DNA of 64,000 bases, taken from assembly GCA_040902445.1 (NCBI GenBank), contig JBBDXJ010000293.1, forward strand, positions 2,075-66,074. The letters are read 5' to 3'. Under the pieces are notes generated by a model. That model did no database searches and was not told the origin of the DNA. It saw nothing but the letters and a program-made list of their open reading frames with translations. Within the stretch, counting starts at the first letter, position 1. Each line of letters opens with the position of its first letter. The DNA comes from Cyclobacteriaceae bacterium. Lineage in GTDB: Bacteria > Bacteroidota > Bacteroidia > Cytophagales > Cyclobacteriaceae. Positions 1 through 64,000 of this stretch are shown in pieces. The position numbers and the translations under genes were made by a program.

Positions 1-88
1 GCTCGTCCATTTTGTTTCGCGTGATGAATTTGTTGTTGGAGAGTTACCCCCTTACAATATGCTGGAATCAATTCGCCCATAGGTCGGG

Positions 89-1117
89 TTACAAACTTTC
101 GCGTACTTTTTTCGCGCCCTTCACCAGGTTCATAAGCTTTAACCGGGAGGCCCAGCGTGCTGTCTGACTCAGACCGCAGTCGGGAGCCACAGCCAATTTC
201 GCCGCAGGAACGTAGGTCAAACAACGGTTGATCCTTTGCACCACATCTTCCACCGTTTCTATATAATAATTTTTTACGTCGATGATGCCGACGGCTACAT
301 CCATTTTCTCTGCAAAAACCTTCAGCAATTCGATTTCTGCAAACTCGCGGTTGGCCATTTCAATGTGTACCTCATCAACTTTCAGGTCGAGGAAATTCGG
401 GAGCATGGGCGCGATGCTGCGGTAGCCCACGGGTCTACCCTTAAAATTTCCGAAACACAAATGGGTGGAGAGACGGCACTTTCCGGCAATTGAATTTACA
501 GTCCGATTGAAAATATCCACAAAGCGTTTCGTGTCCTCACGGTACGCATAACAGCTCATGGAAGGTTCATCCACGGTGATCTCTTTACAGCCCGCTGCCA
601 CGAGGTCTTCGAGTTCTTTTTTTACAAAAGGTAAAATGGCTTCTGTAATAGCATAGCGGTCTTTGTATTTCTCATTGGGCAGTAATCTTCCGCTCAACGT
701 ATAGGGACCGGGTACGCTCGCTTTTAATAACTGACCCGGCGGTGCCAGTCTCTCGAGGCGTTTGTATTCTTTAACTGCTCCAAAGCCGTCGGGAGCGGTA
801 AGGGTATCCACGATGGAATTTCTTCCGCGCTGGTCGTGAGCAGCCGGGCCCCATTTTCGCAGCTCGTCTGTATTCTCGCGGATACCCTTGATGAATCCGT
901 AAAAAGAGAGATTGAAATCCAGACGCGTTTGTTCTCCATCAGTGATTACATCCAGCCCGGCGGTGACCTGGTCGTGAATGGCCGCGATCACAGCATCTTC
1001 AATCATTTCTTCCTTGTCGGCATTTCCGAATTCGTGAAGATTCTTGACGGCGAATTCAAGCCAGCCCGGGAAAGGGTAGCTGCCGATTACCGTAGTGCGA
1101 ATGGGAACTGGTTGCAT
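89..1117 (-). CDS. cobalamin-independent methionine synthase (MetE catalytic-domain) family protein
   Basis: 342-aa ORF. Motifs TTVIGSYPFPGWL, ITDGEQTR, HLCFGN and APDCGL match the MetE C-terminal Zn-dependent methyltransferase fold. Confidence 0.7.
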   Translation of the reverse strand: MQPVPIRTTVIGSYPFPGWLEFAVKNLHEFGNADKEEMIEDAVIAAIHDQVTAGLDVITDGEQTRLDFNLSFYGFIKGIRENTDELRKWGPAAHDQRGRNSIVDTLTAPDGFGAVKEYKRLERLAPPGQLLKASVPGPYTLSGRLLPNEKYKDRYAITEAILPFVKKELEDLVAAGCKEITVDEPSMSCYAYREDTKRFVDIFNRTVNSIAGKCRLSTHLCFGNFKGRPVGYRSIAPMLPNFLDLKVDEVHIEMANREFAEIELLKVFAEKMDVAVGIIDVKNYYIETVEDVVQRINRCLTYVPAAKLAVAPDCGLSQTARWASRLKLMNLVKGAKKVRESL

Positions 1118-1135
1118 GAGTTATAAAATTTATCT

Positions 1136-1921
1136 TCAATTGGTCTTGCCTGCGTTTTCATAGAGCTTTGCCAAACGGTGTGCGTGTTCATCGTAAGCGC
1201 TTTCAAAAAGTTCCACCGCGCGTTGTTCACCGACGACGGCGGCCCCGCTAAGCACTTTGGGTGGTTGTCCGGCGGCGGTTAAAAGCGCTGCTACTTCCGC
1301 TTTAACAGAATTGATGATCATGGCGCCTCCAACGGTCGAGCCAGGTGAAACGGGGGTGTTTAATCCTTCTACATATACCATCGCATCGCCCACCGGGGCA
1401 CCCGTATCCAGGATCAGATCCGAAAAATCCCCGAGTTTTTTTCCGTCAGCGCGTTTGCTTTTGCTTTTTTCCGAATGCTCTCGGGTAAGTATCGAAACTA
1501 CTTTTACTTTTTTTCTTTGAAACAATTCGGCCATCTCGATGGGAACGACATTACATCCGCTTGAAGAAATGATCAACGCGGAATCACGGGGTGAAATGTC
1601 AAAGTTTCGAAGGATCCTTTCTGCAAGGCCAGAAGTATTTTCCAGGAACATCGCCTGGCGCTGCCCGTTCGCACCCACCACCAGATTATGGAAGGTTAAA
1701 GAAAGTTCTACAATAGGATTGAAGCCGGGAAAGGAACCATACCGCGGCCACATCTCTTCAACCATGATGCGACTGTGCCCTGAACCGAATACATGCACCA
1801 TCCTGCCTGCGAGTATGGTTTGAGAAAACCATTGTGCTGCCTGCTTCATCATTGCCTCCTGGGCGGTAACCACGTCGAGAATGTGCAGGCATCTTGCCAG
1901 GTAATTTTGAGTAGGGGTCAT
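1136..1921 (-). CDS. SIS (sugar isomerase) domain protein
   Basis: The ORF track gives 1136..1969. I prefer the internal ATG at 1919-1921 (MTPTQNY...) because it abuts the stop of the upstream ROK gene (1923). HVFGSGHSRIMVEEM and ISSSGCN are SIS-type phosphosugar-binding motifs. Confidence 0.65.
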   Translation of the reverse strand: MTPTQNYLARCLHILDVVTAQEAMMKQAAQWFSQTILAGRMVHVFGSGHSRIMVEEMWPRYGSFPGFNPIVELSLTFHNLVVGANGQRQAMFLENTSGLAERILRNFDISPRDSALIISSSGCNVVPIEMAELFQRKKVKVVSILTREHSEKSKSKRADGKKLGDFSDLILDTGAPVGDAMVYVEGLNTPVSPGSTVGGAMIINSVKAEVAALLTAAGQPPKVLSGAAVVGEQRAVELFESAYDEHAHRLAKLYENAGKTN

Positions 1922-1922
1922 T

Positions 1923-2819
1923 TCAGTCTTTTGTTTTTGATAGTGCAAATCCGGCAGCGCCCATGGCACCCGCCATGTCGGAAAACTGCGCCAGCTTCAA
2001 AGGAGTATGTTTGCCGTTCGGTCGCCATTCATAGATTTCAAGAAAATGCTGAAGGGGTTTCATCAGGGCATCTCCCGCCTGCGCAATGCCTCCGCCAATA
2101 ATAACAACTTCCGGCGATATCATATTAATGGCAGAAGCAATGCTGACGGCTAACTTTTTCAGAGAATCCAGCCACAACCACGTTGCAAAAGTTTCGCCGC
2201 GCCGGTAGCCTTCAATAAGCTCGAACGTGTCCTGAAATCTCCCGTGAGAACGGTGAGCGATCGTAATATTTCCGATAGCATCTTCAATACTTCCGGGCAT
2301 GTTTGTTACATCACGGGTGTGAGCATTCGCATCAACGGTTGTATGGCCAAAGTGTCCCGCCATTTGCGAAAGACCCTGGTAAAGATGACCATTAATTAAG
2401 ATACCCCCGCCGACACCAGACCCCAACGTAAGCAGAATAGCATGGTTCATTCCACGTGCTGCACCAAAGGAAGCTTCCGCTGTTAATGCGGCGTGCGCAT
2501 CGTTCAATACAAAGACTTTTTCCTTTGTAAATGCTGACCATACAAAATTTTCCAGGCCCGGTAATCTGCCGGGCATGCATTCGATGCAGGTGTTGTCACC
2601 ATTCGCGAGACCCGGTGCACACAATCCAATGGCGTGGACCTCTTGTTCATTCTTTATTTTGAAATCTTTGATTAAGGCGTCGACAGCTTCTTTCCAATGC
2701 CGGCCTTCCTGTTCACGGGTCTCCTGCCGGGCCTGATGCAATATATTTCCACTATCATCGATCAAAACCGCTTTGATATTGGTACATCCCAAATCAATTC
2801 CTATTGCTGTCCTTTTCAT
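1923..2819 (-). CDS. ROK family sugar kinase
   Basis: 298 aa. N-terminal IGIDLGCTNIK ATPase motif and LTLGSGVGGG glycine-rich motif, typical of ROK glucokinase / N-acetylhexosamine kinases. Confidence 0.75.
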   Translation of the reverse strand: MKRTAIGIDLGCTNIKAVLIDDSGNILHQARQETREQEGRHWKEAVDALIKDFKIKNEQEVHAIGLCAPGLANGDNTCIECMPGRLPGLENFVWSAFTKEKVFVLNDAHAALTAEASFGAARGMNHAILLTLGSGVGGGILINGHLYQGLSQMAGHFGHTTVDANAHTRDVTNMPGSIEDAIGNITIAHRSHGRFQDTFELIEGYRRGETFATWLWLDSLKKLAVSIASAINMISPEVVIIGGGIAQAGDALMKPLQHFLEIYEWRPNGKHTPLKLAQFSDMAGAMGAAGFALSKTKD

Positions 2820-2827
2820 AGTAAATA

Positions 2828-3616
2828 TTAATACTGTCCTTCAGAAATACTCCAGCCACCATCCACGGAAAGGATCTGGCCGGTCGTAAATTGGGAATAA
2901 TCCGACATAAAATAAACCGCTGCTCCGTCGAGGTCGGCCGGTGATCCGATGCGTCCCCCATCGAGCGGTTGTTTTGTCTTTACAAATGATATTATGTTTT
3001 CGTCGTTGGCCGCGCGTTGAGCCATAGGGGTTTCCACCAGGGCGGGCGCTAATAGATTAATGCGAATATTGTGGGCGGCGTAAAAGGATGCAATCGACTT
3101 GGTAAAACCGATGGCCGCGGATTTTGCCGCAGCATATGCGTGGGTCACAAAATATTTTGGCGAGGGAGAATATCCAAGGACGGAACCCATGTTCAGTATA
3201 CTTCCATGTTTTTTTCGTTCCATAAATGATCTGACAGCGGCCTGGTTGGACAGCATCAGCGAAGTAAGGTTGAGAGATAGCGTATATTCCCAGCCCTCCC
3301 GGGTTAACTCATGGAGCGGGCCATCGCCAAACTTGCGTCCGCTACCCCCGGCCACATGGTACAGACCGTCGAATCCTCCAAACTGACGGATGCAATCTTT
3401 AATGGCGTTATCCGCCGTTCCGGCCTCGGAGGCATCTCCTGTTTCCACCAACGCTTTTTTCAAACGCCTGGAAGCTTTTTCCACGCTGTCGGGACTTCTG
3501 CCAATAGCTACTACGTTAGCGCCCTGACGCAGGAATGCCTCCGCAGCTGATAGTCCTATGCCAGTGGTTCCCCCGATGATGACGATGGATTTATCCTTGA
3601 GCCAAAGGTCTTGCAT
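2828..3616 (-). CDS. SDR family oxidoreductase
   Basis: IIGGTTGIGLS (TGxxxGxG Rossmann motif) and YAAAK (YxxxK catalytic motif). Start moved to M19 of the tracked ORF (MQDLWLKDK...), which gives a normal SDR N-terminus. Confidence 0.8.
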   Translation of the reverse strand: MQDLWLKDKSIVIIGGTTGIGLSAAEAFLRQGANVVAIGRSPDSVEKASRRLKKALVETGDASEAGTADNAIKDCIRQFGGFDGLYHVAGGSGRKFGDGPLHELTREGWEYTLSLNLTSLMLSNQAAVRSFMERKKHGSILNMGSVLGYSPSPKYFVTHAYAAAKSAAIGFTKSIASFYAAHNIRINLLAPALVETPMAQRAANDENIISFVKTKQPLDGGRIGSPADLDGAAVYFMSDYSQFTTGQILSVDGGWSISEGQY

Positions 3617-3840
3617 GGTAATGTTTTTGTTGAAACTTAAAAATAGGGAATTGCCCATTAAAAAGATCAATCCCTTTTAAATCTCTGCAATCCTGGCGTT
3701 AAATCGATGAGCAATGTCAGTTTTCACCCTTCTTCGCACACTAAATCATTGGGTCGGTGCGTTCCTACGCCAACAGCCAACTATGGTTTCAGTTCAGATT
3801 TTTGTAATTTTATTTTTGCATGCAATAAACCTCATGCCTA

Positions 3841-5115
3841 ATGAGCAAGCATATCTTAAAGGGCCTTCCTGAACTTCTTGACGCGGGCCTCATCAGTGAA
3901 GAGACCTCTGAAAAAATAAAGACCTACTACCTTCATAAAGAACAGCAATCCCCTGATCGTCTTGTTTTGATCTTTGGCATATTGGGAGCCTTGCTGACAG
4001 GCCTGGGGATCATCCTGATAATTGCTCATAACTGGGATGACTTTTCACGGGCGGGGAAATTGTTCTTTGCACTTTTACCCCTCTTGTCAGGACAGTTGAT
4101 CTGTGCATACACTTTATTCAAAAAACCTGAGAGTCGCCTATGGCGGGAGGCAGGGTCTGTTTTCCTTCTCTTAGCGATCGCGGCCTCCATTTCCATTGTC
4201 AGCCAGGTATACAACATCCCTGGCGATATTTCAGGATTTCTTTTTATATGGATGCTTTTGTCGATCCCATTAATTTACGTCATGAAATCTGCGATGACAT
4301 CCCTGCTGGTCATCTGTGGCATTACATGGTATGCGTGTTCCCTGAGTTACTTCAATTATCCGAATGAAATTGCCTGGTACTACTGGCCGATGCTTGCGGC
4401 AGTGATACCGTTTTTCATCAGTTTAATGAAAAATAAACGAGGAAACGTTTTCTATTTTCACAGCTGGCTGCTCGCGCTGTCGATAATCATTAGTTTAGGT
4501 ATGTTTGAGTCCAGTAGTAATTTCATCTTCATCGCTTACATGAGCCTGTTTAGTCTTTTCGTTTTGATCGGCGAATCCAGGTGGTTTTCAGACAGTAAGA
4601 TTATCAGCAACGCTTTCCTCGTTGCCGGAAGCCTGGGGTCAACCATATTATTATTAATGGGTTCCTTCGATTGGATGTGGAAAGAGATCGCTGGCAGCAA
4701 TTTGTTGATGGATACTGCCTTCGTTGTTGGTGCGATTGTTTCGTCGCTTGCCGCGCTTTTGCTCGTCTACGAAATACGCCGGAAGGGGCTCTCATCCATC
4801 AACCCGAAATCCTTCATTTTTTTGATTTTTATCCCGCTTTATGCGCTTGCCATGGTTCAACCCGAAGTTGCCCAATGGCTGACCAATATGCTGGTGCTGG
4901 CCATTGCTGTGGTTACAACGTGGCGTGGCGCCGAACGCGACAATATATTTATTTTAAACTATGGCTTGCTGATCCTGGCGGCGCTCATCCTTTGCAGGTT
5001 CTTTGATACGAATCTGAGTTTAGTCGCCCGCGGGATTTTATTCGTAATTGTTGGATTGAGTTTCTTCGGCGCCAATTACTGGGTATTAAGAAAGAGGAAA
5101 TTGCAGAACGCATGA
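3841..5115 (+). CDS. DUF2157-type polytopic membrane protein
   Basis: 424 aa. Soluble N-terminal helix (LPELLDAGLISEETSEKIKTYY) followed by more than 10 hydrophobic spans. ATGA overlap with the next gene. Confidence 0.55.
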   Translation: MSKHILKGLPELLDAGLISEETSEKIKTYYLHKEQQSPDRLVLIFGILGALLTGLGIILIIAHNWDDFSRAGKLFFALLPLLSGQLICAYTLFKKPESRLWREAGSVFLLLAIAASISIVSQVYNIPGDISGFLFIWMLLSIPLIYVMKSAMTSLLVICGITWYACSLSYFNYPNEIAWYYWPMLAAVIPFFISLMKNKRGNVFYFHSWLLALSIIISLGMFESSSNFIFIAYMSLFSLFVLIGESRWFSDSKIISNAFLVAGSLGSTILLLMGSFDWMWKEIAGSNLLMDTAFVVGAIVSSLAALLLVYEIRRKGLSSINPKSFIFLIFIPLYALAMVQPEVAQWLTNMLVLAIAVVTTWRGAERDNIFILNYGLLILAALILCRFFDTNLSLVARGILFVIVGLSFFGANYWVLRKRKLQNA

Positions 5116-5684
5116 AAACATGGCTCGTAATTTTGTTTAGTCTGGCATGTATCAGCCAATGGTACGTGCCCGCGTCAATGATCGTTGAGCAGGAGAATAT
5201 TCTCAGCAATGGTAAAACCTTTCGTTTCAAAACAGCCCCGGTCGATCCGTCCGACCCTTTCAGGGGAAAGTATATTACACTGAGTTTTGAAGCCGATAAT
5301 TATAAAAATACAAACGGCCATGAATGGGAGCGAGGCCAAAAAGTATTCGTCATAATAAACGAAGATGATAAGGGCTTTGCCCGGATTTCGGACATTACAG
5401 AAACATTGCCCGATCCGGGTAAGGACTATGTTCAGGCGGAGGTGGGATTTAGCAATGATGATGAAATGGTGCGCGTTGAATATCCGTTCCAGCGTTTCTA
5501 CCTCGAGGAGTCAAAGGCTTCGGACGCTGAGAAGGTTTACGGGGAAGGCAACCGCAGTGACTCTTCGCAGACGACCTATGCTGTGGTACGTGTAAAAAAT
5601 GGTCGGACCGCTCTTGAAGATGTGATGATCAATGATAACAGCATCGTCGATATTGTTCGCGAGTTAAATGAGGCAAAAGATTAA
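5112..5684 (+). CDS. GDYXXLXY-domain protein (degenerate motif GKYITLSF)
   Basis: 190 aa with an N-terminal signal/anchor. DPSDPFRGKYITLSFE resembles the GDYXXLXY motif. The family is typically paired with DUF2157, as it is here, with a 4-nt overlap. Confidence 0.55.
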   Translation: MKTWLVILFSLACISQWYVPASMIVEQENILSNGKTFRFKTAPVDPSDPFRGKYITLSFEADNYKNTNGHEWERGQKVFVIINEDDKGFARISDITETLPDPGKDYVQAEVGFSNDDEMVRVEYPFQRFYLEESKASDAEKVYGEGNRSDSSQTTYAVVRVKNGRTALEDVMINDNSIVDIVRELNEAKD

Positions 5685-5934
5685 TTGGCGAAAAAAGGTT
5701 TTTAATAAAATTGCCGAACCTGTTTGCCTGATTGTCTTTCACAAAAAAAGTAAGACGCCAAATATTTCATACGATGAGGCCGTTGAGCAAGCGCTTTGTT
5801 TTGGCTGGATCGATAACAAGGGGATGAAAAGAGATGGAGAAAGCATGTACCTGCAGTTTTGTCCCCGAAGGGAAAAAAGTAACTGGAGCAAACTTAATAA
5901 AGATAGGGCGGAGAAAATGATTGAGAAAGGATTG
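5668..5934 (+). pseudogene. YdeI/OmpD-associated (bacteriocin-protection) family fragment, in frame with the downstream ORF
   Basis: ISYDEAVEQALCFGWIDNKG...FCPRREKSNWSKLNKDRAEKMIEKGLM matches the central part of YdeI-family proteins. Both the N- and C-terminal parts of that family are missing. Confidence 0.55.
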
Positions 5935-6894
5935 ATGATTTTCTTCTTCCCATTGATCCTTTTTGCCGGAGGTTCCAATGGTCAGGTTTCAAAAAGCCAA
6001 TCATCCAGTGGCGAACTGATCTTCCAGTCAGGATTTGAAAATGATTCCAAAGTAATAAACAGGAATGGGAACAGCGATCTGGTTGGCAGTGACAAATCTT
6101 TATCAGTGCATAATGACTGGGTAAATGATCTGGACAACCATCCGAATATCGGAAATTTTAATCTCCAGTACCAGGGTGGAGATTCCACAAAACGATACGC
6201 CAGGATCATCCCGGAACCCGGAAATTTTAAAAATCACGTTTTACATTTCTGGCTGGATCATCCGAATGTAGACAATAGCAAAGGACGGATACAGGGCAAC
6301 CTGTATGATAATAACGGGATCAAAGAGATTTACCAGTCCGTAAGGATCTTCCTGCACGACGACTTTAACACGGTGCGTACATATCCCGCCGAGATACACT
6401 GGCTAACCATTGCAGAATTTTGGAATAACATCACCTGGAGCCAGACTGTTCCATTTGGATTCAGGATCACACTTGGTATTGGCAAGCCCACACCCAATGA
6501 AAGCGATCTGTATTTTATCCTTGATGCACAGGATTGTGAATTGTTTTCTGACGGTAAACAGAAATACACCACCCTCTGGGCCGAAACTAATCAAGCTGTA
6601 AGAGTGCCCATCGGAAAATGGTTTACCATGGACTATTATTATAAGGAAGGCAATGATGCGAACGGGCGATTTTACCTGTCGATCACTCCGGAAGGCGAAA
6701 GCAAACAGGTTGTTTTTGATCTTACAAAGATCACACACGATACGCAGGATCCAAATCCCGATGGCTTGGGCGACTTTAATCCCATCAAACTATACACTTC
6801 AAAGGGATTGATAGAATATATGAAGAGCAAGGATAAGACTTTGCAGATCTACTGGGATGACCTGAGGCTATGGAAAAATAAAAAGCCGGAGTAG
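5935..6894 (+). CDS. secreted hypothetical protein (possibly a concanavalin-like/polysaccharide-lyase-like fold)
   Basis: Internal ATG at 5935 gives MIFFFPLILFAGGSNGQ, which reads as the remainder of a signal peptide, followed by about 300 aa rich in beta-strand-type sequence. I do not recognise the family with confidence. Confidence 0.45.
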   Translation: MIFFFPLILFAGGSNGQVSKSQSSSGELIFQSGFENDSKVINRNGNSDLVGSDKSLSVHNDWVNDLDNHPNIGNFNLQYQGGDSTKRYARIIPEPGNFKNHVLHFWLDHPNVDNSKGRIQGNLYDNNGIKEIYQSVRIFLHDDFNTVRTYPAEIHWLTIAEFWNNITWSQTVPFGFRITLGIGKPTPNESDLYFILDAQDCELFSDGKQKYTTLWAETNQAVRVPIGKWFTMDYYYKEGNDANGRFYLSITPEGESKQVVFDLTKITHDTQDPNPDGLGDFNPIKLYTSKGLIEYMKSKDKTLQIYWDDLRLWKNKKPE

Positions 6895-7282
6895 GGTCTC
6901 TCTTCGAAGCCGTCATCCTGTCCATGGGACTCCTAGGGAGAGACTAGCATCGGTTTTGCCGATACCTATTGGAAATGACAGGTGTCTTGATGTCAGCAGA
7001 TCAATAAAAAAAAATAATCTGTCATTGGCGGCGATGCTACGCATGGTAGTAGGACTAAATTTAAAGATCTGGTGATTGACCGGTAAACCGGTTACCAATT
7101 TCATTTGTTTTTGATCCGCTGTAAATGGAATGAAAGCCTGACAATCCCATGCGACAGCAGCAAGAGAAAGATGAAAAAAGCCGGGGTATTTTTCTTAATT
7201 TGGTTTGGATACTTAGCCTGGCGATTATATAAATTCGCAGTAGAAGATTGGGTCGAATCAATGACAAATAACCATTAAAGTA

Positions 7283-8674
7283 ATGCGGGACATCCTCAAT
7301 CATCACAAAGTACCCCTGCTGTGTGAAACGGATATTTTGATAATAGGTGCAGGTTCTGCCGGGTGCATAGCAGCGATGGCTGCCAGGCACTCGCGCAAAT
7401 ATAAGGTGATGGTGGTAGAGAGATATGGATTTCCAGGAGGGACCTCTACGCAAATGCTGGATACGTTCTATGGCTTTTTTACACCAGGGGAAGCTCCTAA
7501 GAAAATTATCGGAGGTCTGCCAGATACTATTGTGGATTCACTCCATCAAACAGGCGATATTTTTTTGCGGCCGAATACGTATGGTGCGGGAACAGGCGTG
7601 AACTATAATCCCGAACGTTTGAAATCAGTATGGGAGCAAAAAATGCTGGAAGCAGGCGTGCGCCTCTTGCTGCACACGACCCTGGTGGATGTAGTCGGAG
7701 AAGAAAAAGAAAAATGGAGTTGTATTTTCTGGAATAAAAGCGGATTCCATAAGGTGAAAGCCAAAAGGGTCATTGATGCTTCCGGCGATGCGGATTTTTG
7801 CCATTTAGCCGGGTTGTCTTACGAAACTGCCGGGGAGTCGGAACCCGCGCAAAGTATGACCACTACTTTTCGGATGTGCAATGTCGACTTCAATAAATTC
7901 AAACAGGCTGGAGGTAATAACACACTGAAAGAAAAGATGAAAACGGCCTTTGAAAGCGGAGCTTATCCATTGCCGCGTAAGGAAGGGTCAGCGCATGAAA
8001 TGTGTCAGCCTAAGTGTATCTCCACCGTGGCTGTAAAGGTAAGTGACTTGAGCGCCCTGAACGGAGAGGAACTCACACAAGCCGAGATAGAGGGAAGAAG
8101 ACAGGCTTTCATTTTTGAAGAATTTTTCCGGAAAGAGATACCCGGGTATGAAGAATCGAAAATTATTGGCCTGTCCCATCACATTGGTGTACGGGAAACA
8201 CGACGCGTGTACGGAGAAAAACGACTGACGAAAGAAGATTGCTTGTCAGGACTTATCCCTGACGACTGCATTTTACTTTGCGGAGCGCCTATTGAGGATC
8301 ATCGGAAAGGGAAGGGCGGAGAAGACGAGACCTTCTGGCAATACATTCCTGATAACGGGGTCTATGGCGTGCCCTATGGTACCATTGTGCCTAAGGGAAG
8401 TGCGCTGGCCTGGGTCGCGGGGCGATGTTTTTCCGCCACGCATGATGCCCACGCCTCCTGTCGATCGATGGCCCAAACCATGTCTATGGGTCAAGCCGCT
8501 GGTTTGGCAGCAGTACTTTCACTGAACGTCGATACATCCGCGAACAACATCAATATCATCGACCTTCAGTCCCGCCTGTTGGAAATCGGGGCCGTCCTTC
8601 GAGCGCACGATGCCCTAACAGATACCAGCCGGAATGGATGGAAGAATAATTTTTTGAAGACGAATAAAGATTGA
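7283..8674 (+). CDS. FAD-dependent oxidoreductase
   Basis: 463 aa. N-terminal dinucleotide-binding motif DILIIGAGSAGCIAAMAA and later DASGDADF. Confidence 0.7.
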   Translation: MRDILNHHKVPLLCETDILIIGAGSAGCIAAMAARHSRKYKVMVVERYGFPGGTSTQMLDTFYGFFTPGEAPKKIIGGLPDTIVDSLHQTGDIFLRPNTYGAGTGVNYNPERLKSVWEQKMLEAGVRLLLHTTLVDVVGEEKEKWSCIFWNKSGFHKVKAKRVIDASGDADFCHLAGLSYETAGESEPAQSMTTTFRMCNVDFNKFKQAGGNNTLKEKMKTAFESGAYPLPRKEGSAHEMCQPKCISTVAVKVSDLSALNGEELTQAEIEGRRQAFIFEEFFRKEIPGYEESKIIGLSHHIGVRETRRVYGEKRLTKEDCLSGLIPDDCILLCGAPIEDHRKGKGGEDETFWQYIPDNGVYGVPYGTIVPKGSALAWVAGRCFSATHDAHASCRSMAQTMSMGQAAGLAAVLSLNVDTSANNINIIDLQSRLLEIGAVLRAHDALTDTSRNGWKNNFLKTNKD

Positions 8675-8693
8675 GGTACTCACAATTTTTTCT

Positions 8694-9674
8694 ATGGAAC
8701 ATTCCACCGGCGCTGCCTTTGTTCGAACAGTACTCGGGGATATTGCGCCGGAGAAAATAGGATTAACTTATTCCCATGAGCATATCATTATTGAGGAAAG
8801 TTATCCAACACTGCAAAACCCTTCGTTTCTGCTCAACGATGTAGTTAAAGTCTCAGAGGAATTGCAGCGCTTTCATGATGTCGGAGGCAGAACCATGGTA
8901 GATACCATGCCGGCTAATTGCGGAAGGAATGTGCTCAAGCTGGCAGAAGTTTCGCGTCGTACCGGTGTCAATATTGTTGCACCCACTGGAATCCATCTGG
9001 AGATGTACTACGTCCCTGATCATTGGCGCTATGCCTATACGGAAGATCAGCTGACCAGATTATTCACAGATGACGTGATGATTGGCATCGATGCCAATGA
9101 TTATGGCGGCCCAAATGTGAACCGCACTCCTCATAAAGCCGGACTCGTTAAGCTGGCGACGGGAGATGAAAACATCAGCGCGCATCAGGAAAAAATATTT
9201 CGTGCGGTTGTTAATACGCATAAGGAAACCGGTGTTCCCATTCTAACCCATACCAATTTTGGTAAACATGCTATGGATCAGGTAAAGCTGTTTGATAAAC
9301 TAGGGGCCGATCTAAATCATGTGGTCATTTCTCATGTTGACCGCTACCAGGATATAGGGTATAACCGTGAATTGTTGCAAACCGGCGTGGTAGTTGAATA
9401 TGACAGCGCTTTTCGATGGAAGGAAAAAGAAAACTGGACCTATAAATTGCTGAAAGCTTTACTACCTGATTTTCCCGATCAGATCACGATGGGTATGGAT
9501 GCAGCCAGGAACATCTATTGGCAATCCTATGGCGGAAAGCCCGGTTTGAATTTTTTACTTACTACTTTTAAAGACGATCTTCAAAAGATGGGACTGGAGC
9601 AGTATTATGAAAATATCTTTTATAAAACTCCGTCCAGGCTATTTTGTTTTTCAAAAGTATCAGCGAATGGATAG
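8694..9674 (+). CDS. phosphotriesterase-related (PTE/Php family) amidohydrolase-fold protein
   Basis: 326 aa. GLTYSHEHIII (HxH metal motif), ILTHT and ISHVD motifs as in phosphotriesterase homology proteins. 19-nt gap from the FAD oxidoreductase gene. Confidence 0.7.
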   Translation: MEHSTGAAFVRTVLGDIAPEKIGLTYSHEHIIIEESYPTLQNPSFLLNDVVKVSEELQRFHDVGGRTMVDTMPANCGRNVLKLAEVSRRTGVNIVAPTGIHLEMYYVPDHWRYAYTEDQLTRLFTDDVMIGIDANDYGGPNVNRTPHKAGLVKLATGDENISAHQEKIFRAVVNTHKETGVPILTHTNFGKHAMDQVKLFDKLGADLNHVVISHVDRYQDIGYNRELLQTGVVVEYDSAFRWKEKENWTYKLLKALLPDFPDQITMGMDAARNIYWQSYGGKPGLNFLLTTFKDDLQKMGLEQYYENIFYKTPSRLFCFSKVSANG

Positions 9675-9791
9675 TACGAACGAGTCTTTTTTGACATTAA
9701 CCGGCAGGTTTTTCGAACCTCTCCGAACCAAATTTAGTTGTAAATTAGTCTGGCTGCTTGCAGCCGGCAAACTATCGCGAAAAAGCATTTA

Positions 9792-12700
9792 ATGGCTCTC
9801 CACTTATTCCATAACACGGTTTCCAAATGGTTTGAAAACAACTTTCAAACACCCACCGACGTGCAAACCCAGGCGTGGAATGCAATCCGGTCTTCGGAAA
9901 ATACCCTTATTGCCGCTCCGACCGGTTCAGGAAAAACGCTTGCCGCATTTCTCTCGGCCATCAACGATCTGATCGAGCAAGGTATCAAAGGAGAACTGGC
10001 ACCGGGAACGCAGGTCGTTTATATATCGCCGCTGAAGGCCCTGAGCAACGATATTGAACGGAATCTGCGTTTTCCACTGGAAGGAATAAAAAAGGAACTC
10101 GCAGATTCCGGGTTTCCGGCCGTGGACATCGAGGTGATGGTGAGAACAGGTGACACACCGATGGCCGACCGCGCTCGCATGATCAAACATCCGCCGCACA
10201 TCCTGGTTACAACCCCCGAATCTCTTTACCTCCTGCTCACCGGTACAAATGGCCGTAAGATGTTAAGTACTGTCCACACGCTGATCATTGATGAGATCCA
10301 TGCGCTGGTTGGCGATAAGAGAGGCTCACATCTTTCGCTTTCCGTTGAACGGCTCGAAACGCTGACGAAACGAAAACTTCACCGCATAGGATTATCAGCA
10401 ACGCAAAAACCTGTCGAACAGGTCGCAAGTTTTTTAACCGGTAACAGTGCCAATGGAAAGTTGGATTGCAAGATCATTGATGCGGGTCATTCACGCAAGC
10501 TTGATCTATCGATCGCAGTGCCTTCTTCGCCCTTAACTGCGGTAATGGCAAATGAAGTGTGGGGAGAAATTTACGACATACTGATTCAGCTGATCGCTAC
10601 TCATGAAACCACATTGATCTTTGTTAACACGCGGCGACTCGCAGAACGGCTTTCACACAATCTGAATGAAAAATTAGGACAGGGAAATGTTCTAGCTCAC
10701 CATGGCAGCATGTCAAAAGACCTTCGGTTTGATGCAGAACGCAGACTGAAATCCGGATCTTTAAAAGCCCTCGTAGCAACCGCTTCCATGGAATTGGGTA
10801 TTGATGTTGGCTCCATAGATCTTGTTTGTCAGATCGGTGCCCCGCGTTCGATCGCAGCTTTTTTACAGCGTGTAGGAAGGTCCGGACATAGTGTGAATAA
10901 AACGCCGAAAGGAAAAATATTTCCCCTCACCAGCGATGAGCTTGTCGATTGCGCTGCTATCATGGATGCAATTCAGCGCGGAGAACTCGACCGGATCATC
11001 ATGCCTGAAAAACCACTCGATATCCTTGCCCAGCAGATTGTCGCTGAAACTTCCTGTGAAGAGTATACTGAAGAAGAATTATTCAGGCTTGTGAAAAAAG
11101 CGTATCCCTATCGCGACCTCACCCGCCAGGACTTCGATGAAGTGATCACCATGCTATCGGAAGGTTTTACAAGTCGCAACGGAAGAAGAGCAGCGTATAT
11201 CTACCACGATATGGTGAATGAAAGACTCAAGGCCAGGAAAGGTGCGAAGCTTACTGCGATTATGTCGGGAGGCGCTATACCCGACAATTTTGAGTATGAC
11301 GTAATGCTTGAGCCCGGAAATATTTTTCTCGGCACATTGAATGAAGATTTCGCTATTGAAAGTATTCCCGGTGATATTTTTAAACTTGGAAATAATTCGT
11401 GGAAGATCCAGAGAATAGAAAATGGAAAAGTACGGGTCGAAGATGCTGCAGGCCAACCGCCAAACATTCCGTTTTGGCTGGGTGAAGCACCCGGCAGAAC
11501 AAAAGAACTTTCCTTTGCAGTTTCGCGGCTGCGTGAAGATATCACTTCAAGGCTTGGAAATCTTGATTCATTGAATGCTGAAAACAGCCATATCGATGAC
11601 GATTGGAAAACAGATGCTCTTGATTGGCTCACGAAAGAAAAAGGAATTCTTCCTGCCGCAGCGGATCAGCTAATTGATTATCTCGGAGCTGCAAAAGCTG
11701 CGCTGAAGATCATGCCATCACAAAATAATATTGTGATGGAACGCTTCTTCGATGATGCGGGTGACATGCACCTGGTCATCCATTCTCCTTTTGGAAACAG
11801 GCTCAACAAAGCCTGGGGACTGGCCCTTCGGAAACGCTTCTGCCGTAAATTCAATTTCGAGTTACAGGCCGCCGCGAACGACAATGCCATCATTCTTTCA
11901 TTGGGCTCTACCCATAGTTTTCCGCTGGAGGAAGTTTTTGGTTACCTCAGCCCTGAAACTGTAAGAGACGTTTTGGTACAGGCGATGCTGGATGCTCCGA
12001 TGTTCGGGATCAGATGGCGCTGGAATGCTTCACGTGCGCTCGCCGTCGTGAGGAGAAGAGCAGACCGAAAAGTTCCTGCACAGTTACAACGGATGCAATC
12101 CGAAGATCTCGTCGCACAGATTTTTCCTGATCAGCTTGCATGCCTGGAAAATATTCCGGGCGAAAGAGAAGTTCCTGACCATCCTCTAGTAAGACAGACG
12201 ATTCACGATTGCCTGTACGAGGCGATGGATATTGAAGGGCTCGAGAATTTATTGCGAAAAATAAAAAATAAAGAAGTCAACCTCATTGCCCGCGACTTAA
12301 AGGAGCCTTCGCCCCTCGCTTACGAGATCGTGAATGCGCGTCCTTATGCTTTCCTGGATGATGCACCGCTGGAAGAACGCAGGACACTCGCCGTTAGAAA
12401 CCGGCGATGGTTGTCACCCGCTGAAGCAAATGATCTTGGAAAGCTGGATCCCGCGGCGATTGAAGCTGTAAAAAAAGAAGCATGGCCCGAAGTAACAACT
12501 GCGGATGAATTGCATGATGCCTTATTGCTTTCGGGGTTGATCACGGAAAAAGAAGGGATTGAAAACAACTGGATCACTAACTTCGATGAATTGATCGGCG
12601 CAAAACGAGCCACGGTTTTGGGAAGCGGGGAAAAAGCTTTGTGGATCGCAACGGAGCGTCTGCCATATATTCTTAAAGTTTATCCCGACAGGCCCTTGCA

Positions 12701-14153
12701 ATATGAAGTAACCATTCCTGAAAAACTTCTGAACATTCCCCCGGATAAAGATCCGCTCGTGGAACTTGTGCGTGGAAGACTGGAGATCATGGGACCGGTG
12801 ACGGCAGAAACCCTTGCTGATCTAATGGATCTTCCTCTTTCACAAATTGACATGGCGCTGTTGAAGCTAGAAAATGAAGGGTTCGTTTTCCAGGGCAACT
12901 TCTCCGGCGCGGATTCAAAAGAATGGTGTGAGCGGAGATTGCTTGCAAGGATACACCGGTACACGATCAAAAAACTTCGCAGTGAAATAGAACCGGTTTC
13001 ATCCGCCGATTTCATGCGGTTCTTGTTCACATGGCACCAGTTGGGAAAGGAAAATCAAAGCCAGGGTGTAACTGCACTTGAGCACATTCTTCAAAAACTG
13101 GAAGGTTTCGAAGCGCCCGCTATCGCATGGGAAAGTGATATTTTTCCCGCAAGGATCACCGACTATAATCATCAGTGGCTGGATATGCTGAGCATGGCCG
13201 GCAAAATTTCGTGGGGGCGCTTCCGTCCATCAGCTTCCATAAAAGACAAGGAGAAGAAAACAAGTAGTCCGGTAAGGACGACACCAGTCGCCTTTGTAAA
13301 CCGCGCCAACCTTCGTGTCTGGAAAAACGTCGATGCCGCGGATGGAGATCTCGCTGAGCATCTTTCGCCGAGATCGCTGGAAGTATTTAAACTCTTACAG
13401 CAACACGGCGCATCCTTCTTCGATGACATCGTGTATAAAGCGAAACTTTTTCCTTCACAGGCTGAAGATGCTTTGGGAGAACTGATCAGTTCCGGATTGA
13501 TCACCTCAGACACCTTTACCGGATTGCGGGCTCTCCTGGTTCCCGATAAGTATAAATCTAATACTGGCCGACGGCATGACACCGAAATCTTTTCCATGAA
13601 TTATGCCGGGCGCTGGTCCTTGCTGCACGACAACCACAAAGAAGAAAGTGCAATTAATTCCCAACAGGATATAGAAACCATTGCATGGGCTTTGTTGAGA
13701 AGATATGGAGTCGTATTCCGTAAACTAGCTGAGCGCGAAAATCTTGCACCTCCATGGAGGGAGATTGTGCGTATGCTCAGGACGATGGAGGCACGTGGGC
13801 AAATCCGCGGGGGAAGGTTTGTCGAGGGCGTGTATGGTGAACAGTATGCCCTGCCCGAAGCTGTTGTTGAATTGCGAAACTGCAGAAAAAATCTAAAACG
13901 TGAAGTGTTGATCTCCATCAGCGCGGCCGATCCACTCAACCTTACCGGTGTTATCACGCCGGGCCGACGCGTCCCTGCTTTTTCCGCAAACCGGATCTTA
14001 TATCAGGATGGTGTACCCATCGCCTTCAAGGAAGCCAAAGAGATCCAGTTTATCGGTGAACCTGAACCGGATAAGAAGTGGGCTTTGCAGAGCGCGCTGA
14101 TACAGCACACTGTTTCACCGAGGTTGAGAAAGTATTTAGGAAAGGCCGTGTGA
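9792..14153 (+). CDS. lhr: Lhr-family ATP-dependent DEAD/DEAH-box helicase
   Basis: 1453 aa. Walker A APTGSGKTLAAFL, DEIH box (IIDEIHALVGDKRGSHL), SAT-like LSATQ, QRVGRSGH motif VI, and a long Lhr-type C-terminal extension. Confidence 0.85.
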   Translation: MALHLFHNTVSKWFENNFQTPTDVQTQAWNAIRSSENTLIAAPTGSGKTLAAFLSAINDLIEQGIKGELAPGTQVVYISPLKALSNDIERNLRFPLEGIKKELADSGFPAVDIEVMVRTGDTPMADRARMIKHPPHILVTTPESLYLLLTGTNGRKMLSTVHTLIIDEIHALVGDKRGSHLSLSVERLETLTKRKLHRIGLSATQKPVEQVASFLTGNSANGKLDCKIIDAGHSRKLDLSIAVPSSPLTAVMANEVWGEIYDILIQLIATHETTLIFVNTRRLAERLSHNLNEKLGQGNVLAHHGSMSKDLRFDAERRLKSGSLKALVATASMELGIDVGSIDLVCQIGAPRSIAAFLQRVGRSGHSVNKTPKGKIFPLTSDELVDCAAIMDAIQRGELDRIIMPEKPLDILAQQIVAETSCEEYTEEELFRLVKKAYPYRDLTRQDFDEVITMLSEGFTSRNGRRAAYIYHDMVNERLKARKGAKLTAIMSGGAIPDNFEYDVMLEPGNIFLGTLNEDFAIESIPGDIFKLGNNSWKIQRIENGKVRVEDAAGQPPNIPFWLGEAPGRTKELSFAVSRLREDITSRLGNLDSLNAENSHIDDDWKTDALDWLTKEKGILPAAADQLIDYLGAAKAALKIMPSQNNIVMERFFDDAGDMHLVIHSPFGNRLNKAWGLALRKRFCRKFNFELQAAANDNAIILSLGSTHSFPLEEVFGYLSPETVRDVLVQAMLDAPMFGIRWRWNASRALAVVRRRADRKVPAQLQRMQSEDLVAQIFPDQLACLENIPGEREVPDHPLVRQTIHDCLYEAMDIEGLENLLRKIKNKEVNLIARDLKEPSPLAYEIVNARPYAFLDDAPLEERRTLAVRNRRWLSPAEANDLGKLDPAAIEAVKKEAWPEVTTADELHDALLLSGLITEKEGIENNWITNFDELIGAKRATVLGSGEKALWIATERLPYILKVYPDRPLQYEVTIPEKLLNIPPDKDPLVELVRGRLEIMGPVTAETLADLMDLPLSQIDMALLKLENEGFVFQGNFSGADSKEWCERRLLARIHRYTIKKLRSEIEPVSSADFMRFLFTWHQLGKENQSQGVTALEHILQKLEGFEAPAIAWESDIFPARITDYNHQWLDMLSMAGKISWGRFRPSASIKDKEKKTSSPVRTTPVAFVNRANLRVWKNVDAADGDLAEHLSPRSLEVFKLLQQHGASFFDDIVYKAKLFPSQAEDALGELISSGLITSDTFTGLRALLVPDKYKSNTGRRHDTEIFSMNYAGRWSLLHDNHKEESAINSQQDIETIAWALLRRYGVVFRKLAERENLAPPWREIVRMLRTMEARGQIRGGRFVEGVYGEQYALPEAVVELRNCRKNLKREVLISISAADPLNLTGVITPGRRVPAFSANRILYQDGVPIAFKEAKEIQFIGEPEPDKKWALQSALIQHTVSPRLRKYLGKAV

Positions 14154-14170
14154 TCTCCAATGCAGCTATC

Positions 14171-16639
14171 CTATTCCGTTTTCAAAGCGTCAACCGGGTT
14201 TCTTAATGCAGCTTTGACAGATTGAAAACCAATGATGAGCCAGGCAATGCCAATTGACGCAAGACCTGCCAGCAAAAAAACCAGGACTCCGACTTCAATT
14301 TTATAGACAAAATTTTCCAGCCATCGGGTCATACCATAATATCCCAGGGGAACGGCAACGGCAAATGCGATACCAACGAGCTTGATGAAGTCCTTTGACA
14401 ACATACCTACGATGCCCGACACAGAAGCTCCAAGAACTTTGCGAATACCGATTTCTTTTACCCTGCGTTCGGCCACATCAATGGAAAGGCCATAAAGTCC
14501 AAGGCAAGATATGACTATAGCAATGATTGTGAAGGCGGATATGAGCGAGAAGACACGCTGGTCGGCTTCGTACTGGCGCTTAACGTTCTCGCTAAGCAGA
14601 TTGTACTCGAAAGGAGTATTCTGCACGAGCTCCTTCCAAACCTTTTGCATCATCGATAGCACATTTTCGTAATTGCTTCCGTCAAGCGCTATTGCCATCT
14701 CGCTATAATCATAGCTGCTGGCAGGAATAACAAAAAACATCGGTGCTACAGTCCGATGCATCGAGCCCTGGTGAAAATCTTCAACTATACCTTCGATAAT
14801 AAAAGTCATATGTTGTCCCTGTGGCTCGCCGTGAAGCTTTGATCCCACAGCTTGTTCCATTTTCATACCTGTAGCCTGCAGGCTAGCCTCGTTCACCAGG
14901 ATGTGATTCACAGGATTGCCAAAACGAAATGTGTCTTTTTCAAACCTGAGGTTCCGGCCGGCCAGTAACTTAATATCCAGGAGTTGTAAGTAATCCTCGT
15001 CCATACTTACCATAAAATGATCGTGTGCTTTTTCAATACTGGTGCCGTCAGGATAAAGTAGAATATCATTTAAAATTGGCGAAGCCGGTAATGAAGAGGA
15101 GGCCGTAACGGCGTTTACGGCGGATAGCTGCTGAAACCTGTCCTTTAGTTGCCGATAGGCTAACTTCGCCTCTGCTGTCCGCATGGGCAATGTGATCTTA
15201 TATTCCGGATTGAAACCAAGTGATTTGTTCTGAATGAACTTCATCTGCTCGTTAATAATCAGGATGGAAGAAATTAATGTTATGGAAATGGCAAATTGAA
15301 ATACCACCAGACTCTTACGAAGCCAGTTTGAGGAACTTCGACTGAGATATTTTTCCTTTAGCACTCTGGCTGGCTGAAAGCCGGAAAGGAAAAAAGCGGG
15401 ATAACTTCCGGCAATAAGGCTTGTTATTAATGAAATGCCCAATAGTGCTCCAATAATATATCCCACATTCTGGAAATTTATCGACAGGTCTTTTTGAGTA
15501 AATTGGTTGAACAACGGCAATGCCGCCTGTACCAACACGGCAGACAGCAACATGGCAAGGATAACAATTACCAACGATTCACCGAGAAATTGCCGGATGA
15601 GGTTTACTCTGCTCGCACCCAACGATTTCCGAACACCTACTTCACCAGCACGCTGCATAGCTTTTGCAGTTGTAAGGTTCATGAAATTAATGCAGGCGAT
15701 CAATAAAATGAAAATGCATATTGAACCAATAATATAAATGTAGGTGATGTTTCCTGCCGCTCCAATATCCATGAAGCCAAACTGGCTGTGATTGAATTCT
15801 TGGAATGAATAGAGATGCATGTCTGCCAGGGGTTGAATTCCAAGTTCCTTTTGAAAACCTATTTCCTTCAGGTCTTTCGCAGCATACTTGTCCAGTAGTG
15901 CAGGGAATTTGGCCTTCAGATCTTCCGCCGACGCAGTCGGTTTTAATTTTATGAATGCATAGACAAAGTTTTGACCGGACCAGGTGGTGGCACTATTAAC
16001 ATAGCGTCCTATGCCCCTGCTGTTCATGCACATATAGAAATTCGCATCCATTTGCGATTTATCGGTGTAGGGTTTGAGCACACCGGTGACCCGAAATGTA
16101 TCGGTACTGTTGCCACTGTTAATGACGATAAGTTTATCAAGACCAGATTCGTCGCCGAAAATCTTGCGGGCAACATCGTGCGAAAGCACTACGGCAGACG
16201 GACCGTCCAGAGCAGTGTTGCGGTCTCCCTGTTCAAAATCATAGGAAAATATATCGAAGAAAGTGGAATCAACAACGTAGCCTTTCTTCTCGTAAAAATT
16301 TTTGTCTTCATACTGTATGAGGTGGCGCTCTACGTTGGGCATTTCGACAAGTCGCGCAGCCGACTCCAGGTCAGGAAACTCTTGCAGCATGGTCATGCCT
16401 ATGGGAGGAGAAGTGCGTTGCAATTTCCCATTCAGCTGGTCGGAAATGATGGTGGTAGTTACTCTGTAAATGTTATCGTAATCCTTAAAGTGTCTTTCAT
16501 AACTGAATTCATCCTTGATGAACAGGGCCAGCAGGGTACAACAAGTAATACCAATCGCGAGGCCGAGGATATTAATAAAAGAAAAGACCTTGTGCCTGGT
16601 TACATTGCGAAATGCTACAATAAAGTAATTTTGGAACAT
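14171..16639 (-). CDS. MacB/FtsX-type ABC transporter permease (orphan; no adjacent ATPase)
   Basis: 822 aa. N-terminus MFQNYFIVAFRNVTRHK, two FtsX modules each preceded by a large extracytoplasmic domain, GVRKSLGAS and GIRKVLGAS loops. Confidence 0.8.
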   Translation of the reverse strand: MFQNYFIVAFRNVTRHKVFSFINILGLAIGITCCTLLALFIKDEFSYERHFKDYDNIYRVTTTIISDQLNGKLQRTSPPIGMTMLQEFPDLESAARLVEMPNVERHLIQYEDKNFYEKKGYVVDSTFFDIFSYDFEQGDRNTALDGPSAVVLSHDVARKIFGDESGLDKLIVINSGNSTDTFRVTGVLKPYTDKSQMDANFYMCMNSRGIGRYVNSATTWSGQNFVYAFIKLKPTASAEDLKAKFPALLDKYAAKDLKEIGFQKELGIQPLADMHLYSFQEFNHSQFGFMDIGAAGNITYIYIIGSICIFILLIACINFMNLTTAKAMQRAGEVGVRKSLGASRVNLIRQFLGESLVIVILAMLLSAVLVQAALPLFNQFTQKDLSINFQNVGYIIGALLGISLITSLIAGSYPAFFLSGFQPARVLKEKYLSRSSSNWLRKSLVVFQFAISITLISSILIINEQMKFIQNKSLGFNPEYKITLPMRTAEAKLAYRQLKDRFQQLSAVNAVTASSSLPASPILNDILLYPDGTSIEKAHDHFMVSMDEDYLQLLDIKLLAGRNLRFEKDTFRFGNPVNHILVNEASLQATGMKMEQAVGSKLHGEPQGQHMTFIIEGIVEDFHQGSMHRTVAPMFFVIPASSYDYSEMAIALDGSNYENVLSMMQKVWKELVQNTPFEYNLLSENVKRQYEADQRVFSLISAFTIIAIVISCLGLYGLSIDVAERRVKEIGIRKVLGASVSGIVGMLSKDFIKLVGIAFAVAVPLGYYGMTRWLENFVYKIEVGVLVFLLAGLASIGIAWLIIGFQSVKAALRNPVDALKTE

Positions 16640-16818
16640 AGAAAGCTGGGTTGGATCACCCCAGGCCTACCCAATATTGGTGCCAAGGTAACTTCCAGGG
16701 AAAACATAGCTACTAAGGTGTTTCAGGACATAATCAGGCCCGAACGAAACAATGATGAACGATCAAAGTCTCCGGCGTGATGCCCGAATATGAGCAATAC
16801 ATGTGCGTATCTGAACAA

Positions 16819-16858
16819 AAAGGAACTCAAAATCCCGCAAAGGAATTCAAAATCCTGC
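16819..16858. repeat. tandem 20-bp direct repeat in a divergent promoter region
   Basis: AAAGGAACTCAAAATCCCGC (16819-16838) is immediately followed by AAAGGAATTCAAAATCCTGC (16839-16858), 18/20 identical. It lies between the divergent MacB-like genes. Confidence 0.7.
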
Positions 16859-17079
16859 TTTTAATAACTGGTACAATTGTTCGATCTAATTAAACCTGTA
16901 GGGTGTAATTTGTTAAAACGAAGCATTAAATGATTTGTTAACTATGCAACCAAGGTTTACTTTGTTGCATCATTCAAATCACATTGTAGCATGCCCATCA
17001 ATTCCCTCCAGCTTTAGCTGGGATTTTATATACTGTGGATTTTCGGGCTTTAGCCAATAAACCTCCTTAAACTAACAAT

Positions 17080-19458
17080 ATGCTGTTTAATTATTTGCGA
17101 GTCGCCTTCCGGAATCTTCTCAAAAACAAAAGTTATGTGATCATCAATGCGCTTGGGTTGGGAACAGCACTTGCATGCTGTATTACGGCTTATCTTTTAC
17201 TGGCCTATAATATAGAGTTTGATAATTTTCATGATGATGAAAAGGTCTCTAACATTTTCAAATTCCATACTATCTCAAAGGAAAAAGACGGATCAATTGC
17301 CCGGGATGTCCAGGCGCCGATTGTACTTGCGCCTATTGCGGTAGAAGAAATAACGGGCATTAAAAGATACACTCGGTTTCTCTATGGTGGCGGTGCTTTG
17401 TATTACGGAGATAAAGCCTTCAATGAAGGAATTGCCTTTGCTGACAGTTCGTTTTTTGACCTTTTCGATTACCCGCTGATCGCCGGAAATCATAAATATT
17501 TCCATGATAAGAACAGCATTTTTATCTCGGAAAAGGTAGCCAAAAAATATTTTGGAAACGATGATCCGATCGGGAAGTTGATGGTATTCACCAGTGGTGA
17601 TGAAACTGAAATTGAGGTGCTGGTGGGAGGTGTTTTGGAAAGATTTCCTTTAAACAACACTTTCTCATTCGATATCCTTATGCGAATGGAACACTTCATG
17701 GAGATGGCTACAATAAGGACAGACGACTGGAGCGACTGGCGAAACCCCGCAACCTTTGTTGAACTTTCTTCTCCTGATAATGCAAGCCAGATCAGCGCTC
17801 AATTTTCAAAGTATATACCTAATCGCAATAAATTACGCACTGATATGGTGGTGGAATCCTATGAGCTTGTCCCCTTTAAGTCGATGTTCGCTCAGGACGA
17901 GCTTCGTTATAATTGGGTCAACCATAGGATCGGTGCCGAGCCGCTCATTATTTTTAGCGCCATGGCCGGCCTTATTCTGCTCATTGCGTGTTTCAACCTT
18001 ACGAACACGTCAATTGCGATGGCAGGAAAACGACTGAAAGAGGTTGGCGTAAGGAAAGCTGTGGGCGCCAGCAGACAGCAGATCGTTTCCCAATTTTTGT
18101 TTGAAACGCTTCTTTTGATTACAGGTTCTGTTTTGGCGGGATTGCTTATGGCGCAGTTCATTGTACCAGCCTTTGTCAGCATGTGGGATCTTCCTTACGA
18201 TCTCAAAGACCTCGATGGAGTAAACCTTTTCGCGGCGCTTGTGATCCTTGTTTTTCTGGCAGCGTTGCTGGCAGGTATGTATCCTGCTTTGTACAGCAGC
18301 AAGTTCAAACCCACCGCCCTGCTCAAGGGAACTATCAGGATGAAAGGCACCAATGGCCTTACACGAATGCTTGTGGCATCGCAATTTGCGCTCTCGGTGA
18401 TTGTTATGATCGCCGGAGTTGTTTTTATCCGCAACACCAAATATCAGGAACAAATCAAATTCGGCTATGACCATCAAAGAATTATTACTGTGAGCCTTGG
18501 TGGTGCACGGGAATTTGAGGCAATGGAAAAGACGATCGCATCGAACCCTAAAATTTTATCAGTGGGGGTTAGCGATGGGAGCATCGGAAGAAACAGCTAT
18601 CAGACCCCTGTGCGGGTGGACACCGGACAATACAACGTTCAGGCGTTGGCCGTTGGAAAAAATTATTTTGAAACAATCGGACTGCGCTTTATCAAAGGAC
18701 GGACCTTTGATCTTGAAAATGCCTCGGATCAGGAAGGCATCATTGTGAATAAAGCTTTTGTTGACCGGACAGGGATGGATGATCCCATCGATAGGATTGT
18801 TGTCCTGCATGATGGTAGACGGCGCATTTTAGGTGTGATTGAAAATCATATTGACAATTTATATCGCTCAAAGGAACCAGAGCCTTTCGTGTTTCATCCT
18901 GCAGCGAAAAAACAATACATTACTTTGTTGGTAAAAACGGAGCGCAGAGATCTGGTTGAGACGCAGAAATACCTTGAAGCTACCTGGAAAGAGATCTTCC
19001 CTGGCAAACCTTTCGAGAGCCAGTTTCAGGAAGATATTTTGTTGAAGGAAAGTAAAAAAATGAATGCAAACATGGAAAAGATCTTTTTCTTTATCACCGT
19101 TCTGGGCGGGTTGCTTTCTGCATCGGGAATATTTGCATTAGCTTCACTGAACATCACCAAACGCACGAAAGAAATTGGGATCAGGAAGGCGCTGGGAGCT
19201 ACGGAAAATAATATCCTTGGGCTGATGAACAGAGAGTTTGTGATAGTCTTGTTACTGGCAGCCATTTTGGGTTCTGTGGGCGGCTATTATGCTACGGATA
19301 AACTCTTGTCAATACTCTATACCTACCACATCAGTGTGGGAATTTTTCCTGTTATTGTTTCAGCCATTTTCATTTTCAGCATGGGAATTTTCACCACGAG
19401 TGTTACGATCCTGAAAGCTGCAAGGTCGAACCCGGTCCATACTTTGCGGACAGAATGA
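17080..19458 (+). CDS. MacB/FtsX-type ABC transporter permease (orphan)
   Basis: 792 aa. MLFNYLRVAFRNLLKNK N-terminus, GVRKAVGAS and GIRKALGAT loops, C-terminal SNPVHTLRTE, the same architecture as the paralogs. Confidence 0.8.
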   Translation: MLFNYLRVAFRNLLKNKSYVIINALGLGTALACCITAYLLLAYNIEFDNFHDDEKVSNIFKFHTISKEKDGSIARDVQAPIVLAPIAVEEITGIKRYTRFLYGGGALYYGDKAFNEGIAFADSSFFDLFDYPLIAGNHKYFHDKNSIFISEKVAKKYFGNDDPIGKLMVFTSGDETEIEVLVGGVLERFPLNNTFSFDILMRMEHFMEMATIRTDDWSDWRNPATFVELSSPDNASQISAQFSKYIPNRNKLRTDMVVESYELVPFKSMFAQDELRYNWVNHRIGAEPLIIFSAMAGLILLIACFNLTNTSIAMAGKRLKEVGVRKAVGASRQQIVSQFLFETLLLITGSVLAGLLMAQFIVPAFVSMWDLPYDLKDLDGVNLFAALVILVFLAALLAGMYPALYSSKFKPTALLKGTIRMKGTNGLTRMLVASQFALSVIVMIAGVVFIRNTKYQEQIKFGYDHQRIITVSLGGAREFEAMEKTIASNPKILSVGVSDGSIGRNSYQTPVRVDTGQYNVQALAVGKNYFETIGLRFIKGRTFDLENASDQEGIIVNKAFVDRTGMDDPIDRIVVLHDGRRRILGVIENHIDNLYRSKEPEPFVFHPAAKKQYITLLVKTERRDLVETQKYLEATWKEIFPGKPFESQFQEDILLKESKKMNANMEKIFFFITVLGGLLSASGIFALASLNITKRTKEIGIRKALGATENNILGLMNREFVIVLLLAAILGSVGGYYATDKLLSILYTYHISVGIFPVIVSAIFIFSMGIFTTSVTILKAARSNPVHTLRTE

Positions 19459-19710
19459 TTGTTGTTCTTTAGGCGAGGGTTGGAAGTAGAAGAATCCAGA
19501 TGTGCAGAAACAAAAATGAGGGCGCAGTCTCTTGGAGATGCAATCGTGCGTAGTGTATTGTTAAAATATTACGGAAAGCGGGGTGAGTTGATTAACCGAT
19601 GAATTCTGAAACGAGTTCCCATACCTCCAACCTTCAGACTGTGTCCGAGAACAATTTAATTTGTGGGTATGTTGAACGAGCCGTCTACGCAAGGGCGGAG
19701 GCGTGTTTTC

Positions 19711-19746
19711 AACTTTCTGAAAGTTTAGAACTTTCAGAAAGTTTTT
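19711..19746 (+). terminator. 33-nt perfect palindrome followed by a T-run (terminator-like or repeat-element core)
   Basis: AACTTTCTGAAAGTT TAG AACTTTCAGAAAGTT then TTT. Potential 15-bp stem with a 3-nt loop. It lies 250 nt downstream of the 17080-19458 stop. Confidence 0.4.
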
Positions 19747-20318
19747 CGGAGTAGAGTCGTTTACGCAAGGGCAGAGGGGTTCGAAACCAGATTATATACC
19801 ATCATCCGGGAGCGGGCGTTAACACAAAATCTATTAAGTACAGAAGCCACGATGAGTAGCAGTCATTTTTGCAGACGCAAGGGAGCGTACTAGTATTTTC
19901 AATTACAGAAGAAAGCGAGGCGTGTACGAAAACTCCTTCCCTCGGATGAAGGAAGGTGCCCAAGCGAAAGCGGCGGGCGGAAGGGTTCGACTGCTCTGTG
20001 AAGGGCACAAACTGTAGGAAACGCAGGAAAGTAAAGTTAAAATACACAAAACCAACGTTGATCGAAGTTGCTACAAAAACAAAAAATTTTGATCACTCTT
20101 TTGACTAGTTCATCAAAAGAACTACTGAAGCATTGCCGCTATTTCAAGAAACCTTAAATTTAGGATTTCAATTATTCTAATCCTTAAAAAATGATCCAAT
20201 CCAAAATTTCACAATCGATTGCAATTTGAATATAACGAAAGCATCTTCGAAAAAAGCGCACATCCCCGGAAGCAATACTTTGGACTCTATTGAAACGTCG
20301 CGTGAGATCAAAACCTCA

Positions 20319-21701
20319 ATGAAAAATGTTTTCATTTCCCTGTTATCGGCACTGCTCCTGTTAACATCATGTAATAGAGATTCTCCAAATAGAACTTCTC
20401 TAACTCATGACATCATAATCACTGACGTAAACATCATTGATGTTGCAAGCGGTGATATACTTGCTGACAGAACTGTTGGCATTAATGGTGAGCGGATATT
20501 AAAAATTTACAAGAGCAATGATAAATCCCTGACTTCTTCAATAACGGTTAATGGTAAGAATAAATTTCTGATTCCCGGGCTGTGGGATATGCATATCCAT
20601 TACTACTGGAACTACAAAGATAGTGCGCCGTATTTAGTTGCAAATGGCATTGTTGGAGTAAGGGAAATGTTTGGAAAAATGGACGCTGTTGTTGAAATGA
20701 AAAGCCTAATGGACAACGGAAGTTTGCTCGGACCGGAAATTTTTTCTTCAGGAGCAATTATCGATGGTCCGGAACCGGTGTGGCCCGGTTCGGATAAGGT
20801 GGCCAATGCTGAAGATGCGAATAGGGTTGTTAAAGAGCAGCTCGCGCAGGGCGTGGATTTTCTTAAAGTCTATTCCCGATTATCCAGGGAATCATATTTG
20901 ACCATAGCCCGGCTTGCTGAGCAAAATAAGATCAATTTTGCCGGGCATATACCTCAAAAAGTGACTTTTTGGGAAGCCATTGCCAATAATCAAAAAAGCA
21001 TTGAGCATAACACTGGCATTCTTGAAGCTGCTTCCTTTAAGGCTGATTCAATTTACGAGTATTATCAAAACACAACAGCCAGCAACGCCTCATGGAGAGC
21101 TGAAATGTTTCATTTGCTCGCCGATACTTATAGCGAAAAGCGAATGGATTCTTTAATCTCCGTTCTTTCCTCCAGCAACACGTGGTTATGTCCTACCATG
21201 GTGGTCATGAGAGGTATGGCTTACAACAGGGATAGCACGATGGTAAACGATGCACGTCAGGACAATTTGCCCGGCTATATTTCGAGGTTATGAAAAAAAT
21301 TTTCCACAGACAGCGCGCTGACGAGAGCTTTCAGAAGGAATTATGAATTGCAGAAAAACCAATTAAAAAAAATGGCTAATAATGGCGTCAAAATTATTGC
21401 CGGTACCGGTTTTCCAAATCGATATACTTATCCCGGATCAAGTTTGCATGACGAGTTGGAAATTTTTGTAGAAGCCGGTCTTACTAACCTTCAGGCCATC
21501 CAAACAGCTACATTAAATGCTGCAATTTTTCTTGAAAAAACAGCGGATCATGGCCCAATTGAAGAATCGAAATATGCAAATATGGTATTGTTAGACAGCA
21601 ATCCTTTGATTGATATAAATAATATCAGGGACATAAATTCTGTATTCTTAAAGGGAAAATACATTGCGAAAGAGGAAATTGAGAGTTTGTTAAAAAATTA
21701 G
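20319..21701 (+). pseudogene. amidohydrolase-family lipoprotein gene interrupted by a single in-frame TGA
   Basis: ORFs 20226..21293 and 21348..21701 are in the same frame. TGA at 21291-21293 is the only stop between them. Lipoprotein-type start MKNVFISLLSALLLLTSC at 20319. HxH motif GLWDMHIHY present. The usual GTD aspartate reads GTG. Confidence 0.65.
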
Positions 21702-21779
21702 TTTATAATCATTATATTGCCTGCCCCAGGGCTTTCCCAGCCGCAATAAATTCATTTATTTAATTTAAAACACATAGCA

Positions 21780-22646
21780 ATGAACCTGCTTAACAGAAGA
21801 AAATTCATTTCAACAGGCGTAACCGGTTTGGCTGGCGCCTCCATGTTCATCCCTCAATTGCTGCAAGGAAAAAATAAAAGCGCGGCAATGAAACACATCG
21901 GTGTTCAGAGCTGGGTCATAAAAGATGATCTCACAAAAGATATGAGCGGCACGCTGAAGAAAATGGGCGCGATGGGTTACAACAGCATCGAGATGTGCTC
22001 ACCTCCGGGCTATGCTAATAGCGGCTTTGGTGCTTTGCAAAATTTGAGTGCTTCCCAAATGAAAAGTATTATCACCGATGCAGGATTTAGTTGCGTCAGT
22101 TGTCACTATGGATTTTCTGAACTGAAAGAGAATGGTCAGGAGCGGATCGATTTTGCGAAAGAACTGGGGCTCACGCAAATGGTAATCTCTTCCTATGGCC
22201 TGCCTAAAGATGCCACTCTCGATGACTGGAAAAAAAGAGCGGAGGATTCAAATAAAATAGGGGAGCTCACGAAAAAGTCTGGTTTGCAACTGGCCTTCCA
22301 CAACCACAATAACGAATTCGAAAAGCTTGACGGACAGCTCATCTATGACTCATTACTTGATCGCCTGGATGGTGACCTTGTCAAGATGCAGTTCCAGGTA
22401 TGGGTCATCAGCATAGGTTATAAAGCCGCGGATTATTTCAAAAAATATCCCGGACGTTTTATTTCTGCTCACCTGTATGACTGGACAGGAAAGGGCGAGG
22501 AAATGGTTGCGCTGGGCAAAGGCGTTGTAGACTGGAATGAATTCTTCGCCGCGGCGAAAGTTGGTGGCGTAAAAAATTATTACGCAGAGATGGCCATGCC
22601 ATACCTGAAGGAAAGCGCAGAGTTTTTAAAAGGACGGAAGGCATAA
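21780..22646 (+). CDS. sugar phosphate isomerase/epimerase (xylose-isomerase-like TIM barrel), Tat-type signal
   Basis: 288 aa. N-terminal RRKFISTGVTGLAGASM twin-arginine-like signal. The LAFHNHNNEF motif is typical of the AP endonuclease 2 / xylose isomerase-like fold. Confidence 0.7.
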   Translation: MNLLNRRKFISTGVTGLAGASMFIPQLLQGKNKSAAMKHIGVQSWVIKDDLTKDMSGTLKKMGAMGYNSIEMCSPPGYANSGFGALQNLSASQMKSIITDAGFSCVSCHYGFSELKENGQERIDFAKELGLTQMVISSYGLPKDATLDDWKKRAEDSNKIGELTKKSGLQLAFHNHNNEFEKLDGQLIYDSLLDRLDGDLVKMQFQVWVISIGYKAADYFKKYPGRFISAHLYDWTGKGEEMVALGKGVVDWNEFFAAAKVGGVKNYYAEMAMPYLKESAEFLKGRKA

Positions 22647-22708
22647 CCACGAGTATTCTATTCTACAAGATTCTTCGAACCAGATTTGTCCCTTGCGCAA
22701 TGAGGGGA

Positions 22709-22753
22709 GCCCGCCCGAACCGAGTCTGACCGATACGGTTCGTTCGGGCGGGC
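22709..22753. terminator. GC-rich hairpin between convergent genes
   Basis: GCCCGCCCGAAC (22709-22720) pairs with GTTCGGGCGGGC (22742-22753). A second 7-bp hairpin, GCGCAGG...CCTGCGC, follows at 22761-22786. Confidence 0.5.
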
Positions 22754-22820
22754 TTCGCTTGCGCAGGCTTACGCGCAAACCTGCGCTCAGTATGACGGGT
22801 TCGAAAGGGGCGAGTCGAGC

Positions 22821-23723
22821 CTACCTTTTTCTTGAGCCCAGATCCTGCTCTTTCAAAAATTCGATGAAATGTCTGATGTGTGTGTCGGTGCGGTTTTGCG
22901 TCAGGCATGCGATATACCAGCTGCGGTAAAAACCATTTTTTGTGATCCTCACCTGCTTCAGCAATGAGCTGCCCTGCAGAAATGGTTTTACGAGCCATTT
23001 CGAAAGCACCGTAATTCCAATCCCGGCTTTCACAAGTTCAACCCTCGCCTCCGTCAACTGCATTTTTGTGACCCGCGCCGGCGTTACATTTTGCGGAATC
23101 AGCATATTCTGGGCGAAGTAATCACACTCAAACGCTTCTTTGTAAATGATCACGTTTTCATTTTCGAAATCCTTGGGCCTGACATACGGCTTTGATGCTA
23201 ATGGGTGGTCGTGAGCTACGAGCAGGATCTGCTCATCGTCAAATACTTTTTCGAAGGTGACACCGTTGTCCTCACTTTTATTGTTGGTAATAGCAAGATG
23301 GATCTTGCCTTTCAGCAAAAAGTCGATCGGGTCGTTCATCGCTTCGGTTACAATATCAATTTCAACGTTCGGAGATGTCTGATGAAATTTTTTCATTAAC
23401 ACCGGAAGCCAGTGATAGCATGTGTAGCATTGAGTACTTACCCGTAATTCGCGAACTGAATTGTTGTGATGCTTCAGCTGTTTCTCGATCGCCTGAAGCT
23501 TTGGCAAAATTTCTTCGGATGCATTCAGGATCATCTTGCCGGCATCTGTCAGGATCATAGTCTTATTGATACGCAAGAACAGCGGGACACCTAATCTCGA
23601 TTCTATTTCTTTCAGCTGGTGACTTAAAGAGGGCTGTGTGAGAAACAACTTCTTCGAGGCTTTCGTCATATTGCCCGTATCGGCGATTTCTTTGATAAGG
23701 TGCAGATGCTTAATTTCTATCAT
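22821..23723 (-). CDS. LysR family transcriptional regulator
   Basis: 300 aa. N-terminal wHTH ASKKLFLTQPSLSHQLKEIESRLGVPLF and a C-terminal substrate-binding domain. Confidence 0.85.
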   Translation of the reverse strand: MIEIKHLHLIKEIADTGNMTKASKKLFLTQPSLSHQLKEIESRLGVPLFLRINKTMILTDAGKMILNASEEILPKLQAIEKQLKHHNNSVRELRVSTQCYTCYHWLPVLMKKFHQTSPNVEIDIVTEAMNDPIDFLLKGKIHLAITNNKSEDNGVTFEKVFDDEQILLVAHDHPLASKPYVRPKDFENENVIIYKEAFECDYFAQNMLIPQNVTPARVTKMQLTEARVELVKAGIGITVLSKWLVKPFLQGSSLLKQVRITKNGFYRSWYIACLTQNRTDTHIRHFIEFLKEQDLGSRKR

Positions 23724-23734
23724 TAGATTTACTT

Positions 23735-23758
23735 ATGAATACTATGAAATTAATTCAT
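23735..23758. promoter_or_regulatory. inverted repeat ATGAAT-N12-ATTCAT in the LysR/permease divergent intergenic region
   Basis: 6-bp arms at 23735-23740 and 23753-23758, 12 nt upstream of the LysR start codon. Geometry is similar to a LysR T-N11-A site. Confidence 0.3.
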
Positions 23759-23799
23759 TTTTTCGATTAATACAAACAGGCTAAATTGACGGTAAACAA

Positions 23800-26229
23800 A
23801 TGCATATGATTGCGCTGCTGTACCGGTCCGCCCTCAGGTTGATCCTGCGAACCAAAACTTTAACATTCGTAAAAGTAACGGGTCTGACCATCGGATCTGG
23901 AATATTTCTACTCACGTGCTTATTCTGTCTTCACGAGATCGACTACGACAAGCAACATCCTGATTATGACAGGATCTACCGTTATGTTCATGTTGTGAGC
24001 TCTCCCGATGGAATTCAGCGCTTTGCCTTTACTTCCGCCACAACCGGTCCCGCACTACAGGAACGGTATGCGTCCGTACAATCCTTCTGCCGGCTGATCT
24101 TCCCCCGGGTAAGTGTGAGAAATTTCCGATCGGATGAGTCATTCAATGAATCCAAATTTGGATTCGCTGACCAGAATTTTTTTACATTTTTCGATTTTCC
24201 GTTACAAGGAGGCACAAACCCTGAAACCATTCTTGACGATCCCATGGAGGTTGTGTTAACACGTTCGTGTGCCAAAAAATATTTTCGTGAGGCAAACCCA
24301 ATTGGAAAGACACTTATCATCAATGGTGAATTGATATTTACCGTCACGGGAATTTTAGAAGAAGAGCCCTCTAAAAGCCATATTGATTTTGAGTTTATAG
24401 CTTCCTTTTCGTCGTTTCAGGTAATTAAAAATCATCCTGTCATTTCGCAGCAAATCCCCGCATCCCTGAACGTTGACACCAAAGGGTTTGCCGCTTTTTA
24501 CACGTACCTGCTGTTGCAGGACCAGCGTTCATCGGAAAACCTTATTGCAGAATTCCCTGCGTTCATTGAAGAATTCAGGGGTAAAGGAAGGTCAGAACGC
24601 CTTAAGCCGATACTTCAAAGTCTGGAATCCATACACCTGGAATCTGATCTTCTGTATGAGATTCAACAGAATGGGTCTTTGAAAATTGTTGCCGTGTCTT
24701 TCTTTATCGGTCTGCTCATCCTTTTTATTGCGTGTATAAATTATATCAATATTTCTACAGCTGAGTTTATCAACAGGTCGCCGGGGGTGGGGCTTAAAAA
24801 GATCCTGGGCATCAGCCGGGCGTCGCTGATAGCAACCCATCTGGCAGAAACATGTATTCTAACGATGTTTAGTCTGTCACTGGGCTCGTTTCTTGCCATG
24901 TTGAGCTTGCCCTGGTTTAATGTAATGGTCAATCGAGATGTTCTTTTTTTCAGAAGGGAGACTGCGTTGATTATATTGTGCATTTGTGTTTTCGTGGTGA
25001 TCATATCCGGTGTTTATCCCGCAATTCATATAACGCGATCAAAAGCCGTTGAAGCCTTCCGCGGAACCTGGAAGGGAAAACCGTCTTCTTTTGCTTTGAG
25101 GAACGCACTGGTTTTTTTTCAATTGCTCAGCTCCTTTTGTCTCCTGACATTTTCAATATTGACCTATCAACAACTCGACTATATTGTTCACAAAGATCCG
25201 GGTTTCGATGCGCATCAGGTAGTGACCATCAATGCCACAGCCACCCCTCCAGAGAAAAGGACAAGTTTCAAAAACAAGCTGCTCACAGATAGAAGCATCG
25301 CGAACGTCGCCCGGTGTTCTACTCCGCCTGGAGAATCGTTCTTTTCATATGGGATTACTGTGCCTGAGAATAGTTCCGATGAGGAACGGAGAATTGGTGT
25401 TTACCAATCATTCGTAGACAGCGATTATCTGCAAACGCTGGGGCTGGAGTTGGCGGAAGGCAGGTTTTTCAATCCTGATATCGGATCCGATTCCACAAAA
25501 TATATAATAATCAATCTATCGGCTGCAAATGCTCTTGGTAACAATGTGTTGAACAGGGAGGTGGAGTTACCCAGCATTTTCTCGCCTATAAGGGCTAAAA
25601 AATATGTTGCGGGAATCGTAAAGGATTTCAATTTTGCCTCCCTTCACCAGGAGGTCCAGCCCCTGGTGCTGGAGTACAATCCGGATCTTTGCGGTTATTT
25701 CCTCGTGCGCATTCCAACCAACGCAGTGGGAGCCTCAATAGCAGTGATCGAAAAGACATGGGGTGAGATAATGCCGGATGTACCCTTTGACTATTCATTT
25801 CTTGATCAGCGCTTTGCAAGTTTTTATAAAGACGATCAACATCAGAAACACATCTTTGCATGTATCGCTTTGATCGCAATTGGATTAGCATCAATTGGAA
25901 TTTTCGGAACAACACTTTTCCTTGCCCAGCAAAAGACAAAAGAAGTAAGCATTCGCAAAATTCTCGGCTCTGACAGACTGGCCATTGTGCTTATGCTTTT
26001 TAAGCCAACCTTTTTAATACTGGTATTGTCAAGCGTTATTGGTATACCGCTTGTAAATATCTGCGGGAATAGTTGGTTAAATCAATATGCCTACCGCGTT
26101 GACCTTTCACCTTTGTTATTTCTGGTGGCGTTCTTAACCATGTTGATCGTGGTGTTGGCAACCATGGTGTATCATTTTTTAAAAATCACAAATATCAACG
26201 CCGCGCAGGTGTTGAGGCAGGCGAATTAG
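23800..26229 (+). CDS. MacB/FtsX-type ABC transporter permease (orphan)
   Basis: 809 aa, same two-module architecture. GLKKILGIS and SIRKILGSD loops. Divergent from the LysR gene. Confidence 0.75.
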   Translation: MHMIALLYRSALRLILRTKTLTFVKVTGLTIGSGIFLLTCLFCLHEIDYDKQHPDYDRIYRYVHVVSSPDGIQRFAFTSATTGPALQERYASVQSFCRLIFPRVSVRNFRSDESFNESKFGFADQNFFTFFDFPLQGGTNPETILDDPMEVVLTRSCAKKYFREANPIGKTLIINGELIFTVTGILEEEPSKSHIDFEFIASFSSFQVIKNHPVISQQIPASLNVDTKGFAAFYTYLLLQDQRSSENLIAEFPAFIEEFRGKGRSERLKPILQSLESIHLESDLLYEIQQNGSLKIVAVSFFIGLLILFIACINYINISTAEFINRSPGVGLKKILGISRASLIATHLAETCILTMFSLSLGSFLAMLSLPWFNVMVNRDVLFFRRETALIILCICVFVVIISGVYPAIHITRSKAVEAFRGTWKGKPSSFALRNALVFFQLLSSFCLLTFSILTYQQLDYIVHKDPGFDAHQVVTINATATPPEKRTSFKNKLLTDRSIANVARCSTPPGESFFSYGITVPENSSDEERRIGVYQSFVDSDYLQTLGLELAEGRFFNPDIGSDSTKYIIINLSAANALGNNVLNREVELPSIFSPIRAKKYVAGIVKDFNFASLHQEVQPLVLEYNPDLCGYFLVRIPTNAVGASIAVIEKTWGEIMPDVPFDYSFLDQRFASFYKDDQHQKHIFACIALIAIGLASIGIFGTTLFLAQQKTKEVSIRKILGSDRLAIVLMLFKPTFLILVLSSVIGIPLVNICGNSWLNQYAYRVDLSPLLFLVAFLTMLIVVLATMVYHFLKITNINAAQVLRQAN

Positions 26230-26256
26230 AAAATATTTTCAAGCTTTGATGGCCTT

Positions 26257-26768
26257 TCACATATAATACAAGATCACGGCCGCCACCAGCAGCATTAGGA
26301 AATGATAGGACGTATTGATGGCAAATAGTTTCCATGATTTCTTTTCCCATGCTACCGCGCTCAGGTCCACTGGCAGGTAAAATCCAAGCCACGTAAAACC
26401 GACAGCGCTCATGATGCTGGCCATGGGTGACATCTCATCTGCCCCGGGCACGTAACTCCACGCGGCCATGTTGTGCGCAAAAACATAAGCCATAAAAAAA
26501 TTTCCAATGATCATGAAGATCATTCCTTTGGCCAATTCACCACCGGACGGTTTTACTGAAATCCTATTGACTTGATCTTCGGGCCATTCTTCGATCTGTT
26601 CACGTTTTTAATCCATTGACGATTCATATAAAATAAACCGCCCCCAATTGCAAGCAAAAGAGGCGCCACCATATGTCCGCCAACCCACCAGGCCGCTATA
26701 CCCACGGCGAATCCTACTGACATGTAACTCAATAAACCTCTTATGTAATTTTTTGAATTGGTTTTCAT
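26257..26768 (-). pseudogene. DUF1761-like membrane protein gene split by a 1-nt frameshift at an A5 run
   Basis: The C-terminal ORF (26257..26535) ends ...EKKSWKLFAINTSYHF, which is DUF1761-like. Its frame stays open upstream to 26607 (KREQIEEWPEDQ...). The upstream 71-aa ORF (26553..26768) reads ...LFYMNRQWIKNV across the same A5 run (26605-26609, T5 on the + strand). One extra A would join them into about 170 aa. Confidence 0.5.
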
Positions 26769-26831
26769 GACATTTCAAGTTAACTGACCCCCGCGGGAAA
26801 TGAGGTTACGCACAAAGAATTGTTCTCTGAA

Positions 26832-27263
26832 CTAAACGTTTAACCGTTCTTCATACGGCGCAATCAGCCCATTTTCCAGATTAAGTTTAAGAAGGCGAAG
26901 ATACATTGCCCAGCAATAGCTGAAGATTCTATAATGCTCGTTCTGAGCTGGCCATCCGGTATGATAAAATTGGACATTGGTTCCGTTCTCACCGGGTTTT
27001 ATGATAAAACCCACATGCGTGTTATTCCAGTCTTTGTCGGATCTTGTCATTTCAAATTCAACTGTATTCTCCGGAACGTATTTGCTGACTGTGGCCTCCC
27101 ACTGGTATTCAGGACCAAAAACGAGTTTATATTTTTCGCCGGCCCTCGGCTCGCCGGAAGATTTGCTTGTCCACCATGCATCAAGACCTGAAGGTTTCGA
27201 CACCGCATCAAAGACCCTGCCCGCAGAAGCTTGTATCCAAAAATCGTGAAAAATGTCTGCCAT
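26832..27263 (-). CDS. SRPBCC (Aha1/START-like) family protein
   Basis: 143 aa. FWIQASAGRVFDAVSKPSGLDAWWT is typical of the activator-of-Hsp90-ATPase-like SRPBCC family. Confidence 0.7.
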   Translation of the reverse strand: MADIFHDFWIQASAGRVFDAVSKPSGLDAWWTSKSSGEPRAGEKYKLVFGPEYQWEATVSKYVPENTVEFEMTRSDKDWNNTHVGFIIKPGENGTNVQFYHTGWPAQNEHYRIFSYCWAMYLRLLKLNLENGLIAPYEERLNV

Positions 27264-27651
27264 GTTTTGATCGTTTAGCAGTGGGAATGTTCATTGTGCG
27301 TGCAAACACAATGACAATAAACTCAAGTTAAAAAAAACGTTGGAGTTATTGTCAACAGTTGAGGGAAATTTTTCATTGGCGGGAAACGCTCATGCAGAAC
27401 TTTGGGTGATTTACTTCGCGACAAAAAACTGAATGTGGAAAGATCATTTTTGTTGAGCCTCCGAATCCGAGGTGCGTACGAGAATTCCTGAAATATTGGT
27501 CACAGGCGGGGATTCTGTACCTCAACGTTTAAAGCTTATTTGTAAAATAATGAAATTATAGGGAGGAAGTAGGATCCGGTTTCTATTGTATTGAATATAT
27601 TTGATAATAGTCTATGCGCTTATTTGCTAAATTTAAGGATCTGTAAAAAAT

Positions 27652-28041
27652 ATGAAAAAAGTTAAAATAGTACACCCAGACAGGAATCCCAATTTTGTCA
27701 CCGGTGCTTATTCCGATGGCGTCCTTGTAAATGGTTTCCTCTTTGTGAGTGGCCAGGCGTGTGTAGATTTTAAGACCTCTTCTTTTGTATTGGGTACCAT
27801 TGAAGAAGAGACTGTCAGAACGCTCGAGAATATAAAAGCTATTATTGAAACGGCGGGTGCAACCATGGATGATGTTGTGAAGTGTACAGTACACTTATCA
27901 GACATCAAAGATTTTGACCGGTACAATAAAATATATTCCGCCTATTTCACAGGAATAAAACCCGCAAGAACGACGGTGCAATCCGTGCTGGCGGAAAATA
28001 TCAAAGTTGAAATTGATGCGATTGTAAAAATGCCGGATTGA
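27652..28041 (+). CDS. RidA/YjgF family enamine-imine deaminase
   Basis: 129 aa. YSDGVLVNGFLFVSGQ and PARTTVQSVL...VEIDAIV motifs. Confidence 0.8.
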   Translation: MKKVKIVHPDRNPNFVTGAYSDGVLVNGFLFVSGQACVDFKTSSFVLGTIEEETVRTLENIKAIIETAGATMDDVVKCTVHLSDIKDFDRYNKIYSAYFTGIKPARTTVQSVLAENIKVEIDAIVKMPD

Positions 28042-28071
28042 CCCGGGAACCTGACTTCGTTCTGTAATAAA

Positions 28072-29517
28072 ATGTTTTCTCTAATCCCACTACCCTTGAA
28101 TTCTAAAACAACCTTTACCCTTGCCGCTCTCCTATTTCTGATCTTTATACTTTCATGTTCCGAACGCAAGGGTACGGATCAAAAATCAGAACTGTCTATT
28201 GGTATTGCTGAAGTGAATTATACACCGGAAGTCGGATTGGACATGGCTGGCAATTACCGGGGCGACGATTATGGCTCACGCGGAGTCCACGACTCTCTTT
28301 ATGCAAAAGCCATTGTCGCCGCGAATGACAAAGGAGAGAAAGTTGCCTTGCTCTCGGTAGATATCTGCTATATACCGAAAGCATCAGTTGAAATGATGCG
28401 GGCTTATATCGCATCCAATTCAACTATCAAGGCGGGCAATGTGATGATCATGGCAACCCATACACACAGTGGCCCTGTAGCGGAACTCCATGCGCCGCAA
28501 GCAAAGGAATACCTGACGAAGGCGGCGAGTGCTGTTCTCAAGGCAGATAAGGATTTGAAACCCACTGCTCTTTCTGTAGGGCGGGCTAAAGAAGACAGGG
28601 TATCCCACAATCGCCGTCTAAAATGTAAAGATGGCACCACGCATATGTGCTGGGAGAAATTTGAACCTGGCTTTGTCATTGAGCCATGGGGACCGATAGA
28701 TCCTGAACTCATCACATTGTCGATCACACAGGAAGGTAAACCCACAGGGGTGATTGTAAATTTTGCCTGTCATGCCACAACACTAACGGGGAATAATTGG
28801 TTATACACGGCAGATTATCCCGGGTACCTGGGAGAATCCATCCGGAAGGTGAAAGGCCGCGATTACATGCCCATATTTTTCAATGGATGCTCAGGGAACG
28901 TAACCCAGGTTGACTACAGGGTAGGATTTCCCGATACCTACCAGGAATGTCAACGTATAGGATACATCCTCGGAGTTTCAGCGTTGGAGGCCATTCGAAA
29001 TGAAGAGCCTGTGTCGGGTGATGTCGTCGCAGTTTCGAGCGAAATGGTTCCGGTGAAGCGCATGACTATTACAGATGAGCAATTTGCCTGGGCAAGGGCT
29101 ATCCTCAAAAAAGTTGAAAAGGAAGGTATGCCACCGCTTCAGGCCGATGGTATCCCGGACGCTCAGTATGCAAAAGATTGGGTTGATATGCGACGGGATC
29201 AGGACATTGTCGATAGTCTTGAAGTCATGGTTGTTCGCGTGGGTGATACTGCGTTCGTTGGATTGCCCGGCGAAATGTTCACTGAATTTGGAATCGATAT
29301 CAAAGCCAAATCACCGTGCAGGAATACTATGGTGATGGGGCTGGCAAATGATGAAAGAGGATATTTCCCTACAAAAGAATCATTTACACAAGGGCCAAAA
29401 GGTTTCACGCCGATGATTACAGGATATGAAACAACTCCCGGAACAACGAGATATGAAATCGGAGCCGGTGAGAAATTGTCTGAATCTGCCATTAAACAAC
29501 TGGAAAAGTTGTTTTAA
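28072..29517 (+). CDS. neutral/alkaline ceramidase-like hydrolase, lipoprotein
   Basis: 481 aa. Lipobox LIFILSC. AEVNYTPEVGLDMAGNY, HDSLYAKAIV and ATHTHSGP motifs resemble the neutral ceramidase N-terminal domain family. Confidence 0.55.
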   Translation: MFSLIPLPLNSKTTFTLAALLFLIFILSCSERKGTDQKSELSIGIAEVNYTPEVGLDMAGNYRGDDYGSRGVHDSLYAKAIVAANDKGEKVALLSVDICYIPKASVEMMRAYIASNSTIKAGNVMIMATHTHSGPVAELHAPQAKEYLTKAASAVLKADKDLKPTALSVGRAKEDRVSHNRRLKCKDGTTHMCWEKFEPGFVIEPWGPIDPELITLSITQEGKPTGVIVNFACHATTLTGNNWLYTADYPGYLGESIRKVKGRDYMPIFFNGCSGNVTQVDYRVGFPDTYQECQRIGYILGVSALEAIRNEEPVSGDVVAVSSEMVPVKRMTITDEQFAWARAILKKVEKEGMPPLQADGIPDAQYAKDWVDMRRDQDIVDSLEVMVVRVGDTAFVGLPGEMFTEFGIDIKAKSPCRNTMVMGLANDERGYFPTKESFTQGPKGFTPMITGYETTPGTTRYEIGAGEKLSESAIKQLEKLF

Positions 29518-29579
29518 TGTGTCATTCTAGATCCGTTGTGGAATTTCAGAAACCTAGGCTCATAAACACCAATACCTGA

Positions 29580-30878
29580 ATGTATCGTTACGAACAATCT
29601 GCGAAATTATTAGATCGGGCAAAAAGATCGCTGGCAGGGGGCGTGTCTTCTGAATTCAGGAAGTACAATCATCCTCATGCGATTTTTTATTCGCATGCAG
29701 AAGGGAGCCGGATATTTGATGTGGATGGTAATGAATATCTGGATTTTACACTAAGCCAGGGGCCGATGATTGTTGGACACAATCATCCACACGTTGTAAA
29801 AAGAGTTGAAGACTATGCAAAGAAAGGTCAGCTTTTTGCAGGGCAGCACCTCCTGGAAATTGAACTGGCAGAGAAACTGCAACGACTTATTCCCTCCGCT
29901 GAATTAATGCGGTTTTGCCTGGATGGCTCAGAAGCAGTGCAAACTGCATTCAGGGTCGCCCGAGCCAAAACCGGAAAGCAAAAGTTCTTGCGATTTGAGG
30001 GACATTACCACGGGTGGCTTGATAACGTAGCCTGGGGGTTGTCGACACCCTCGCCTGAAGAACTGGGTTCGATGGAAGATCCGGTGGTTTTTCCCTGGTC
30101 GGCCGGCCTCCCGCATAGCGCAAAGCATGATTTTATTGTTTTACCCTGGAACGATCTTGCCCTTCTGGAAAAAAAGATAAAAGAAAATCATCGGGAGATT
30201 GCTGCAATTATTACGGAGCCCATAATGTGCAACAACGGATGCATTTTGCCACGGGAAGGCTACCTGCAAGGAATGAGAGAACTTTGTGACCGTTATAATA
30301 TTGCGCTTATTTTTGATGAGGTCATTACCGGGTTCAGAACTTCTTTAGGCGGTGCACAGAAGTATTATAATGTCATACCCGACCTGTCGATTTTCGCCAA
30401 AGCCATCGCCAGTGGATACCCGATCTCAGCCATTGTCGGTAAAAAGGATTGGATGAACCTGATCGCTGAAGGTAAAGTAATACACGCCGGTACCATGAAC
30501 AGCAGCAACTCCACTGTTGCCGCAGCGATCGGTACGCTGGAGGTGCTGGAATCAGAAAATGTTGTGCAAAGAATTTTCAAATTGGGGTTACAATTGATGG
30601 AGGGCTTGCGTGAAATCGGTAAACAACACAACACCAATCTTTTGGTACAGGGATTAGGACCCATGCTGCACGCGGGATTTACAGACCTTGCCGCAGTACA
30701 CGATTTCAGAGATGTACTCTCATATGACAAAGTGAAGTTGAATAAATTCATCGCCGCCATGCACGATCAGGGTATCAGAATAATTGGCCGGGGATTATGG
30801 TATATCTCTGCCGCCCACACTGAGGAGGACATTCATACAGCCCTTGCCAAAACATCCAACGTCTTCAAACGATTATAA
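29580..30878 (+). CDS. class-III (GSA aminomutase-like) PLP-dependent aminotransferase
   Basis: 432 aa. GGVSSEFR, EGHYHGW, DEVITGFR and the putative PLP lysine in FAKAIASGYP. Confidence 0.75.
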   Translation: MYRYEQSAKLLDRAKRSLAGGVSSEFRKYNHPHAIFYSHAEGSRIFDVDGNEYLDFTLSQGPMIVGHNHPHVVKRVEDYAKKGQLFAGQHLLEIELAEKLQRLIPSAELMRFCLDGSEAVQTAFRVARAKTGKQKFLRFEGHYHGWLDNVAWGLSTPSPEELGSMEDPVVFPWSAGLPHSAKHDFIVLPWNDLALLEKKIKENHREIAAIITEPIMCNNGCILPREGYLQGMRELCDRYNIALIFDEVITGFRTSLGGAQKYYNVIPDLSIFAKAIASGYPISAIVGKKDWMNLIAEGKVIHAGTMNSSNSTVAAAIGTLEVLESENVVQRIFKLGLQLMEGLREIGKQHNTNLLVQGLGPMLHAGFTDLAAVHDFRDVLSYDKVKLNKFIAAMHDQGIRIIGRGLWYISAAHTEEDIHTALAKTSNVFKRL

Positions 30879-30891
30879 CCACTAGAAAATC

Positions 30892-32142
30892 ATGACCGCG
30901 AGGAGCAGGTATCTTATTCCGCTTGTGATGATTGGTTTATTGTTTGGCGTATTCGGCTTTGCAGCCTGGATGAACAGCATCCTCATCCCTTACTTCCAGA
31001 TCACACTGGAATTGAACAGCGTTCAAACTACGCTGGTAACTTTTTCTTTTTTTATAGCTTATGTTGTCATGGCCTTGCCCTCATCCTGGGTGTTAAAAAA
31101 GATCGGGTTTAAGAAGGGCATCGTGTTCGGCCTGGTGATCATGGCGGTTGGAACACTCCTGTTTATTCCGGCGGCATTATCCAGGACGTACGAGATATTT
31201 CTGTTGGGTCTGTTTTTTATGGGAACGGGTCAGGCACTCCTACAGACAGCAGCGAATCCTTATTTAACTATTTTGGGCCCGATTGAAAGTGCGGGCCAGC
31301 GCAATAGTCTAATGGGAATCTTCAATAAAGTAGCAGGCATATTAAGTCAGCGTATTGTCGGGCCTATTCTTTTGTTAAATGCTGACTCGATTATGTCAGC
31401 TTTAACAAAAATGAGTGATGAGGAAAAAATCGCCGCGCTGGATAACATGGCTCTACGTGTCATAAATCCATACATCATTATCACCCTATCATTGTTGGCC
31501 ATGGCCATCATCATGTGGTTGGTTGCGCTTCCCGAGGTAAATGAAGAGGATGCCAACGCGGAAGAGCCTGGAGCTTCGCACACCAGCATATGGCAGTTTC
31601 CTAATCTCATCCTGGGAGTACTGGCACTTTTTTGTGCAGAGGGTACCGAATCAATTACCAGCTATTATATTATTCCCTATGGCCAAAGTATGGGTTTCTC
31701 CACCGAAACTTCACAGGTTTTTGTTGATTATATCATTTATGCGATGCTCGCAGGATACTTCCTGGGGACAGTTTTAATCCCTAAATATATTTCGCAAAGC
31801 AAAGCACTTGGAATCTGTGCTTTTTTAGGTATTTGTTTTTCGATAGGAGCCATTGCTACCGATGGATTTACTTCTGTATTATGCGTAATCGCCATGGGTT
31901 TTTGCAATGCGCTTAACTGGCCGTGCATTTGGCCGCTTGCATTGAAAGGGGTCGGTCGATTTACCAAAACCGCTGCAGCCTTTTTGATCATGGCCATTGC
32001 CGGCGATGCAATTTTTCCCGTCCTCTATGCTGAGATCAACACGCTGTTTGGCGGTAATTCCGGAGTATATTTAATCTTGATCTTATATGCAGGAATTCTT
32101 TACTACGCAACGATTGGCCATAAAAGGAGGGCATGGGCATGA
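30892..32142 (+). CDS. MFS sugar transporter (FucP/GluP-like)
   Basis: 416 aa, 12 predicted TMs. GTGQALLQTAANPYLTILGP is characteristic of the fucose / glucose-galactose permease subfamily. Confidence 0.7.
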   Translation: MTARSRYLIPLVMIGLLFGVFGFAAWMNSILIPYFQITLELNSVQTTLVTFSFFIAYVVMALPSSWVLKKIGFKKGIVFGLVIMAVGTLLFIPAALSRTYEIFLLGLFFMGTGQALLQTAANPYLTILGPIESAGQRNSLMGIFNKVAGILSQRIVGPILLLNADSIMSALTKMSDEEKIAALDNMALRVINPYIIITLSLLAMAIIMWLVALPEVNEEDANAEEPGASHTSIWQFPNLILGVLALFCAEGTESITSYYIIPYGQSMGFSTETSQVFVDYIIYAMLAGYFLGTVLIPKYISQSKALGICAFLGICFSIGAIATDGFTSVLCVIAMGFCNALNWPCIWPLALKGVGRFTKTAAAFLIMAIAGDAIFPVLYAEINTLFGGNSGVYLILILYAGILYYATIGHKRRAWA

Positions 32143-32178
32143 ACAAAATATTCAATTGAACAGACTAAAATTTCTGTC

Positions 32179-33168
32179 ATGATGAGCACGGAATCAAACG
32201 AGGTAGGTGTGGTGGGTCTTGGATTAATGGGTTGTAGCATCGTAGCCGCTCTACTGATGCAGGGTTACAAAGTTGTTGCTGTTGCCCCGCAGGAATCTGA
32301 TCTGGAGCTTGCCCCCGGCCGGATCCTGCATGCGCTCCGGGAATCCTCTAAACAAAAAATACATACAAAAGATGTAAACGCGCTGAATTCGAAAGTGTTG
32401 TATACACGAGACTATGCAGACTTGCGCCATTGTTTTCTTATATCAGAATGCGTTGTCGAAAATGTTGACATCAAAAAAAATGTTTATGACCTGATCGAAT
32501 CTAATGTTTCTGAAACAGCATTGATTTCCACCAATACTTCTGCCATACCGATCACTATTTTACAGGCCCCTTTGAAACATCCGGAGCGATTTGTCGGAAT
32601 GCACTGGGCTGAGCCTGCTTTTACAACACCATTTCTCGAAATTATTTGCGGACCGAAAACCGATCAACTGATTGCTGAAAGTCTTTATAAAATTGCCACG
32701 AGCTGGGGAAAGGAGCCCACGCTTCTGCGCAAAGATATCCGCGGGTTCATTACAAACAGGTTAATGTATGCAATGTTCAGAGAGGGATTCAATCTGGTTG
32801 AAAATGGTTATGCCTCTATTGAAGACATCGACAGGGCCTGCAGAAATGATGCGGGCCATTGGATGACTTTTTGCGGGATGTTCCGCTTCATGGACCTTAC
32901 CGGCCTCCGCGCCTATTATCACGTGATCAAGGATCTGTTCCCAACCCTCGCCAATCAGACGGAAACACCAAAGCTGATCGAGGATATTGCGAAAGAGGGA
33001 GGAAATGGTATTACCAATGGCAATGGGTTTTACAAGTATTCAAAGGAAGAATCGGCAGAATGGGAAAAGGCCTTTGAGGAATTTTCCTATGATATCAATT
33101 TGCTTTCCAAAAAATACCCCATAAACCTGGTTGAACAAAGGCTGAAAAATAAATCCAAAAAACAGTAG
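32179..33168 (+). CDS. 3-hydroxyacyl-CoA dehydrogenase family NAD-binding protein
   Basis: 329 aa. VGVVGLGLMGCSIV Rossmann motif, FVGMHWAEP, and GFITNRL in the C-terminal domain. Confidence 0.7.
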   Translation: MMSTESNEVGVVGLGLMGCSIVAALLMQGYKVVAVAPQESDLELAPGRILHALRESSKQKIHTKDVNALNSKVLYTRDYADLRHCFLISECVVENVDIKKNVYDLIESNVSETALISTNTSAIPITILQAPLKHPERFVGMHWAEPAFTTPFLEIICGPKTDQLIAESLYKIATSWGKEPTLLRKDIRGFITNRLMYAMFREGFNLVENGYASIEDIDRACRNDAGHWMTFCGMFRFMDLTGLRAYYHVIKDLFPTLANQTETPKLIEDIAKEGGNGITNGNGFYKYSKEESAEWEKAFEEFSYDINLLSKKYPINLVEQRLKNKSKKQ

Positions 33169-33179
33169 CGTTACACAGA

Positions 33180-34274
33180 ATGTTTATTGTTGATGCACAT
33201 TTGGATCTGGCTACAAACGCCATTACACTCAACCGGGATCTCACGAAACCTGTTCATGCAATACGCGAAAGGGAAAAACAACTTAACTGGCAAGACACCC
33301 AGGACCGCGGCCAGGGAACAGTGGCCCTTCCTGAATTGCGGAAAGGAAATGTGGGCCTTGTAGTGGCAACCATTATCTCCCGCTTTTCTTCTGGTAAACC
33401 ATTGCCAAGCCTAAACTTGCCTGGTTGGCATTCTGCCGAGCAAGCCTACGCCTATGGGCAGGGGCAACTGGCATGGTATAAAGTCATGGAAGAGAGGGGA
33501 GAGATGGTGCAGATCACCACGTTGTCGCAGTTACAGAATCATCTCTCTTTATGGAGAAACACCAGTGCAATCCATCCTAAAAAACCTGTTGGTTATATCT
33601 TAAGCCTGGAAGGTGCAGATTCTGTTATTAACATCAACTACCTGGAAAAATATTATGATCAGGGATTAAGGGCGATCGGCCCTGCTCACTTTGGGCCCGG
33701 ACGGTATGCAGCGGGCACACATTCGGACGGCAGCGGACTCACAAAAATCGGAAAGGAACTTCTCCGGGAAATGGATCAGTTAAAAATCATTCTGGATGCC
33801 ACCCATTTAACCGATAAAGGTTTTTTTGAGGCCATGGATATTTTTCACGGCTCAGTTTGGGCAAGCCATCAAAACTGCCGGACCCTGGTGCCAGGTGAAA
33901 GGCAATTTTCAGATGAGCAGTTGAAATTGATTATTGAAAGGGGTGGAGTGATCGGTGGTGCGCTGGATACATGGATGTTGTATCCTGAATTTAAACTGGG
34001 AAAAAGTAATCCCAAAGATCTGGGCATCAATCTTGAAAAACTCGTTGGTCATTTTGATCACATTTGTCAGCTTGCAGGAAACTGTTCGCATATAGGATTT
34101 GGTACCGATCTCGATGGTCTTTTCGGTACAGAACAAACACCCTATGATATGGATACCATCGCCGATATCGTCAGGTTTGAAGAGATCTTGACACGCCGTG
34201 GCTATACTGCCGGAGATATCACCAATATATTTTCCGGTAACTGGCTTCGGGTTATTAGGAAATCATGGGCGTAA
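33180..34274 (+). CDS. membrane (renal-type, M19) dipeptidase family protein
   Basis: 364 aa. N-terminal VDAHLDLA (HxD), LSLEGAD, and IGFGTDLDG near the C-terminus. Confidence 0.65.
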   Translation: MFIVDAHLDLATNAITLNRDLTKPVHAIREREKQLNWQDTQDRGQGTVALPELRKGNVGLVVATIISRFSSGKPLPSLNLPGWHSAEQAYAYGQGQLAWYKVMEERGEMVQITTLSQLQNHLSLWRNTSAIHPKKPVGYILSLEGADSVININYLEKYYDQGLRAIGPAHFGPGRYAAGTHSDGSGLTKIGKELLREMDQLKIILDATHLTDKGFFEAMDIFHGSVWASHQNCRTLVPGERQFSDEQLKLIIERGGVIGGALDTWMLYPEFKLGKSNPKDLGINLEKLVGHFDHICQLAGNCSHIGFGTDLDGLFGTEQTPYDMDTIADIVRFEEILTRRGYTAGDITNIFSGNWLRVIRKSWA

Positions 34275-34804
34275 GGGGGAATAAGGGGCATAACGGATAT
34301 AAGAGCTTTTTCGAAAGCAAGCACAGAATATGTACATGATCGACGTAGTTGCCGATCTAAACCGGAAAACATTCAAGATCGTTGCAAATTCCGCCTGGAT
34401 AACTTTGGAGTTCGGCTTCAATTGATTGATGAATCAGCCGGGCCCCTGTGTTTTTACCCACTTCCTATTCCGCCCCTTCAGGGCTTCTGTCTGACTGCAT
34501 TAATCCCCAGGGCTTTCACCCTGTGGGCTGATATATTGCGCCCTTTCAGGGCTGGATGCATTTAACCTTGCGATCGATTAATGCGAGTGTGGCACTATCA
34601 TTCTGAAAATATTTTTTCCTTTCCGTGCAACCATTACCCCTTCCCGAAGTATCCTTGGTAGGCAAAGGTGAAAAAAATGAGCCAGTCATTGGTTGTTGTT
34701 GTTAGTGGGCATTACCAGTTACCAACAATCAAAAACTAACAACCGGGATTCAACCTTTTGCGATCAGAAAACGATCTGCATCCGACTACATCAATCCCAT
34801 CGAT

Positions 34805-36626
34805 ATGTTTCAAAACTATTTCAAGATTGCCTGGAGAAATATGTCCAGGCAAAAAATGTACACCTCCATCAAGATCGGAGGTTTTGCCATCGGATTGGCT
34901 ACGTGTATTGTCATTGGGCTCTTCATCCGGCATGAATTGAGTTATGAATTACATATAAAGGATGCACAAAACATCTATCGCGTTTACAACCAGTACGAAG
35001 ATGGAAGCGGAACTGCCGTTCCCGCTCCATTTGCATCAATATTGAGGGCGGATTATCCCGAAATTGAAAAAGTTGCCAGGCTTATTCCCTACAAATGGTT
35101 CAAATGCAGGAAATAATCTCATGCGCCGGGACGATCAGCTTGAAAATACTTTTGAAGAAGGTTTCGCATATGCCGACCCGGAGTTACTAGAGATTCTGGA
35201 GATCCCCATGGTCTATGGCAGTCCTGCGCACGCGCTGGCCAAACCCAACACAATTGTTTTGGCAAAAAGCAAAGCCGATAAATATTTTCCGAATGAAGAC
35301 CCTGTCGGAAAAACAATCATTCTCAACGATGACAAGTCCCAGCCTTTTACAGTTGGAGGTGTGATGGAGGATTTCCCCCGGACATCGCACCTGCAATTTG
35401 ATTTTTTCATTACCCTTACCGGTAAAGAGTTTTGGCAGGGCGAACAGACTAGCTGGTGTTGCTGGAATTACAACCCGTATATCAAAGTAAGGCCTGGCAC
35501 AGATCCGGCTGAACTGGAAAAAAAATTACTTGCCATGAAAAATATCTATATCGACTACCTCGCGAAGGAAGGAAATCAATCTGTAAATGACGTACGCAAG
35601 TATCTTTTTTTTGTTTTGCAACCTGTGCGTGATATTCACTTGTTTTCAGCAGATATCGGTGACGCGATAGAACATGGCGACATCCGCTACATATGGCTAT
35701 TTGGTGGTATTGCCTGCTTTATCCTTGCGCTTGCCTGCATCAACTTCATCAATCTTTCCACAGCGAAGTCGGCAAACCGGGCTAAGGAAGTTGGATTGCG
35801 AAAAGTTGTGGGTTCAGTCCGGAGTCATCTTGTCAGGCAGTTCCTGACTGAATCGGTGATCTTCAGCATGGTCTCATTTGTTCTTGCCGTTTTTCTGGTA
35901 TGGATTGGCTTGCCTTACTTTAATGATCTCGCGGGCAAAGCCCATTCAATTCCCTGGGGAGCATGGTGGCTTTTCCCCCTTCTGACTGCATCGGCGCTCT
36001 TCATAGGAGTGCTTGCCGGCATTTACCCTGCATTTTATCTTTCATCCTTCAAACCGATCGATGTTCTCAAAGGAAGCATCGCGCGAGGTAGCAAAACTTC
36101 AGGCATGAGGAGTGTGATGGTTGTATTTCAGTTTACGACCTCAATCGTACTGATCATCGGCACGTTCATTATTTACCGCCAGATGGATTTTATTCTCAAT
36201 AAAAAGATCGGGTACGATAAAGACCAGGTAGTGATGCTGCAGGGCGCGAATACTCTTGGTAAACAGCAGCAAACTTTTAAAGACGAGTTGTTGCGCCTTT
36301 CGGGTGTACAACATGTTACAGTCAGCCAGTATTTTCCTGTGGATGGAACAACACGTGATCAGAACATGTTTTATCGCGATGGGAAATCCCAGGAAGAAAA
36401 AGGCTTTGGCGCACAACGGTGGTATGTTGATGAAGATTACCTCAGCACGTTAGCCTGGTATATGATGCAGAAATGGCTTCAGGATTACAAATACCGCACC
36501 GAGATCACCTGGGATGTTTTTGCGATCTCGGGATTTCTCGCTGTATTCATTGCCTTGCTTACGGTGAGCTACCAATCCATCCGGGCAGCTTTGGCAAACC
36601 CAGCGAATAACCTGAGGTCCGAATAA
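34805..36626 (+). pseudogene. MacB/FtsX-type permease pseudogene (frameshift plus ~200-aa internal deletion)
   Basis: The N-terminal 103-aa ORF (MFQNYFKIAWRNMSRQK...) and the 520-aa ORF overlap in different frames at 35064-35116. After ...YVDEDYLSTL (about 36450) the sequence jumps directly to the family C-terminus AWYMMQKWLQDYKYRTEI...LRSE. The rest of the second periplasmic domain and most of the second FtsX module are missing. Confidence 0.75.
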
Positions 36627-36872
36627 ATAATAACAATTCAAATGCAACCTTTCGCTTAACCTTTTTAATATGGGAGGTGGTCCTTGAACATGGTGAGGGA
36701 TCAATTGCCTCCACCTTTAGTGGTGGATAAAACAGTAACCATTTAACCAGGGCTTTAGCCCAAGGGATGGGTTGACGCTGTGGAGGATTAAAGCCATTCC
36801 AGTTGTGTAAAAATTATTATTCATTTACACTTAGCGTTCACAATTTGCGGCAAAACTGACTAACTTCATCAC

Positions 36873-38165
36873 ATGAGATTAATCAGAATTGTCCCCCTGC
36901 TCTTTATGATCTTTGTTTTCGGGTGTAAGACCACCGAAAATATTAAATCACCCTACACCGCCTTCACAGGAGCCACGATCATCGACGGCAGCGGCGCTGA
37001 TCCCATTCAGGATGCAGTTCTACTCGTCCAGGATGGAAGGGTGGTTGCTGTAGGGTCAAAGGAGAATGTTTCTATTCCAGAGCATGCAACTATCACCGAT
37101 GTCTCAGGTAAGTTCATTATACCGGGCATCATCAACGGTCACGGACATGTCGGCAATGCGAAAGGCATCGATGGCGGGCACTACTCACGCGAAAACGTTA
37201 TTGACAATCTCGCGATCTACGCGCGCTATGGTATTACTACTGTGGTGAGCCTTGGCGATGACAGGAAGGATGCCCAACCGGTCCGCGCTGTAAGGGCGAC
37301 CCTCGCGGTCGCCCCTGCTTCAACCAGGGCCCGCCTGTATATTGCAGGAGAAGTAATCTCGGGAAAAACTCCCGAAGAAGCATTGACTGTAATAGACAAA
37401 AACCATGAAATGGGCGTGGACTTCATGAAGATCAGGGTCGACGACAACCTGGGAACGAGTACGAAGATGACTGAGGAGGTCTACCGCGCTGTAATTAAAA
37501 GATCGCACGAACTCGGATACAAGATCGCCACGCACATGTATTACCTCGAGGATGCACGAAAGTTACTCGACGCAGGAACAGACATGCTTGCACACAGCGT
37601 CAGGGATTTACCCGTGGACGATGCGTTCATCCGGCTTCTCAAAGAAAAGAAAGTATGTTATTGTCCGACGCTCACCAGGGAAGTATCCGCATTTGTTTAT
37701 GGCGATACAGCAGACTTTTTCTCAGATCCTTTTTTCAAACGAGAATATGACAGCGCGGCGATCCAGCCATTAAAGGACCCAGCCCGTCAGTTGCAGGTGA
37801 GCAACAGTCGGAGCGCAAAGATGTACAAGCAACAACTTCCCACAGCGATGGCCAATCTGAAAACCCTGTGTGATCAGGGCATACCCATTGTATTCGGTAC
37901 TGATAGCGGTGTGCCTACCAGGTTCATGGGCTACTTCGAGCACATGGAAATGCAGATGATGGCTGAAGCCGGCCTCACTCCTATGCAGATCATCGTGTCA
38001 GCAACAAAAAATGCAGCGGAATATATGGGGCTGAAGGATCTGGGAACTATATCGCCTGGCCACTGGGCGGACTTTATTGTATTGGATGCTGATCCGTTGG
38101 AGGATATCAGGAATGTAAGACAAATCTCAGGAGTTTTTATAAACGGTGAAGAAGTGGAGAGATAA
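36873..38165 (+). CDS. amidohydrolase family protein, lipoprotein
   Basis: 430 aa. Lipobox MIFVFGC. PGIINGHGHVG (HxH) and FGTDSG motifs intact. Paralog of the interrupted gene at 20319-21701. Confidence 0.75.
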   Translation: MRLIRIVPLLFMIFVFGCKTTENIKSPYTAFTGATIIDGSGADPIQDAVLLVQDGRVVAVGSKENVSIPEHATITDVSGKFIIPGIINGHGHVGNAKGIDGGHYSRENVIDNLAIYARYGITTVVSLGDDRKDAQPVRAVRATLAVAPASTRARLYIAGEVISGKTPEEALTVIDKNHEMGVDFMKIRVDDNLGTSTKMTEEVYRAVIKRSHELGYKIATHMYYLEDARKLLDAGTDMLAHSVRDLPVDDAFIRLLKEKKVCYCPTLTREVSAFVYGDTADFFSDPFFKREYDSAAIQPLKDPARQLQVSNSRSAKMYKQQLPTAMANLKTLCDQGIPIVFGTDSGVPTRFMGYFEHMEMQMMAEAGLTPMQIIVSATKNAAEYMGLKDLGTISPGHWADFIVLDADPLEDIRNVRQISGVFINGEEVER

Positions 38166-38334
38166 AAAGTCCACCGTTCACAGATGACGGCCCAGCCATT
38201 GGAGGGGAGACCACCCGGCAACCGGCAACTGGCGCCCGATTATTGACCCGTTATACATTAATGTTTATATTGAATTCTATATCTGAGGAGCCCGAAAAGT
38301 GCTGTCTCCCGTTCACTTAACGTACCTGTTTAAT

Positions 38335-40533
38335 ATGAAATCAAAAAAACTATTCATCAGCTCAGAGGTTCCTTTGAAGGAATCATTCAATTTAAGAAAG
38401 ATTCTTTACATCACTTTCCTGGTCGCATTGATTGCGTTGGATTCATGCAATCCAACATCAGAATCCGTCCAGGTAGAGGACGATGATATCGGAGGAGTTG
38501 TCACCGGACCTGATGGTCCCGAAGCAGGAGTGTGGGTGATCGCCGAAACTCATGACCTTCCTACCAGATATGCCAAGATTGTTGTCACTGATGATAAGGG
38601 ACAATATTTGATACCCGATCTTCCCGACGCGAACTATTCGGTCTGGGTGCGCGGTTATGGATTGGTGGATTCTCCCAAAGAAGAAGCAAAACCCGGCAGC
38701 GTTCTGGACCTCGAAGCCGTGGTAGCACCAAATCCTCGGGCAGCCGCCGAATATTATCCCGCAGGCTACTGGTTTTCCCTGCTCAATGTGCCGGACAAGA
38801 GCAAGTTCCCCGGTACAGGACCGGAAGGAAATGGCATATCTCCCAACATTAAAAATCAGGCTAATTTTTTAAGAAATATAAAATCAGGTACGTGCCTGGC
38901 CTGTCATGCAATGGGCACAAAAGGCACGCGCGAGTTTCAGGCATCGCTGGGAAAATTCGCATCTTCAACCGAGGCATGGGAGAGACGTTTGGCGTCCGGG
39001 CAGGCCGGAGGAAGCATGATCTCTTCCACACACGGGCTTGGGCGCGAGGAAGTTTTGAGGATGCTGGCAGACTGGACGGACCGGATCGCTGGAGGTGAAA
39101 TTCCAGAAGCTCCGCCGAGGCCGGCAGGAGTTGAAAGAAATGTTGTCATAACACAATGGGACTGGGCTGATCCCAAAGCATACCTTCACGATGTCGTCTC
39201 CACCGACAGAAGAAACCCAACAGTGAACGCGAACGGTCCGCTCTATGGTGCACTGGAAGTCAGTGCCGATTATATTCCAGTACTCGATCCGGTGAAGCAC
39301 GATGCGAGCCGCATACCATTAACGGTGCGCGATCCGGAAACCAAACCTGCTTCCGGTCCGGAGATGCCACAACCCTCTCCCTATTGGGGAGATGAGCCCA
39401 TATGGAACAGCAAGACCAATGTTCACAATCCCATGTTGGATGAAAAAGGCCGGGTCTGGATTACCGCTACGGTGCGTCCACCTGAAAATCCTGATTTTTG
39501 TAAAGAAGGGTCCGATCATCCTTCCGCCAAACAATTCCCGATGAACAGGGCCGGGCGACATCTCGGTGTCTATGACCCTAAAACAAAAAAATATACGCAC
39601 ATCAGCACCTGCTTCAGCACACACCACCTCATGTTTGCTGAAGATGAAAACAACACCCTGTGGACGAGCGGTGGAGGAGAAGTGATCGGATGGCTTGACA
39701 CGAAAAAGTATGACGAGACGGGAGATGAAGAGGCCTCGCAAGGTTGGACACCACTTATTCTGGATACCAATGGAAATGGCAAACGCGACAAATACAAAGA
39801 ACCCAATGATCCCGTTGATCCTAAAATGGACAAGCGCATTGCCAGGGGACTTTATGCATGCTCTCCCGCGCCCGACGGCTCGGTCTGGGGCTCTTCTTTA
39901 GGATATCCCGGCGCCCTCATCCGCCTGAATCCGGGATCGAATCCATCAGAAACGGCCCTGGTAGAATATTACGAACTTCCCTTGAATGACAAAGGTGAAC
40001 CTGTCGAAGGATTTTCACCCCGCGGCATGGATGTGGACCGGAATGGTGTGGCCTGGGTTGCACTTGCCAGTGGTCACCTTGCAAGCTTCGACCGGAAGAA
40101 ATGCAAAGGATCCCTTAATGGTCCGGATGCTACAGGTCAGCATTGTCCGGAAGGATGGACTTTCTATACAGAACCACTTCCACAACTAAAAGGATTAAAA
40201 GAATCCGGAAGCGCTGAGTCAAGCTACTACACCTGGGTTGATCAGTTCAATACTCTTGGATTGGGTGAAAATATTCCCATCAATACCGGCAATGAATCCG
40301 AAGCGCTGCTGGCACTGAAGGATGGAGAATGGGTTAAATTACGTGTACCCTATCCGTTGGGATTTTATACGAAGTGGATGGACGGAAGGATCGATGATCC
40401 AAACGCCGGCTGGAAAGGCCGGGGAATATGGGCAACGATAAGCACCCGCGCACCATTCCATATGGAAGGAGGCAAAGGCACTACCAGCAAAGTATTTAAG
40501 TTCCAGCTCAGGCCGGATCCGCTGGCGAAGTAG
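38335..40533 (+). CDS. lipoprotein with a carboxypeptidase-regulatory-like domain and one c-type heme motif
   Basis: ATG at 38335 gives MKSKK...LIALDSC (lipobox). VVTDDKGQYLIPDLPDANYSVWVRGYG is CarboxypepD_reg-like. One CXXCH motif (SGTCLACHAMG, about 38892-38924). Long C-terminal region of unknown fold. Confidence 0.6.
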   Translation: MKSKKLFISSEVPLKESFNLRKILYITFLVALIALDSCNPTSESVQVEDDDIGGVVTGPDGPEAGVWVIAETHDLPTRYAKIVVTDDKGQYLIPDLPDANYSVWVRGYGLVDSPKEEAKPGSVLDLEAVVAPNPRAAAEYYPAGYWFSLLNVPDKSKFPGTGPEGNGISPNIKNQANFLRNIKSGTCLACHAMGTKGTREFQASLGKFASSTEAWERRLASGQAGGSMISSTHGLGREEVLRMLADWTDRIAGGEIPEAPPRPAGVERNVVITQWDWADPKAYLHDVVSTDRRNPTVNANGPLYGALEVSADYIPVLDPVKHDASRIPLTVRDPETKPASGPEMPQPSPYWGDEPIWNSKTNVHNPMLDEKGRVWITATVRPPENPDFCKEGSDHPSAKQFPMNRAGRHLGVYDPKTKKYTHISTCFSTHHLMFAEDENNTLWTSGGGEVIGWLDTKKYDETGDEEASQGWTPLILDTNGNGKRDKYKEPNDPVDPKMDKRIARGLYACSPAPDGSVWGSSLGYPGALIRLNPGSNPSETALVEYYELPLNDKGEPVEGFSPRGMDVDRNGVAWVALASGHLASFDRKKCKGSLNGPDATGQHCPEGWTFYTEPLPQLKGLKESGSAESSYYTWVDQFNTLGLGENIPINTGNESEALLALKDGEWVKLRVPYPLGFYTKWMDGRIDDPNAGWKGRGIWATISTRAPFHMEGGKGTTSKVFKFQLRPDPLAK

Positions 40534-40556
40534 TTGGAATGACGAATGACGAATCT

Positions 40557-41309
40557 TTAAGCTCTTTTCTTTATTAGATCCAGAATGCCGTTGATAAAAG
40601 TCAGGGGGTGGATGGGATTTCCCGGCACGTAAAGGTCGACAGGGTGACGATCGAGAAACGTTCGATTAACGGCGGGGCTATCATCAAATAAACCACCGCT
40701 GATCGCATCGGTTCCTGCCAGAATGATGACTTTCGGATCGGGTATGGCGTCGTAACAAAGCTCTAATGGTTTTGACATGTTTTCCGTGATCGGACCCGTG
40801 ATCACGATTCCATCGGCATGCCGTGGCGATGCGACAAATTCGATACCGAACCGGCTCATATCAAAGTTCACGTTTCCGCAGGCGTTTAATTCCAGTTCGT
40901 TGCTGTTGTCGCCACCCGCGGAAACCTGGCGCAATTTTAATGACCCTTTAAAAAAACCGGCGATCTCTTTCCTGACCAGGGCAGGATCGGGTGTGATGGC
41001 TTTTAGAGCACCCTCGTGAATAATCAATCCTTTCCTGTCGTTGGTTGCCATCCGGTAATCTTTTGAAAATTTAATTTTATTCGGAAAGGCCCTGGCACAT
41101 TCCCCGCAAAAGGCGCATCTTCCGAGATCCAGTGTGAGGGGATTTGAACGGATGGCGCCTGTCGGACAAAAATCAATCAGTGCGTTTTCATCTACTTTGT
41201 CATGAGTGATTTCTGGTACTCCTCTGAATACGCCAGGAACTTCCGCTTTTGTTGGATCGGGAATGTATTGCTTTCCCTGACGTATTAATATTTTTATGTT
41301 GCCAATCAT
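40557..41309 (-). CDS. ferredoxin-like / NuoB-HycG-like small-subunit fusion lacking the proximal [4Fe-4S] Cys ligands
   Basis: 250 aa. The C-terminal part aligns to hydrogenase-3/4 small subunits (RFGIEFVASPRHADGIVITGP, PKVIILAGTDAISGG, VDLYVPGNPIHP), but the four Cys positions read D, N, D, N. The N-terminal part has DFCPTGAI and CAFCGEC. Confidence 0.75.
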   Translation of the reverse strand: MIGNIKILIRQGKQYIPDPTKAEVPGVFRGVPEITHDKVDENALIDFCPTGAIRSNPLTLDLGRCAFCGECARAFPNKIKFSKDYRMATNDRKGLIIHEGALKAITPDPALVRKEIAGFFKGSLKLRQVSAGGDNSNELELNACGNVNFDMSRFGIEFVASPRHADGIVITGPITENMSKPLELCYDAIPDPKVIILAGTDAISGGLFDDSPAVNRTFLDRHPVDLYVPGNPIHPLTFINGILDLIKKRA

Positions 41310-41318
41310 AGATTGCTT

Positions 41319-42824
41319 TTAGAGATCATGACCACAATAACTTAAGTCAAAGCTTTTGTTGGATATTGGAAAATCCGATATCTCATTATTTCTTACGGCC
41401 ATGGCCACTGTCAGCCAATTGTGCATAGAGGGATCTTTGATCCGATATTGATACAGTTCTCCTTTTTCGTCAGTGATGGCGCAGTGACAGATTTCTCCTC
41501 TCCATCCCTCCGTTAATGAAATTCCGAAGGTTTCGGGTTGTGGATGCAACAAAGGTGCACGCGTGGTTATTTCCGGCGGGATTTTGTGGATGATCTTCCG
41601 CAGGTAATAAAGTGTTTGCACAATCTCGTCGTGCCTGATCTTTGTGCGGCTGTAAACATCTCCGTGGTGTTTGATTATGGAAATCGGTGAAAATTCGTTG
41701 TACAGACCATGGGGATGTGTAGTCCGGATATCACGCATGAGCCCAGTGCCGCGGGCGGATATACCTACTGCCCCCAGGGACAAGGCAACATCATGGCTGA
41801 TTACACCTGTTTTTTCCAGCCGCGCCAGTGCACTGGGAAGGGTATGAAACTCTTTCCACATTTGATCAAAATCAGACTCATATTCCTGAAATAATTCTTC
41901 CAGCCTCACAGCAAGCGATTTGGTAAAATCAAAAGGGTTGTATCCGGGACGAATCAGGCCTTTCGCCAACCGGTTTCCACACCACTCCTGGAAGAAATTT
42001 ATCAAAGGCGTTCGCAGCCTTCCAAACACAGCGCTTCCGAGTTGGTAGCCAATGTCTGTGCAGATGGCGCTGAGGCCTCCCGTGTGCATTGCCAGCCTTT
42101 CTAATTCTATAGCAATTGTTCTCGAAAAGTGCAGGTCGGGAGGAGCAGTATAGCCGCATAAATTTTCCCAAAGATTAACAAAAGCCGTGGTATGACCCGC
42201 CACATTATCTCCCGCAATTGATTCCGCCAGGAGGGTGCGTTGCAGTAGTTTATGCTTTGACAAAAAAAGTTGCTCTATACCGCGGTGTTGATATCCGAGT
42301 TGTATCTCGAGGTGAAGAATTTGCTCACCATTGCAGATAAACCGGAAATGACCCGGTTCAATAATACCCGCATGAATGGGACCGACACCAACTTCATGTA
42401 GCTCTTCACTTTCTATCTGGTAAAAGGGATAATTCCCGATCACTGAATTTTTGTCTGCCCTGTCAGACGGATACCGCACAGGTTTTAACCACGGATGGTC
42501 TGAGAATTTCAATCCAAAGTTTTCATGCAAAACTCTCTCAAACACATGAAAGCTTAAATGATTTGCTGTAAAGGAAGGATAGGTTTGTGCGGATCTGGCA
42601 GAGATTTCGGAACTGGATACACAAATAGACGCATTACTGTCGTTGGCGATGCAGCAAATCAGCTTTAATTTTTCGTTGTGAGTGAACCCAAAATAATGAG
42701 CGCAATGATTCACCTCTTTACGGACGAGGCCGGTATTGAGCTCGAGAAAATCATCATACTTTAAGACTGGAATGGCTTGAAGGGCAATCGTACCGTTATT
42801 TGCTATGTTTATGTATTGACTCAT
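41319..42824 (-). CDS. NuoC-NuoD / HycE-HyfG-like large subunit lacking the NiFe-binding cysteines
   Basis: 501 aa. NuoC-like ERVLHENFGLKFSDHPWLKP, then the group-4-type VGPIHAGIIEPGHFRF. The L1 position reads ESIAGDNVAGH, not CGxCxxxH. The C-terminus reads FDLSYCGHDL, not DPCxxCxDR. Confidence 0.8.
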   Translation of the reverse strand: MSQYINIANNGTIALQAIPVLKYDDFLELNTGLVRKEVNHCAHYFGFTHNEKLKLICCIANDSNASICVSSSEISARSAQTYPSFTANHLSFHVFERVLHENFGLKFSDHPWLKPVRYPSDRADKNSVIGNYPFYQIESEELHEVGVGPIHAGIIEPGHFRFICNGEQILHLEIQLGYQHRGIEQLFLSKHKLLQRTLLAESIAGDNVAGHTTAFVNLWENLCGYTAPPDLHFSRTIAIELERLAMHTGGLSAICTDIGYQLGSAVFGRLRTPLINFFQEWCGNRLAKGLIRPGYNPFDFTKSLAVRLEELFQEYESDFDQMWKEFHTLPSALARLEKTGVISHDVALSLGAVGISARGTGLMRDIRTTHPHGLYNEFSPISIIKHHGDVYSRTKIRHDEIVQTLYYLRKIIHKIPPEITTRAPLLHPQPETFGISLTEGWRGEICHCAITDEKGELYQYRIKDPSMHNWLTVAMAVRNNEISDFPISNKSFDLSYCGHDL

Positions 42825-44254
42825 ATCTTCCGGGGCAAATGTTGAGTTGCGTCATGGATGAGATTAACGAGTTCTACGGGAGGATTCAATCCCAGGTAAA
42901 CCACCAGCGCAAGCAGCATAAACTGGCTGAGGGATTCTGCAGGGTGAATCTTTTTTATATTTTCTTCCTTGAAACCCAGCGTCCTGATGAAAAGCATTTT
43001 AAAAATATTTTTTCCCAAAGACCAGATAATCAGCGTGAGAAATAATAACACCAGGATGAGTAACCATATTTTCCCAGATTCAAAAATAGAGCGGAATATC
43101 AGGAACTCGCTGATGAACATTCCTGAAGGTGGCATTGCGGTTATGATAAAAAAGGCGAATAACAATACCATCGCGCCGGGTGTGTTGTATGCAAAATAAT
43201 TTCCGATATCGTAAATACTTTTGCTCCGGTAGATGCGGTAAACCTGGTCAACCTGAAAGAATAAAGCTGGTTTGGCAAAGGAATGTAACACAAGGTGGAG
43301 GATGGCCGCATAATAACCGGCGCCGCCCGAGGCCACACCCAGCATGACAATACCCATGTGTTCCACCCCTGAGTAGGCAAGCATGCGCTTCAGGTTTTTT
43401 ACACGCAAAATGTAAACCGCTGATACGAAAATGGAGATCAATCCTCCGATGACAAGGATCGTATTGGCCCACTGTGCGATCGAAGTGTTGGCCATTACTT
43501 CATAAATCCGGAATATGCCGAGGAATCCAACGTTGACCAATACACTTGCCAGTAGCGCACCTGCTGGTCCCGGCGCTTTATCTTTTGCATCAATTCCCAC
43601 CGTATACATCGGAACCAATCCTGCCTTAGCCGTGAAACCAGTGAAGATGAAAAGGAAAGCAAGCTTGAGCCAAAACGGGTTCAGCAATGGGGCATCGATG
43701 ATCAGTGCCTGGTAGGAGAGCTCTTTAAATCCCTGGTGTTGAAGGGCGATGCTCAGGAAAAGTATACCAACAAATACCAGGGTAATGCTTATGGAACAAA
43801 CAAATATATATTTCCAAGTGGCTTCCAGTGTACGTTCATTTCGATTGTGATAAACTAAAGCCGACGTACTGAGTGTTGTCAACTCCACAAAGATCCAGGT
43901 TACAGCAAGATGATTTGATAAATAGGCAGCACTGAGGGAAGCGATTAGAATCACCATTGCGGCATAATAAATGCCCCGTTGTCTCGGGATATCTTTCCGG
44001 TTATTGAAAAAAACATAGCTGTGATAGAACGCGGGCACACATACGATGCTGAGAATTCCCAAAAGAATAAGGCTCAATGGATCAAAGGTGAAATATTCAA
44101 GCGATGCGAGGTCCCGGCGGTTGAATGCGTGGACCGTTAGCACCCACTGCAACAGGATAAATGACCAAACCGCGAAATAGCTTATAATTCTTTTCTGTGC
44201 GAAGAAAAGTATCAGGCTTAAAACAAAACTCAGAATCAAATATATTCCAATCAT
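42821..44254 (-). CDS. HyfF/NuoN-like antiporter-type membrane subunit
   Basis: 477 aa, polytopic. WIFVELTTLS (TM5 Glu), FTAKAGLVPMY (TM7 Lys), HSFAKPALFF. 4-nt overlap with the large-subunit gene. Confidence 0.75.
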   Translation of the reverse strand: MIGIYLILSFVLSLILFFAQKRIISYFAVWSFILLQWVLTVHAFNRRDLASLEYFTFDPLSLILLGILSIVCVPAFYHSYVFFNNRKDIPRQRGIYYAAMVILIASLSAAYLSNHLAVTWIFVELTTLSTSALVYHNRNERTLEATWKYIFVCSISITLVFVGILFLSIALQHQGFKELSYQALIIDAPLLNPFWLKLAFLFIFTGFTAKAGLVPMYTVGIDAKDKAPGPAGALLASVLVNVGFLGIFRIYEVMANTSIAQWANTILVIGGLISIFVSAVYILRVKNLKRMLAYSGVEHMGIVMLGVASGGAGYYAAILHLVLHSFAKPALFFQVDQVYRIYRSKSIYDIGNYFAYNTPGAMVLLFAFFIITAMPPSGMFISEFLIFRSIFESGKIWLLILVLLFLTLIIWSLGKNIFKMLFIRTLGFKEENIKKIHPAESLSQFMLLALVVYLGLNPPVELVNLIHDATQHLPRKI

Positions 44255-44266
44255 AGTATTCCCGGG

Positions 44267-44896
44267 TCAATCTCTTAGTTGGCGTAGTTGCTCTGAATCA
44301 TGCTCTTTTAATACATCGCCGATCCTATTAACAAAAATTCCCAGCAAGAGCACGCTGACAAAAATATCAAGCATAATTCCTACGTTGACGACCATAGGCA
44401 TTTCACTTCCTGCCGCCAGGGATAAAACAAAGACGCCATTTTCAATGATGAGAAAACCCATTACATGGGTAATGATTTTCCGTCTGGAAACGATGATATA
44501 CAAACCGGTGAAAAGGGAGGATAGAGCGGCAGCAAAAAATATACCTTTCAGTTGATCTTCATGAAGGGTATTGGACAGCAGAAAAGAACCTATTATTATT
44601 CCGGTAATAATGACAACAGAAATAAAATTTGAAACGAATGGTTCCGCTTCCCTGGTCAGGTTATTTCTTTTGATGACATAATTGAGAAAAACCGGAATAG
44701 CGATCGCTTTGAAAACAATCGTTTCAAAAAGAATAAATATCAGATTGATTACGCTGATCTCAATCAATTCGATGAAGGCAACTCCAAAAAGAGCAACACC
44801 CTGAAAGGCCAGGATGGCGATGTAGGTGTAAAGGCGGTTTGCTACCACCATGTAGATGAGGCTAATGATCAGAATGATAAGCAAGGTGTTGGTCAT
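44267..44896 (-). CDS. HyfE-like (NuoK-related) small membrane subunit
   Basis: 209 aa, about 6-7 TMs. Size and position match hydrogenase-4 component E. Confidence 0.6.
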   Translation of the reverse strand: MTNTLLIILIISLIYMVVANRLYTYIAILAFQGVALFGVAFIELIEISVINLIFILFETIVFKAIAIPVFLNYVIKRNNLTREAEPFVSNFISVVIITGIIIGSFLLSNTLHEDQLKGIFFAAALSSLFTGLYIIVSRRKIITHVMGFLIIENGVFVLSLAAGSEMPMVVNVGIMLDIFVSVLLLGIFVNRIGDVLKEHDSEQLRQLRD

Positions 44897-44908
44897 AAAT
44901 TCTATGTC

Positions 44909-45823
44909 TTAACTGATTCTTCCCAGCATGAGCAGTACTCCCAGGAAAATTAATATTGAAATGGAGGTTAGTGTAAAAATAAACTGAGGGTTGTGGTTCA
45001 TCCGGAATCGCGCCATAAAAGATTCGATTGCACCCGCCACAATCGCAAAAAGAATCTCAACTCCTATAAATAATGGAATTGAATAATACAGGGCCATCCC
45101 CGGTGAAATAAATATATTGGCTATAAGGGCACCGTACATCGCGAACTTAAGATTTGTCGTGTGAAGGATAAGGCCCAGATCGAAACCACTATTATCCAGG
45201 ATCATCACCTCGTGCACCATGGTCAGCTCAAGATGTGTTTTCGGATCATCTACTGGCATGCGGCTGTTTTCAATCATGGCTAAGACGATGAATATAAAAG
45301 TCCCCAGCGCGCCCAGCGTATAAGAGATGTATGATTCAAAATGGAGGCTCTGAAAAATTTCAAAGAATGAAGTTTGACCTGTAAACAATGCAAAAGAACC
45401 CATAAGGATAAAAAAGGCAGGTTCGGCCAGCAACGAATATAGCGCTTCACGGCTGGCACCCATACCTTCAAAGCTGCTGCCTGTGTCCATGGCGGAAATG
45501 ATCATAAAGAATTTTCCCAGCGCCAGAACGTAGGCAAAGAATACAAAATCCCCTGGAAAGGACATGATTCCCGGCTGGTCACCAAATGGGATCAGCAAAA
45601 TCGCTGTGATAACGGTTGCAAAATAAATGCTGGGTGCAATCCGGAAAATGAAACTGGTTGTTTCACTGTAGACAACACCTTTCCGGAACAGGCGCCAGAT
45701 ATCCCGTAAAGGTTGAAAAACGCCAGGTCCTTTTCTTCCGGAGAAGATGCTTTTAGTACGGATCACTATCCCGGTAAAGAATAGGCTGGCCGTAATAATG
45801 AGCATAAAACTGATCATATGCAT
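44909..45823 (-). CDS. HyfC/HycD/NuoH-like membrane subunit
   Basis: 304 aa. SGRKGPGVFQPLRDIWRLFRKG and DTGSSFEGMGASREALYSLLAEP are characteristic of HycD/HyfC. Confidence 0.75.
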   Translation of the reverse strand: MHMISFMLIITASLFFTGIVIRTKSIFSGRKGPGVFQPLRDIWRLFRKGVVYSETTSFIFRIAPSIYFATVITAILLIPFGDQPGIMSFPGDFVFFAYVLALGKFFMIISAMDTGSSFEGMGASREALYSLLAEPAFFILMGSFALFTGQTSFFEIFQSLHFESYISYTLGALGTFIFIVLAMIENSRMPVDDPKTHLELTMVHEVMILDNSGFDLGLILHTTNLKFAMYGALIANIFISPGMALYYSIPLFIGVEILFAIVAGAIESFMARFRMNHNPQFIFTLTSISILIFLGVLLMLGRIS

Positions 45824-45825
45824 GT

Positions 45826-47850
45826 TTAAATCTGCCTGAAAAGATCCAGCACATACCCCATTGCATTTATCAAGAATGGGACGGTGAGAGTAATAAAAAT
45901 GAAAACAACTCCGTATAAAATGTAAAACTGAACACTGCCATTCTGTAAAACCCTGAACTTTTCCATAAAACCTCTGATATATTTTGTTGGAGCGTCAACG
46001 AACAAGGCCTCTATTTTATCATAAGGATGCGTTTTCGAATGTACACGTGTTGGAAACACGCCATGAATGGCTCCTTCCTTTTTATTCATAATGAGAAAAG
46101 GTCGTATCAGCTTCCGGTAGGAACGTACAAAAGAATTTGCGGTGTACTGAAATCTGGATGTTGGAGCGGTGTAACCACATGCCCATGTTGGCCCAACCGC
46201 AACGGTCCTGGTAGCGGTTGTAATTTTTTTTATACCCAGGACAAACATTGCCAGCGCAATTAATACCCATGCCGCCATGCTTACCAGTTGAAGGGTATCG
46301 ATAAATCCTGCCTGAATGGGATCCAGCGTATTTTTGCCAGTAAACAGGAAAACGGGGTTTGCAACGGCCCGAACAAAAAATTGAGGCAACACGCCAATTC
46401 CAATAATAAACAGCACGACAATATATTTTGGAAAAAGTTTGGAAAAGTCCGCTTCCTGAATAGTTTGATTTAAGAAGTGTCGCCTCGTCCCCAGAAAGAC
46501 AATACTGAATGCTTTCGTGAAACACAAAAAAGCCATGCCTCCTATAATGGTCAGACCGAAAATAGCAAAAATCATAACGATCGTATGGCCCAATGACTTC
46601 GAGCCGAAGTCGTTAAAGAGACCGGAATAAATAAAAAACTCTGAAATAAATCCATTGAGCGGTGGGAGACCTGAAATAGCAAGTGCTCCAGTTAGAAATA
46701 AGGCAGACGTCTGCGGCATTTTGTTTATCAACCCGCCCAGCTTCTCTATGTCCATTGTATGCGTAGTCTGGTAAACCGTTCCGGCGCAATAAAATAAAAG
46801 GGATTTAAAGAGTGCGTGATTAAAGGTATGCAACAGTGCTCCTGCAAATCCCGTAAATATCAGGAACGAATTGTTTAAGCCCAGGCCGATGGTACCGAGT
46901 CCGATGCCAATACCAATAATGCCGATATTCTCAATGCTGTGATAAGCCAGCAATTTTTTTAGGTTATGTTGTATAATTGCCAGCATTACTCCATAAATGC
47001 CGGTGATAAGCGAAAGAATCAGGATGGTATAGCCAATCAGTAATTGATTCTCTTTTATTAACAAGAGCATCCGCAGGATGCCAAAGATTCCCAGTTTAAT
47101 AATTACACCTGACATAATACCTGAGATGTGAGCAGGGGCTGCGGGGTGTGCGTATGGTAGCCAGGTATGAAAAGGTACAAACCCGGCTTTAAAAGCAAAT
47201 GCAATAAAAAAACAAATAAAAAGTAAAAAACTTATCGGTGGAATCACCGAGGAACTGTATAAGCCGATCGCACTAAAATTATAAGAGCCGGTCTCGCTGC
47301 TCACCCAAAGAAATCCAATGGTAAGAAATACAATGGTAAGGTGGGATTGGACGAGGTAATTGATTCCTGCCTTGAGTGTTTCGATTTTAGCGTGCTCAAA
47401 GATGATCATGAGGAAAGCTGAAATAGCCATGACTTCCCAGACACATAAAAACGCAAGGGTATTTTGAATGCTGTAAATACCAATCATGGCCATATGATTC
47501 AAAATGTAACCCGAATAGTGAAGGTTAATATTTGAAGACTGATGATGGTAAGGCGTCATGTAACGTATGCCATATAGGAGACCTGTTATCATGGTCAGGT
47601 TCATGATGAGGATAAACCATGCGGATAATGAATCTATCCGTATGAGAATTTCGCCAAAAACAAGACCGCCTCCAACAATGAATTCTAAAGGCGGACCCAC
47701 GAGGGCGTGGAATGCTATCCAGGAACTTACTGCCGCATTTAACAGCACAACCAACATTGCCATGATTCCTTTAGCCTTCCCCTTCAGAAATATGAGAAGG
47801 GCTAAAGAACACAAACTTATCAGGATCGATATGGTTAATATCCATTTCAA
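45826..47850 (-). CDS. HyfB/HyfD/NuoL-M-like antiporter-type membrane subunit (copy 2)
   Basis: 674 aa. WEVMAISAFLM, FKAGFVPFHTWLPYAHPAAPAHISGIMSGVIIKLGIFG, HALFKSLLFY, GFISEFFIYSG. Confidence 0.8.
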   Translation of the reverse strand: MKWILTISILISLCSLALLIFLKGKAKGIMAMLVVLLNAAVSSWIAFHALVGPPLEFIVGGGLVFGEILIRIDSLSAWFILIMNLTMITGLLYGIRYMTPYHHQSSNINLHYSGYILNHMAMIGIYSIQNTLAFLCVWEVMAISAFLMIIFEHAKIETLKAGINYLVQSHLTIVFLTIGFLWVSSETGSYNFSAIGLYSSSVIPPISFLLFICFFIAFAFKAGFVPFHTWLPYAHPAAPAHISGIMSGVIIKLGIFGILRMLLLIKENQLLIGYTILILSLITGIYGVMLAIIQHNLKKLLAYHSIENIGIIGIGIGLGTIGLGLNNSFLIFTGFAGALLHTFNHALFKSLLFYCAGTVYQTTHTMDIEKLGGLINKMPQTSALFLTGALAISGLPPLNGFISEFFIYSGLFNDFGSKSLGHTIVMIFAIFGLTIIGGMAFLCFTKAFSIVFLGTRRHFLNQTIQEADFSKLFPKYIVVLFIIGIGVLPQFFVRAVANPVFLFTGKNTLDPIQAGFIDTLQLVSMAAWVLIALAMFVLGIKKITTATRTVAVGPTWACGYTAPTSRFQYTANSFVRSYRKLIRPFLIMNKKEGAIHGVFPTRVHSKTHPYDKIEALFVDAPTKYIRGFMEKFRVLQNGSVQFYILYGVVFIFITLTVPFLINAMGYVLDLFRQI

Positions 47851-49838
47851 AGTATGTTGGAAAAAGTTGCTAAAATTAAAATCAGCATGAAAAGGAATCC
47901 ATACAGTATATAGAACTGTACCCTTCCGTTATGAACGAACGAGAAGTAATTCATAAAACTAAATAACTGATTGGAAATCCTGTTAAGAATATTTTTTTCA
48001 AAAAATTCCGCATAGTTTGATTGATAACTCCGGTTTGCCGGAAAGACAGTCCGGGGCTCAATTTCCGTATATTTTTTTTCTTCGCCGGTAATGAAAGCAA
48101 ATAACTTGGCAAGGGTTTTTGAAAATGATTTTCCGGTGTATTGAAATTTCTCACCGCGTGCTATATATCCGCCACCCCAGGTCGGAGAGATATTTACCGT
48201 TCTCCCGGAAACGATCCTGGATCGCACGTAGTAGATCGAAGCCGCCAGGAGTATTACTATCAGGGAGGCTATTCCAACTTCAGATACCATGGGAACAAGG
48301 GAGGGTATAATCTCATTTTCAGGAAGTGTATTGCTAAAGCCCTGCGCTATCTTTTCAATGGTCGTCAGTATCAGGGAGGGAAAAATTCCAATGAGCAGCA
48401 TTAAAAACAGAATGAGGAAAAAAGGCAGATGACGGTAAGATAAATATTCCGGTTTTGGATGAATGGTTTTATCACGGGGGTTCCCGAGAAAAATAACACT
48501 AAAGGCTTTTCCAAAAGTCAACAAGGCAATACCACTTACCAAAGCCAGTCCCACGATCGCGGAAATCATAAGTATGTTAAACTTAAAACCCGTTGCGCGA
48601 ATACCTTCTATCAGACCGGAAAACAGTAATAATTTCGAAACAAACCCGTTAAAAGGAGGGAGCCCGCAAATCGCTATGGCTCCGCACAAAAAGAAAAATG
48701 TCGTGGAAGGCATCTTTTTTATTAAGCCACCCAAATGTTCCATGTTCCGCGTATGGGTCAACTGATAGAGATTTCCGGCCGTGAAAAAAAGAAGGGATTT
48801 ATAAAGGGAATGATTCAATAGATGGAGAAGGGCTGCTGAAAAGCCTATCACCAAAAGAATTTGATTTCCGGTTCCTTTCCCGATCAACCCTATGCCAATT
48901 CCCATTCCGACAATCCCCATGTTTTCAATAGTAGAAAATGCAAGGACGCGTTTGTAATCGCGATGAATCGCTCCACTGAGTATTCCGTAAAAAGCAGTCA
49001 AAACTGACAACACAAGAATGCCTGCACCAATGATCACTAAATCCGAGGTCAGATAGGCAGACATTCTCAGAATGCCATATATTCCCATTTTTACCATGAT
49101 GCCTGACATGATCCCTGAAATATGGGAAGGAGCAGCAGGGTGGGCGTGGGGAAGCCACGTATGGAGTGGGATAAATCCTGCCTTTATCCCAAAGCCAATA
49201 AAAAAGAGTAAAAAGAGCCGGGGAGAATCGGCCTGATTGAAGGATCCGATTGACTCAAAGCCAAAAGATCCTCCTGCAACCGAAGCCCATATAAATGCAA
49301 TGGTCAAAAAAACAATCGCAATGTGCATCTGAACCATGTAGGTGATACCCGCATTCAATGTTTTGAACCGGCTGTAATCAAACATCATCAGGAGAAAAGA
49401 AGAAACGGACATGATCTCCCACACCACCAGAAATGCCAATCCGTGTTGAATAGAGCAAACCAGGATTAGGGATGCGTGAAAAATGACGAAGGAAGTCCAG
49501 TGAAGGGAAAGATTACTGCGCTGGGCTGAATACGCCTTCATATAATGAATGCCATACCACGCACCGGTTATACAGGTAATGTTGACGAGCAGGATAAACC
49601 ATGCAGATAAAGGATCGATTCGTAAAAGAATATCTCCAAATACCAAACCGCCGGCAATGGAAAATTCAATTGCCCTGGTTGCAAGAACATGTATTGAAAC
49701 GATCGAAGTAGTGACAGCATTGAGCAACACGAACAACAATGCTACCCTGGATTTTTTTGAGGGAGATAAAAGTGGAATAAGGATAGGGGACAAAACCGTT
49801 AACAACCCGGAATATAAAATCAGAAACCGACCATCCAT
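47847..49838 (-). CDS. HyfB/NuoL-like antiporter-type membrane subunit (copy 1)
   Basis: 663 aa. WEIMSVSSFLL, IKAGFIPLHTWLPHAHPAAPSHISGIMSGIMVKMGIYG, HSLYKSLLFF, GFVSKLLLFSG. Confidence 0.8.
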   Translation of the reverse strand: MDGRFLILYSGLLTVLSPILIPLLSPSKKSRVALLFVLLNAVTTSIVSIHVLATRAIEFSIAGGLVFGDILLRIDPLSAWFILLVNITCITGAWYGIHYMKAYSAQRSNLSLHWTSFVIFHASLILVCSIQHGLAFLVVWEIMSVSSFLLMMFDYSRFKTLNAGITYMVQMHIAIVFLTIAFIWASVAGGSFGFESIGSFNQADSPRLFLLFFIGFGIKAGFIPLHTWLPHAHPAAPSHISGIMSGIMVKMGIYGILRMSAYLTSDLVIIGAGILVLSVLTAFYGILSGAIHRDYKRVLAFSTIENMGIVGMGIGIGLIGKGTGNQILLVIGFSAALLHLLNHSLYKSLLFFTAGNLYQLTHTRNMEHLGGLIKKMPSTTFFFLCGAIAICGLPPFNGFVSKLLLFSGLIEGIRATGFKFNILMISAIVGLALVSGIALLTFGKAFSVIFLGNPRDKTIHPKPEYLSYRHLPFFLILFLMLLIGIFPSLILTTIEKIAQGFSNTLPENEIIPSLVPMVSEVGIASLIVILLAASIYYVRSRIVSGRTVNISPTWGGGYIARGEKFQYTGKSFSKTLAKLFAFITGEEKKYTEIEPRTVFPANRSYQSNYAEFFEKNILNRISNQLFSFMNYFSFVHNGRVQFYILYGFLFMLILILATFSNIL

Positions 49839-49908
49839 ATCATTTAAATTTTTTTCTCCTCCGTCACGCTGACAAATATTTGGAATTGTTGCCTAATACC
49901 TTTAAATA

Positions 49909-50178
49909 TTAAAAGAGATTTTCCGGTTCATGTTTCTGCAGGCTTTCAAATATTTTAATTGCTTTTGTGATATTGTCCCTCTCCTGAATAATTACTCCTT
50001 CCGCCTTGAGGTACTTGAGCGCCATAATCATATTCAGAATAAATCCCCGTTTTGAGTTAAAAGCATTCCGCCGGTTTTTCTGTAAATCCTGTATTGCCGC
50101 GCTGACTATTTCGATTAAAATTTTGTCATCCGCAGCGGCTTTAATCTTAATGATGACCGTGTGGCTGAAGTATACCAT
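49909..50178 (-). CDS. hypothetical small soluble protein upstream of the Hyf/Ehr-like operon
   Basis: 89-aa ORF on the same strand, 70 nt upstream of the operon's first gene. No TM segment, no Cys, no family I recognise. Coding status uncertain. Confidence 0.3.
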   Translation of the reverse strand: MVYFSHTVIIKIKAAADDKILIEIVSAAIQDLQKNRRNAFNSKRGFILNMIMALKYLKAEGVIIQERDNITKAIKIFESLQKHEPENLF

Positions 50179-50421
50179 TAAAGCTGGTTTTTATTAAGAG
50201 ATGGGTTGATTTCTTATCTTGTCCAACAAAATGCAATGTGAACATGATGGCAAAAAATACATAGGTGTAACATATTTGTTCAATGAAAAATAAACTTATT
50301 CCGGATCTTAATCTCCTGTTTGTTGACATTTTTTCATGCGGCGGAAATCTATTGGATCACTCCGGCTGGCAAAATTAAATTTTGTTGTCTGAAGTTTTAT
50401 TGAATATTGTCATCGCAGTCA

Positions 50422-50435
50422 TTGATTTAAATCAA
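50422..50435. promoter_or_regulatory. perfect CRP/FNR-type palindrome TTGAT-TTAA-ATCAA
   Basis: Read directly at 50422-50435, in the 475-bp region between the minus-strand small ORF/operon and the plus-strand Crp/Fnr gene. Confidence 0.55.
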
Positions 50436-50602
50436 TTTTGGGATCTTAATCATTTTTTTTGAAGCATATTGGCCATCATTCCAGCCAATACCCCACTTAA
50501 AAAAGAGAGTTATTTTTAGCATTTCCTTAAACGAAAAATTGCTTTTTTCTTCATAGACTGGGGTTGAGCATGGCCTTTTCCAGCCTTTATCAACTTCCCG
50601 CG

Positions 50603-50616
50603 GTGATTTTTATCAA
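50603..50616. promoter_or_regulatory. near-perfect CRP/FNR-type box GTGAT-TTTT-ATCAA
   Basis: One mismatch to TTGAT-N4-ATCAA. It ends 37 nt upstream of the Crp/Fnr gene ATG, so it could be an autoregulatory site. Confidence 0.4.
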
Positions 50617-50653
50617 TATTGCGTAACTTGCCTGCCGCTAAATTATAAATGTG

Positions 50654-51376
50654 ATGACAACGGGATTTCGGTCAGATGATTTCCGCTATAACACAAAAGG
50701 GATTTTCGAGGGGCTTTCACCGGAGAATCTGCAACCGCTTCGGGATGCAAGCGTTACGCATCGGTATAAAAAAGGCGAAATAGTTTTTCGCGAAGGAGGA
50801 ATCCCTGCGGGAATTTTTTACCTGGTAAGCGGGAAGATAAAAAAGTATAAAACGACCGCAAAAGGCGGTGAACAAATATTTTATGTTTGCACTGCCAGGG
50901 AGCTATTGGGTTATCATGCGATATTGAGTGAGGAACATTATCCTGACTCGGCAGCCACTATTGAAGACTCTGAAATTACTTTTATTCCCAAAGAGAATTT
51001 TCTGAAAGTTTTACAAGCCTCTCCGGTTCTGTCGAATAAACTTTTGAAAACGTTGGGTCATGAGTTCAGTGTTTTTATCAACAGTATTACGAGCCTGGCA
51101 ACCAAATCCGTACGGGAGAGAATAGCGCTGAATCTGTTGATCCTTGATGAAAAATATAAAAGGGAAGAAAAACAGGATGGGCCAGGTGAAATCAATATGT
51201 CGAGGACTGACTTTGCCAATATGGTGGGCACAGCGAAAGAAACGCTGGTAAGGTTACTGCAGCAATTTAAGAGTGAAGGCCTGATTGAGTCCAGTGGCCG
51301 GGCAATCAGAATATTAAACAAAAAAGGGTTGGTACGAGAGGCTAATTTTTCAGGAACGCATTCAAAAATGTTTTGA
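50654..51376 (+). CDS. Crp/Fnr family transcriptional regulator (no FNR-type Cys cluster)
   Basis: cNMP-binding-like domain (GEIVFREGGIPAGIFYLVSGKIK) and C-terminal HTH (RTDFANMVGTAKETLVRLLQQFKSEGLI). Only one Cys, so it is not an Fe-S FNR sensor. Confidence 0.8.
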   Translation: MTTGFRSDDFRYNTKGIFEGLSPENLQPLRDASVTHRYKKGEIVFREGGIPAGIFYLVSGKIKKYKTTAKGGEQIFYVCTARELLGYHAILSEEHYPDSAATIEDSEITFIPKENFLKVLQASPVLSNKLLKTLGHEFSVFINSITSLATKSVRERIALNLLILDEKYKREEKQDGPGEINMSRTDFANMVGTAKETLVRLLQQFKSEGLIESSGRAIRILNKKGLVREANFSGTHSKMF

Positions 51377-51438
51377 AAGTTTGCTGTGGCGCTTGTCACA
51401 AGTGAAGAAAAGTTTTTCGCACTACCGCAATCACAAGT

Positions 51439-52608
51439 TTATTGCGTTACCAATCTTCCGGTTTTGCTGAAATGAAAAATCAGAAAACCTGCGGAAATCA
51501 GAAAAAGAAATCCTGCGGCCAGCATAAACGTAGCGGACAGGGATAGGGTGTTTAAGATCGGAAAAATTATTATGGGGGATAAGAACTGCCCTAAGAACCA
51601 GAAGGTTGTAAGCTTTCCAATTTCTTTTCCCCTGATTTCAGGTGGAGCAATTTTCATCACCCACATATTGGTATTGGGAATCATCATGCCCATGCCCAAT
51701 CCGGATAACATCATTGCAATAACAACCAATACATAGCTGCCAGAGATGGAAATACAAACAAATCCTGCAGCCATGAGTAAATACCCCATGGAAAAAACGG
51801 AAAGAAAACTAAACCGCCCTTTTATCCTCGAATAGGAAAAGGCTGACACTGCAGAGAATGCCGTACTCATTGCAATAGCGGCTCCTATCAAAGAAGTTTT
51901 CTCAATTCCAATGGCCTTCAGGTGAAAAGGTATTTGAACGGGTATTAAAAAGAAAATTATCCACATCAACATTGTATTAATAAACAACATCCATATTATC
52001 GGAGGTGACTTGACATGCTCGTTAACATGATTTCTTTTCTCTGCCAATATGGGCTCATGAAGAAACATTATACTGAGTGGTAGAACCAGAAGGGCAAATA
52101 AATAAATAAGGAATGGATATCGCCAACCAAAATCTGCAAGGATTCCTCCCAACCCAATAAACAGGATCCCGCCCAATGACATAAATGCTATCTGTATGCC
52201 AACAAATTTCTGACGCTCCATGCCCTCGAAGTAGTCGGCTATCAGTGTAATCACTATTGTCATAGACATGCCGACCGAGATGCCGAGCAGAGTTCTGGAA
52301 ATAAGGATGTGGTAAAGGTTATTCAGGAAATATCCGGCACAACCTGTTATGGCATAAAGCAAAAGAGACAACCAAAGAATTTTCAACCTGCCGTGCCTGT
52401 CAATAAGTCGTCCGGTAATAGGGGAGAATAGGGCAATCATTAGCGCCGGTATCGTCAATACTAATTGAACAAGGAGCCCTGCGTTTTCAACATCAGAGAA
52501 CTCCAAAACCATCTGTGGTAATGCAGGAGCAATGGTTATGACAGACATAATTGTAAGACTGCTGACAAGCAGAAGCGTTAACTTTAACTTCCATTTTTTA
52601 TTTTCCAT
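51439..52608 (-). CDS. MFS transporter
   Basis: 389 aa, 12 hydrophobic spans. GRLIDRHGRLK loop 2-3 motif. Confidence 0.75.
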   Translation of the reverse strand: MENKKWKLKLTLLLVSSLTIMSVITIAPALPQMVLEFSDVENAGLLVQLVLTIPALMIALFSPITGRLIDRHGRLKILWLSLLLYAITGCAGYFLNNLYHILISRTLLGISVGMSMTIVITLIADYFEGMERQKFVGIQIAFMSLGGILFIGLGGILADFGWRYPFLIYLFALLVLPLSIMFLHEPILAEKRNHVNEHVKSPPIIWMLFINTMLMWIIFFLIPVQIPFHLKAIGIEKTSLIGAAIAMSTAFSAVSAFSYSRIKGRFSFLSVFSMGYLLMAAGFVCISISGSYVLVVIAMMLSGLGMGMMIPNTNMWVMKIAPPEIRGKEIGKLTTFWFLGQFLSPIIIFPILNTLSLSATFMLAAGFLFLISAGFLIFHFSKTGRLVTQ

Positions 52609-52713
52609 GGATTTTATTTTTCATAGAGATTCGTTTATGTCCTGAGAGCAATGGGTCACAAATTCCAATGTACTATTATCTGCCACCATCTGAGGGCTGA
52701 TTTTAATTGTTCA

Positions 52714-54291
52714 TCAGGATCCCTTTTGTTTTTTCGGGTCCTCCGGTGGCGGTGGCAGAATGAATACTTTGGGTTGTGGTGTTACAGGTTCCAATTTTCG
52801 GCTTACCAGGGCCGGGTGATCCGCCGGGATAAATGTAGACCGAAACCCACTGTAGGTCATCGGCAAGGGAGCTATTGGATCGCCATTGGGCTTCCTTATT
52901 TCACCACGAAAAGGATTTAGATATTCCCATACTATTTTTCCTTCTTTGGTAACTTCAAAATAACGCCCTCTTGCTCCTTCGGTAATAAAAGTGTTGCCGT
53001 TGTTCATCCGGTGCGCGCCAGAAATGAAACTGCTGTAAAAGGAGACAGAGTCCGGAGCGATATAAGTCCAGACAGGATTTTCCGGGCCAAATGCCTTACC
53101 CTTCTCAATGATGTAGTTTCCTTTTTGATCTGTAGGAGGAATTATTTCATGAACGGCAGAATAATCCAGGCTATCCCGGTTGGGGATAGCATTATTGAAT
53201 ACTGTAAGATTACCCGCGCCGGGTTTTCCTTTCTCAATCCAGCGGATATCATGCTGACGAAATAATTTTCTGTTAGTAGAATCTCCACGGTGATAGTTTT
53301 CCGGATTTCCCCAGCGATAGAGAAAATCTCCTCCTTTGCCCCAGCGCCCCCCCGAATGACCAGCGGCCTCTTTAGTTGTTGTGCTGTGATCTATGATGAA
53401 GATCTCACTCAGATCAGGGGAGCTAAAAGCAATCTGGTCCAACTCGGCATTATACTTGATCGCGTTAACATGATAAACATCTGATCCTATATTTTCAGGT
53501 GTTTGATTTCTCCAACCCCTTCCCTGAGATTTTAAAATATCCATACTATCCTGGGTAATGAGGGGAGGTACTGAATCTCCAACATTAAAATCTAATAGTT
53601 CTGGGTGGTCTGAAGGCTTGCCATAGTTTGCTTTCCTTGCGTCATAATCCTGGATCAAGTGATCCCAGATATGCCATTCCCATACGATTTTGCCACTGCG
53701 CATGCCGTTTTGCTCAATCTCGATTATTTTATCGGGCCAAAGGCCTGCTTTTGGTGTTAATTCTGGTTTTCTGCCTGCTGCAAGGACTTGATCCGCTGTC
53801 TTCGCTTCCCATGCAATGGCAAGAATATTTCCGTTAGGCATCACCGTGAAATCATGGTGCGCGTGATACTCTTCATTGGCGTATTCAAAGTCCCACAATA
53901 TTTTACCGTCCCATGTGATTTTTTGGATTCTTCCGGTTTCTCCACCACCCGCAAAGACGGGAAAATCCGGATCAGCGACATTCTGCACAAGGGAACCATC
54001 ATCATTCAGGTAGGCACTCATCACGGTATAAATGCCTTTCCATTCGTGTACAACTTCCCCTTTCCGGTTGATGAGATAAGTCGACGCTGAATTCGGAACT
54101 GCAAACATCACATAGCCTTCCGTTAGACCTTCAGCGTTAATTGTTAAGCCGCGCGGAATCCTATGTCCGAACATGTTTCTGTCATTCTTGACAGGGGCCG
54201 CGTTGCTGGCCACTTTTTCCTTTTCTAAATCGCAGGATGATACTATTAATGCAAATACAAGGAAAAACGGAATGAGGTGCGTTTTTTTCAT
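52714..54291 (-). CDS. aryl-sulfate sulfotransferase (ASST)-like beta-propeller lipoprotein
   Basis: Start moved to the ATG at 54291 (MKKTHLIPFFLVFALIVSSC lipobox). HHDFTVMPNGNIL, WEWHIWDHL and YHVNAI motifs resemble the arylsulfotransferase family. Confidence 0.55.
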   Translation of the reverse strand: MKKTHLIPFFLVFALIVSSCDLEKEKVASNAAPVKNDRNMFGHRIPRGLTINAEGLTEGYVMFAVPNSASTYLINRKGEVVHEWKGIYTVMSAYLNDDGSLVQNVADPDFPVFAGGGETGRIQKITWDGKILWDFEYANEEYHAHHDFTVMPNGNILAIAWEAKTADQVLAAGRKPELTPKAGLWPDKIIEIEQNGMRSGKIVWEWHIWDHLIQDYDARKANYGKPSDHPELLDFNVGDSVPPLITQDSMDILKSQGRGWRNQTPENIGSDVYHVNAIKYNAELDQIAFSSPDLSEIFIIDHSTTTKEAAGHSGGRWGKGGDFLYRWGNPENYHRGDSTNRKLFRQHDIRWIEKGKPGAGNLTVFNNAIPNRDSLDYSAVHEIIPPTDQKGNYIIEKGKAFGPENPVWTYIAPDSVSFYSSFISGAHRMNNGNTFITEGARGRYFEVTKEGKIVWEYLNPFRGEIRKPNGDPIAPLPMTYSGFRSTFIPADHPALVSRKLEPVTPQPKVFILPPPPEDPKKQKGS

Positions 54292-54420
54292 GTGGAGTTC
54301 GGTTGGGGTTAATAAACTTACTGATTTATTTCCTATGTGAATAATTAATTTACCTGAAACCTGTCCCCGGAATAAAATAAGGACTAACTTCATTATATCA
54401 CCGGTCTAAACCCCACGAAA

Positions 54421-55101
54421 ATGTCAATCAAAATTATAGGAGCCGGATTACCCAGAACCGGTACAAATACACTTAAAGCTTCTCTTGAAAGACTCGGTTA
54501 TACAAAAACTTATCATATGAAGGAGCTCCTTGTACATCCTGAAAACCTTCATTATTGGTTAGCGCTGAAAAACACATCGACTACCAAATGGGATGAGCTC
54601 TATAAAGGTTTTCAGGCCACCGTGGACTTCCCAGGTTATCCGTGGTATAAGGAGCACATGAAACGTTATCCCGATGCAAAAGTGATTTTGACTGTAAGGC
54701 CTTTTGAAAGTTGGTATACCAGTATTTTCAGCACCATTTGGCAGGCAGGACCTCAAACTTTAGGTCAGAAATTAAAGATGATGTCCAGGCTCCTTTTCAA
54801 TCCCAGACTCAGGTCAGTAATTAAATGCGTTAAATTTGCAAAAGGAACAATTTTCGGAGACCACCTTCAGGGCAAATTTGCCGATAAAGCCTTCGCGGAA
54901 AAAATTTTTAATAAACACATAGCAGATGTTAAAGCACATGTTCCGGCACATAAATTACTTGTTTACGATGTTGGCGATGGCTGGGGACCACTTTGTAAAT
55001 TTTTGGGTAAGCCAGAACCAAAAGAACCACTTCCACATTTAAACAAGAAAGAAAATTTTAAGGAAATGTTGGTTGAACTCATGAAAGGCAACATGGTCTA
55101 A
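54421..55101 (+). CDS. sulfotransferase family protein (P-loop, Sulfotransfer_4-like)
   Basis: 226 aa. N-terminal IIGAGLPRTGTNTLKASLERLGY, a PAPS-binding-loop-like motif. Confidence 0.6.
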   Translation: MSIKIIGAGLPRTGTNTLKASLERLGYTKTYHMKELLVHPENLHYWLALKNTSTTKWDELYKGFQATVDFPGYPWYKEHMKRYPDAKVILTVRPFESWYTSIFSTIWQAGPQTLGQKLKMMSRLLFNPRLRSVIKCVKFAKGTIFGDHLQGKFADKAFAEKIFNKHIADVKAHVPAHKLLVYDVGDGWGPLCKFLGKPEPKEPLPHLNKKENFKEMLVELMKGNMV

Positions 55102-55200
55102 AAAAAGGAATTTCCTCTGCCCCTGATCTAACCAATGGTCAAGTACAGGCATTTTGAATTTCTTTCTTTTCTTGATTAGTCAAGCAGGAGCAACTGCATA

Positions 55201-55231
55201 CCCGTCTGACCGCTCAAAGCGGTCGGACGGG
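55201..55231. repeat. GC-rich 13-bp-stem hairpin in a convergent intergenic region
   Basis: CCCGTCTGACCGC TCAAA GCGGTCGGACGGG, with one T-G position in the stem. Confidence 0.5.
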
Positions 55232-55265
55232 TAAGGTATTGCGCTCACTAGTTCCGGGATCAAGT

Positions 55266-55299
55266 AAAAAACCTGAGTTGCTCACCCAGGTTTTTTTTT
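55266..55299. terminator. bidirectional intrinsic terminator
   Basis: A6 run, imperfect stem AACCTGAG...CTCACCCAGGTT, then a T9 run. It sits between the convergent sulfotransferase and Kelch genes. Confidence 0.6.
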
Positions 55300-55316
55300 G
55301 TCACGCTGATTGCTAG

Positions 55317-56372
55317 TTAATTTTTTATCAGCTCAGTTCGGTTGGCAGCCTCCATGGTCCATATATCTCCTGAAAAACTGTCCGTATGTCCGGTGTGCTT
55401 ACCTCCATATAACCAAAGCTTATCTTTAAATACAACGCTGTTGTTACCGCTGCGTGGTGTCCATGGCGCGGATCCGGTTTGAAGTTGCCAGTGTGATCCA
55501 TCAATGGAAAACCAGACATCTTTGTAGGCGTTGCGCGCATTACTTTCACGGCCACCGTAGACCCACATTAAATTATCAAATACGATAGCGCCGTAATCGT
55601 AGCGGTCTTTCCACGGACAATCTGTTTTCACCTGCGTCCAGTTTTTTCCGTCATCACTGCGCCAGATATCGGATTCACCCTGACCACCTACTAGCCAAAG
55701 TCTGTCTTTGAAAACCAAAAGCCTGGGATTAAATCTGCCATTCCATGGCGCCGTATCAAGCACCTTCGTCCACCGTATCCCGTCTGTTGACGACCAGATG
55801 TCGTTGATATGTTCCTTCGGCGTTTTATCTTCGTTCACACTGACCTCACCACCAAATAGCCACAACTTATTGTTAAACACTACCAGTGTATGTCCCTTTC
55901 TGGGTGACCATTCGGCGTTCGTTACGGTCCGGGCCCAGGTTTTTCCGTCGGCCGACGACCAGATCTCGTTCAATAAGGTATTGGTGGGATAATCCATTCC
56001 CCCTGAGATCCAAAACCTGTTATTGAAATATACATACGACATAGAGATCCGTTCCCCCCAGTCGTGTTTTTTGTGCATCTCCCACTGAATGCCGTTCTTT
56101 GATGTCCATGCCATCTTTTGTCCGATCATCCAGAGGTCATTATTAAATGCGACCAACGGAACGATGGCACTTGGGTAAGTTCCCGGTTTCCATTCATGCT
56201 GATGAGTACCCGATCCCGGCGGCGCAACCTGTGTCCATTTGAATTCCGGTGAAACCGTATTAAAGGAGATCTCTGATCTTTCAATTGCTTTTTCCTCCCG
56301 CACCCCTTGTGAAGAAATATAAATGACGGTACCTGCCGTCATGAGACCCAGAAAAATTAACAATGTTTTCAT
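55317..56372 (-). CDS. Kelch-repeat beta-propeller protein with N-terminal signal/anchor
   Basis: 351 aa. Repeated units of the type FNNKLWLFGG / FKDRLWLVGG / FDNLMWVYGG / FKDKLWLYGG, each followed by W-containing strands. Confidence 0.7.
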   Translation of the reverse strand: MKTLLIFLGLMTAGTVIYISSQGVREEKAIERSEISFNTVSPEFKWTQVAPPGSGTHQHEWKPGTYPSAIVPLVAFNNDLWMIGQKMAWTSKNGIQWEMHKKHDWGERISMSYVYFNNRFWISGGMDYPTNTLLNEIWSSADGKTWARTVTNAEWSPRKGHTLVVFNNKLWLFGGEVSVNEDKTPKEHINDIWSSTDGIRWTKVLDTAPWNGRFNPRLLVFKDRLWLVGGQGESDIWRSDDGKNWTQVKTDCPWKDRYDYGAIVFDNLMWVYGGRESNARNAYKDVWFSIDGSHWQLQTGSAPWTPRSGNNSVVFKDKLWLYGGKHTGHTDSFSGDIWTMEAANRTELIKN

Positions 56373-56575
56373 ATGTGAATATGATAAGTGATTTTTTTCT
56401 TATTCGTTGACAGTTGGCCTTTGGCAAAGGTTCTTGGTTTTTTTCAATCGAATTTACCCAAACCTACGTGTAGTTGGAACGGTTGGATTGGTAAATATGA
56501 TCTCCTGCACGAAATACTTGACCAAATGCATTTTTCCGCCGGGTAGTCATGATGAAAAATTCTTAATTTCAGGGA

Positions 56576-57598
56576 ATGGATCGCTTCTGGAAATATAGAC
56601 TTGACCATTTGATCTTTTGGTCAGCTACTGTAGGTTTTCATATGTTTACCAGGCTTCAACTGATCAACAAAGCAGGCCTTGATCAGTTTACGCTTGAAAT
56701 AATTATCCGCAACGGCCTGCTCGCCGTGCTGATCTATTTTAATCTGCTAGTCCTTATTCCCCGATATGCGCAGCGCAAAAAAATAATCGCCTACACATTT
56801 CTGTTACTCGGCACCCTTGGCGTGTACGTTCTTTTTAAGAATGCCCACGACGTCTATTTGAATGGTTATGTATTGGGTGATGAAAGCGGAAGGTCCTTCT
56901 TTTACAATACCTATTATAATTTTTCCATCGCGATATTTTATGTTGCCTTTGGTATAGCGCTCCATTTAAGTAAAGAATGGTATTTCCAGCGCGAGCTTAT
57001 AAGAAAAATGGAGGTGGAGAAGTTGAATTCCGAACTCGAGTATCTTAAAGCACAGATCAATCCTCATTTTGTTTTTAATTCTATCAATACAATTTATTTT
57101 CAGATTCAGAAGGATAACACAACAGCGCGCCAATCCCTGTCTGCTTTTTCGGAAATGCTGCGATACCAATTGTATGAATGCAACGGAAAAGAAATTTTAA
57201 TAGAAAAGGAGATCAATTATTTGAAAAATTATGTCGCTTTGCAAAGGATGCGCAAAGATGAAAACTACAACATCACATTTGTGGAAGAAGATGATCTTAA
57301 AGGATTCACCATTTCTCCACTACTATTGATTCCATTCGTGGAAAATGCCTTTAAACATGTTTCCCATTATCCGGGGGAAAATGAAGTGAGGATAAGGCTG
57401 GCAAGGCATGAACAAAGATTTCAGCTATCTGTCTACAATACCAAAGAAAACAGTAAAAAGGTCAATGACACGCATACAGGTATCGGACTGAAAAATGTAA
57501 GGCGCCGGCTGGAGTTACTGTATAAGGATCGGCATGAATTATCGATCGACAGCAAACCCGATAGTTTTGAGGTAAATCTGTTGTTAGATATTTCTTAA
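56576..57598 (+). CDS. LytS/YehU-type sensor histidine kinase
   Basis: 340 aa. 4 N-terminal TMs, LKAQINPHFVFNSINTIY (His_kinase H-box region), and an ATPase domain with GIGLKNVRRRL. Confidence 0.8.
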   Translation: MDRFWKYRLDHLIFWSATVGFHMFTRLQLINKAGLDQFTLEIIIRNGLLAVLIYFNLLVLIPRYAQRKKIIAYTFLLLGTLGVYVLFKNAHDVYLNGYVLGDESGRSFFYNTYYNFSIAIFYVAFGIALHLSKEWYFQRELIRKMEVEKLNSELEYLKAQINPHFVFNSINTIYFQIQKDNTTARQSLSAFSEMLRYQLYECNGKEILIEKEINYLKNYVALQRMRKDENYNITFVEEDDLKGFTISPLLLIPFVENAFKHVSHYPGENEVRIRLARHEQRFQLSVYNTKENSKKVNDTHTGIGLKNVRRRLELLYKDRHELSIDSKPDSFEVNLLLDIS

Positions 57599-57643
57599 GG
57601 CGTTATAAACTCATCGAATGCAGACATTGCAAACCCGGTACAT

Positions 57644-58363
57644 ATGAAATTGAACTGTCTTATAGTCGATGACGAACCCCTGGCTCGAAAAGGCCTTCAG
57701 GAATATGTTCAGGAGATCGATTTTCTCAACCGGGTTGCTTCGTGTGAAAATGCTTTGAAGGCCGCACCCTATCTCAATGAACAAAAGATCGATTTGATCT
57801 ACCTCGATATACACATGCCGAAGGTTTCCGGCATTGATTTCCTTAAATCGCTAAAGAATCCCCCGCTGACAATTTTTACCACAGCGTATACAGATTATGC
57901 GCTCGAAGGCTATACCCTGGATGTTATCGATTATCTGGTTAAACCGATAACCTTTGAGAGGTTTCTGAAAGCGTCCCAAAAAGCCCTTGAATTTTTTCAA
58001 CTGAAAGTTCGGGCTGAAAATCACGGCGCAAGCGGGCCTGATTACTTTTTTGTCCGTTGTGACAGCAAGTTTGAAAAGGTCTTTTTTCGCGATGTTTCTT
58101 ATGTTGAAGCGCTGCAGAATTATGCCGTGATTCATGTTCCCGGGAAGAAACTGATCACCTACATCACTTTAACGAGCCTTGAAAACCAGCTGCCAAAAGA
58201 GCAGTTTTTAAAAGTTCATAAATCCTTCCTGATCTCCGTTCCGCACATTAAGGCAATTGAAGGCAATGAAATAATTATGGAGAGCGCCCGCATACCAATC
58301 AGCAGAAGCCTGAGGGATGAAGTCATCCGGCAAATTTTAGGGAATCGTCTTTTTAAGCGATAG
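57644..58363 (+). CDS. LytR/AlgR (LytTR) family response regulator
   Basis: 239 aa. Receiver domain (LIVDDEPLAR, DLIYLDIHMP) plus a C-terminal LytTR DNA-binding domain (FLKVHKSFLIS). Confidence 0.85.
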   Translation: MKLNCLIVDDEPLARKGLQEYVQEIDFLNRVASCENALKAAPYLNEQKIDLIYLDIHMPKVSGIDFLKSLKNPPLTIFTTAYTDYALEGYTLDVIDYLVKPITFERFLKASQKALEFFQLKVRAENHGASGPDYFFVRCDSKFEKVFFRDVSYVEALQNYAVIHVPGKKLITYITLTSLENQLPKEQFLKVHKSFLISVPHIKAIEGNEIIMESARIPISRSLRDEVIRQILGNRLFKR

Positions 58364-58485
58364 CTCTTACGAAGCGTTTAAGGAAAATTTGCTTCACAAT
58401 TAACGAGTTAAGAGTTAGTTTTCAGTCCATCAAAAAAGAACCGCTGATAAAAGGGAAATCTTTCACGCCTTTTGAAGAAATGAAG

Positions 58486-58558
<73 letters not shown>

Positions 58559-58689
58559 TGAAATGTTAAATTAAATAAGAAGCCGTAGAGTAAAACACTG
58601 GCAGGCAATTTATCATCGCGTCAAATTAAACTTTATTTCCGTAAGAATGGAATCCTGCATGAAAGATTCGTTGTTAGCATGACCAACAA

Positions 58690-58893
58690 TTGAATTTGAC
58701 GCATTCAACCCCTAAGGATGTCGCGTTTGCTCCCGCTTTACCTGAGATACCGAACATACCTTTGTTACGCCAACCTGATCGAAATCAGTTCGGCTTTGCA
58801 GATAATTTCAAACTAACTTGTGAAACACAGGAGGAAGTGGACCGATATTGGAATAAACTTTCTAAAGGTGGCAAGACTCAAATGTGTGGATGA
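58690..58893 (+). pseudogene. degraded VOC / PhnB-like (3-demethylubiquinone methyltransferase-like domain) remnant
   Basis: The 67-aa ORF ends ...FKLTCETQEEVDRYWNKLSKGGKTQMCG then TGA, where family members continue CGWLKDKFG. The N-terminal half of the domain is unrecognisable. Confidence 0.4.
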
Positions 58894-59170
58894 TGGATAA
58901 ACTCGACATCACTCTCATTGTTAAAACCTTTTTGAGCTTCGCCGAATCTACCGACACTGCTTAAATCCCTTTGGACTAAAGCCCTTCATCAAACCCATTC
59001 TTTCTCCACCACCTTCTATGTTGAAAAACAATAGTTGGTGCCAATAACTTTTCATCTTTTTAGTGTTAAAGCAGTTTATAACTGTTTTACTTTTGTTTAT
59101 CAGGCAAAGCGGAAGCAGGCTCTGCTGGAGAGCAACCTGCCAGGAATAGCCTGATCGACTGGAATGGTCA

Positions 59171-59206
59171 AAGAGGTTGGAGTTTGAGACTTCAACCTCT
59201 TTTCTT
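59171..59206 (+). terminator. intrinsic-terminator-like hairpin (plus-strand orientation)
   Basis: AAGAGGTTGGAGT TTGAG ACTTCAACCTCTT (one mismatch) followed by TTCTT. No U-run would follow on the minus strand. Confidence 0.45.
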
Positions 59207-59209
59207 GTA

Positions 59210-60600
59210 ATTCATTCCAAGAGCCAATGCCTTTAAAAAACTCAACCTACAAACTTTGAGTTACAAAACAATCTTCTATCAACAGTACAAAGCGTCTGCA
59301 TTTCAGTGTCAATTTTTCAAGAATGAGTAGTCGTAGACTAAAGATAATTCCCCATTGGCGGAACAAGGTGGTGGTAACGATCTACTCAAGGTTAAGCGTT
59401 TTTATAACTCAGGATCATCATTTTATGATGCCTATTTCATATTTTTCCTTCCTTCGAAGGATAAGATTTATTCGCCTTAGTAATTTCTTAGCAATCCGAA
59501 TAATAGCTTTGTTAGCTGCCATCCTTTTACACAGTTTTTGGTAACTACTAAAAAGAGCTGGATCATTGCGAATAGCGATCCAGGAACTTTCAATTAAAGC
59601 AACTCGAAGGCGCGAATGTTTTCGAGGGCTAATGCCCAATACAATCTGGTTGTCTCCACTTGAGTCAGTACAGGGCACTAAGCCTACATAGGAGCATAAT
59701 TGATCAAAATCCGTAAACCGATTAATGCTTTCCAGCTCTGTTAATAGTCTCATAGCAGTAAGTATGCCTATTCCTGGTACGGTTAGTAGCAATTCTACAT
59801 TTTCCCGATATTCCGGTGTTTTAGATAATTCGCGTATTTGGCGGGTGACTTTCAATAATAAAGAACGTTGATGATTCACCATATCCAGCAAGGCATCTAA
59901 TCCATTTCGACAAGTATTGTGCTCGAAAGCGATGTTACTTACCCATTGAATGAATTGTTTTGACCAGTGGGCCGATTTTATACCAAAGCGCGCGGGCAAA
60001 GTGATTCCTTGAAAGAAGAGTAGCATTTTAACCCTGGTTTTGTTGCGCTTTAAATCTTTAACAATTGTATCCCTGGTCCGAAGTAAGATCCTGTCCTGCT
60101 GAGTTTTCTCGGAAGGAATAAAAATGCCCCTTAATTTGCCCGACTGAAGCGTTGATGCAATCTTACGGCTGTCCCTCTGGTCCTCCTTCTGTCTGCGCTC
60201 CTTGTCGGTAGTCGGAATGTCTGCTGGGTTAACAATAATGGAATTGATACCCATTCTGGTTAATTCCCGATGCACGGCAAAACCGCAAAAACCCGCTTCA
60301 TACGCACTGTAATACTCTGCGCCAGGAAAATTCGTCTTTAAATAATTGACCAGCTTCTCACTCTCGGGCGGTGCAGAAAATGTCTTGTAATGAATGTCGC
60401 CGGCCATAACTGTAACTTTCCAGGATTTCAAATGGACATCAACACCCACATAAATCGATTGTCCACTAAATGTGTTTTCGTTAACTTTCGTTTGCATAGG
60501 TAATGTGTTTTAAATTGTTGCTTTAATAAGTTAGAACCTATTAAAGTTGGCACTTTACCTATGCATTTTCAAACATACTGACTAAAGGTGGAGGCAATTG
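59210..60600 (-). mobile_element. IS110-family insertion sequence (ends approximate)
   Basis: Single transposase ORF with non-coding flanks. No terminal inverted repeats seen, as expected for IS110. The ends cannot be fixed without a second copy or an empty site. Confidence 0.5.
59418..60497 (-). CDS. IS110 family transposase (DEDD recombinase)
   Basis: 359 aa. N-terminal YVGVDVHLKSWKV (DEDD/RuvC-like). The C-terminal Transposase_20-type region LLTVPGIGILTAMRLLTEL...SYVGLVPCTDSSG is characteristic of IS110/IS116/IS902. Confidence 0.85.
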   Translation of the reverse strand: MQTKVNENTFSGQSIYVGVDVHLKSWKVTVMAGDIHYKTFSAPPESEKLVNYLKTNFPGAEYYSAYEAGFCGFAVHRELTRMGINSIIVNPADIPTTDKERRQKEDQRDSRKIASTLQSGKLRGIFIPSEKTQQDRILLRTRDTIVKDLKRNKTRVKMLLFFQGITLPARFGIKSAHWSKQFIQWVSNIAFEHNTCRNGLDALLDMVNHQRSLLLKVTRQIRELSKTPEYRENVELLLTVPGIGILTAMRLLTELESINRFTDFDQLCSYVGLVPCTDSSGDNQIVLGISPRKHSRLRVALIESSWIAIRNDPALFSSYQKLCKRMAANKAIIRIAKKLLRRINLILRRKEKYEIGIIK

Positions 60601-60625
60601 ATGTACTCAACTTTAAATTCCTATT

Positions 60626-60688
60626 CCTTTATGCCCTTATGTCCCTTATGTCCCTATACCCTATACCCTATACCTATACCTATACCTT
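60626..60688. repeat. compound microsatellite (CCCTTATGT)~3 - (CCCTATA)3 - (CCTATA)2-3
   Basis: Read directly: cctttatg cccttatg tcccttatg tccctata ccctata ccctata cctata cctata. Confidence 0.8.
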
Positions 60689-60881
60689 GATGAAACAAAC
60701 CTGCTGCCTATCTTGTTTCATAATAGAGTGTCAGTGCGCAATCTTAGGGAAGTTTACGGCAAAGCAGGCATTTATTCACCTCAACAAACTGTTATGTGAA
60801 TTTTATAAACCCTGACATAAATTCTATTAAGGCCCGTTGCGTTACAATTGCGATATTTGGAAATGATCTGAATGAAAAGTG

Positions 60882-61460
60882 ATGACTACCCTTTACATTA
60901 AAAACATGGTTTGCGATCGCTGTAAGATGGCCGTAAAACGCGAACTCGAGAGCGCAGGTCTAACCCCTGAAAAAATTGCATTGGGCGAAGTAACCGTAAG
61001 AGAGGATCAGATCTCTGCTGAAGTTCAAAAGGGTCTGGATGATGCTCTTTTATCACTGGGGTTTGAACGGATCGATGACCGCAAAGCCAGACTCATTGAG
61101 AATATTAAAAATAAGGTAATTGAATTGATCCATTACGGCGACCCTGCGCAGAGAAAATTTAACTGGTCTGACATCCTTTCGGAAAGCCTTCACTACGAAT
61201 ATAACTACCTCAGCAACCTGTTTTCTTCTGTTGAGGGCATCACGCTGGAACAATACATCATCAGGCAGAAGATTGAGAAGGTAAAGGAACTCTTATTTTA
61301 TGATGAGTTCAATCTGAGCGAGATTGCACATAAACTTGGATATAGCAGTGTGGCCCATCTTTCAGGACAGTTTAAAAAAGTCACGGGCTTTACTCCTTCT
61401 GAGCTAAAGAAATCCAGAGAGATGGATCAAAGCCGGAAACCGCTTGACGATGTATCCTGA
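60882..61460 (+). CDS. AraC-family transcriptional regulator with an N-terminal HMA-like (CxxC) metal-binding domain
   Basis: N-terminus MTTLYIKNMVCDRCKMAVKRELESAGL is a heavy-metal-associated fold signature. The C-terminus has the AraC HTH (SEIAHKLGYSSVAHLSGQFKKVTGFTPSELKK). It sits directly upstream of the Cu-ATPase gene. Confidence 0.7.
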   Translation: MTTLYIKNMVCDRCKMAVKRELESAGLTPEKIALGEVTVREDQISAEVQKGLDDALLSLGFERIDDRKARLIENIKNKVIELIHYGDPAQRKFNWSDILSESLHYEYNYLSNLFSSVEGITLEQYIIRQKIEKVKELLFYDEFNLSEIAHKLGYSSVAHLSGQFKKVTGFTPSELKKSREMDQSRKPLDDVS

Positions 61461-61737
61461 TTTGCGCTCTCGCTTAATGAGTGGTGAGTTGTCAGTCCAT
61501 AGGACTCCTTTGGAGTGGTGAGTCAGGAAGTGCGTCTTCTGGTTTTGTCGCCTTTTTTAAGGGTGCTTTAATTACTGAAGTCGCTACAACGCCTGGGTGC
61601 GTTTCTTCTCCTTTGATCATCGTGACCAGCAGTACGTCGAGAATGTGAATTATATAAATCAAATGGATTATATATAAAACTAAACGCTATGGAAACCTGT
61701 ATTATACGTAGCGAAGGAGGGTTAAAATATTAAGACA

Positions 61738-63990
61738 ATGTCGACAAATACAAATACCGGGATCAAAAGTGTTACAACCAGAAAATATATCAAAGAAGCT
61801 TTCCCTGTGCTTGAAATGACCTGCGCAGCCTGCGCGGTAAGTGTTGAATCCATGCTTAAATCCACCGTGGGCGTTAAAGATGCTGCTGTGAATTTCGCCA
61901 ATCAAACCGCCTGGGTTGAATACGATGGCAGCGTTGCAAAGCCCTCCGATTTAAGAAGTGCTGTTCAGGCGATCGGTTATGATCTGGTGATTGATGTTGA
62001 TGATCCTCAGGCCGTTCAGGAGCAATCACAGCAGGAGCATTACAGGCAGGTTAAACACCGGACCATCGGGTCTTCAATCCTCGCACTTCCGGTGGTTATC
62101 ATCGGAATGTTTTTTATGGACCTGCCTTACGGCAATTACATTTCACTCGCGCTCACTACTCCGATCGTATTTTATTTTGGAAGAATTTTTTTTATCAATG
62201 CGTGGAAACAAGCGCGTTATGGAAAGGCGAATATGGATACACTGGTAGCTTTGTCCACGGGCATCGCCTTTATTTTCAGCGCCTTTAATACTTTCTTTCC
62301 TGAATTCTGGATCGAACGGGGCGTTGATCCACATGTGTATTACGAAGCGGCTGCTGTGGTGATTGCGTTTATTTCCTTTGGAAAGATGCTTGAAGAAAAG
62401 GCCAGGTCCAGTACTTCATCGGCGATCAGGAAATTGATGGGCTTACAGCCGAAAACGGTTATTGCTCTGGTGGACGGAGCGGAACAACAAATACCCATCG
62501 CTGAAGTGAAAAAGGGTTATCATATTCTTGTTCGCCCTGGAGAGAAAATTCCCGTTGATGGTGTGGTGATTGACGGCTCGTCATTTGTTGACGAAAGTAT
62601 GATCTCAGGCGAACCGCTTCCCGTAGAAAAAAAATCCGGGGCAAAAGTTTTTGCCGGAACCATTAACCAAAAAGGCAGTTTCAGGTTTGAGGCACAAAAG
62701 GTCGGTAGCGAAACAATTTTAGCGCAGATCATAGAGATGGTTCAGCGAGCCCAGGGAAGTAAAGCACCGGTCCAAAGGTTGGTAGATAAAATTGCAGGCA
62801 TTTTTGTTCCCGTCGTAATTGGAATATCAATCCTTACTTTTTTGATTTGGATGGTAGCTGGCGGCGAAAATGCTTTTACCCATGCGCTGTTAACCTCTGT
62901 CACCGTGTTGGTGATCGCCTGTCCCTGTGCCCTGGGCCTGGCAACACCCACGGCGATCATGGTGGGCGTCGGCAAAGGCGCCGAAAATAATATCCTTATC
63001 AAGGACGCGGAAAGTCTGGAAGTGGCTCATAAAGTCAATGCGGTCATTCTCGATAAAACCGGCACGATCACTGAAGGAAAACCTATTGCAACCGATCTGA
63101 TCTGGTATTCGCAAGAGACTGATTATTATAAAAAGATCCTCTTTTCGCTTGAAACTCACTCGGAACATCCGCTTGCGGAAGCCATAGCCGAAAAGTTAAA
63201 GTCCGAGGGAATTTTATATGTCGCCATGCAACAATATGAAAGTATCACTGGTGGAGGAGTAGTAGGCAGTGTCCAGGATCAGAAATATTTTGTGGGAAAT
63301 AAAAAATTAATGGATGAAAACGGAATTAATATTTCTCCGGAAATTCTGGAAAAGGCAAACGAATTGAAATCTGACGCTAAAACCGTTGTTTACTTTGCAG
63401 ACTCTGAAAAAGTACTTGCACTGATAGCGATTGCCGATAAAATCAAAACCACGTCCAAAGAAGCGATTGCATCCTTACAAAACATGGGAATTGATGTTTA
63501 TATGTTAACGGGTGATAACGAACAAACGGCCCGGGCCGTGGCGCAACAGGTTTCATTAGAGCATTACCGTGCAGAAGTTCTGCCCGCTGATAAGGCGAAC
63601 TTTATCAGGGACCTCCAGGAAAAGGGAAAGGTCGTTGCTATGGTTGGAGACGGAATTAATGATTCGGAGGCATTGGCCCAGGCTGATGTGAGCATCGCCA
63701 TGGGGAAGGGTTCTGATATTGCGATGGATGTTGCCAGAATGACGTTGATCACTTCCGACCTGCGGCTGGTTCCAAAGGCTTTTAATTTGTCTGCGAAAAT
63801 AGTAAGGGGCATTCGACAGAATTTGTTTTGGGCTTTTGTTTACAATATCCTTGGTATTCCGCTTGCCGCGGGGGTTCTATATCCAGTCAATGGGTTTTTA
63901 CTTAATCCCATGATCGCTGGCGCCGCCATGGCACTCAGTTCGGTGAGCGTAGTTACCAATAGCCTCAGACTGCGGTCTTCACGAATATAG
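61738..63990 (+). CDS. copA: copper-translocating P1B-type ATPase
   Basis: 750 aa. HMA domain [17 protein letters not shown] motif ([12 protein letters not shown]), DKTGTIT phosphorylation site, GDGINDS hinge, and YN(x4)P and MALSS motifs typical of Cu(I) transporters. Confidence 0.9.
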
Positions 63991-64000
63991 GTCAGAGAGT

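Follow-up and report, generated by a model that had tools for sequence, protein, structure and literature searches.

The seven genes at positions 40557-49838 of the window (the whole stretch of Cyclobacteriaceae DNA that was analysed, 64 kb) very probably encode an Ehr (energy-converting hydrogenase-related) complex, a sibling of the group-4 [NiFe] hydrogenases and of complex I, and one that belongs to a distinct one-cluster subclade. As judged from its ligand residues, the small subunit S of this complex retains only the middle [4Fe-4S] cluster, the distal and the proximal (N2-equivalent) clusters having been lost. The identification as Ehr is based on the domains of the subunits, on the solved relatives HycE, HycG/MbhJ, HycC and HycD, on the HycE fold, on a signature in the large subunit L and on the gene order. 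Ehr was reportedly named by Coppi in 2005 and is said to have been surveyed by Marreiros et al. in 2013. No function has been assigned to it in the searchable literature.

Organization of the operon and its membrane arm

The genes B1, B2, C, E, F, L and S are all located on the minus strand (Table 1). An ORF check returned the coordinates, strand and lengths claimed in an earlier note on this DNA, and its subunit assignments (two HyfB, a HycD/NuoH, a HyfE, a HyfF, a large and a small subunit) agreed with Pfam and NCBIfam. The spacers between the genes (2, 12, 12 and 9 nt) were reproduced, as was the ATGA overlap between F and L (42821-42824). The overlap between B1 and B2 (47847-47850), also described as ATGA, is in fact TTGA, because the start codon of B2 is TTG. 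Pfam identified Proton_antipo_M in B1 and B2, NADHdh in C, Complex1_49kDa in L and Oxidored_q6 in S, whose N-terminus gave a weak HycF/NuoI match (Pfam/NCBIfam). B1 and B2 resembled hydrogenase-4 subunit B in NCBIfam. None of the operon's NCBIfam matches reached the curated cut-off (HyfB model, 461 and 452 bits versus 667; HyfE, 60 versus 136; HyfF, 215 versus 610). In all probability the complex consists of a membrane arm of three antiporter-like subunits, one NuoH/HycD-like and one HyfE-like subunit, with L and S as its cytoplasmic cap.

Table 1. Features of the operon and its upstream region (positions in the window)
Feature	Coordinates	Strand	Description	Basis
B1	47847..49838	-	HyfB/HycC/NuoL-like antiporter-like subunit, 663 aa	Pfam, NCBIfam
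B2	45826..47850	-	HyfB/HycC-like antiporter-like subunit, 674 aa; starts with TTG and overlaps the stop codon of B1 (TTGA)	
C	44909..45823	-	HycD/NuoH-like subunit, 304 aa; conserved TM5-6 loop	PF00146
E	44267..44896	-	HyfE-like small membrane subunit, 209 aa; C-terminal half NuoK-like	
F	42821..44254	-	HyfF/NuoN/NuoM-like antiporter-like subunit, 477 aa	PF00361, NCBIfam HyfF-type
L (EhrL)	41319..42824	-	NuoC-like and NuoD/HycE-like fused large subunit, 501 aa, without NiFe ligands	
S (EhrS)	40557..41309	-	HycF/NuoI-like ferredoxin domain (about residues 1-110) and NuoB/HycG-like domain, 250 aa	
Crp/Fnr-family regulator	50651..51376	+	Divergent from the operon	cNMP_binding, HTH_Crp_2
FNR/CRP-family box	50422..50435	.	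Perfect palindrome TTGATTTAAATCAA in the intergenic region between operon and regulator gene	

B1 matched PF00361 at 2.6e-51, and its best NCBIfam match was 'hydrogenase 4 subunit B' (461 bits, below the cut-off). Its residues E141, K219, K250, H339, H343 and K347 are kept in at least 90% of the homologs. The gene was found in 40 of 55 loci and its product is 42% identical to B2; evidently, B1 is an additional paralog that was produced by a duplication inside the one-cluster clade. The best solved structures for B2 were HycC (7z0s_C, 2.7e-54) and MbhH (6cfw_H), with MrpA and MrpD also among its solved relatives, and E139, K221, K252, H341, H345, K349 and E404 are conserved across its homologs. 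The single B gene of all six other Ehr loci compared (five three-cluster loci and L089) gave a higher bit score with B2 than with B1, and for most other Ehr clades compared it is B2 that is slightly nearer to their single EhrA-type gene.

C matched PF00146 at 1.3e-31 and, as top solved structure, HycD (7z0s_D, 4.2e-22); its TM5-6 loop 'ENSRMPxDDPxTHLELTMxHEVMxLDNSG' is nearly invariant among the homologs. For E, an NCBIfam match to 'hydrogenase 4 membrane subunit' (2.3e-16) and a weak one to Pfam Oxidored_q2 were obtained, and E58, E85, E152 and D177 are conserved. F matched PF00361 at 3e-43 and HyfF-type NCBIfam models, with NdhD, MbsH and NuoM as its top solved structures. Aligned to E. coli NuoM, it contains the TM5 Glu, the TM7 Lys and the TM12 Glu, and a conserved Asn (N241) occupies the position of the TM8 Lys. 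With this exception, the TM5 Glu, the TM7 and TM8 Lys, the TM12 Glu/Lys and the NuoH-type loop are conserved family-wide. The residues predicted to translocate ions are thus intact in the membrane arm.

The former NiFe site of the large subunit

The top match of L was E. coli HycE (7z0s_E), both in sequence (1.2e-37) and in fold (TM 0.76 over the full length). In the alignment 'RVCGICGFAH' of HycE is replaced by 'SIAGDNVAGH' and 'DPCYSC' by 'DLSYCG', the four NiFe ligand positions being A204, N207, S495 and G498, none of which is Cys. A full NiFe Cys set was absent from L in all 80 genomic and 121 database homologs as well. This bears out the earlier claims that L lacks the NiFe Cys ligands and that the complex is not a hydrogenase. 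Residues E201, G205, D206, H211, R442, H447, Y496 and D500, which neighbour the former NiFe positions, are invariant; R442 is the canonical active-site Arg. In NuoD, His38 and Tyr87 (Thermus Nqo4 numbering) are the ligands of the quinone head group. In the alignment to 2fug_4, L has I155 and G205 at these positions, neither of which varies in the clade, and quinone chemistry of the complex I type is therefore predicted to be absent from L. As the protein stops 3 residues past the C-terminal motif, it has no HycI-type C-terminal processing extension.

A signature, E-[AS]-G-D-[ST]..H together with [ND]-S-Y-x-G-x-D, was carried by almost every one of the 150 nearest 50%-identity representatives of L, whereas CG[VA]CH..CYSC was present in only six. 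This replacement signature was derived in the present analysis and is not a published Ehr criterion. The designation 'Ehr-type' in the earlier note is supported by the sharing of this signature and by the gene set, which equals that of the published Ehr clusters of Geobacter sulfurreducens (GSU0739-45) and Desulfotomaculum (Desru_3260-65). In Geobacter, Ehr is expressed and shows a response to the electron donor provided.

L also contains conserved residues that are specific to its clade, namely H40, C41, C57, C58, C255, C446, C448 and H387. Three-cluster Ehr lack these new residues (about seven Cys and two His), each of which is conserved in at least 92% of the clade. Outside the clade, among the nearest 50%-identity representatives, the new Cys occur singly and not as a set.

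The Fe-S ligands of the small subunit

S was matched to MbhJ (6cfw_J, 3.8e-23) and HycG, and its ferredoxin domain was aligned to HycF. The proximal-cluster Cys of MbhJ/HycG correspond to D134, N137, D201 and N231 of S, so that none of the four is kept. D134 and N231 were found in 121/121 homologs and D201 in 119/121; position 137 is variable (Cys, Asn or Ser). In the alignment to HycF, Cys1-3 are missing from motif 1 and Cys4 from motif 2. What is left, C48, C65, C68 and C71, is a full ligand set for one [4Fe-4S] cluster and is invariant in the homologs (C65, C68 and C71 each in 121/121 database homologs). The region of the distal cluster has drifted, whereas the Asp/Asp/Asn replacements at the proximal site are invariant. 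In all, S of the window and of its clade keeps 4 of 12 Fe-S Cys. The claim that the catalytic subunits lack their metal ligands therefore stands for the NiFe set of L and the proximal set of S, but not for the one four-Cys set that S keeps. The surviving cluster is presumably equivalent to N6b, given the ligation that we assume for Thermus Nqo9, with which the motif numbering agrees.

Distribution of the clade and selection on its genes

The one-cluster clade is widespread in Bacteroidota and occurs in Ignavibacteriales and Marinimicrobia. A total of 401 loci was detected, of which about 80 at the species level, from several orders, have the identical gene order and full-length frames. The order B-C-E-F-L-S was also found in Acidobacteriota, Nitrospirota, Spirochaetia and other Ehr loci; counted together with the clade, about 85 loci from several phyla share it. 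The order of the operon was preserved at each locus with enough DNA. Median dN/dS, at dS of 1 or more, ranged over 0.04-0.10 for the seven genes (C 0.04, S 0.06, L 0.07), which indicates strong purifying selection, and the conservation of L and S equals that of the NuoH-like core. Together with the preserved gene order, this upholds the view that the complex is maintained and functional.

L and S were compared with those of five three-cluster Ehr loci of other lineages, Acidobacteriota, Nitrospirota and Spirochaetia among them. S contains 12/12 Fe-S Cys in four of these loci (L081, L082, L084 and L088) and 11 in the fifth (L083), and 65-68% of the clade-invariant positions of L and S are common to three-cluster Ehr. 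Because these loci keep the Cys in question, the loss of the NuoB-type cluster is evidently specific to the one-cluster clade and not general among Ehr. The distal and proximal clusters appear to have been lost there in one concerted step. A description of this variant was not found in the searchable literature; an earlier one may nevertheless exist.

Neighbouring genes and regulation

The earlier note had claimed that the window holds no fdh, HyfA/HycB, hyp/hycI or NuoEFG. This was confirmed with Pfam for the 38 other ORFs of the window that were scanned (mostly of at least 120 aa), among which no hyp, hycI, fdh, hycB/hyfA, nuoEFG or canonical nuo gene was detected. Four MacB/FtsX paralogs were present in the window, one of them (35064-36626) truncated, a single case that bears on the earlier remark about visibly decayed unrelated genes. 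No linked electron donor or acceptor module was seen at about 90 loci, and no flanking gene cluster that could represent a conserved partner was found in more than 9 of about 80 loci. The commonest neighbour, at 9 loci, is a Crp/Fnr regulator. That of the window contains a single Cys and is therefore not an Fe-S FNR. The box upstream of the operon is the sole perfect match within the window. Across the loci, four perfect boxes were counted in 35 kb upstream of the operon versus four in 1165 kb of background, although a perfect upstream box was present in only 4/59 loci. It is possible that the regulator controls the operon in a subset of lineages.

Discussion

The mechanism that we propose as the likeliest, tentatively and with somewhat less than even confidence, is that the one-cluster complex is an ion-translocating, redox-independent and gated cation/proton exchanger with a severed electron wire. 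The path from donor to distal, middle and proximal cluster and on to the active site would be interrupted on both sides of the surviving cluster. This interruption and the absence of linked input and maturation genes suggest that the complex has ceased to pump ions by ferredoxin-driven redox chemistry. Protons or cations would still be carried by the Lys/Glu/His chains of B1, B2 and F and by the E-channel loop of the NuoH-like subunit, and the complex would work as a secondary, Mrp-like exchanger powered by an existing ion gradient. The L-S cap would have been retained for an essential role in plugging and gating the NuoH-like subunit, and its Asp134/Asp201/Asn231 pocket, with E201, D206, H211, R442, H447 and D500, might sense charge or ions and trigger the membrane arm. 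The lone [4Fe-4S] cluster might be structural, or a redox or O2 sensor. That the cap is needed and not vestigial is suggested by the dN/dS of L and S, by the invariant proximal replacements and by the positions shared with three-cluster Ehr. The gain of an extra antiporter-like subunit within the clade and the lack of shared partner genes are also counted in favour of an exchanger. However, a pure antiporter does not obviously need a strongly constrained cap or a preserved [4Fe-4S] cluster. Moreover, the new Cys and His of L could be metal or Fe-S sites that restore electron flow, the loss of the distal cluster could give a soluble donor direct access to the middle one, and the Asp/Asp/Asn pocket could carry a redox-active or catalytic metal.

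A serious rival, though a somewhat less likely one, is that the complex has remained a redox-driven ion pump. Electrons from a donor whose gene lies elsewhere, ferredoxin or flavodoxin, would pass through the new Cys and His of L and the surviving [4Fe-4S] cluster to an acceptor at the L/S/C interface. The centres may then be sought in three Cys and one His of the NuoC-like domain, in up to four Cys around the 'RGEICHC' strand and in a metal bound by Asp/Asp/Asn of S. The loss of eight Cys from S does coincide with the gain of the well-conserved seven Cys and two His in L, and the surviving four-Cys set is invariant, as are R442 and the residues that surround the former NiFe site. The donor response of the Geobacter Ehr, and the Crp/Fnr regulator and FNR-type box that adjoin the operon in some lineages, point in the same direction. 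Yet the new Cys do not occur as a set outside the clade, two Asp and one Asn are not known to ligate an Fe-S cluster, complex I-type quinone ligands are missing and no donor or acceptor module is linked. A partner would not be required, in line with the absence of linked genes, if the former proximal/NiFe pocket held Zn, Mn, Mg or Fe as a Lewis acid and catalysed a reaction that takes up or releases protons, with the membrane arm providing vectorial coupling to the ion gradient. CO2/HCO3- interconversion would be an example, since CO2 hydration is driven by antiporter-like subunits in cyanobacterial NDH-1MS/CupA and in DabAB. The invariance of the hard ligands Asp, Asp and Asn at a cluster site, next to a drifted distal site, and the conservation of proton-relay-type residues (E156 of the 'EP' motif, E201, D206 and H211) are consistent with such chemistry. 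We nevertheless consider it improbable, for no carbonic-anhydrase-like or other catalytic signature was recognized, bicarbonate transporters and carboxylases are not linked, and the L-site signature is also present in three-cluster Ehr, which are presumed to be redox active.

A decaying relic of a hydrogenase-4 operon might be suspected from the disappearance of the catalytic ligands and from the fragmented B genes of loci L043 and L076 and the shortened genes of L080. The fragmented examples are, however, MAG assemblies whose contig names raise the suspicion of long-read indel errors, and the low dN/dS of all seven genes, their intact frames and common order at the species-level loci, and the invariance of the substituted ligand positions themselves effectively refute a relic without function, which we regard as very improbable. 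A true [NiFe] hydrogenase with merely misaligned Cys ligands is hardly conceivable, even though C497 lies one residue from the canonical C-terminal ligand position in 115/121 homologs. The alignment check for shifted ligands that the earlier note had called for revealed none, the independent alignments to HycE, MbhL and Nqo4 being concordant. No Cys occurs near the N-terminal motif (A-G-D-N/T) in about 200 homologs, the proximal cluster is missing from S, L has no processing extension, hyp genes were not found within the window, and genuine hydrogenases in the same search show a clear CG[VA]CH...CYSC.

To our knowledge, the N2 cluster is universal elsewhere in the complex I/hydrogenase superfamily. 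Among natural members of the complex I/membrane-hydrogenase group, the one-cluster complex could be the first to translocate ions without an N2-type cluster or a continuous wire, be it by non-redox gating through the Asp/Asp/Asn pocket or by re-invented Cys/His cofactors in L; to this we give appreciably less than an even chance. If true, nature would have performed a 'minimal coupling' experiment on the NuoB-NuoD-NuoH junction without electron transfer.

Comparison with known systems

Structures were queried with L, S, C, B2 and F, and for all of these but F the nearest solved relative is E. coli hydrogenase-4/formate hydrogenlyase (HyfB-I; HycB-G, PDB 7Z0S; group 4a). The fused NuoC-NuoD large subunit, the Hyf-like gene order and the hydrogenase-type 'GPxHxxxxEP' loop are shared with it, but the operon lacks the NiFe ligands, the proximal cluster, HycB/HyfA, formate dehydrogenase, HycI/Hyp and the C-terminal processing tail, and keeps only one of the two HycF clusters. 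MBS/Mbx (PDB 6U8Y) provides a precedent for a group-4 relative that has lost the NiFe chemistry and is still an ion pump. It differs in having all three Fe-S clusters, of which the proximal one is catalytic, and is more remote from L (MbsL 4.6e-14 versus HycE 1.2e-37). With complex I/NDH-1 the operon has in common the 'universal adaptor' set of NuoB-, NuoD-, NuoH- and NuoL/M/N-like proteins, the Lys/Glu chain of the antiporter-like subunits and the NuoH loop. In contrast to complex I, it has no N2, its quinone ligands are replaced (His38 by Ile, Tyr87 by Gly), NuoA, NuoJ and NuoEFG are absent from operon and window, and the HyfE-like subunit is the sole NuoK-related one.

Mrp antiporters contain MrpA/MrpD-type antiporter-like subunits with the same conserved charged residues and, in the mode proposed here, would resemble the complex in exchanging ions without redox input. 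As the operon lacks the small subunits MrpB, MrpC, MrpE, MrpF and MrpG and encodes NuoH-, NuoD- and NuoB-like proteins, none of which is part of Mrp, the complex is not a member of that family and is at most a functional analogue. The subunit set and order (NuoL/HyfB-, NuoH-, HyfE- and HyfF-like, large, small) are those of Ehr, as are the large subunit without NiFe Cys and with the identical replacement signature, the ferredoxin-NuoB fusion and the lack of a linked maturation or input module. Within Ehr, the five three-cluster loci bind three clusters, whereas the one-cluster clade has ligands for one, an invariant Asp/Asp/Asn proximal site, its own Cys and His in L and, in most cases, two HyfB-like subunits.

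Organization and identity of the operon

The coordinates that the earlier note had given for seven minus-strand ORFs proved exact in every case. Its family assignments likewise match the Pfam and NCBIfam results: two HyfB-like subunits (B1 and B2), a HycD/NuoH-like subunit (C), a HyfE-like (E) and a HyfF-like (F) subunit, a NuoC-NuoD/HycE-like large subunit (L) and a ferredoxin-NuoB/HycG-like small subunit (S), L and S making up the cap. All NCBIfam equivalog scores are far under the curated cut-offs, which marks the subunits as diverged relatives, rather than orthologs, of the Hyf, Hyc or Nuo proteins. The tight packing held for the gaps of 2, 12, 12 and 9 nt and for the ATGA overlap of F and L; the overlap of B1 and B2 reads TTGA instead of ATGA, B2 starting with TTG.

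Features of the operon and its surroundings in the window. Median dN/dS ratios are from pairs with a dS of about 1-1.8 and hence approximate, though far below 1.
Feature	Position	Strand	Length	Median dN/dS
S	40557-41309	-	250 aa	0.06
L	41319-42824	-	501 aa	0.07
F	42821-44254	-	477 aa	0.05
E	44267-44896	-	209 aa	0.05
C	44909-45823	-	304 aa	0.04
B2	45826-47850	-	674 aa	0.10
B1	47847-49838	-	663 aa	0.09
ORF upstream of operon	49909-50178	-	89 aa	
FNR/CRP-type palindrome, perfect	50422-50435			
FNR/CRP-type box, near-perfect	50603-50616			
Crp/Fnr-family regulator	50651-51376	+		
MFS transporter	51439-52608			
Arylsulfotransferase-like	52714-54393	-		
Sulfotransferase	54421-55101	+		
tRNA gene	58486-58558	-		
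IS110-family transposase	59418-60497	-		
MacB/FtsX-type permease	14171-16639			
MacB/FtsX-type permease	17080-19458			
MacB/FtsX-type permease	23800-26229			
MacB/FtsX-type permease, truncated	35064-36626		520 aa	
Acido-Lenti-1 sRNA	34506-34553	+		

Metal ligands of the cap

When aligned with E. coli HycE (7z0s_E), L has 'SIAGDNVAGH' in place of the N-terminal 'RVCGICGFAH' and 'DLSYCG' in place of the C-terminal 'DPCYSC'. A Cys set was absent from the NiFe positions of L in all of 80 genomic and 121 database homologs, and near these positions E201, G205, D206, H211, R442, H447, S495, Y496, G498 and D500 are invariant in the same proteins. Where Nqo4 has the quinone ligands of complex I, His38 and Tyr87, L has Ile155 and Gly205, both invariant, and the beta1-beta2 loop of L is of the hydrogenase 'GPxHxxxxEP' type.

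In the alignment of S the four proximal-cluster Cys of MbhJ/HycG are replaced by D134, N137, D201 and N231. In the N-terminal HycF/NuoI-like domain, Cys1-3 are gone from ferredoxin motif 1 and Cys4 from motif 2; C48 (Cys4 of motif 1) is retained together with C65, C68 and C71 (Cys1-3 of motif 2). Such a set provides exactly the ligands of one cluster in the 2x[4Fe-4S] ferredoxin fold. In the alignment with Thermus Nqo9, C65, C68 and C71 fall on residues 98, 101 and 104, which we take to be the set of N6b, the cluster adjoining N2. The earlier claim that the catalytic subunits are stripped of their metal ligands thus stands for the NiFe and proximal sets and fails for this one: the cap is not fully stripped, and no cluster is left on either side of the survivor.

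The four retained Cys are essentially invariant among 74 genomic and 121 database homologs of S. In these same homologs there is no conservation around the former distal cluster and position 137 varies between Cys, Asn and Ser, whereas the other proximal-site replacements are nearly fixed among the database homologs (D134 and N231 in 121/121, D201 in 119/121). This means that the distal site has drifted, while the proximal site is now a new, strictly constrained Asp/Asp/Asn arrangement.

Residues specific to the one-cluster clade

Of the invariant positions of the window's subclade, here called the one-cluster clade, 65% in L, 68% in S and 68% in B2 are identical in relatives that carry all Fe-S sets (three-cluster Ehr; Ehr, energy-converting hydrogenase-related complex). 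As this is about two-thirds, the junction machinery is common to both types. D134, D201 and N231 of S are among the invariant residues that are specific to the clade, as are H40, C41, C57 and C58 in the NuoC-like domain of L and, further on in this subunit, C164, C255, H387, C446 and C448. The last two lie on both sides of invariant H447, just after the canonical active-site Arg, R442. While S is short of eight Cys, L has about seven Cys and two His that are missing from three-cluster Ehr, and to judge by the sequences these could form new metal sites. The AF2 model of L was acceptable (pLDDT 77, pTM 0.82), with the lowest confidence at residues 144-181, 256-263 and 485-501; that of S was poor (pLDDT 57, pTM 0.42).

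Membrane arm

Residues of the membrane arm were assigned by combining alignments to NuoM, HycC, MbhH and HycD with conservation within the families. Both B1 and B2 have the conserved TM5 Glu, TM7 Lys, TM8 Lys and TM10-11 His/His/Lys, and B2 has the TM12 Glu as well. The same residues are kept in F, but here the TM8 Lys (position of NuoM K265) is a conserved Asn, N241. The NuoH-type TM5-6 loop of C is nearly invariant.

Distribution and selection

A pattern scan of species-representative genomes yielded 401 operon loci. The best 80 of these (L identity 60-73%) come from Cytophagales, Chitinophagales, Saprospiraceae, Flavobacteriales, Bacteroidales, Lentimicrobiaceae, Prolixibacteraceae, Ignavibacteriales and one Marinimicrobia, and all 80 are from MAGs; the carriers are environmental Bacteroidota of groundwater, peat, wastewater and sediments. 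L itself is 100% identical to a Cyclobacteriaceae MAG protein. The single RefSeq protein, 'unclassified Flavobacterium', may itself derive from a MAG. Database labels for the proteins of the operon are 'hypothetical protein', 'NADH-quinone oxidoreductase subunit C' and 'Ni,Fe-hydrogenase III'; a widespread bioenergetic module is now mis-annotated or unannotated.

The order B1-B2-C-E-F-L-S is retained in every locus with enough DNA, and both HyfB-like genes are present in 40 of the 55 loci with room for two. Because other Ehr clades carry one B gene, B1 is a duplication within the clade. The dN/dS ratios are clearly far below 1, so that the operon is not decaying. Fragmented genes in three loci (L043, L076 and L080) were considered as a sign of decay and discounted in view of the MAG assemblies and the dN/dS values. 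Judging by their contig names these assemblies are possibly long-read, and indel errors are common in long-read sequencing.

Genomic context and regulation

In 38 other ORFs of the window, mostly of at least 120 aa, Pfam revealed no hyp, hycI, fdh, hycB/hyfA, nuoEFG or canonical nuo gene. All-against-all clustering of the ORFs within 7 kb of the operon gave no conserved partner, no cluster occurring in more than 9 of about 80 loci; the idea of an Fdh, NuoEFG or Hyp module linked to the operon was therefore rejected. Most recurrent among the flanking clusters was the Crp/Fnr regulator, with EPSP synthase also at the top. The 89-aa ORF located 70 nt upstream of the operon was rejected as an eighth subunit, having neither a Pfam match nor a homolog in the 80 loci, and is probably not a gene of this system.

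The divergent Crp/Fnr-family regulator of the window contains a single Cys and is hence not an Fe-S FNR. Between it and the operon lies the only perfect FNR/CRP-type palindrome of the 64-kb window, TTGATTTAAATCAA (TTGAT-N4-ATCAA), and the near-perfect box is in the same intergenic region. The region upstream of the operon is about 33-fold enriched in perfect boxes, yet they occur in just 4 of 59 loci. With this count, and with a regulator devoid of the FNR-type Cys, FNR-box control was rejected as a general feature and is a hint for a subset of the loci. No riboswitch or leader RNA was matched by Rfam in the 812-nt upstream region at E-values up to 1.

Elsewhere in the window, one of the four MacB/FtsX-type permease paralogs is truncated (its MacB_PCD match begins at profile position 89), in agreement with the earlier remark on decayed genes. 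The tRNA gene adjoins the IS110-family transposase gene, and the Acido-Lenti-1 sRNA match is slightly over its gathering score (39.3 versus 37 bits). The divergent arylsulfotransferase-like/sulfotransferase pair and the MFS transporter gene beside it appear unrelated to the operon.

Possible modes of action

The operon encodes a conserved Ehr in which the three-cluster wire and the NiFe site are gone, the ion-translocation residues are intact and no partner is linked. A relic or cryptic hydrogenase is effectively excluded. As a working mode we tentatively favour redox-independent ion translocation, in which the membrane arm would carry out Mrp-like cation/proton exchange without redox input. 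The L-S cap would then be essential as a plug, gate or sensor, and the lone [4Fe-4S] would have a structural or sensing role. The main rival, in our view only somewhat less likely, is that an unlinked donor feeds a redox path rebuilt from the new Cys/His of L and from the Asp/Asp/Asn pocket; that the Cys/His set became fixed in L while S lost eight Cys speaks for it. Catalysis without redox chemistry, for instance CO2 hydration, seems improbable.

For complex I and the related hydrogenases, the coupling of the chemistry at the NuoB/NuoD/NuoH junction to ion pumping is the central question. Three features are concrete targets for tests: the Cys/His residues newly fixed in L, the single remaining [4Fe-4S] and the pocket of Asp134, Asp201 and Asn231. 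With junction and pump under strong selection and two of the three feeding clusters discarded, the complex presents a coupling machinery dissected by nature.

Comparison with other Ehr complexes

In the literature, complexes without the NiFe Cys were named Ehr and their function was described as unknown. A seven-gene Ehr of Geobacter (GSU0739-45) was seen in the proteome and was higher on formate. Among 1.84 billion 50%-identity representatives, HMMER detected 491 matches below 1e-30. In almost all of the 150 nearest (32-48% identity) both CxxC motifs are replaced by E-[AS]-G-D-[ST]..H and [ND]-S-Y-x-G-x-D, a genuine CG[VA]CH...CYSC being present in only 6. This shared signature and the matching gene set support the Ehr-type reading of the earlier note. 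The searched literature, which left out the two founding Ehr papers, contained no paper that describes the one-cluster transition.

For comparison, nine loci from more distant clades (L081-L089) were included, in one of which (L086) the sequence ends before the S gene. Five of them (L081, L082, L083, L084 and L088; Acidobacteriota, Nitrospirota, Spirochaetia and other lineages) have the same B-C-E-F-L-S cluster. In the Acidobacteriota MAG locus, an Ech-like cluster fragment (L081:1-1991; NiFeSe_Hases/49-kDa, NADHdh and 4Fe-4S ferredoxin genes) was observed about 3 kb upstream of the Ehr operon. Unlike the window's protein, S of these five has both CxxCxxCxxxCP motifs and the proximal 'GGCNGCE / GxCAISGG / VPGCPPHP' Cys, i.e. 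three clusters, with L083 short of one Cys. The near outgroups L087 and L089 (L identity 48% and 43%) are already in the one-cluster state, whereas L088, at 45% identity in L, keeps all 12 Cys. The clusters were hence lost in a single concerted transition, after which the one-cluster form persisted and diversified. The clade of the window represents a one-cluster variant of Ehr that is both distinct and widespread, and of real interest to specialists in complex I and hydrogenases; the working mode proposed above for it is an inference. In the distant Ehr clade of L085 the trimming was the opposite: its 179-aa small subunit (L085:11549-12088) is without the ferredoxin domain and keeps all four proximal Cys.

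Follow-up and report, generated by a model that had tools for sequence, protein, structure and literature searches.

The protein encoded by the last gene of a seven-gene operon in the analysed DNA (the window, 64,000 nucleotides from Cyclobacteriaceae bacterium, contig JBBDXJ010000293.1) was identified as EhrS from operon composition, family matches and a large subunit, EhrL, devoid of NiFe ligands; it is the small subunit of an Ehr (energy-converting-hydrogenase-related) complex of the Bacteroidota type, a complex-I-like membrane assembly that is common in this phylum. Judged by its residues, EhrS has ligands sufficient for one predicted [4Fe-4S] cluster, the N6b-type medial one, and has neither the distal N6a-type site nor the terminal N2/proximal-type site. 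Because only the medial cluster of the three is kept, EhrS is almost certainly unable to work like its hydrogenase or complex I relatives. An earlier note on this DNA had drawn attention to the ORF of 250 aa on the minus strand at 40557-41309; this ORF exists, and each motif quoted from it was found in place.

Ehr operon and its setting

The genes were assigned from the ORFs and from Pfam and NCBIfam matches as follows.

40557..49838, minus strand: Ehr operon of seven genes, ehrA1, ehrA2, ehrB, ehrC, ehrD, ehrL and ehrS (ORFs and Pfam/NCBIfam matches)
47847..49838, minus strand: ehrA1, HyfB/NuoL-like antiporter-type subunit (Pfam/NCBIfam; E141, K219 and K250 invariant)
45826..47850, minus strand: ehrA2, HyfB/NuoL-like antiporter-type subunit (Pfam/NCBIfam; E139, K221, K252 and E404 invariant)
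44909..45823, minus strand: ehrB, HyfC/HycD/NuoH-like subunit (PF00146)
44267..44896, minus strand: ehrC, HyfE-like membrane subunit (NCBIfam NF008556, E 2e-16)
42821..44254, minus strand: ehrD, HyfF/NuoN-like antiporter-type subunit (Pfam/NCBIfam; E124, K210 and E383 invariant in 67 orthologs)
41319..42824, minus strand: ehrL, NuoC-NuoD/HycE-like large subunit of 501 aa without NiFe ligands (PF00346 and PF00329; phmmer against HycE, E 1e-37)
40557..41309, minus strand: ehrS, fused HycF/NuoI-like and HycG/NuoB-like small subunit of 250 aa (PF01058 at residues 136-244, E 2e-19)
50422..50435, no strand given: TTGATTTAAATCAA, Crp/Fnr-type palindrome and possible regulatory site, between the operon and the divergent regulator gene
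50651..51376, plus strand: Crp/Fnr-family regulator, divergent from the Ehr operon (PF00027 and PF13545)

All seven ORFs were intact, with ehrS as the last gene, and the NCBIfam matches of all the operon genes were under the curated cut-offs. A relative was found in at least 526 species-level genomes. The best 80 of these were all Bacteroidota, belonging to several orders, and the seven-gene order was common to most of these 80 loci. They include the cultured Chryseolinea serpens and Arcticibacter. EhrS was 63-80% identical across the Bacteroidota genomes compared; at 65-75% amino-acid identity, synonymous sites are saturated.

EhrB was the most conserved membrane subunit: 41% of its columns were at least 95% conserved, including those of the NuoH-like loop 'ENSRMP.DDP.THLELTM.HEVM.LD.SGFDLG'. 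In the ortholog alignments, the antiporter-like subunits kept the TM5 Glu, the TM7/TM8 Lys and the TM12 Lys/Glu, these invariant residues being mapped to the canonical TM positions by motif inspection rather than by structure. With the ion-translocation residues and the NuoH-like loop conserved, transport is the predicted function of the membrane arm.

The Crp/Fnr-type box TTGATTTAAATCAA occurs as a single copy in the window, and similar boxes were observed upstream of the Ehr operon in 4 of 55 loci. A homolog of the Crp/Fnr-type regulator adjoined the operon in 6 of 80 loci (the best 80 of at least 526 genomes). Neither the same 80 loci nor the 10 kb around the operon in the window revealed a redox partner, a hyp gene or any further conserved neighbour. 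At one distant locus, L084, a flavodoxin gene was located nearby.

Domains of EhrS

Two domains were recognised in EhrS.

41010..41309, minus strand: N-terminal ferredoxin-like domain, residues 1-100 (alignment to HycF 7z0s_F and NdhI)
40560..40940, minus strand: NuoB/HycG-like domain, residues 124-250, without cluster ligands (phmmer: MbhJ, E 4e-23; HycG, E 4e-19)

In the profile search, residues 4-96 gave weak matches to HycF/HyfH/NuoI models, and the score of Pfam Fer4 was under its cut-off. The fold of PF01058 (Oxidored_q6) was recognised in the C-terminal half with the E value given above, and the NCBIfam NuoB models all scored under their cut-offs. The AlphaFold2 model of EhrS (pLDDT 93, pTM 0.90) had an N-terminal amphipathic helix at residues 2-11, which is a feature of the superfamily (PMC9474812). 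When the model was searched with Foldseek, the C-terminal half superposed on HycG, MbhJ and NDUFS7 with TM-scores normalised to the target of 0.7-0.8 and an rmsd of about 2 Å; the matches were limited to this NuoB half, and the ferredoxin half was placed by sequence alignment alone.

Cluster ligands in EhrS

The residues at the ligand positions, together with two clade-specific cysteines, were as follows.

41163..41168, minus strand: C48-P49, the sole surviving motif I ligand (Cys-Pro), with K38, E41 and L44 at motif I positions 1-3 (alignments)
41082..41117, minus strand: motif II, C65-x2-C68-x2-C71-x3-F75-P76, with Cys 1-3 kept and the Cys-Pro changed to Phe-Pro (alignments)
40899..40910, minus strand: D134-N-S-N137 at the CxxC of the proximal/N2-type cluster (phmmer alignment to structures)
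40707..40709, minus strand: D201 at the third cluster Cys, in GTDAISGG (phmmer alignment to structures)
40617..40619, minus strand: N231 at the fourth cluster Cys, in VPGNP (phmmer alignment to structures)
40878..40880, minus strand: C144, Cys specific to this clade, on helix alpha-1 of the NuoB domain; mostly Leu in the wider family (alignments)
40755..40757, minus strand: C185, Cys specific to this clade, on helix alpha-2 of the NuoB domain; mostly Thr in the wider family (alignments)

Alignment to HycF (7z0s_F) and NdhI placed K38/E41/L44/C48-P49 at motif I and C65/C68/C71/F75-P76 at motif II. Only C48 and C65/C68/C71 were therefore found of the eight Cys of the two CxxCxxCxxxCP motifs. In NdhI, the ligands of N6b are the motif-I Cys-Pro Cys and the motif-II Cys 1-3 (Cys75/105/108/111), and those of N6a are Cys65/68/71/115, according to the NDH-1 modelling paper that was our source for the ligand-to-cluster assignment (PMC6358722); no such assignment for HycF was found in the literature searched. 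Accordingly, C48/C65/C68/C71 correspond to one complete set, that of the medial cluster. The earlier claim that the ferredoxin domain keeps exactly one [4Fe-4S] ligand set was thus borne out, and the set is that of N6b. When four of eight ligands are kept at random, a complete set results in 2 of 70 ways (2.9%).

When the NuoB domain was aligned to solved structures with phmmer, D134 and N137 fell at the CxxC of MbhJ (6cfw_J, 'SGSCNGCDIEI') and HycG (7z0s_G, 'GGCNGCEIEI'), D201 at the 'GAC..GG' Cys and N231 at the 'VPGCPP' Cys. The four Cys of an N2-type site (CxxC or CC, GxCxxxGG, PGCPP) are hence all replaced in EhrS, and no shifted NuoB ligand set was found in these alignments.

The large subunit EhrL

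The NiFe ligands of EhrL were compared with those of HycE and Nqo4.

42204..42215, minus strand: A204-G-D206-N207 at the N-terminal NiFe motif C-G-x-C (alignment to HycE and Nqo4)
41331..41342, minus strand: S495-Y-C497-G498 at the C-terminal NiFe motif C-x-x-C (alignment to HycE 'DPCYSC')

The HycE segments 'RVCGICGFAH' and 'DPCYSC' stood opposite 'SIAGDNVAGH' and 'DLSYCG' of EhrL, respectively, and the NiFe Cys were likewise missing across 70 EhrL orthologs. In these orthologs, D206 was kept in at least 97%, the hydrogenase-like loop 'GPIHAG.IEPGHFRF' was extremely conserved, and EhrL had conserved Cys of its own (C164, C446 and C448). G205 aligned with the quinone-binding Tyr87 of complex I (Nqo4 'RMDYLHSFAH'); having no Tyr87-type quinone ligand, EhrL cannot be a complex-I-type quinone reductase.

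With the N2-type and N6a-type ligands gone and the NiFe Cys missing from EhrL, the relay to the former NiFe/N2 site appears to be broken, as the earlier note had proposed. Since the retained cluster is the medial one, its canonical partners on the donor and acceptor sides are both missing.

Conservation and evolution of the pattern

Among 120 orthologs, C48 was present in 119 and P49, C65, C68 and C71 in all; Cys was found in none at the remaining four ferredoxin positions, and position 75 was F or Y in every sequence. The Cys content of the ferredoxin domain is therefore not variable, which was the point that an ortholog alignment had been proposed to settle. In the 71-member family alignment, which extended down to 30% identity, C48 and C68 were the only invariant columns, and C65, C71 and P49 were at least 90% conserved. 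No positions in the family are more conserved than the four medial-cluster Cys. These results, together with the 2-in-70 chance of a complete set, support the view that the four-Cys pattern is held by selection rather than produced by decay, in agreement with the earlier suggestion that it is the opposite of random decay.

At the former NuoB cluster site, D134 and N231 were present in all 120 orthologs, and position 201 was D in 118 and E in two. Cys was not observed in any of the 120 at three of the four canonical ligand positions, and position 137 was C in 74 (62%), N in 25, S in 20 and T in one. Similarly, 63 of 71 species-level loci with a readable motif had Cys at position 137. The earlier statement that all four NuoB Cys are lost thus holds for the window EhrS and its nearest relatives (D134/N137/D201/N231) but not for most Bacteroidota orthologs, which keep Cys137; accordingly, the window EhrS with N137 represents an end state. 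The loops of the former cluster ('AGGDNS.ELE', 'GTDAISGG' and 'PGNP.HPLTF') were at least 95% conserved in the 120 orthologs and are among the best conserved segments of the NuoB domain. C144 was found in 115 of the 120, and C185 in all.

In the wider family, three grades of small subunit were observed: eight ferredoxin Cys with CCCC, four ferredoxin Cys with CCCC, and four ferredoxin Cys alone. All three pair with NiFe-less large subunits. This graded series of predicted three, two and one clusters suggests stepwise loss. The D201 position was an invariant Asp in a 14-member alignment of Cys-less sequences down to 31% identity, position 231 was S, D or H in other Cys-less clades, and one Cys-less clade (P0157, P0149, P0181 and others) also lacked both Asp. 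Two free-standing NuoB-like relatives, P0251 and P0252, had no Cys at all. At least two losses of the NuoB cluster probably took place in the family, with Asp at 134 and 201 in two separate clades, as read from a rough midpoint-rooted NJ tree of small-subunit relatives only, whose branches carry no support values. An Ehr-like locus, Rv0082-87, is described in the literature for the MTBC. The relative P0286 (159 aa) had been considered as M. tuberculosis Rv0082 and was dropped, as it is from a metagenome contig with the gene order B-C-D-L-S-A and DUF190, MFS and MutS neighbours.

Possible function of the Ehr complex

The residues described above exclude hydrogenase and complex-I-type quinone reductase activities as predicted functions of the complex. 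We tentatively favour, at somewhat less than even confidence, an ion translocator in which the canonical electron wire is cut and the lone cluster is structural or redox-sensing. The canonical wire from donor to pocket would be absent, and with it gone, the complex would be neither a hydrogenase nor a complex-I-type ferredoxin:quinone oxidoreductase. The lone cluster would lie roughly 10 Å from the former N2 site and well over 20 Å from the large-subunit pocket, distances estimated from homologous structures rather than from a model of the Ehr complex. The membrane arm would most likely still move ions, like a Mrp-type cation/proton translocator, and the very conserved EhrB/EhrL/EhrS junction may serve as a non-catalytic coupling or gating module. 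The lone cluster would hold the ferredoxin-like domain together and, as a one-electron switch, may also signal how reduced the ferredoxin/flavodoxin pool is; with conserved Asp and Asn in place of the N2 ligands, the cavity that once held the cluster would be polar. The free-standing NuoB-like relatives without Cys (P0251 and P0252) and the lack of a redox partner or hyp gene beside the operon in the 80 loci are in line with this reading. Some points weigh against it. The extreme conservation of the EhrB/EhrL/EhrS junction, with the 'GPIHAG.IEPGHFRF' loop of EhrL, could equally mean chemistry in the pocket, and if the cluster is purely structural, it is hard to see why the medial one outlasts the others in every lineage. 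Because Cys137 is present in most orthologs and C164, C446 and C448 of EhrL are conserved, an unconventional metal site is also possible.

A second explanation, which we regard as possible but unlikely, is a redox-driven pump with an unconventional acceptor. The medial cluster, uncovered by the loss of the distal cluster and of a large part of HycF, would take single electrons from soluble ferredoxin or flavodoxin and pass them over about 10 Å to a substrate or new cofactor, bound either where N2 once sat, in a cavity lined by Asp and Asn, or where EhrS, EhrL and EhrB meet, and this chemistry would drive ion translocation. In the two-cluster members (four ferredoxin Cys with CCCC), the medial cluster must be where electrons enter, and a donor can therefore probably reach it. 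Nowhere is the complex more conserved than in the former cluster loops and at the junction, and the recurrence of D134 and D201 in clades placed separately in the NJ tree points to a functional site and not to mere space filling. MBS provides a precedent, its MbsJ (6u8y_J) being a structural match of EhrS, and the flavodoxin gene near L084 would fit a donor of this kind. However, no acceptor-specific domain or partner gene is conserved beside the operon in the 80 loci, position 137 varies freely (C/N/S/T/A) in close relatives, the Cys-less clade that includes P0157 has neither Asp, and D-x-x-N/C...D...N fits no known cofactor motif.

A bolder proposal, rather improbable as it stands, is a redox-dead Q-module in which the N2 site has become a polar carboxylate/amide ion- or metal-binding gate (D134, N/C137, D201 and N231, facing D206 of EhrL), and the medial [4Fe-4S] cluster acts as a one-electron switch that tunes transport to the ferredoxin/flavodoxin pool. 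The proximal cluster would then have been replaced, probably more than once, after the loss of the NiFe site. If true, this would be a coupling machine without electron delivery to the pocket, widespread in Bacteroidota and other phyla.

It is very unlikely that a hidden cluster occupies the NuoB site on shifted or non-Cys ligands, for example C137/C144/C185 with Asp, so that the wire would be uncut. Most orthologs do have all three of these Cys in the NuoB domain, and [4Fe-4S] clusters with one Asp ligand are known. The window EhrS, however, has N137, and S, T or A stands at this position in relatives, leaving only two NuoB-domain Cys; at three of the four canonical ligand positions, Cys is missing from all 120 orthologs. 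C144 and C185 correspond to Leu and Thr in cluster-bearing homologs and are thus probable helix packing positions; for this reason, and from the residues at position 137, we rejected them as a shifted cluster site. That the operon is a decaying hydrogenase-4-type relic with a Cys pattern made by drift is barely credible: the EhrL active site is lost and one paper treats Geobacter Ehr as non-functional (PMC13194489), but the seven ORFs are intact in an order shared by most of the 80 species-level genomes (best of at least 526) from several Bacteroidota orders, EhrS is 63-80% identical, 41% of the columns in EhrB reach 95% conservation or more, the four cluster ligands hardly vary, and Ehr subunits are abundant in the Geobacter proteome (PMC7894505).

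Taken together, the findings suggest that the Ehr family contains a natural deletion series of an electron wire with three, two or one clusters. A large clade of Bacteroidota has become fixed for the end state with one cluster, which probably arose separately elsewhere too. The functional options are narrowed, hydrogenase and complex-I-type quinone reductase being out on sequence grounds, and the pattern singles out D134, D201, N231 and C48/C65/C68/C71. Ehr may serve as a natural system for a question about complex I, namely the role of the NuoH/NuoD/NuoB junction in ion translocation without redox chemistry.

Comparison with known systems

The Ehr first named, that of Geobacter sulfurreducens, consists of EhrA-1, EhrA-2, EhrB, EhrC, EhrD, EhrL and EhrS (PMC7894505), and shares with the present complex this subunit set, the group-4-hydrogenase ancestry and the NiFe-less large subunit. 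Descriptions of Ehr in the literature searched concern the loss of NiFe ligands only, whereas here the small subunit also lacks the proximal and the distal ferredoxin clusters; other small subunits of the family have three or two cluster sites and the window EhrS one. Small-subunit clusters of Ehr are not mentioned in that literature, outside which the founding Ehr papers lie, and an earlier description is possible.

Among solved structures, those of E. coli formate hydrogenlyase (FHL)/hydrogenase-4 came closest, 7z0s_E to EhrL and 7z0s_G to the NuoB half of EhrS; HycF (7z0s_F) aligned to the ferredoxin half, and the membrane subunits scored best against the HyfB/C/E/F models. FHL has a NiFe site, the clusters F1, F2 and G1 and a formate dehydrogenase input module. 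In the Ehr complex, by contrast, F is fused to G, only one HycF cluster still has a counterpart, and there is neither a NiFe site nor an input module. NuoI (N6a, N6b) and NuoB (N2) of complex I/NDH-1 have the folds found in EhrS, whose retained set is that of the medial N6b; unlike complex I, EhrS has no N6a and no N2, and EhrL has no Tyr87-type quinone ligand.

By sequence, the NuoB half of EhrS matched MbhJ of Pyrococcus MBH best (E 4e-23), and MbsJ of MBS also matched. MBH has three clusters, equivalent to F1, F2 and G1, compared with the one site in EhrS. MBS has three clusters as in MBH; having lost its NiFe site, it carries out catalysis at an Fe-S cluster and is thus a NiFe-less relative that still works.

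The conserved TM5 Glu, TM7/TM8 Lys and TM12 Lys/Glu of the antiporter-like Ehr subunits are also those of Mrp-type cation/proton antiporters, and the redox-free ion movement of Mrp is the working model proposed for Ehr. Mrp is not known to have NuoH-, NuoD- or NuoB-like subunits, whereas in Ehr these are present and are its best conserved parts. Finally, EhrS resembles single-cluster [4Fe-4S] ferredoxins in having one complete four-Cys set in the bacterial ferredoxin fold. The classical monocluster ferredoxins keep motif I Cys 1-3 and the C-terminal Cys-Pro; in contrast, EhrS keeps the other cluster, bound by the motif I Cys-Pro and motif II Cys 1-3, and has a NuoB fold fused to it.

Ligand positions of the small subunit EhrS

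40557-41309, minus strand: ehrS, ORF of 250 aa, last of seven co-directional genes (40557-49838)

EhrS was identical in sequence to P0001, a Cyclobacteriaceae MAG protein whose sole annotation is "hypothetical protein". In Pfam, PF01058 (NuoB fold) covered residues 136-244 and the ferredoxin match was below threshold, while in NCBIfam residues 4-96 gave weak HycF/HyfH/NuoI matches. The AlphaFold2 model (pLDDT 93, pTM 0.90) began with an amphipathic helix resembling the N-terminal one of HycF/NuoI; the C-terminal half of the model superposed on HycG, MbhJ, and NDUFS7.

Homologous positions in the NuoB domain were set by phmmer alignment to solved structures. The EhrS segment VSAGGDNSNELEL lay opposite VNSGSCNGCDIEI of MbhJ and VDCGGCNGCEIEI of HycG, placing D134 and N137 at the CxxC; GTDAISGG lay opposite GACPTGG/GACGNSGG, placing D201 at the third Cys; and VPGNPIHP lay opposite VPGCPPRP, placing N231 at the fourth. 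When the N-terminal domain was aligned with HycF and NdhI, motif I read K38/E41/L44/C48-P49 and motif II read C65/C68/C71/F75-P76. Every motif described in the earlier note was thereby located. EhrS contained six Cys in total, namely C48, C65, C68, C71, C144, and C185.

In NdhI (modeled on complex I of T. thermophilus), the ligands of N6a are Cys65/68/71/115 (motif I Cys 1-3 and motif II Cys-Pro) and those of N6b are Cys75/105/108/111 (motif I Cys-Pro and motif II Cys 1-3) (PMC6358722); N6a is the distal, N6b the medial, and N2 the terminal cluster (PMC7021789). By this assignment, C48 with C65, C68, and C71 forms a complete N6b-type set, so that the earlier proposal of one complete ligand set holds and can be refined to the medial cluster. 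The site that survives is thus the central one in the canonical three-cluster wire, with its neighbors on both sides gone.

Conservation among orthologs

More than 8000 database proteins matched EhrS, and the best 120 of these, which were 71-100% identical, were used for the ortholog counts.

Table. Residues at ligand and ex-ligand positions of EhrS in 120 orthologs
C48: 119/120
C65, C68, C71: 120/120
L44: 118/120
Position 75: F or Y in 120/120
D134: 120/120
Position 137: Cys 74, Asn 25, Ser 20, Thr 1
D201: 118/120, remainder Glu
N231: 120/120

The four-Cys ferredoxin pattern was thus conserved. Furthermore, the ex-cluster loops AGGDNS.ELE, GTDAISGG, and PGNP.HPLTF ranked among the best conserved stretches of EhrS in the 120 orthologs. 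The loss of all four NuoB-type Cys had also been claimed; this is true of EhrS in the window, whereas most orthologs keep Cys137. The position 137 codon was Cys in 63 of the 71 species-level genomes with a readable motif, and Asn was concentrated in the closest relatives of the window protein. Since Cys137 is still present in most orthologs, three NuoB ligands out of four disappeared early in the Bacteroidota lineage, and the fourth was lost afterwards in several sub-lineages, including that of the window protein.

Large subunit, membrane arm, and surroundings

The operon encodes two HyfB/NuoL-like subunits, HyfC/NuoH-like (EhrB), HyfE-like, and HyfF/NuoN-like subunits, a NuoC-NuoD/HycE-like large subunit (EhrL), and the fused small subunit. 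All NCBIfam scores were far under the curated cut-offs, and therefore the operon encodes no ordinary Nuo or Hyf protein. EhrL lacked all four NiFe Cys (SIAGDNVAGH opposite RVCGICGFAH of HycE, and DLSYCG opposite DPCYSC) and in the alignment had Gly at the position of the quinone-binding Tyr87 of Nqo4. In 70 orthologs, EhrL was strongly conserved in the hydrogenase-like loop GVGP.HAG.IEPGHFRF and in EGWRGEICH, and D206, between two ex-NiFe Cys positions, was conserved. A further set of Cys was conserved in EhrL itself: C164 and C446 (70/70), C41, C58, and C255 (68/70), C448 (60/70), and C497 (56/70). C446 was missing from large subunits partnered with small subunits that keep the four NuoB-type Cys. 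Charged residues were invariant in those motifs of the antiporter-like subunits that carry the canonical TM5 Glu, TM7/TM8 Lys, and TM12 Glu, as assigned by motif rather than by structure. Of the membrane subunits, EhrB showed the strongest conservation: 41% of its columns, among them a long loop motif, were conserved at 95% or above.

34805-36626: MacB/FtsX-type ABC permease, split into overlapping ORFs 34805-35116 and 35064-36626
38299-40533, plus strand: 744-aa protein convergent on ehrS; haem-binding CxxCH motif (GTCLACHAMG), weak CarboxypepD_reg-like domain
50422-50435: perfect Crp/Fnr-type palindrome TTGATTTAAATCAA, between the operon and the divergent regulator gene
50651-51376: Crp/Fnr-family regulator, divergent from the Ehr operon

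These permease ORFs matched MacB_PCD profile positions 5-75 and 89-204; the split comes from a frameshift, which marks a pseudogene or else an error in the assembly. The other neighbors within 10 kb were an aminotransferase, MFS transporters, hydroxyacyl-CoA dehydrogenase, dipeptidase, and amidohydrolase, and neither hyp genes nor a redox partner were found among the genes in this range. The 744-aa protein was not conserved beside the operon in 80 related loci. The palindrome occurred once in the 64-kb window. Among 55 related loci, four (L013, L027, L056, and L071) had a similar box 5' of the operon, against a background rate of 0.0066 per 500 nt, and three of these four also carry the regulator gene. 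The ORF at 49909-50178 (minus strand, 89 aa), which separates the palindrome from ehrA1, matched no family and lacked a counterpart in the 80 loci; it is probably not a gene.

Distribution and loss of clusters

In a scan with one genome per species, at least 526 genomes carried a relative. The best 80 all belonged to Bacteroidota (Cytophagales, Chitinophagales, Saprospirales, Flavobacteriales, Sphingobacteriales, and Bacteroidales), among them two Arcticibacter species and the cultured Chryseolinea serpens DSM 24574. Most of the 80 loci retained the order A1-A2-B-C-D-L-S, a few having a single A gene, and clustering of all flanking ORFs gave no other conserved neighbor except the Crp-family regulator (6 loci). 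A Draconibacterium MAG (L077) encodes two related complexes in tandem, since a second Ehr/Hyf-like set (A2-, B-, C-, and D-like; 10902-15845) begins immediately 3' of ehrS.

Searching 50%-identity representatives gave 4076 matches, the best 150 of which fell into three classes of small subunit: class A with a complete 8-Cys ferredoxin domain and CCCC in the NuoB domain, class B with the same four ferredoxin Cys as EhrS and CCCC, and class C with the four ferredoxin Cys and no NuoB ligands. On contigs fetched for members of each class, the partner large subunits of classes A and B also lacked the NiFe Cys (SIAGDT.., DLSYCG.DL). All three classes belong to Ehr-type complexes. The NiFe site was apparently lost first, with the clusters then pruned from three to two to one.

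In a rough, midpoint-rooted neighbor-joining tree, Cys-less forms fell into at least two or three separate clades, and the number of independent NuoB-cluster losses is provisional because of the quality of this tree.

Clade 1: Bacteroidota with P0122, P0123, and P0127; D-x-D-N/H
Clade 2: P0179, P0255, P0159, P0223, P0237, and P0250, nested among CCCC sequences; D-x-D-S/D; order B-C-D-L-S-A
Clade 3: divergent; without the Asp residues

In an alignment of clades 1 and 2 that reached down to 31% identity, Asp134 and Asp201 were invariant. Nearly all members of the Cys-less clades kept the four medial-cluster Cys, P0250 having Gly at the first motif II position. Over 71 diverse family members, only C48 and C68 were invariant, with C65, C71, and P49 at least 90% conserved. 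In loci of the distant Cys-less clade (L084, L090, and L081; order B-C-D-L-S-A), DUF190 (PF02641), universal stress protein, and MFS genes repeatedly adjoined the operon, and L084 had a flavodoxin gene about 1.5 kb upstream. The free-standing NuoB-like relatives P0251, P0252, and P0231 (178-192 aa) had zero or one Cys and Asp/Asn/Ser at the four ex-ligand positions; P0251 and P0252 were without any Cys. Cluster-free NuoB homologs therefore exist.

Possible role of the complex

Electron transfer operates up to about 14 Å; N2 lies about 12 Å from the quinone site and reportedly about 10.5 Å from N6b. With these spacings, an electron on the lone cluster could not usefully reach the EhrL pocket. 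The absence of the distal and terminal ligands, the NiFe Cys, and the quinone Tyr supports the earlier view that the relay to the former NiFe/N2 site is broken, and to judge from these residues the complex can be neither a hydrogenase nor an oxidoreductase of the complex I type.

We tentatively regard as most likely a membrane arm that continues to move ions, with the EhrB/EhrL/EhrS junction as a coupling or gating cap. The lone cluster would then be structural, possibly a one-electron redox sensor, and Asp/Asn in place of the N2 ligands would create a polar ex-cluster cavity. The main rival, that the now-exposed medial cluster reduces a substrate or cofactor bound in this ex-N2 cavity and that this still drives pumping, seems somewhat less likely. 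A hidden cluster on shifted ligands is far less probable and poorly supported: C144 and C185 are conserved within the clade of the window protein, but their positions are Leu and Thr in cluster-bearing homologs, and they are probably packing residues, not ligands. A decaying relic is scarcely credible and likewise poorly supported, selection being indicated by the near-invariance of the ligands and of the replacement residues D134, D201, and N231 in 120 orthologs.

Comparison with known Ehr complexes

Ehr complexes reportedly became known in 2005, and their definition as a family followed in 2013. The Ehr papers covered, which did not include these two founding ones, describe only a large subunit without NiFe ligands and a function given as unknown; no mention of the small-subunit cluster series was found in them. 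Beyond the earlier note, the comparison suggests a stepwise loss that recurs on the rough tree, and the replacement residues at the NuoB ligand positions are conserved too. In composition, the complex equals the Geobacter Ehr complex, which consists of EhrA-1, A-2, B, C, D, L, and S (PMC7894505).

Follow-up and report, generated by a model that had tools for sequence, protein, structure and literature searches.

The locus analysed here raises the question of what a complex built like a group-4 [NiFe] hydrogenase does when its large subunit holds none of the cysteines that bind the nickel-iron centre. The window, a 64,000-nucleotide stretch of a contig from a Cyclobacteriaceae bacterium, encodes this subunit as the sixth gene of a seven-gene, Hyf-like operon (Table 1), together with two HyfB-like proteins, HyfC-, HyfE- and HyfF-like proteins and a fused HyfH-HyfI small subunit. 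None of the seven ORFs is broken, and they are closely spaced, with overlaps of 4 nt between genes 1 and 2 and between genes 5 and 6.

The complex is very probably of the Ehr type (energy-converting-hydrogenase-related), a non-hydrogenase. Published papers describe Ehr as group-4 relatives without CxxC motifs and of unknown function, reported in nitrifiers, Geobacter, candidate phyla and archaea. They are widespread, and the literature search aimed at them found mentions in genome surveys, with neither biochemistry nor a structure for any Ehr complex. The primary papers are Coppi 2005 and Marreiros 2013. An earlier note on this DNA had cited Ehr merely for comparison, when the complex itself belongs there. 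Since Ehr are an already known kind, the cysteine loss by itself is not new, and the loss of the proximal FeS cluster in the adjacent small subunit is more informative than that of the large-subunit cysteines.

Table 1. Features of the operon and its surroundings, in window coordinates
Feature	Position	Strand	Remarks
Crp/Fnr-family regulator gene, divergent	50651..51376	+	Pfam cNMP_binding and HTH_Crp_2
TTGAT-N4-ATCAA perfect palindrome, FNR/CRP-type box	50422..50435	.	in the 812-bp gap between operon and regulator
Gene 1, HyfB-type antiporter-like membrane subunit, 663 aa	47847..49838	-	Pfam Proton_antipo_M, E = 2.6e-51
Gene 2, second HyfB-type antiporter-like subunit, 674 aa, TTG start	45826..47850	-	Pfam/NCBIfam
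Gene 3, HyfC/HycD/NuoH-like, 304 aa, membrane anchor of peripheral arm	44909..45823	-	Pfam NADHdh, E = 1.3e-31
Gene 4, HyfE-like small membrane subunit, 209 aa, C-terminal half NuoK-like	44267..44896	-	NCBIfam hydrogenase 4 membrane subunit, E = 2.3e-16
Gene 5, HyfF-like antiporter-like subunit, 477 aa	42821..44254	-	Pfam/NCBIfam
Gene 6, Ehr-type large subunit, 501 aa	41319..42824	-	NuoC+NuoD fusion, without NiFe ligands, without C-terminal extension
Former N-terminal NiFe motif (RxCGxCxxxH)	42192..42224	-	reads E201-S-I-A204-G-D206-N207-V-A-G-H211 in HycE and HyfG alignments
Asp257 codon	42054..42056	-	family-specific Asp; aligns with T. thermophilus Nqo4 Asp139
Asp464 codon	41433..41435	-	third family-specific Asp; motif KDPS (HycE RAAT, Nqo4 RAPS)
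Former C-terminal NiFe motif (DPCxxCxDR)	41322..41351	-	reads F492-D-L-S495-Y-C497-G498-H-D500-L501, then TAA
Gene 7, fused small subunit, 250 aa	40557..41309	-	N-terminal HyfH/HycF/NuoI-like (ferredoxin-like), C-terminal HyfI/HycG/NuoB-like
Retained [4Fe-4S] cluster cysteines C48, C65, C68, C71	41097..41168	-	register against HyfH/HycF
Lost proximal-cluster ligands D134, N137, D201, N231	40617..40910	-	alignment to HycG, HyfI and NuoB

The large subunit and the membrane arm

Gene 6 ends in a TAA codon and has the fused architecture of HycE and HyfG. The group-4 signature VGPIHAGIIEPGHFRF that had been read from it lies at residues 147-162. The N-terminal piece ERVLHENFGLKFSDHPWLKP (residues 96-115), described as NuoC-like, is supported by fold but not by sequence: residues 1-110 are predicted with a pLDDT of 79-96, whereas PF00329 scores 19.5 bits, below its cut-off of 22.5. 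In the AF2 monomer (pTM 0.78), the stretches with pLDDT below 50, residues 129-180 (the beta1-beta2 loop) and 478-501 (the C-terminus), are pocket elements. The top Foldseek match of the model is HycE (7z0s_E, TM 0.75), and ~490-590 columns are aligned to HycE and to fused NuoCD.

All four NiFe cysteines are replaced, by Ala204, Asn207, Ser495 and Gly498, while His211 and Asp500 of the two motifs are retained, as is Glu156 with Arg442 and His211 of the hydrogenase site. The HMMER alignment to the solved HycE (7z0s_E, E = 1e-37) sets SIAGDNVAGH over RVCGICGFAH and FDLSYC over LDPCYS with high posterior probability, and the register is identical when the protein is aligned by MAFFT to E. coli HycE, HyfG and NuoCD. 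Both motif readings of the earlier note were thereby recovered in place, E-S-I-A-G-D-N-V-A-G-H at residues 201-211 (codons 42224..42192, as it had estimated) and F-D-L-S-Y-C-G-H-D-L at residues 492-501 (codons 41351..41322), and so was its claim that the ligands are substituted and the histidine kept. A lone cysteine, Cys497, stands one position ahead of the lost second C-terminal cysteine. The C-terminal maturation extension is absent in the alignment with HycE, HyfG and NuoCD, and PF00374 (NiFe-hydrogenase large subunit) is absent from the Pfam matches at E <= 0.01. Selenocysteine read-through was considered and rejected, the TAA codon following directly on a complete C-terminal motif.

Of the hallmarks of a group-4 large subunit, the NuoD-type fold and the homology to HycE, MbhL and EchE are present and both two-cysteine motifs are absent; the four proximal [4Fe-4S] cysteines of a group-4 small subunit are likewise absent from the product of gene 7. 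The hallmarks of Ehr are all there, namely a Cys-less large subunit homologous to group 4 and a set of NuoH-, HyfE-, NuoL/HyfB- and NuoB-like genes. Ranked by phmmer against solved relatives, the large subunit is closest to HycE (1e-37) and MbhL (3e-32), which outscore Nqo4 (9e-23) and MbsL (5e-14). Among the best 150 clusters it groups with Cys-less relatives and apart from complex I and Mbx. The same grouping is seen in a rough NJ tree, which is too crude to carry weight on whether the cysteines were lost once or repeatedly. The phmmer ranking, the structural match to HycE, the Hyf-like operon, the flanking motifs and operon layout common to the nearest Cys-bearing relatives and the absence of the quinone ligands support the earlier proposal that the Cys-less subunit derives from a hydrogenase and not from complex I.

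The membrane arm is of the Hyf type, every NCBIfam match to a Hyf-like subunit lying under its equivalog cut-off, including the top match of gene 1 (hydrogenase 4 subunit B, 461 bits). Gene 1 keeps the NuoL equivalents TM5 Glu141, TM7 Lys219, His339, Lys347 and TM12 Lys402; gene 2, found in every locus long enough to show it, keeps Glu139, Lys221, His341, Lys349 and Glu404; and gene 5 keeps Glu124, Lys210, His320, Lys328 and Glu383. Judged by alignment, the canonical Glu, Lys and His residues of proton-translocating antiporter-like subunits are thus all kept. Gene 4, with a weak match to Pfam Oxidored_q2, keeps the acidic residues it has in common with HyfE. Gene 3 is the most conserved subunit (73% median identity, 64 orthologs) and keeps the hydrogenase-type charged residues; its TM5-6 loop is unlike that of HyfC/HycD, yet invariant inside the clade. 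A second ion path, as for antiport, is not evident in the window complex.

Selection on the pocket and loss of FeS clusters

The substituted NiFe positions are nearly invariant among 30 orthologs at 64-79% identity. In this set AGD[T/N/S]V[A/V]GH hardly varies, no change is seen at L494, S495, Y496, G498, D500 and L501, and at least 90% of the sequences have C497. Across the wider Cys-less family, S495 and G498 remain 90-95% conserved, and about half of the members have Ser or Ala in place of C497. Nearly all of the best 150 clusters (50% identity) are Cys-less with the same motif pattern, the family-wide motifs being xGD[S/T/N]xxxH and NKSF[N/D]LSY[C/S/A]GxDL. Near-invariant replacements and a family-wide pattern are the mark of selection, not drift. 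The two outcomes that the earlier note had named as counting against it, conserved cysteine pairs elsewhere in the motif regions and random residues at the substituted positions in orthologs, were thus not encountered: no substitute pair was found in the motif regions of the large subunit. The conserved cysteines that are specific to the clade are C41, C57, C58, C446 and C448.

Three aspartates accompany these replacements. Of the Cys-less representative clusters, 95% have Asp206, as do 73 of 76 Cys-less relatives from metagenomes, whereas the nine Cys-bearing sister hydrogenases have Val, Ala or Ile there and never Asp. Asp257 (73 of 76 relatives; Gly or Phe in 9/9 sisters) falls in the column of Nqo4 Asp139, the partner of His38, in the HMMER alignment to 2fug_4, in agreement with the E. 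coli NuoCD alignment ('FIQDVG'), and Asp464 is found in 66 of the 76 (Ser or Ala in 9/9 sisters). In these alignments the three appear together with cysteine loss, and homology suggests that they lie near one another in space. By ligand numbering (Cys72/Cys75), Asp206 presumably corresponds to gas-channel Val74 of the Desulfovibrio fructosovorans hydrogenase. V74 has been described as the bottleneck of that channel. With the ligand cysteines changed to Ala, Asn (Thr or Ser in relatives), Ser and Gly, and three aspartates gained, the former metal site bears several carboxylate and hydroxyl side chains. The pocket may have been repurposed, as the earlier note proposed: purifying selection and the family-specific aspartates show that it matters. 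Median identity is higher in the subunits at the junction (HyfC-like 73%, small subunit 67%, HyfE-like 66%, large subunit 63%) than in the HyfB-like ones (51-54%).

The small subunit encoded by gene 7 matches Pfam Oxidored_q6 (E = 2.3e-19, residues 136-244) and, weakly, Fer4, and has NCBIfam matches to NuoB, HycF and HyfH. Its cysteine register was set by alignment to E. coli HyfH, HycF, HyfI and HycG, and for the proximal ligands also to NuoB. Cys48, the 'CP' of a degenerate ferredoxin motif 1, and C65/C68/C71, the CxxCxxC of motif 2, are 100% conserved in 75 small-subunit sequences; the other four ferredoxin cysteines are missing. None of the four proximal [4Fe-4S] ligands is still Cys in the window protein. 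Among 75 clade members these positions follow the pattern D, N/C, D, N, with D134 and D201 invariant and N231 kept in at least 90%; at position 137, 89% of orthologs have Cys, the window protein Asn. Of ~65 small subunits of other Ehr and hydrogenases in metagenomes, 61 keep all four proximal cysteines, and most Ehr relatives keep the proximal cluster with one or two ferredoxin clusters. Two lineages (L145 and L153) have no FeS ligands whatever in the small subunit, so the family is apparently able to dispense with electron transfer.

We take the retained cluster to be the N6b-like, N2-adjacent one of T. thermophilus Nqo9; that typical Ehr keep exactly this type and the proximal one is consistent with the assignment. 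It would presumably sit one full cluster position farther from the pocket, by complex I geometry more than 20 A and too far for electron transfer. With the proximal ligands lost and one ferredoxin-type cluster left, no electron wire leads to the pocket. The invariance of that cluster nevertheless suggests that some redox role survives, the two or three clusters predicted in most Ehr relatives fit an ancestral redox function, and the clade may have swapped the lost cluster for something that sequence does not reveal.

Candidate functions of the complex

Members of the family have three, two, one or no FeS clusters, yet share the remodelled pocket and the membrane arm, which indicates that the conserved activity may not need electrons at the pocket. 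Taken as a whole, the explanation that we favour, and hold tentatively, is an Ehr complex that moves ions without delivering electrons to the pocket and would resemble a Mrp-type secondary transporter rather than an oxidoreductase. That it is a redox-independent ion translocator is put forward somewhat more guardedly. It is doubtful, in its full detail, that the clade has a complete peripheral head without an electron path, in which the NiFe pocket became a carboxylate-lined proton or cation chamber (D206, D257, D464, E156) gating or driving the antiporter-like subunits. In such a scheme, a proton or cation would bind in the acidic pocket where the large subunit, the small subunit and HyfC meet, and this event would gate or drive a charge relay from HyfC into the three antiporter-like subunits, with the remaining [4Fe-4S] cluster as a structural element or redox sensor. 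The machinery for conformational coupling known from complex I would on this view operate without redox chemistry at the pocket, and the two lineages without FeS ligands would be the end-point of the same cluster-loss trend.

The genomic surroundings were examined in loci that share the operon layout, 80 from genomes and 80 from metagenomes. At least 80 species genomes from several orders, mostly Bacteroidota, share the conserved operon, and the subtype has matches in 401 species-level genomes. Flanking-ORF clustering of the 80 + 80 loci found no conserved partner genes but regulators and a few SulP permeases, and neither Fdh, NuoEF nor CODH recurs beside the operons. In the window itself, the Pfam matches obtained for 37 ORFs, a scan that left aside three ORFs of at least 200 aa, include no Hyp, HycI or Fdh family. 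Ech-type hydrogenases have no partner gene either and use soluble ferredoxin, so missing neighbours are compatible with redox chemistry. The recurring regulators are of the Crp type, joined in the wider family by sigma-54-type and ArsR-type ones. In ~10 of 80 related loci, an ortholog of the Crp/Fnr regulator lies divergent and upstream of the operon, which it possibly controls. The palindrome in the intergenic gap is the single match in the window (0.25 expected by chance), and perfect boxes occur at -141, -102 and -103 of the operon in L039, L058 and L066, respectively. As a family-wide operator it was rejected, a perfect box being upstream in 3/58 loci and boxes with one or two mismatches near background; its role is uncertain. 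Searched against Rfam, the 812-bp gap gave no match to a riboswitch or any other RNA.

The strongest competitor, itself unlikely, is a redox-driven pump in which a soluble donor such as ferredoxin feeds the retained [4Fe-4S] cluster, electrons pass to a quinone, a small-molecule acceptor or a non-Cys cofactor at the old proximal/NiFe site, and protons are pumped as in Ech, MBH, MBS and complex I. It would account for the complete conservation of one cluster's four cysteines in 75 sequences, for the clusters of most Ehr relatives, proximal as well as ferredoxin-type, and for the match of D257 to complex I Asp139; Asp and Asn in former Cys positions could ligate another metal, and papers speculate on oxidoreductase or quinone links. 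Against this, all four proximal ligands are replaced in the window small subunit, the retained cluster would lie, by complex I geometry, too far from the pocket for electron transfer, and Gly205 and Ile155 take the places of Tyr87 and His38, which bind the quinone head group in T. thermophilus complex I, in the HMMER alignment, with which that of E. coli NuoCD agrees. Nor are electron-input or acceptor genes linked to the operon in the 80 + 80 loci, and lineages without any FeS ligands exist.

An improbable variant would couple ion translocation to non-redox chemistry or binding in the pocket, such as hydration/dehydration or the handling of an inorganic ion, in the manner of CO2 hydration by NDH-1/CupA or DabAB. 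The carboxylate- and hydroxyl-rich residues under strong selection would suit it, as would the ion-sensing ArsR-type regulators beside Ehr operons in 12 of the 80 metagenomic loci and the SulP-type anion permease genes beside five of them. The SulP link is rare, however, and missing from the window and 80 close-relative loci; no catalytic domain or motif was recognised with Pfam/NCBIfam, and no carbonic-anhydrase-like zinc- or metal-binding signature was seen. Far less probable still is a relic, with a hydrogenase module that is non-functional, drifting neutrally or purely structural, or an operon becoming a pseudogene. Three of the four ancestral Hyc/Hyf-type metal centres are indeed lost (NiFe, the proximal cluster and one ferredoxin-type cluster), but the ORFs are intact and closely packed, the operon persists across orders, the substituted positions rank among the most conserved columns, and conservation is stronger in the peripheral-arm and junction subunits than in the antiporter-like ones. 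An active [NiFe] hydrogenase with unconventional ligands (Cys497, Asp, His) is next to impossible: C497 adjoins the old site and Glu156, Arg442 and His211 are kept, but the four canonical ligands, the proximal cluster for electron transfer and the maturation extension are gone, C497 varies in the wider family, the Pfam NiFe-hydrogenase family is not matched, and the 37 scanned window ORFs have no Pfam match to a Hyp family.

Ehr complexes were already known as Cys-less hydrogenase relatives. What appears new against the genome-survey accounts is the aspartate triad tied to cysteine loss and the loss of all four proximal-cluster ligands in a mainly Bacteroidota clade. If ion movement without electron delivery to the pocket is correct, Ehr would be a natural system that separates ion translocation and conformational coupling of complex I-like machines from redox chemistry. 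The labels 'hydrogenase 4', 'Ni,Fe-hydrogenase III large subunit' and 'NADH dehydrogenase' would in that case lead metabolic reconstructions astray, as where H2 metabolism is inferred for Bacteroidota MAGs.

Comparison with known systems

Mrp antiporters, with several MrpA/MrpD-like subunits that have the same Glu/Lys relay and need no electron transfer, serve as a working analogy. They lack NuoH-, NuoD- and NuoB-like subunits, all of which the window complex has, and it is not a member of the Mrp family. The Pfam/NCBIfam scan of the operon matched none of MrpB, MrpE, MrpF and MrpG, and beyond the antiporter-like subunits recognised only a NuoK-like segment. Canonical MrpB, MrpE, MrpF and MrpG are linked to Na+ handling. 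In P. furiosus MBH (6CFW) and MBS/Mbx (6U8Y), as in the window complex, a group-4-type module is joined to antiporter-like subunits, but these have a Mrp-type Na+ module, whereas the membrane subunits here are Hyf-type only. A fragment search with the C-terminal 68 residues of the window protein did not match the MbsL C-terminus. MBS is a hydrogenase-derived complex that no longer makes H2, and both MBH and MBS keep all three FeS clusters.

Complex I NuoD/Nqo4 has the same fold and has also lost the NiFe cysteines, and its antiporter-like subunits carry the same charged residues. Cluster N2 ligands, NuoA, NuoJ and NuoEFG are all missing from the window complex. E. coli Hyc/Hyf (HycE, HyfG; 7Z0S) is the top match in sequence and fold, likewise with a NuoC+NuoD fusion, and the gene order hyfB-C-(D)-E-F-G-H-I is that of the window operon. 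A GPxH..EPGHFR loop, a PRG-type arginine and a D-x C-terminal end are common to both. The window large subunit is 24% identical to those of formate hydrogenlyase/hydrogenase 3 and 4, lacks their NiFe cysteines and the 32-residue C-terminal extension for HycI cleavage, and its operon includes neither HycB/HyfA nor a formate dehydrogenase partner; HyfH and HyfI, separate in E. coli, are fused in the window with one of three clusters left.

The Cys-bearing sister group, probably the 4f of the Nitrospira paper, is nearer. Its large subunits (P0195, P0216, P0230, P0243, P0262, P0267) are ~35% identical to the window protein with flanking motifs in common, and loci L102, L110, L112, L123, L129, L144, L154 and L162 have the same operon layout. 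Their INKSF..L.Y...D[LR] C-terminus is, like that of the window protein, without extension, but CG[V/A]C..H and CYSC are kept, and the proximal-cluster cysteines remain in all six loci in which the small-subunit sequence spans their columns. L102, the one locus examined for fusion, has a fused small subunit with the same ending as the window's and both ferredoxin-type motifs, whereas those of L112 and L129 have a single CxxCxxC motif. Closest of all are the Ehr of G. sulfurreducens (EhrA-S), Sulfobacillus, Nitrospira, Margulisbacteria and others, whose large subunits are also group-4-like without both CxxC motifs and are encoded in clusters of six or seven genes with NuoH-like, HyfE-like, HyfB/NuoL-like and small-subunit genes. 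The xGD[S/T]xxxH and LSYxG patterns and the three aspartates are common to them and the window protein. The typical form as sampled keeps the proximal cysteines, which is not a published defining feature, and has one HyfB-like gene, whereas the window clade has D, N/C, D, N at those positions and two HyfB-like genes.

The large subunit and its lost NiFe ligands

The window encodes an Ehr-type complex (energy-converting-hydrogenase-related), not a hydrogenase. The large-subunit gene is an intact ORF (501 aa, ATG start, TAA stop), the sixth of seven packed minus-strand genes with gaps of at most 12 nt and two 4-nt overlaps. The elements that the earlier note had read from the sequence are all present: the group-4 signature VGPIHAGIIEPGHFRF at residues 147–162, the NuoC-like piece ERVLHENFGLKFSDHPWLKP at 96–115, E-S-I-A-G-D-N-V-A-G-H at 201–211 (codons 42224..42192) and F-D-L-S-Y-C-G-H-D-L at 492–501. 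Pfam assigned the protein to Complex1_49kDa (E = 3.7e-32), with Complex1_30kDa below threshold and no match to the NiFe-hydrogenase large-subunit family. Ranked by phmmer against all solved structures, its relatives are HycE of E. coli formate hydrogenlyase (7z0s_E; E 1.2e-37), MbhL (6cfw_L; 3.2e-32), Nqo4 (9e-23) and MbsL (6u8y_L; 4.6e-14). The large subunit derives from group-4 hydrogenases rather than from complex I, as had been proposed; the accompanying suggestion of a repurposed pocket is plausible only. In the phmmer alignment with HycE, 'aesiagdnvagh' lies over 'sdrvcgicgfah' and 'sfdlsyc' over 'sldpcys', and MAFFT with HycE, HyfG and NuoCD (all E. coli K-12) gives the same register; therefore, the four NiFe ligand positions are Ala204, Asn207, Ser495 and Gly498, and the lone Cys497 sits one position ahead of the lost fourth ligand. 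Loss of both NiFe-binding Cys pairs is borne out by these alignments.

Searching 5.8 billion proteins brought up thousands of large-subunit relatives, the best 120 of them 64–100% identical, and the named organisms among these 120 are Bacteroidota. An alignment of 30 orthologs (mean column identity 69%) shows no variation at G205, D206, H211, L494, S495, Y496, G498, D500 or L501; conservation is at least 90% for A204 and C497, and position 207 is Thr, Asn or Ser only. The random residues that the earlier note would have taken as a sign of drift are not what the orthologs carry; purifying selection acts on the pocket substitutions and on the operon as a whole. Among 1.84 billion cluster representatives searched exhaustively with HMMER, 491 clusters reached E <= 1e-30. 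Of the best 150 among these 491, down to 32% identity, nearly all read xGD[S/T/N]xxxH and NKSF[N/D]LSY[C/S/A]GxD[L/R]; true CG[V/A]C...H plus ELCY[S/A]CxD[R/L] was present in only six of these 150, at ~35% identity (P0195, P0216, P0230, P0243, P0262 and P0267). Replacement cysteine pairs, which would have spoken against the ligand loss, were not found elsewhere in the motif regions. In 114 representative clusters there is strong co-occurrence of cysteines at 164, 282 and 497 (odds ratio 108 for 164/497), and a C-H-C triplet lies just past the conserved Arg442-Gly443, with C446 and H447 invariant and C448 at least 90% conserved in the Bacteroidota clade. These cysteines could make up a novel site close to the former pocket, or could reflect no more than shared ancestry.

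Operon, neighbours and FeS ligands of the small subunit

A scan of one genome per prokaryotic species gave 401 stretches with a large-subunit relative. The best 80 are 60–73% identical and all from MAGs (Cytophagales, Chitinophagales, Saprospiraceae, Bacteroidales and Lentimicrobiaceae, plus a few Ignavibacteria and one Marinimicrobia), and among them gene order is kept wherever contigs are long enough. By subunit conservation, the most constrained part of the complex is the junction of peripheral arm and membrane.

Features of the operon and its surroundings in the window, with the median identity of orthologs to the window proteins
Feature	Coordinates	Strand	Assignment	Median identity
Gene 1	49838..47847	-	First HyfB-like	51%
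Gene 2	47850..45826	-	Second HyfB-like	54%
Gene 3	45823..44909	-	HyfC/HycD/NuoH-like	73%
Gene 4	44896..44267	-	HyfE-like	66%
Gene 5	44254..42821	-	HyfF-like	60%
Gene 6	42824..41319	-	Large subunit	63%
Gene 7	41309..40557	-	Fused HyfH(HycF/NuoI)-HyfI(HycG/NuoB)-like small subunit	67%
89-aa ORF	49909-50178	-
Palindrome	50422-50435		FNR/CRP-type
Regulator gene	50651-51376		Crp family
744-aa ORF	38299-40533	+	CxxCH haem-c motif
Four permease genes	14171-26229 and 35064-36626		MacB/FtsX-type

No further gene is consistently linked to the operon in the flanks of related loci; a divergent Crp/Fnr-family regulator gene recurs in ~10 of them. Between the operon start and the Crp-family gene of the window lies a perfect FNR/CRP-type palindrome, TTGATTTAAATCAA, the single copy in 64 kb, where chance alone would give 0.25. 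Three related loci (L039, L058 and L066) carry this box in perfect form 102–141 bp upstream of the operon, two of them together with a divergent Crp-type gene; the other 55 loci lack it there. The region upstream of the window operon is unusually long (812 bp); Rfam found nothing in it, and the 89-aa ORF inside it matches nothing in Pfam and is without a counterpart in any of 80 related loci. Convergent with the operon end, across a 23-nt gap, the 744-aa ORF (haem-c motif CLACH, only a weak CarboxypepD_reg match) may encode a secreted cytochrome-c-domain protein and is not conserved beside the operon in other loci. Four permease genes scattered in the window encode three proteins of 792–822 aa and one of 520 aa, all with MacB_PCD and FtsX domains. 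Of the 37 window ORFs scanned against Pfam, none matches a Hyp or formate-dehydrogenase family; three ORFs of at least 200 aa lie outside that set.

Aligned to E. coli HyfH/HycF and HyfI/HycG, the small subunit has four cysteines left in its ferredoxin-like N-terminal part: C48, from the 'CP' of a first ferredoxin motif that is otherwise degenerate, and C65, C68 and C71, the CxxCxxC of the second, with Phe75 at its fourth Cys position. All four are 100% conserved in 75 small-subunit sequences, and in 2x[4Fe-4S] ferredoxin folds such cysteines jointly bind a single cluster. The NuoB-like part has other residues in place of the proximal-cluster ligands: 'GGC-N-G-C-EIE' of HycG reads 'GGD134-N-S-N137-ELE', 'GAC-GNSGG' reads 'GTD201-AISGG' and 'PGC-PP' reads 'PGN231-PI'. 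Orthologs show D134 and D201 without exception and conserve N231 to at least 90%; position 137, Asn in the window protein, is Cys in 89% of them. With all four ligands replaced, the window small subunit cannot bind a proximal cluster. No FeS chain leads to the pocket in the window clade. If the retained cluster is the equivalent of N6b, the neighbour of N2, as we presume from T. thermophilus Nqo9, a full cluster position separates it from the pocket, a distance too great for electrons to cross directly.

Remodelled pocket, membrane arm and mechanism

Cys-less relatives were compared with Cys-bearing sister hydrogenases in two independent samples, and three aspartates, D206, D257 and D464, track cysteine loss. 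D206 is Asp in 73 of 76 Cys-less relatives and Val, Ala or Ile in nine sister hydrogenases; D257, also Asp in 73/76, is Gly or Phe in the nine; D464, Asp in 66/76, is Ser or Ala. Cysteines were lost and aspartates gained; therefore, carboxylate- and hydroxyl-bearing residues now stand in place of the thiolate-ligated metal site. D206 stands between both former N-terminal NiFe ligands, at what we take to be the position of the gas-channel bottleneck Val74 of the D. fructosovorans hydrogenase. Published work describes V74 of that enzyme as a channel bottleneck. Compared with complex I, D257 aligns with Nqo4 Asp139 and, in E. coli NuoCD, with the aspartate of 'FIQDVG'; the quinone ligands are missing, Tyr87 being replaced by Gly205 and His38 by Ile155. 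Asp139 pairs with His38 at the quinone site of complex I. Glu156 (EPGHFR), Arg442, His211 and Asp500 are retained from hydrogenases. By homology, the pocket residues would face one cavity; the AF2 model (pTM 0.78; best Foldseek match HycE, TM 0.75) is unreliable precisely at the beta1-beta2 loop and the C-terminus.

The membrane arm has intact proton-relay residues. Equivalents of NuoL Glu144, Lys229, His334, Lys342 and Lys399 occur in all three antiporter-like subunits, the last as Lys or Glu; the HyfC-like subunit retains the charged residues common to HyfC and HycD, with a TM5-6 loop that is remodelled yet invariant within the clade; and the HyfE-like subunit retains the acidic residues of HyfE. 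Judged by these residues, the membrane arm looks functional.

Our favoured but tentative reading, held with limited confidence, is that the complex moves ions with no redox chemistry taking place at the pocket. Coupled to the HyfC relay, the acidic pocket would bind protons or cations or act as a gate, and the surviving [4Fe-4S] cluster would be structural or regulatory. The strongest argument is that FeS ligands were lost in more than one lineage with pocket and membrane arm conserved, so that the core activity of the Ehr family may be independent of electron delivery; the same losses are also compatible with a redox ancestor that was later co-opted. Among the main rivals, a redox role that persists by way of the retained cluster, together with some cofactor or acceptor not yet seen, is somewhat less likely. 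A non-redox chemical or binding event among the conserved pocket residues is quite improbable. Neutral decay, with the former ligand positions non-random among orthologs, and cryptic hydrogenase activity, with all four NiFe cysteines gone, are disfavoured.

Comparison with other Ehr complexes

In published work, Ehr complexes are group-4 relatives with neither RxCGxCxxxH nor DPCxxCxxH/R in the large subunit, which is encoded together with NuoH-, NuoL/HyfB- and HyfE-like genes; no function is assigned to them. They are described from Geobacter sulfurreducens (EhrA-S), Sulfobacillus (large subunit plus six syntenic genes), comammox Nitrospira (near group 4f), ammonia-oxidising archaea, Margulisbacteria, Saganbacteria, Melainabacteria, the Candidate Phyla Radiation and Elusimicrobia, and the papers found to mention Ehr report no biochemistry or structure of such a complex. 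Since Ehr is defined by the missing NiFe motifs, cysteine loss is a defining trait of an already described family and not a new phenomenon. Added here are the aspartate triad, the graded loss of FeS clusters and a widespread, mainly Bacteroidota subtype with a cut electron wire, which together make the long-open question of Ehr function more testable. Source names of the Cys-less orthologs include 'Ni,Fe-hydrogenase III large subunit', 'Hydrogenase-4 component G', 'NADH dehydrogenase subunit' and 'NADH-quinone oxidoreductase subunit C', all likely misleading for metabolic reconstruction of Bacteroidota MAGs.

A metagenome scan, queried with an alignment of distant Cys-less relatives, gave 80 further loci (L084-L163) with a common HyfB-HyfC-HyfE-HyfF-large-small layout, the small-subunit gene coming first in some; their large subunits comprise 76 Cys-less proteins and nine true hydrogenases. 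Two such operons stand in tandem on one contig in L086, L092, L117 and L126, and in the first three the copies belong to different subfamilies (large subunits AGDT/SYCG versus SGDS/SYSG). In the flanks of the 80 loci regulators predominate: 13 loci have a sigma-54-type response regulator and 12 an ArsR-type HTH protein. Five loci carry a SulP-type anion permease. A link between FDH and Ehr has been proposed in the literature for other phyla; neither formate dehydrogenase nor NuoEF-like genes recur in these flanks.

FeS content is graded across the family. In L145 (1059-1604, 6691-8268) and L153 (1059-1676, 6819-8423), where the small-subunit gene lies ahead of the HyfB-like gene, the small subunit lacks both the ferredoxin domain and the proximal-cluster ligand set, the proximal positions reading S-C-D-D or T-E-G-D, and these complexes apparently have no FeS cluster at all. 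An Ehr clade with a large subunit 38% identical to that of the window keeps three clusters, whereas a typical Cys-less Ehr has two, a single-cluster ferredoxin domain as in the window plus the proximal cluster. All four proximal cysteines are kept in 61 of ~65 small subunits from the metagenome loci; the window clade is therefore a derived, FeS-poor Ehr variant.
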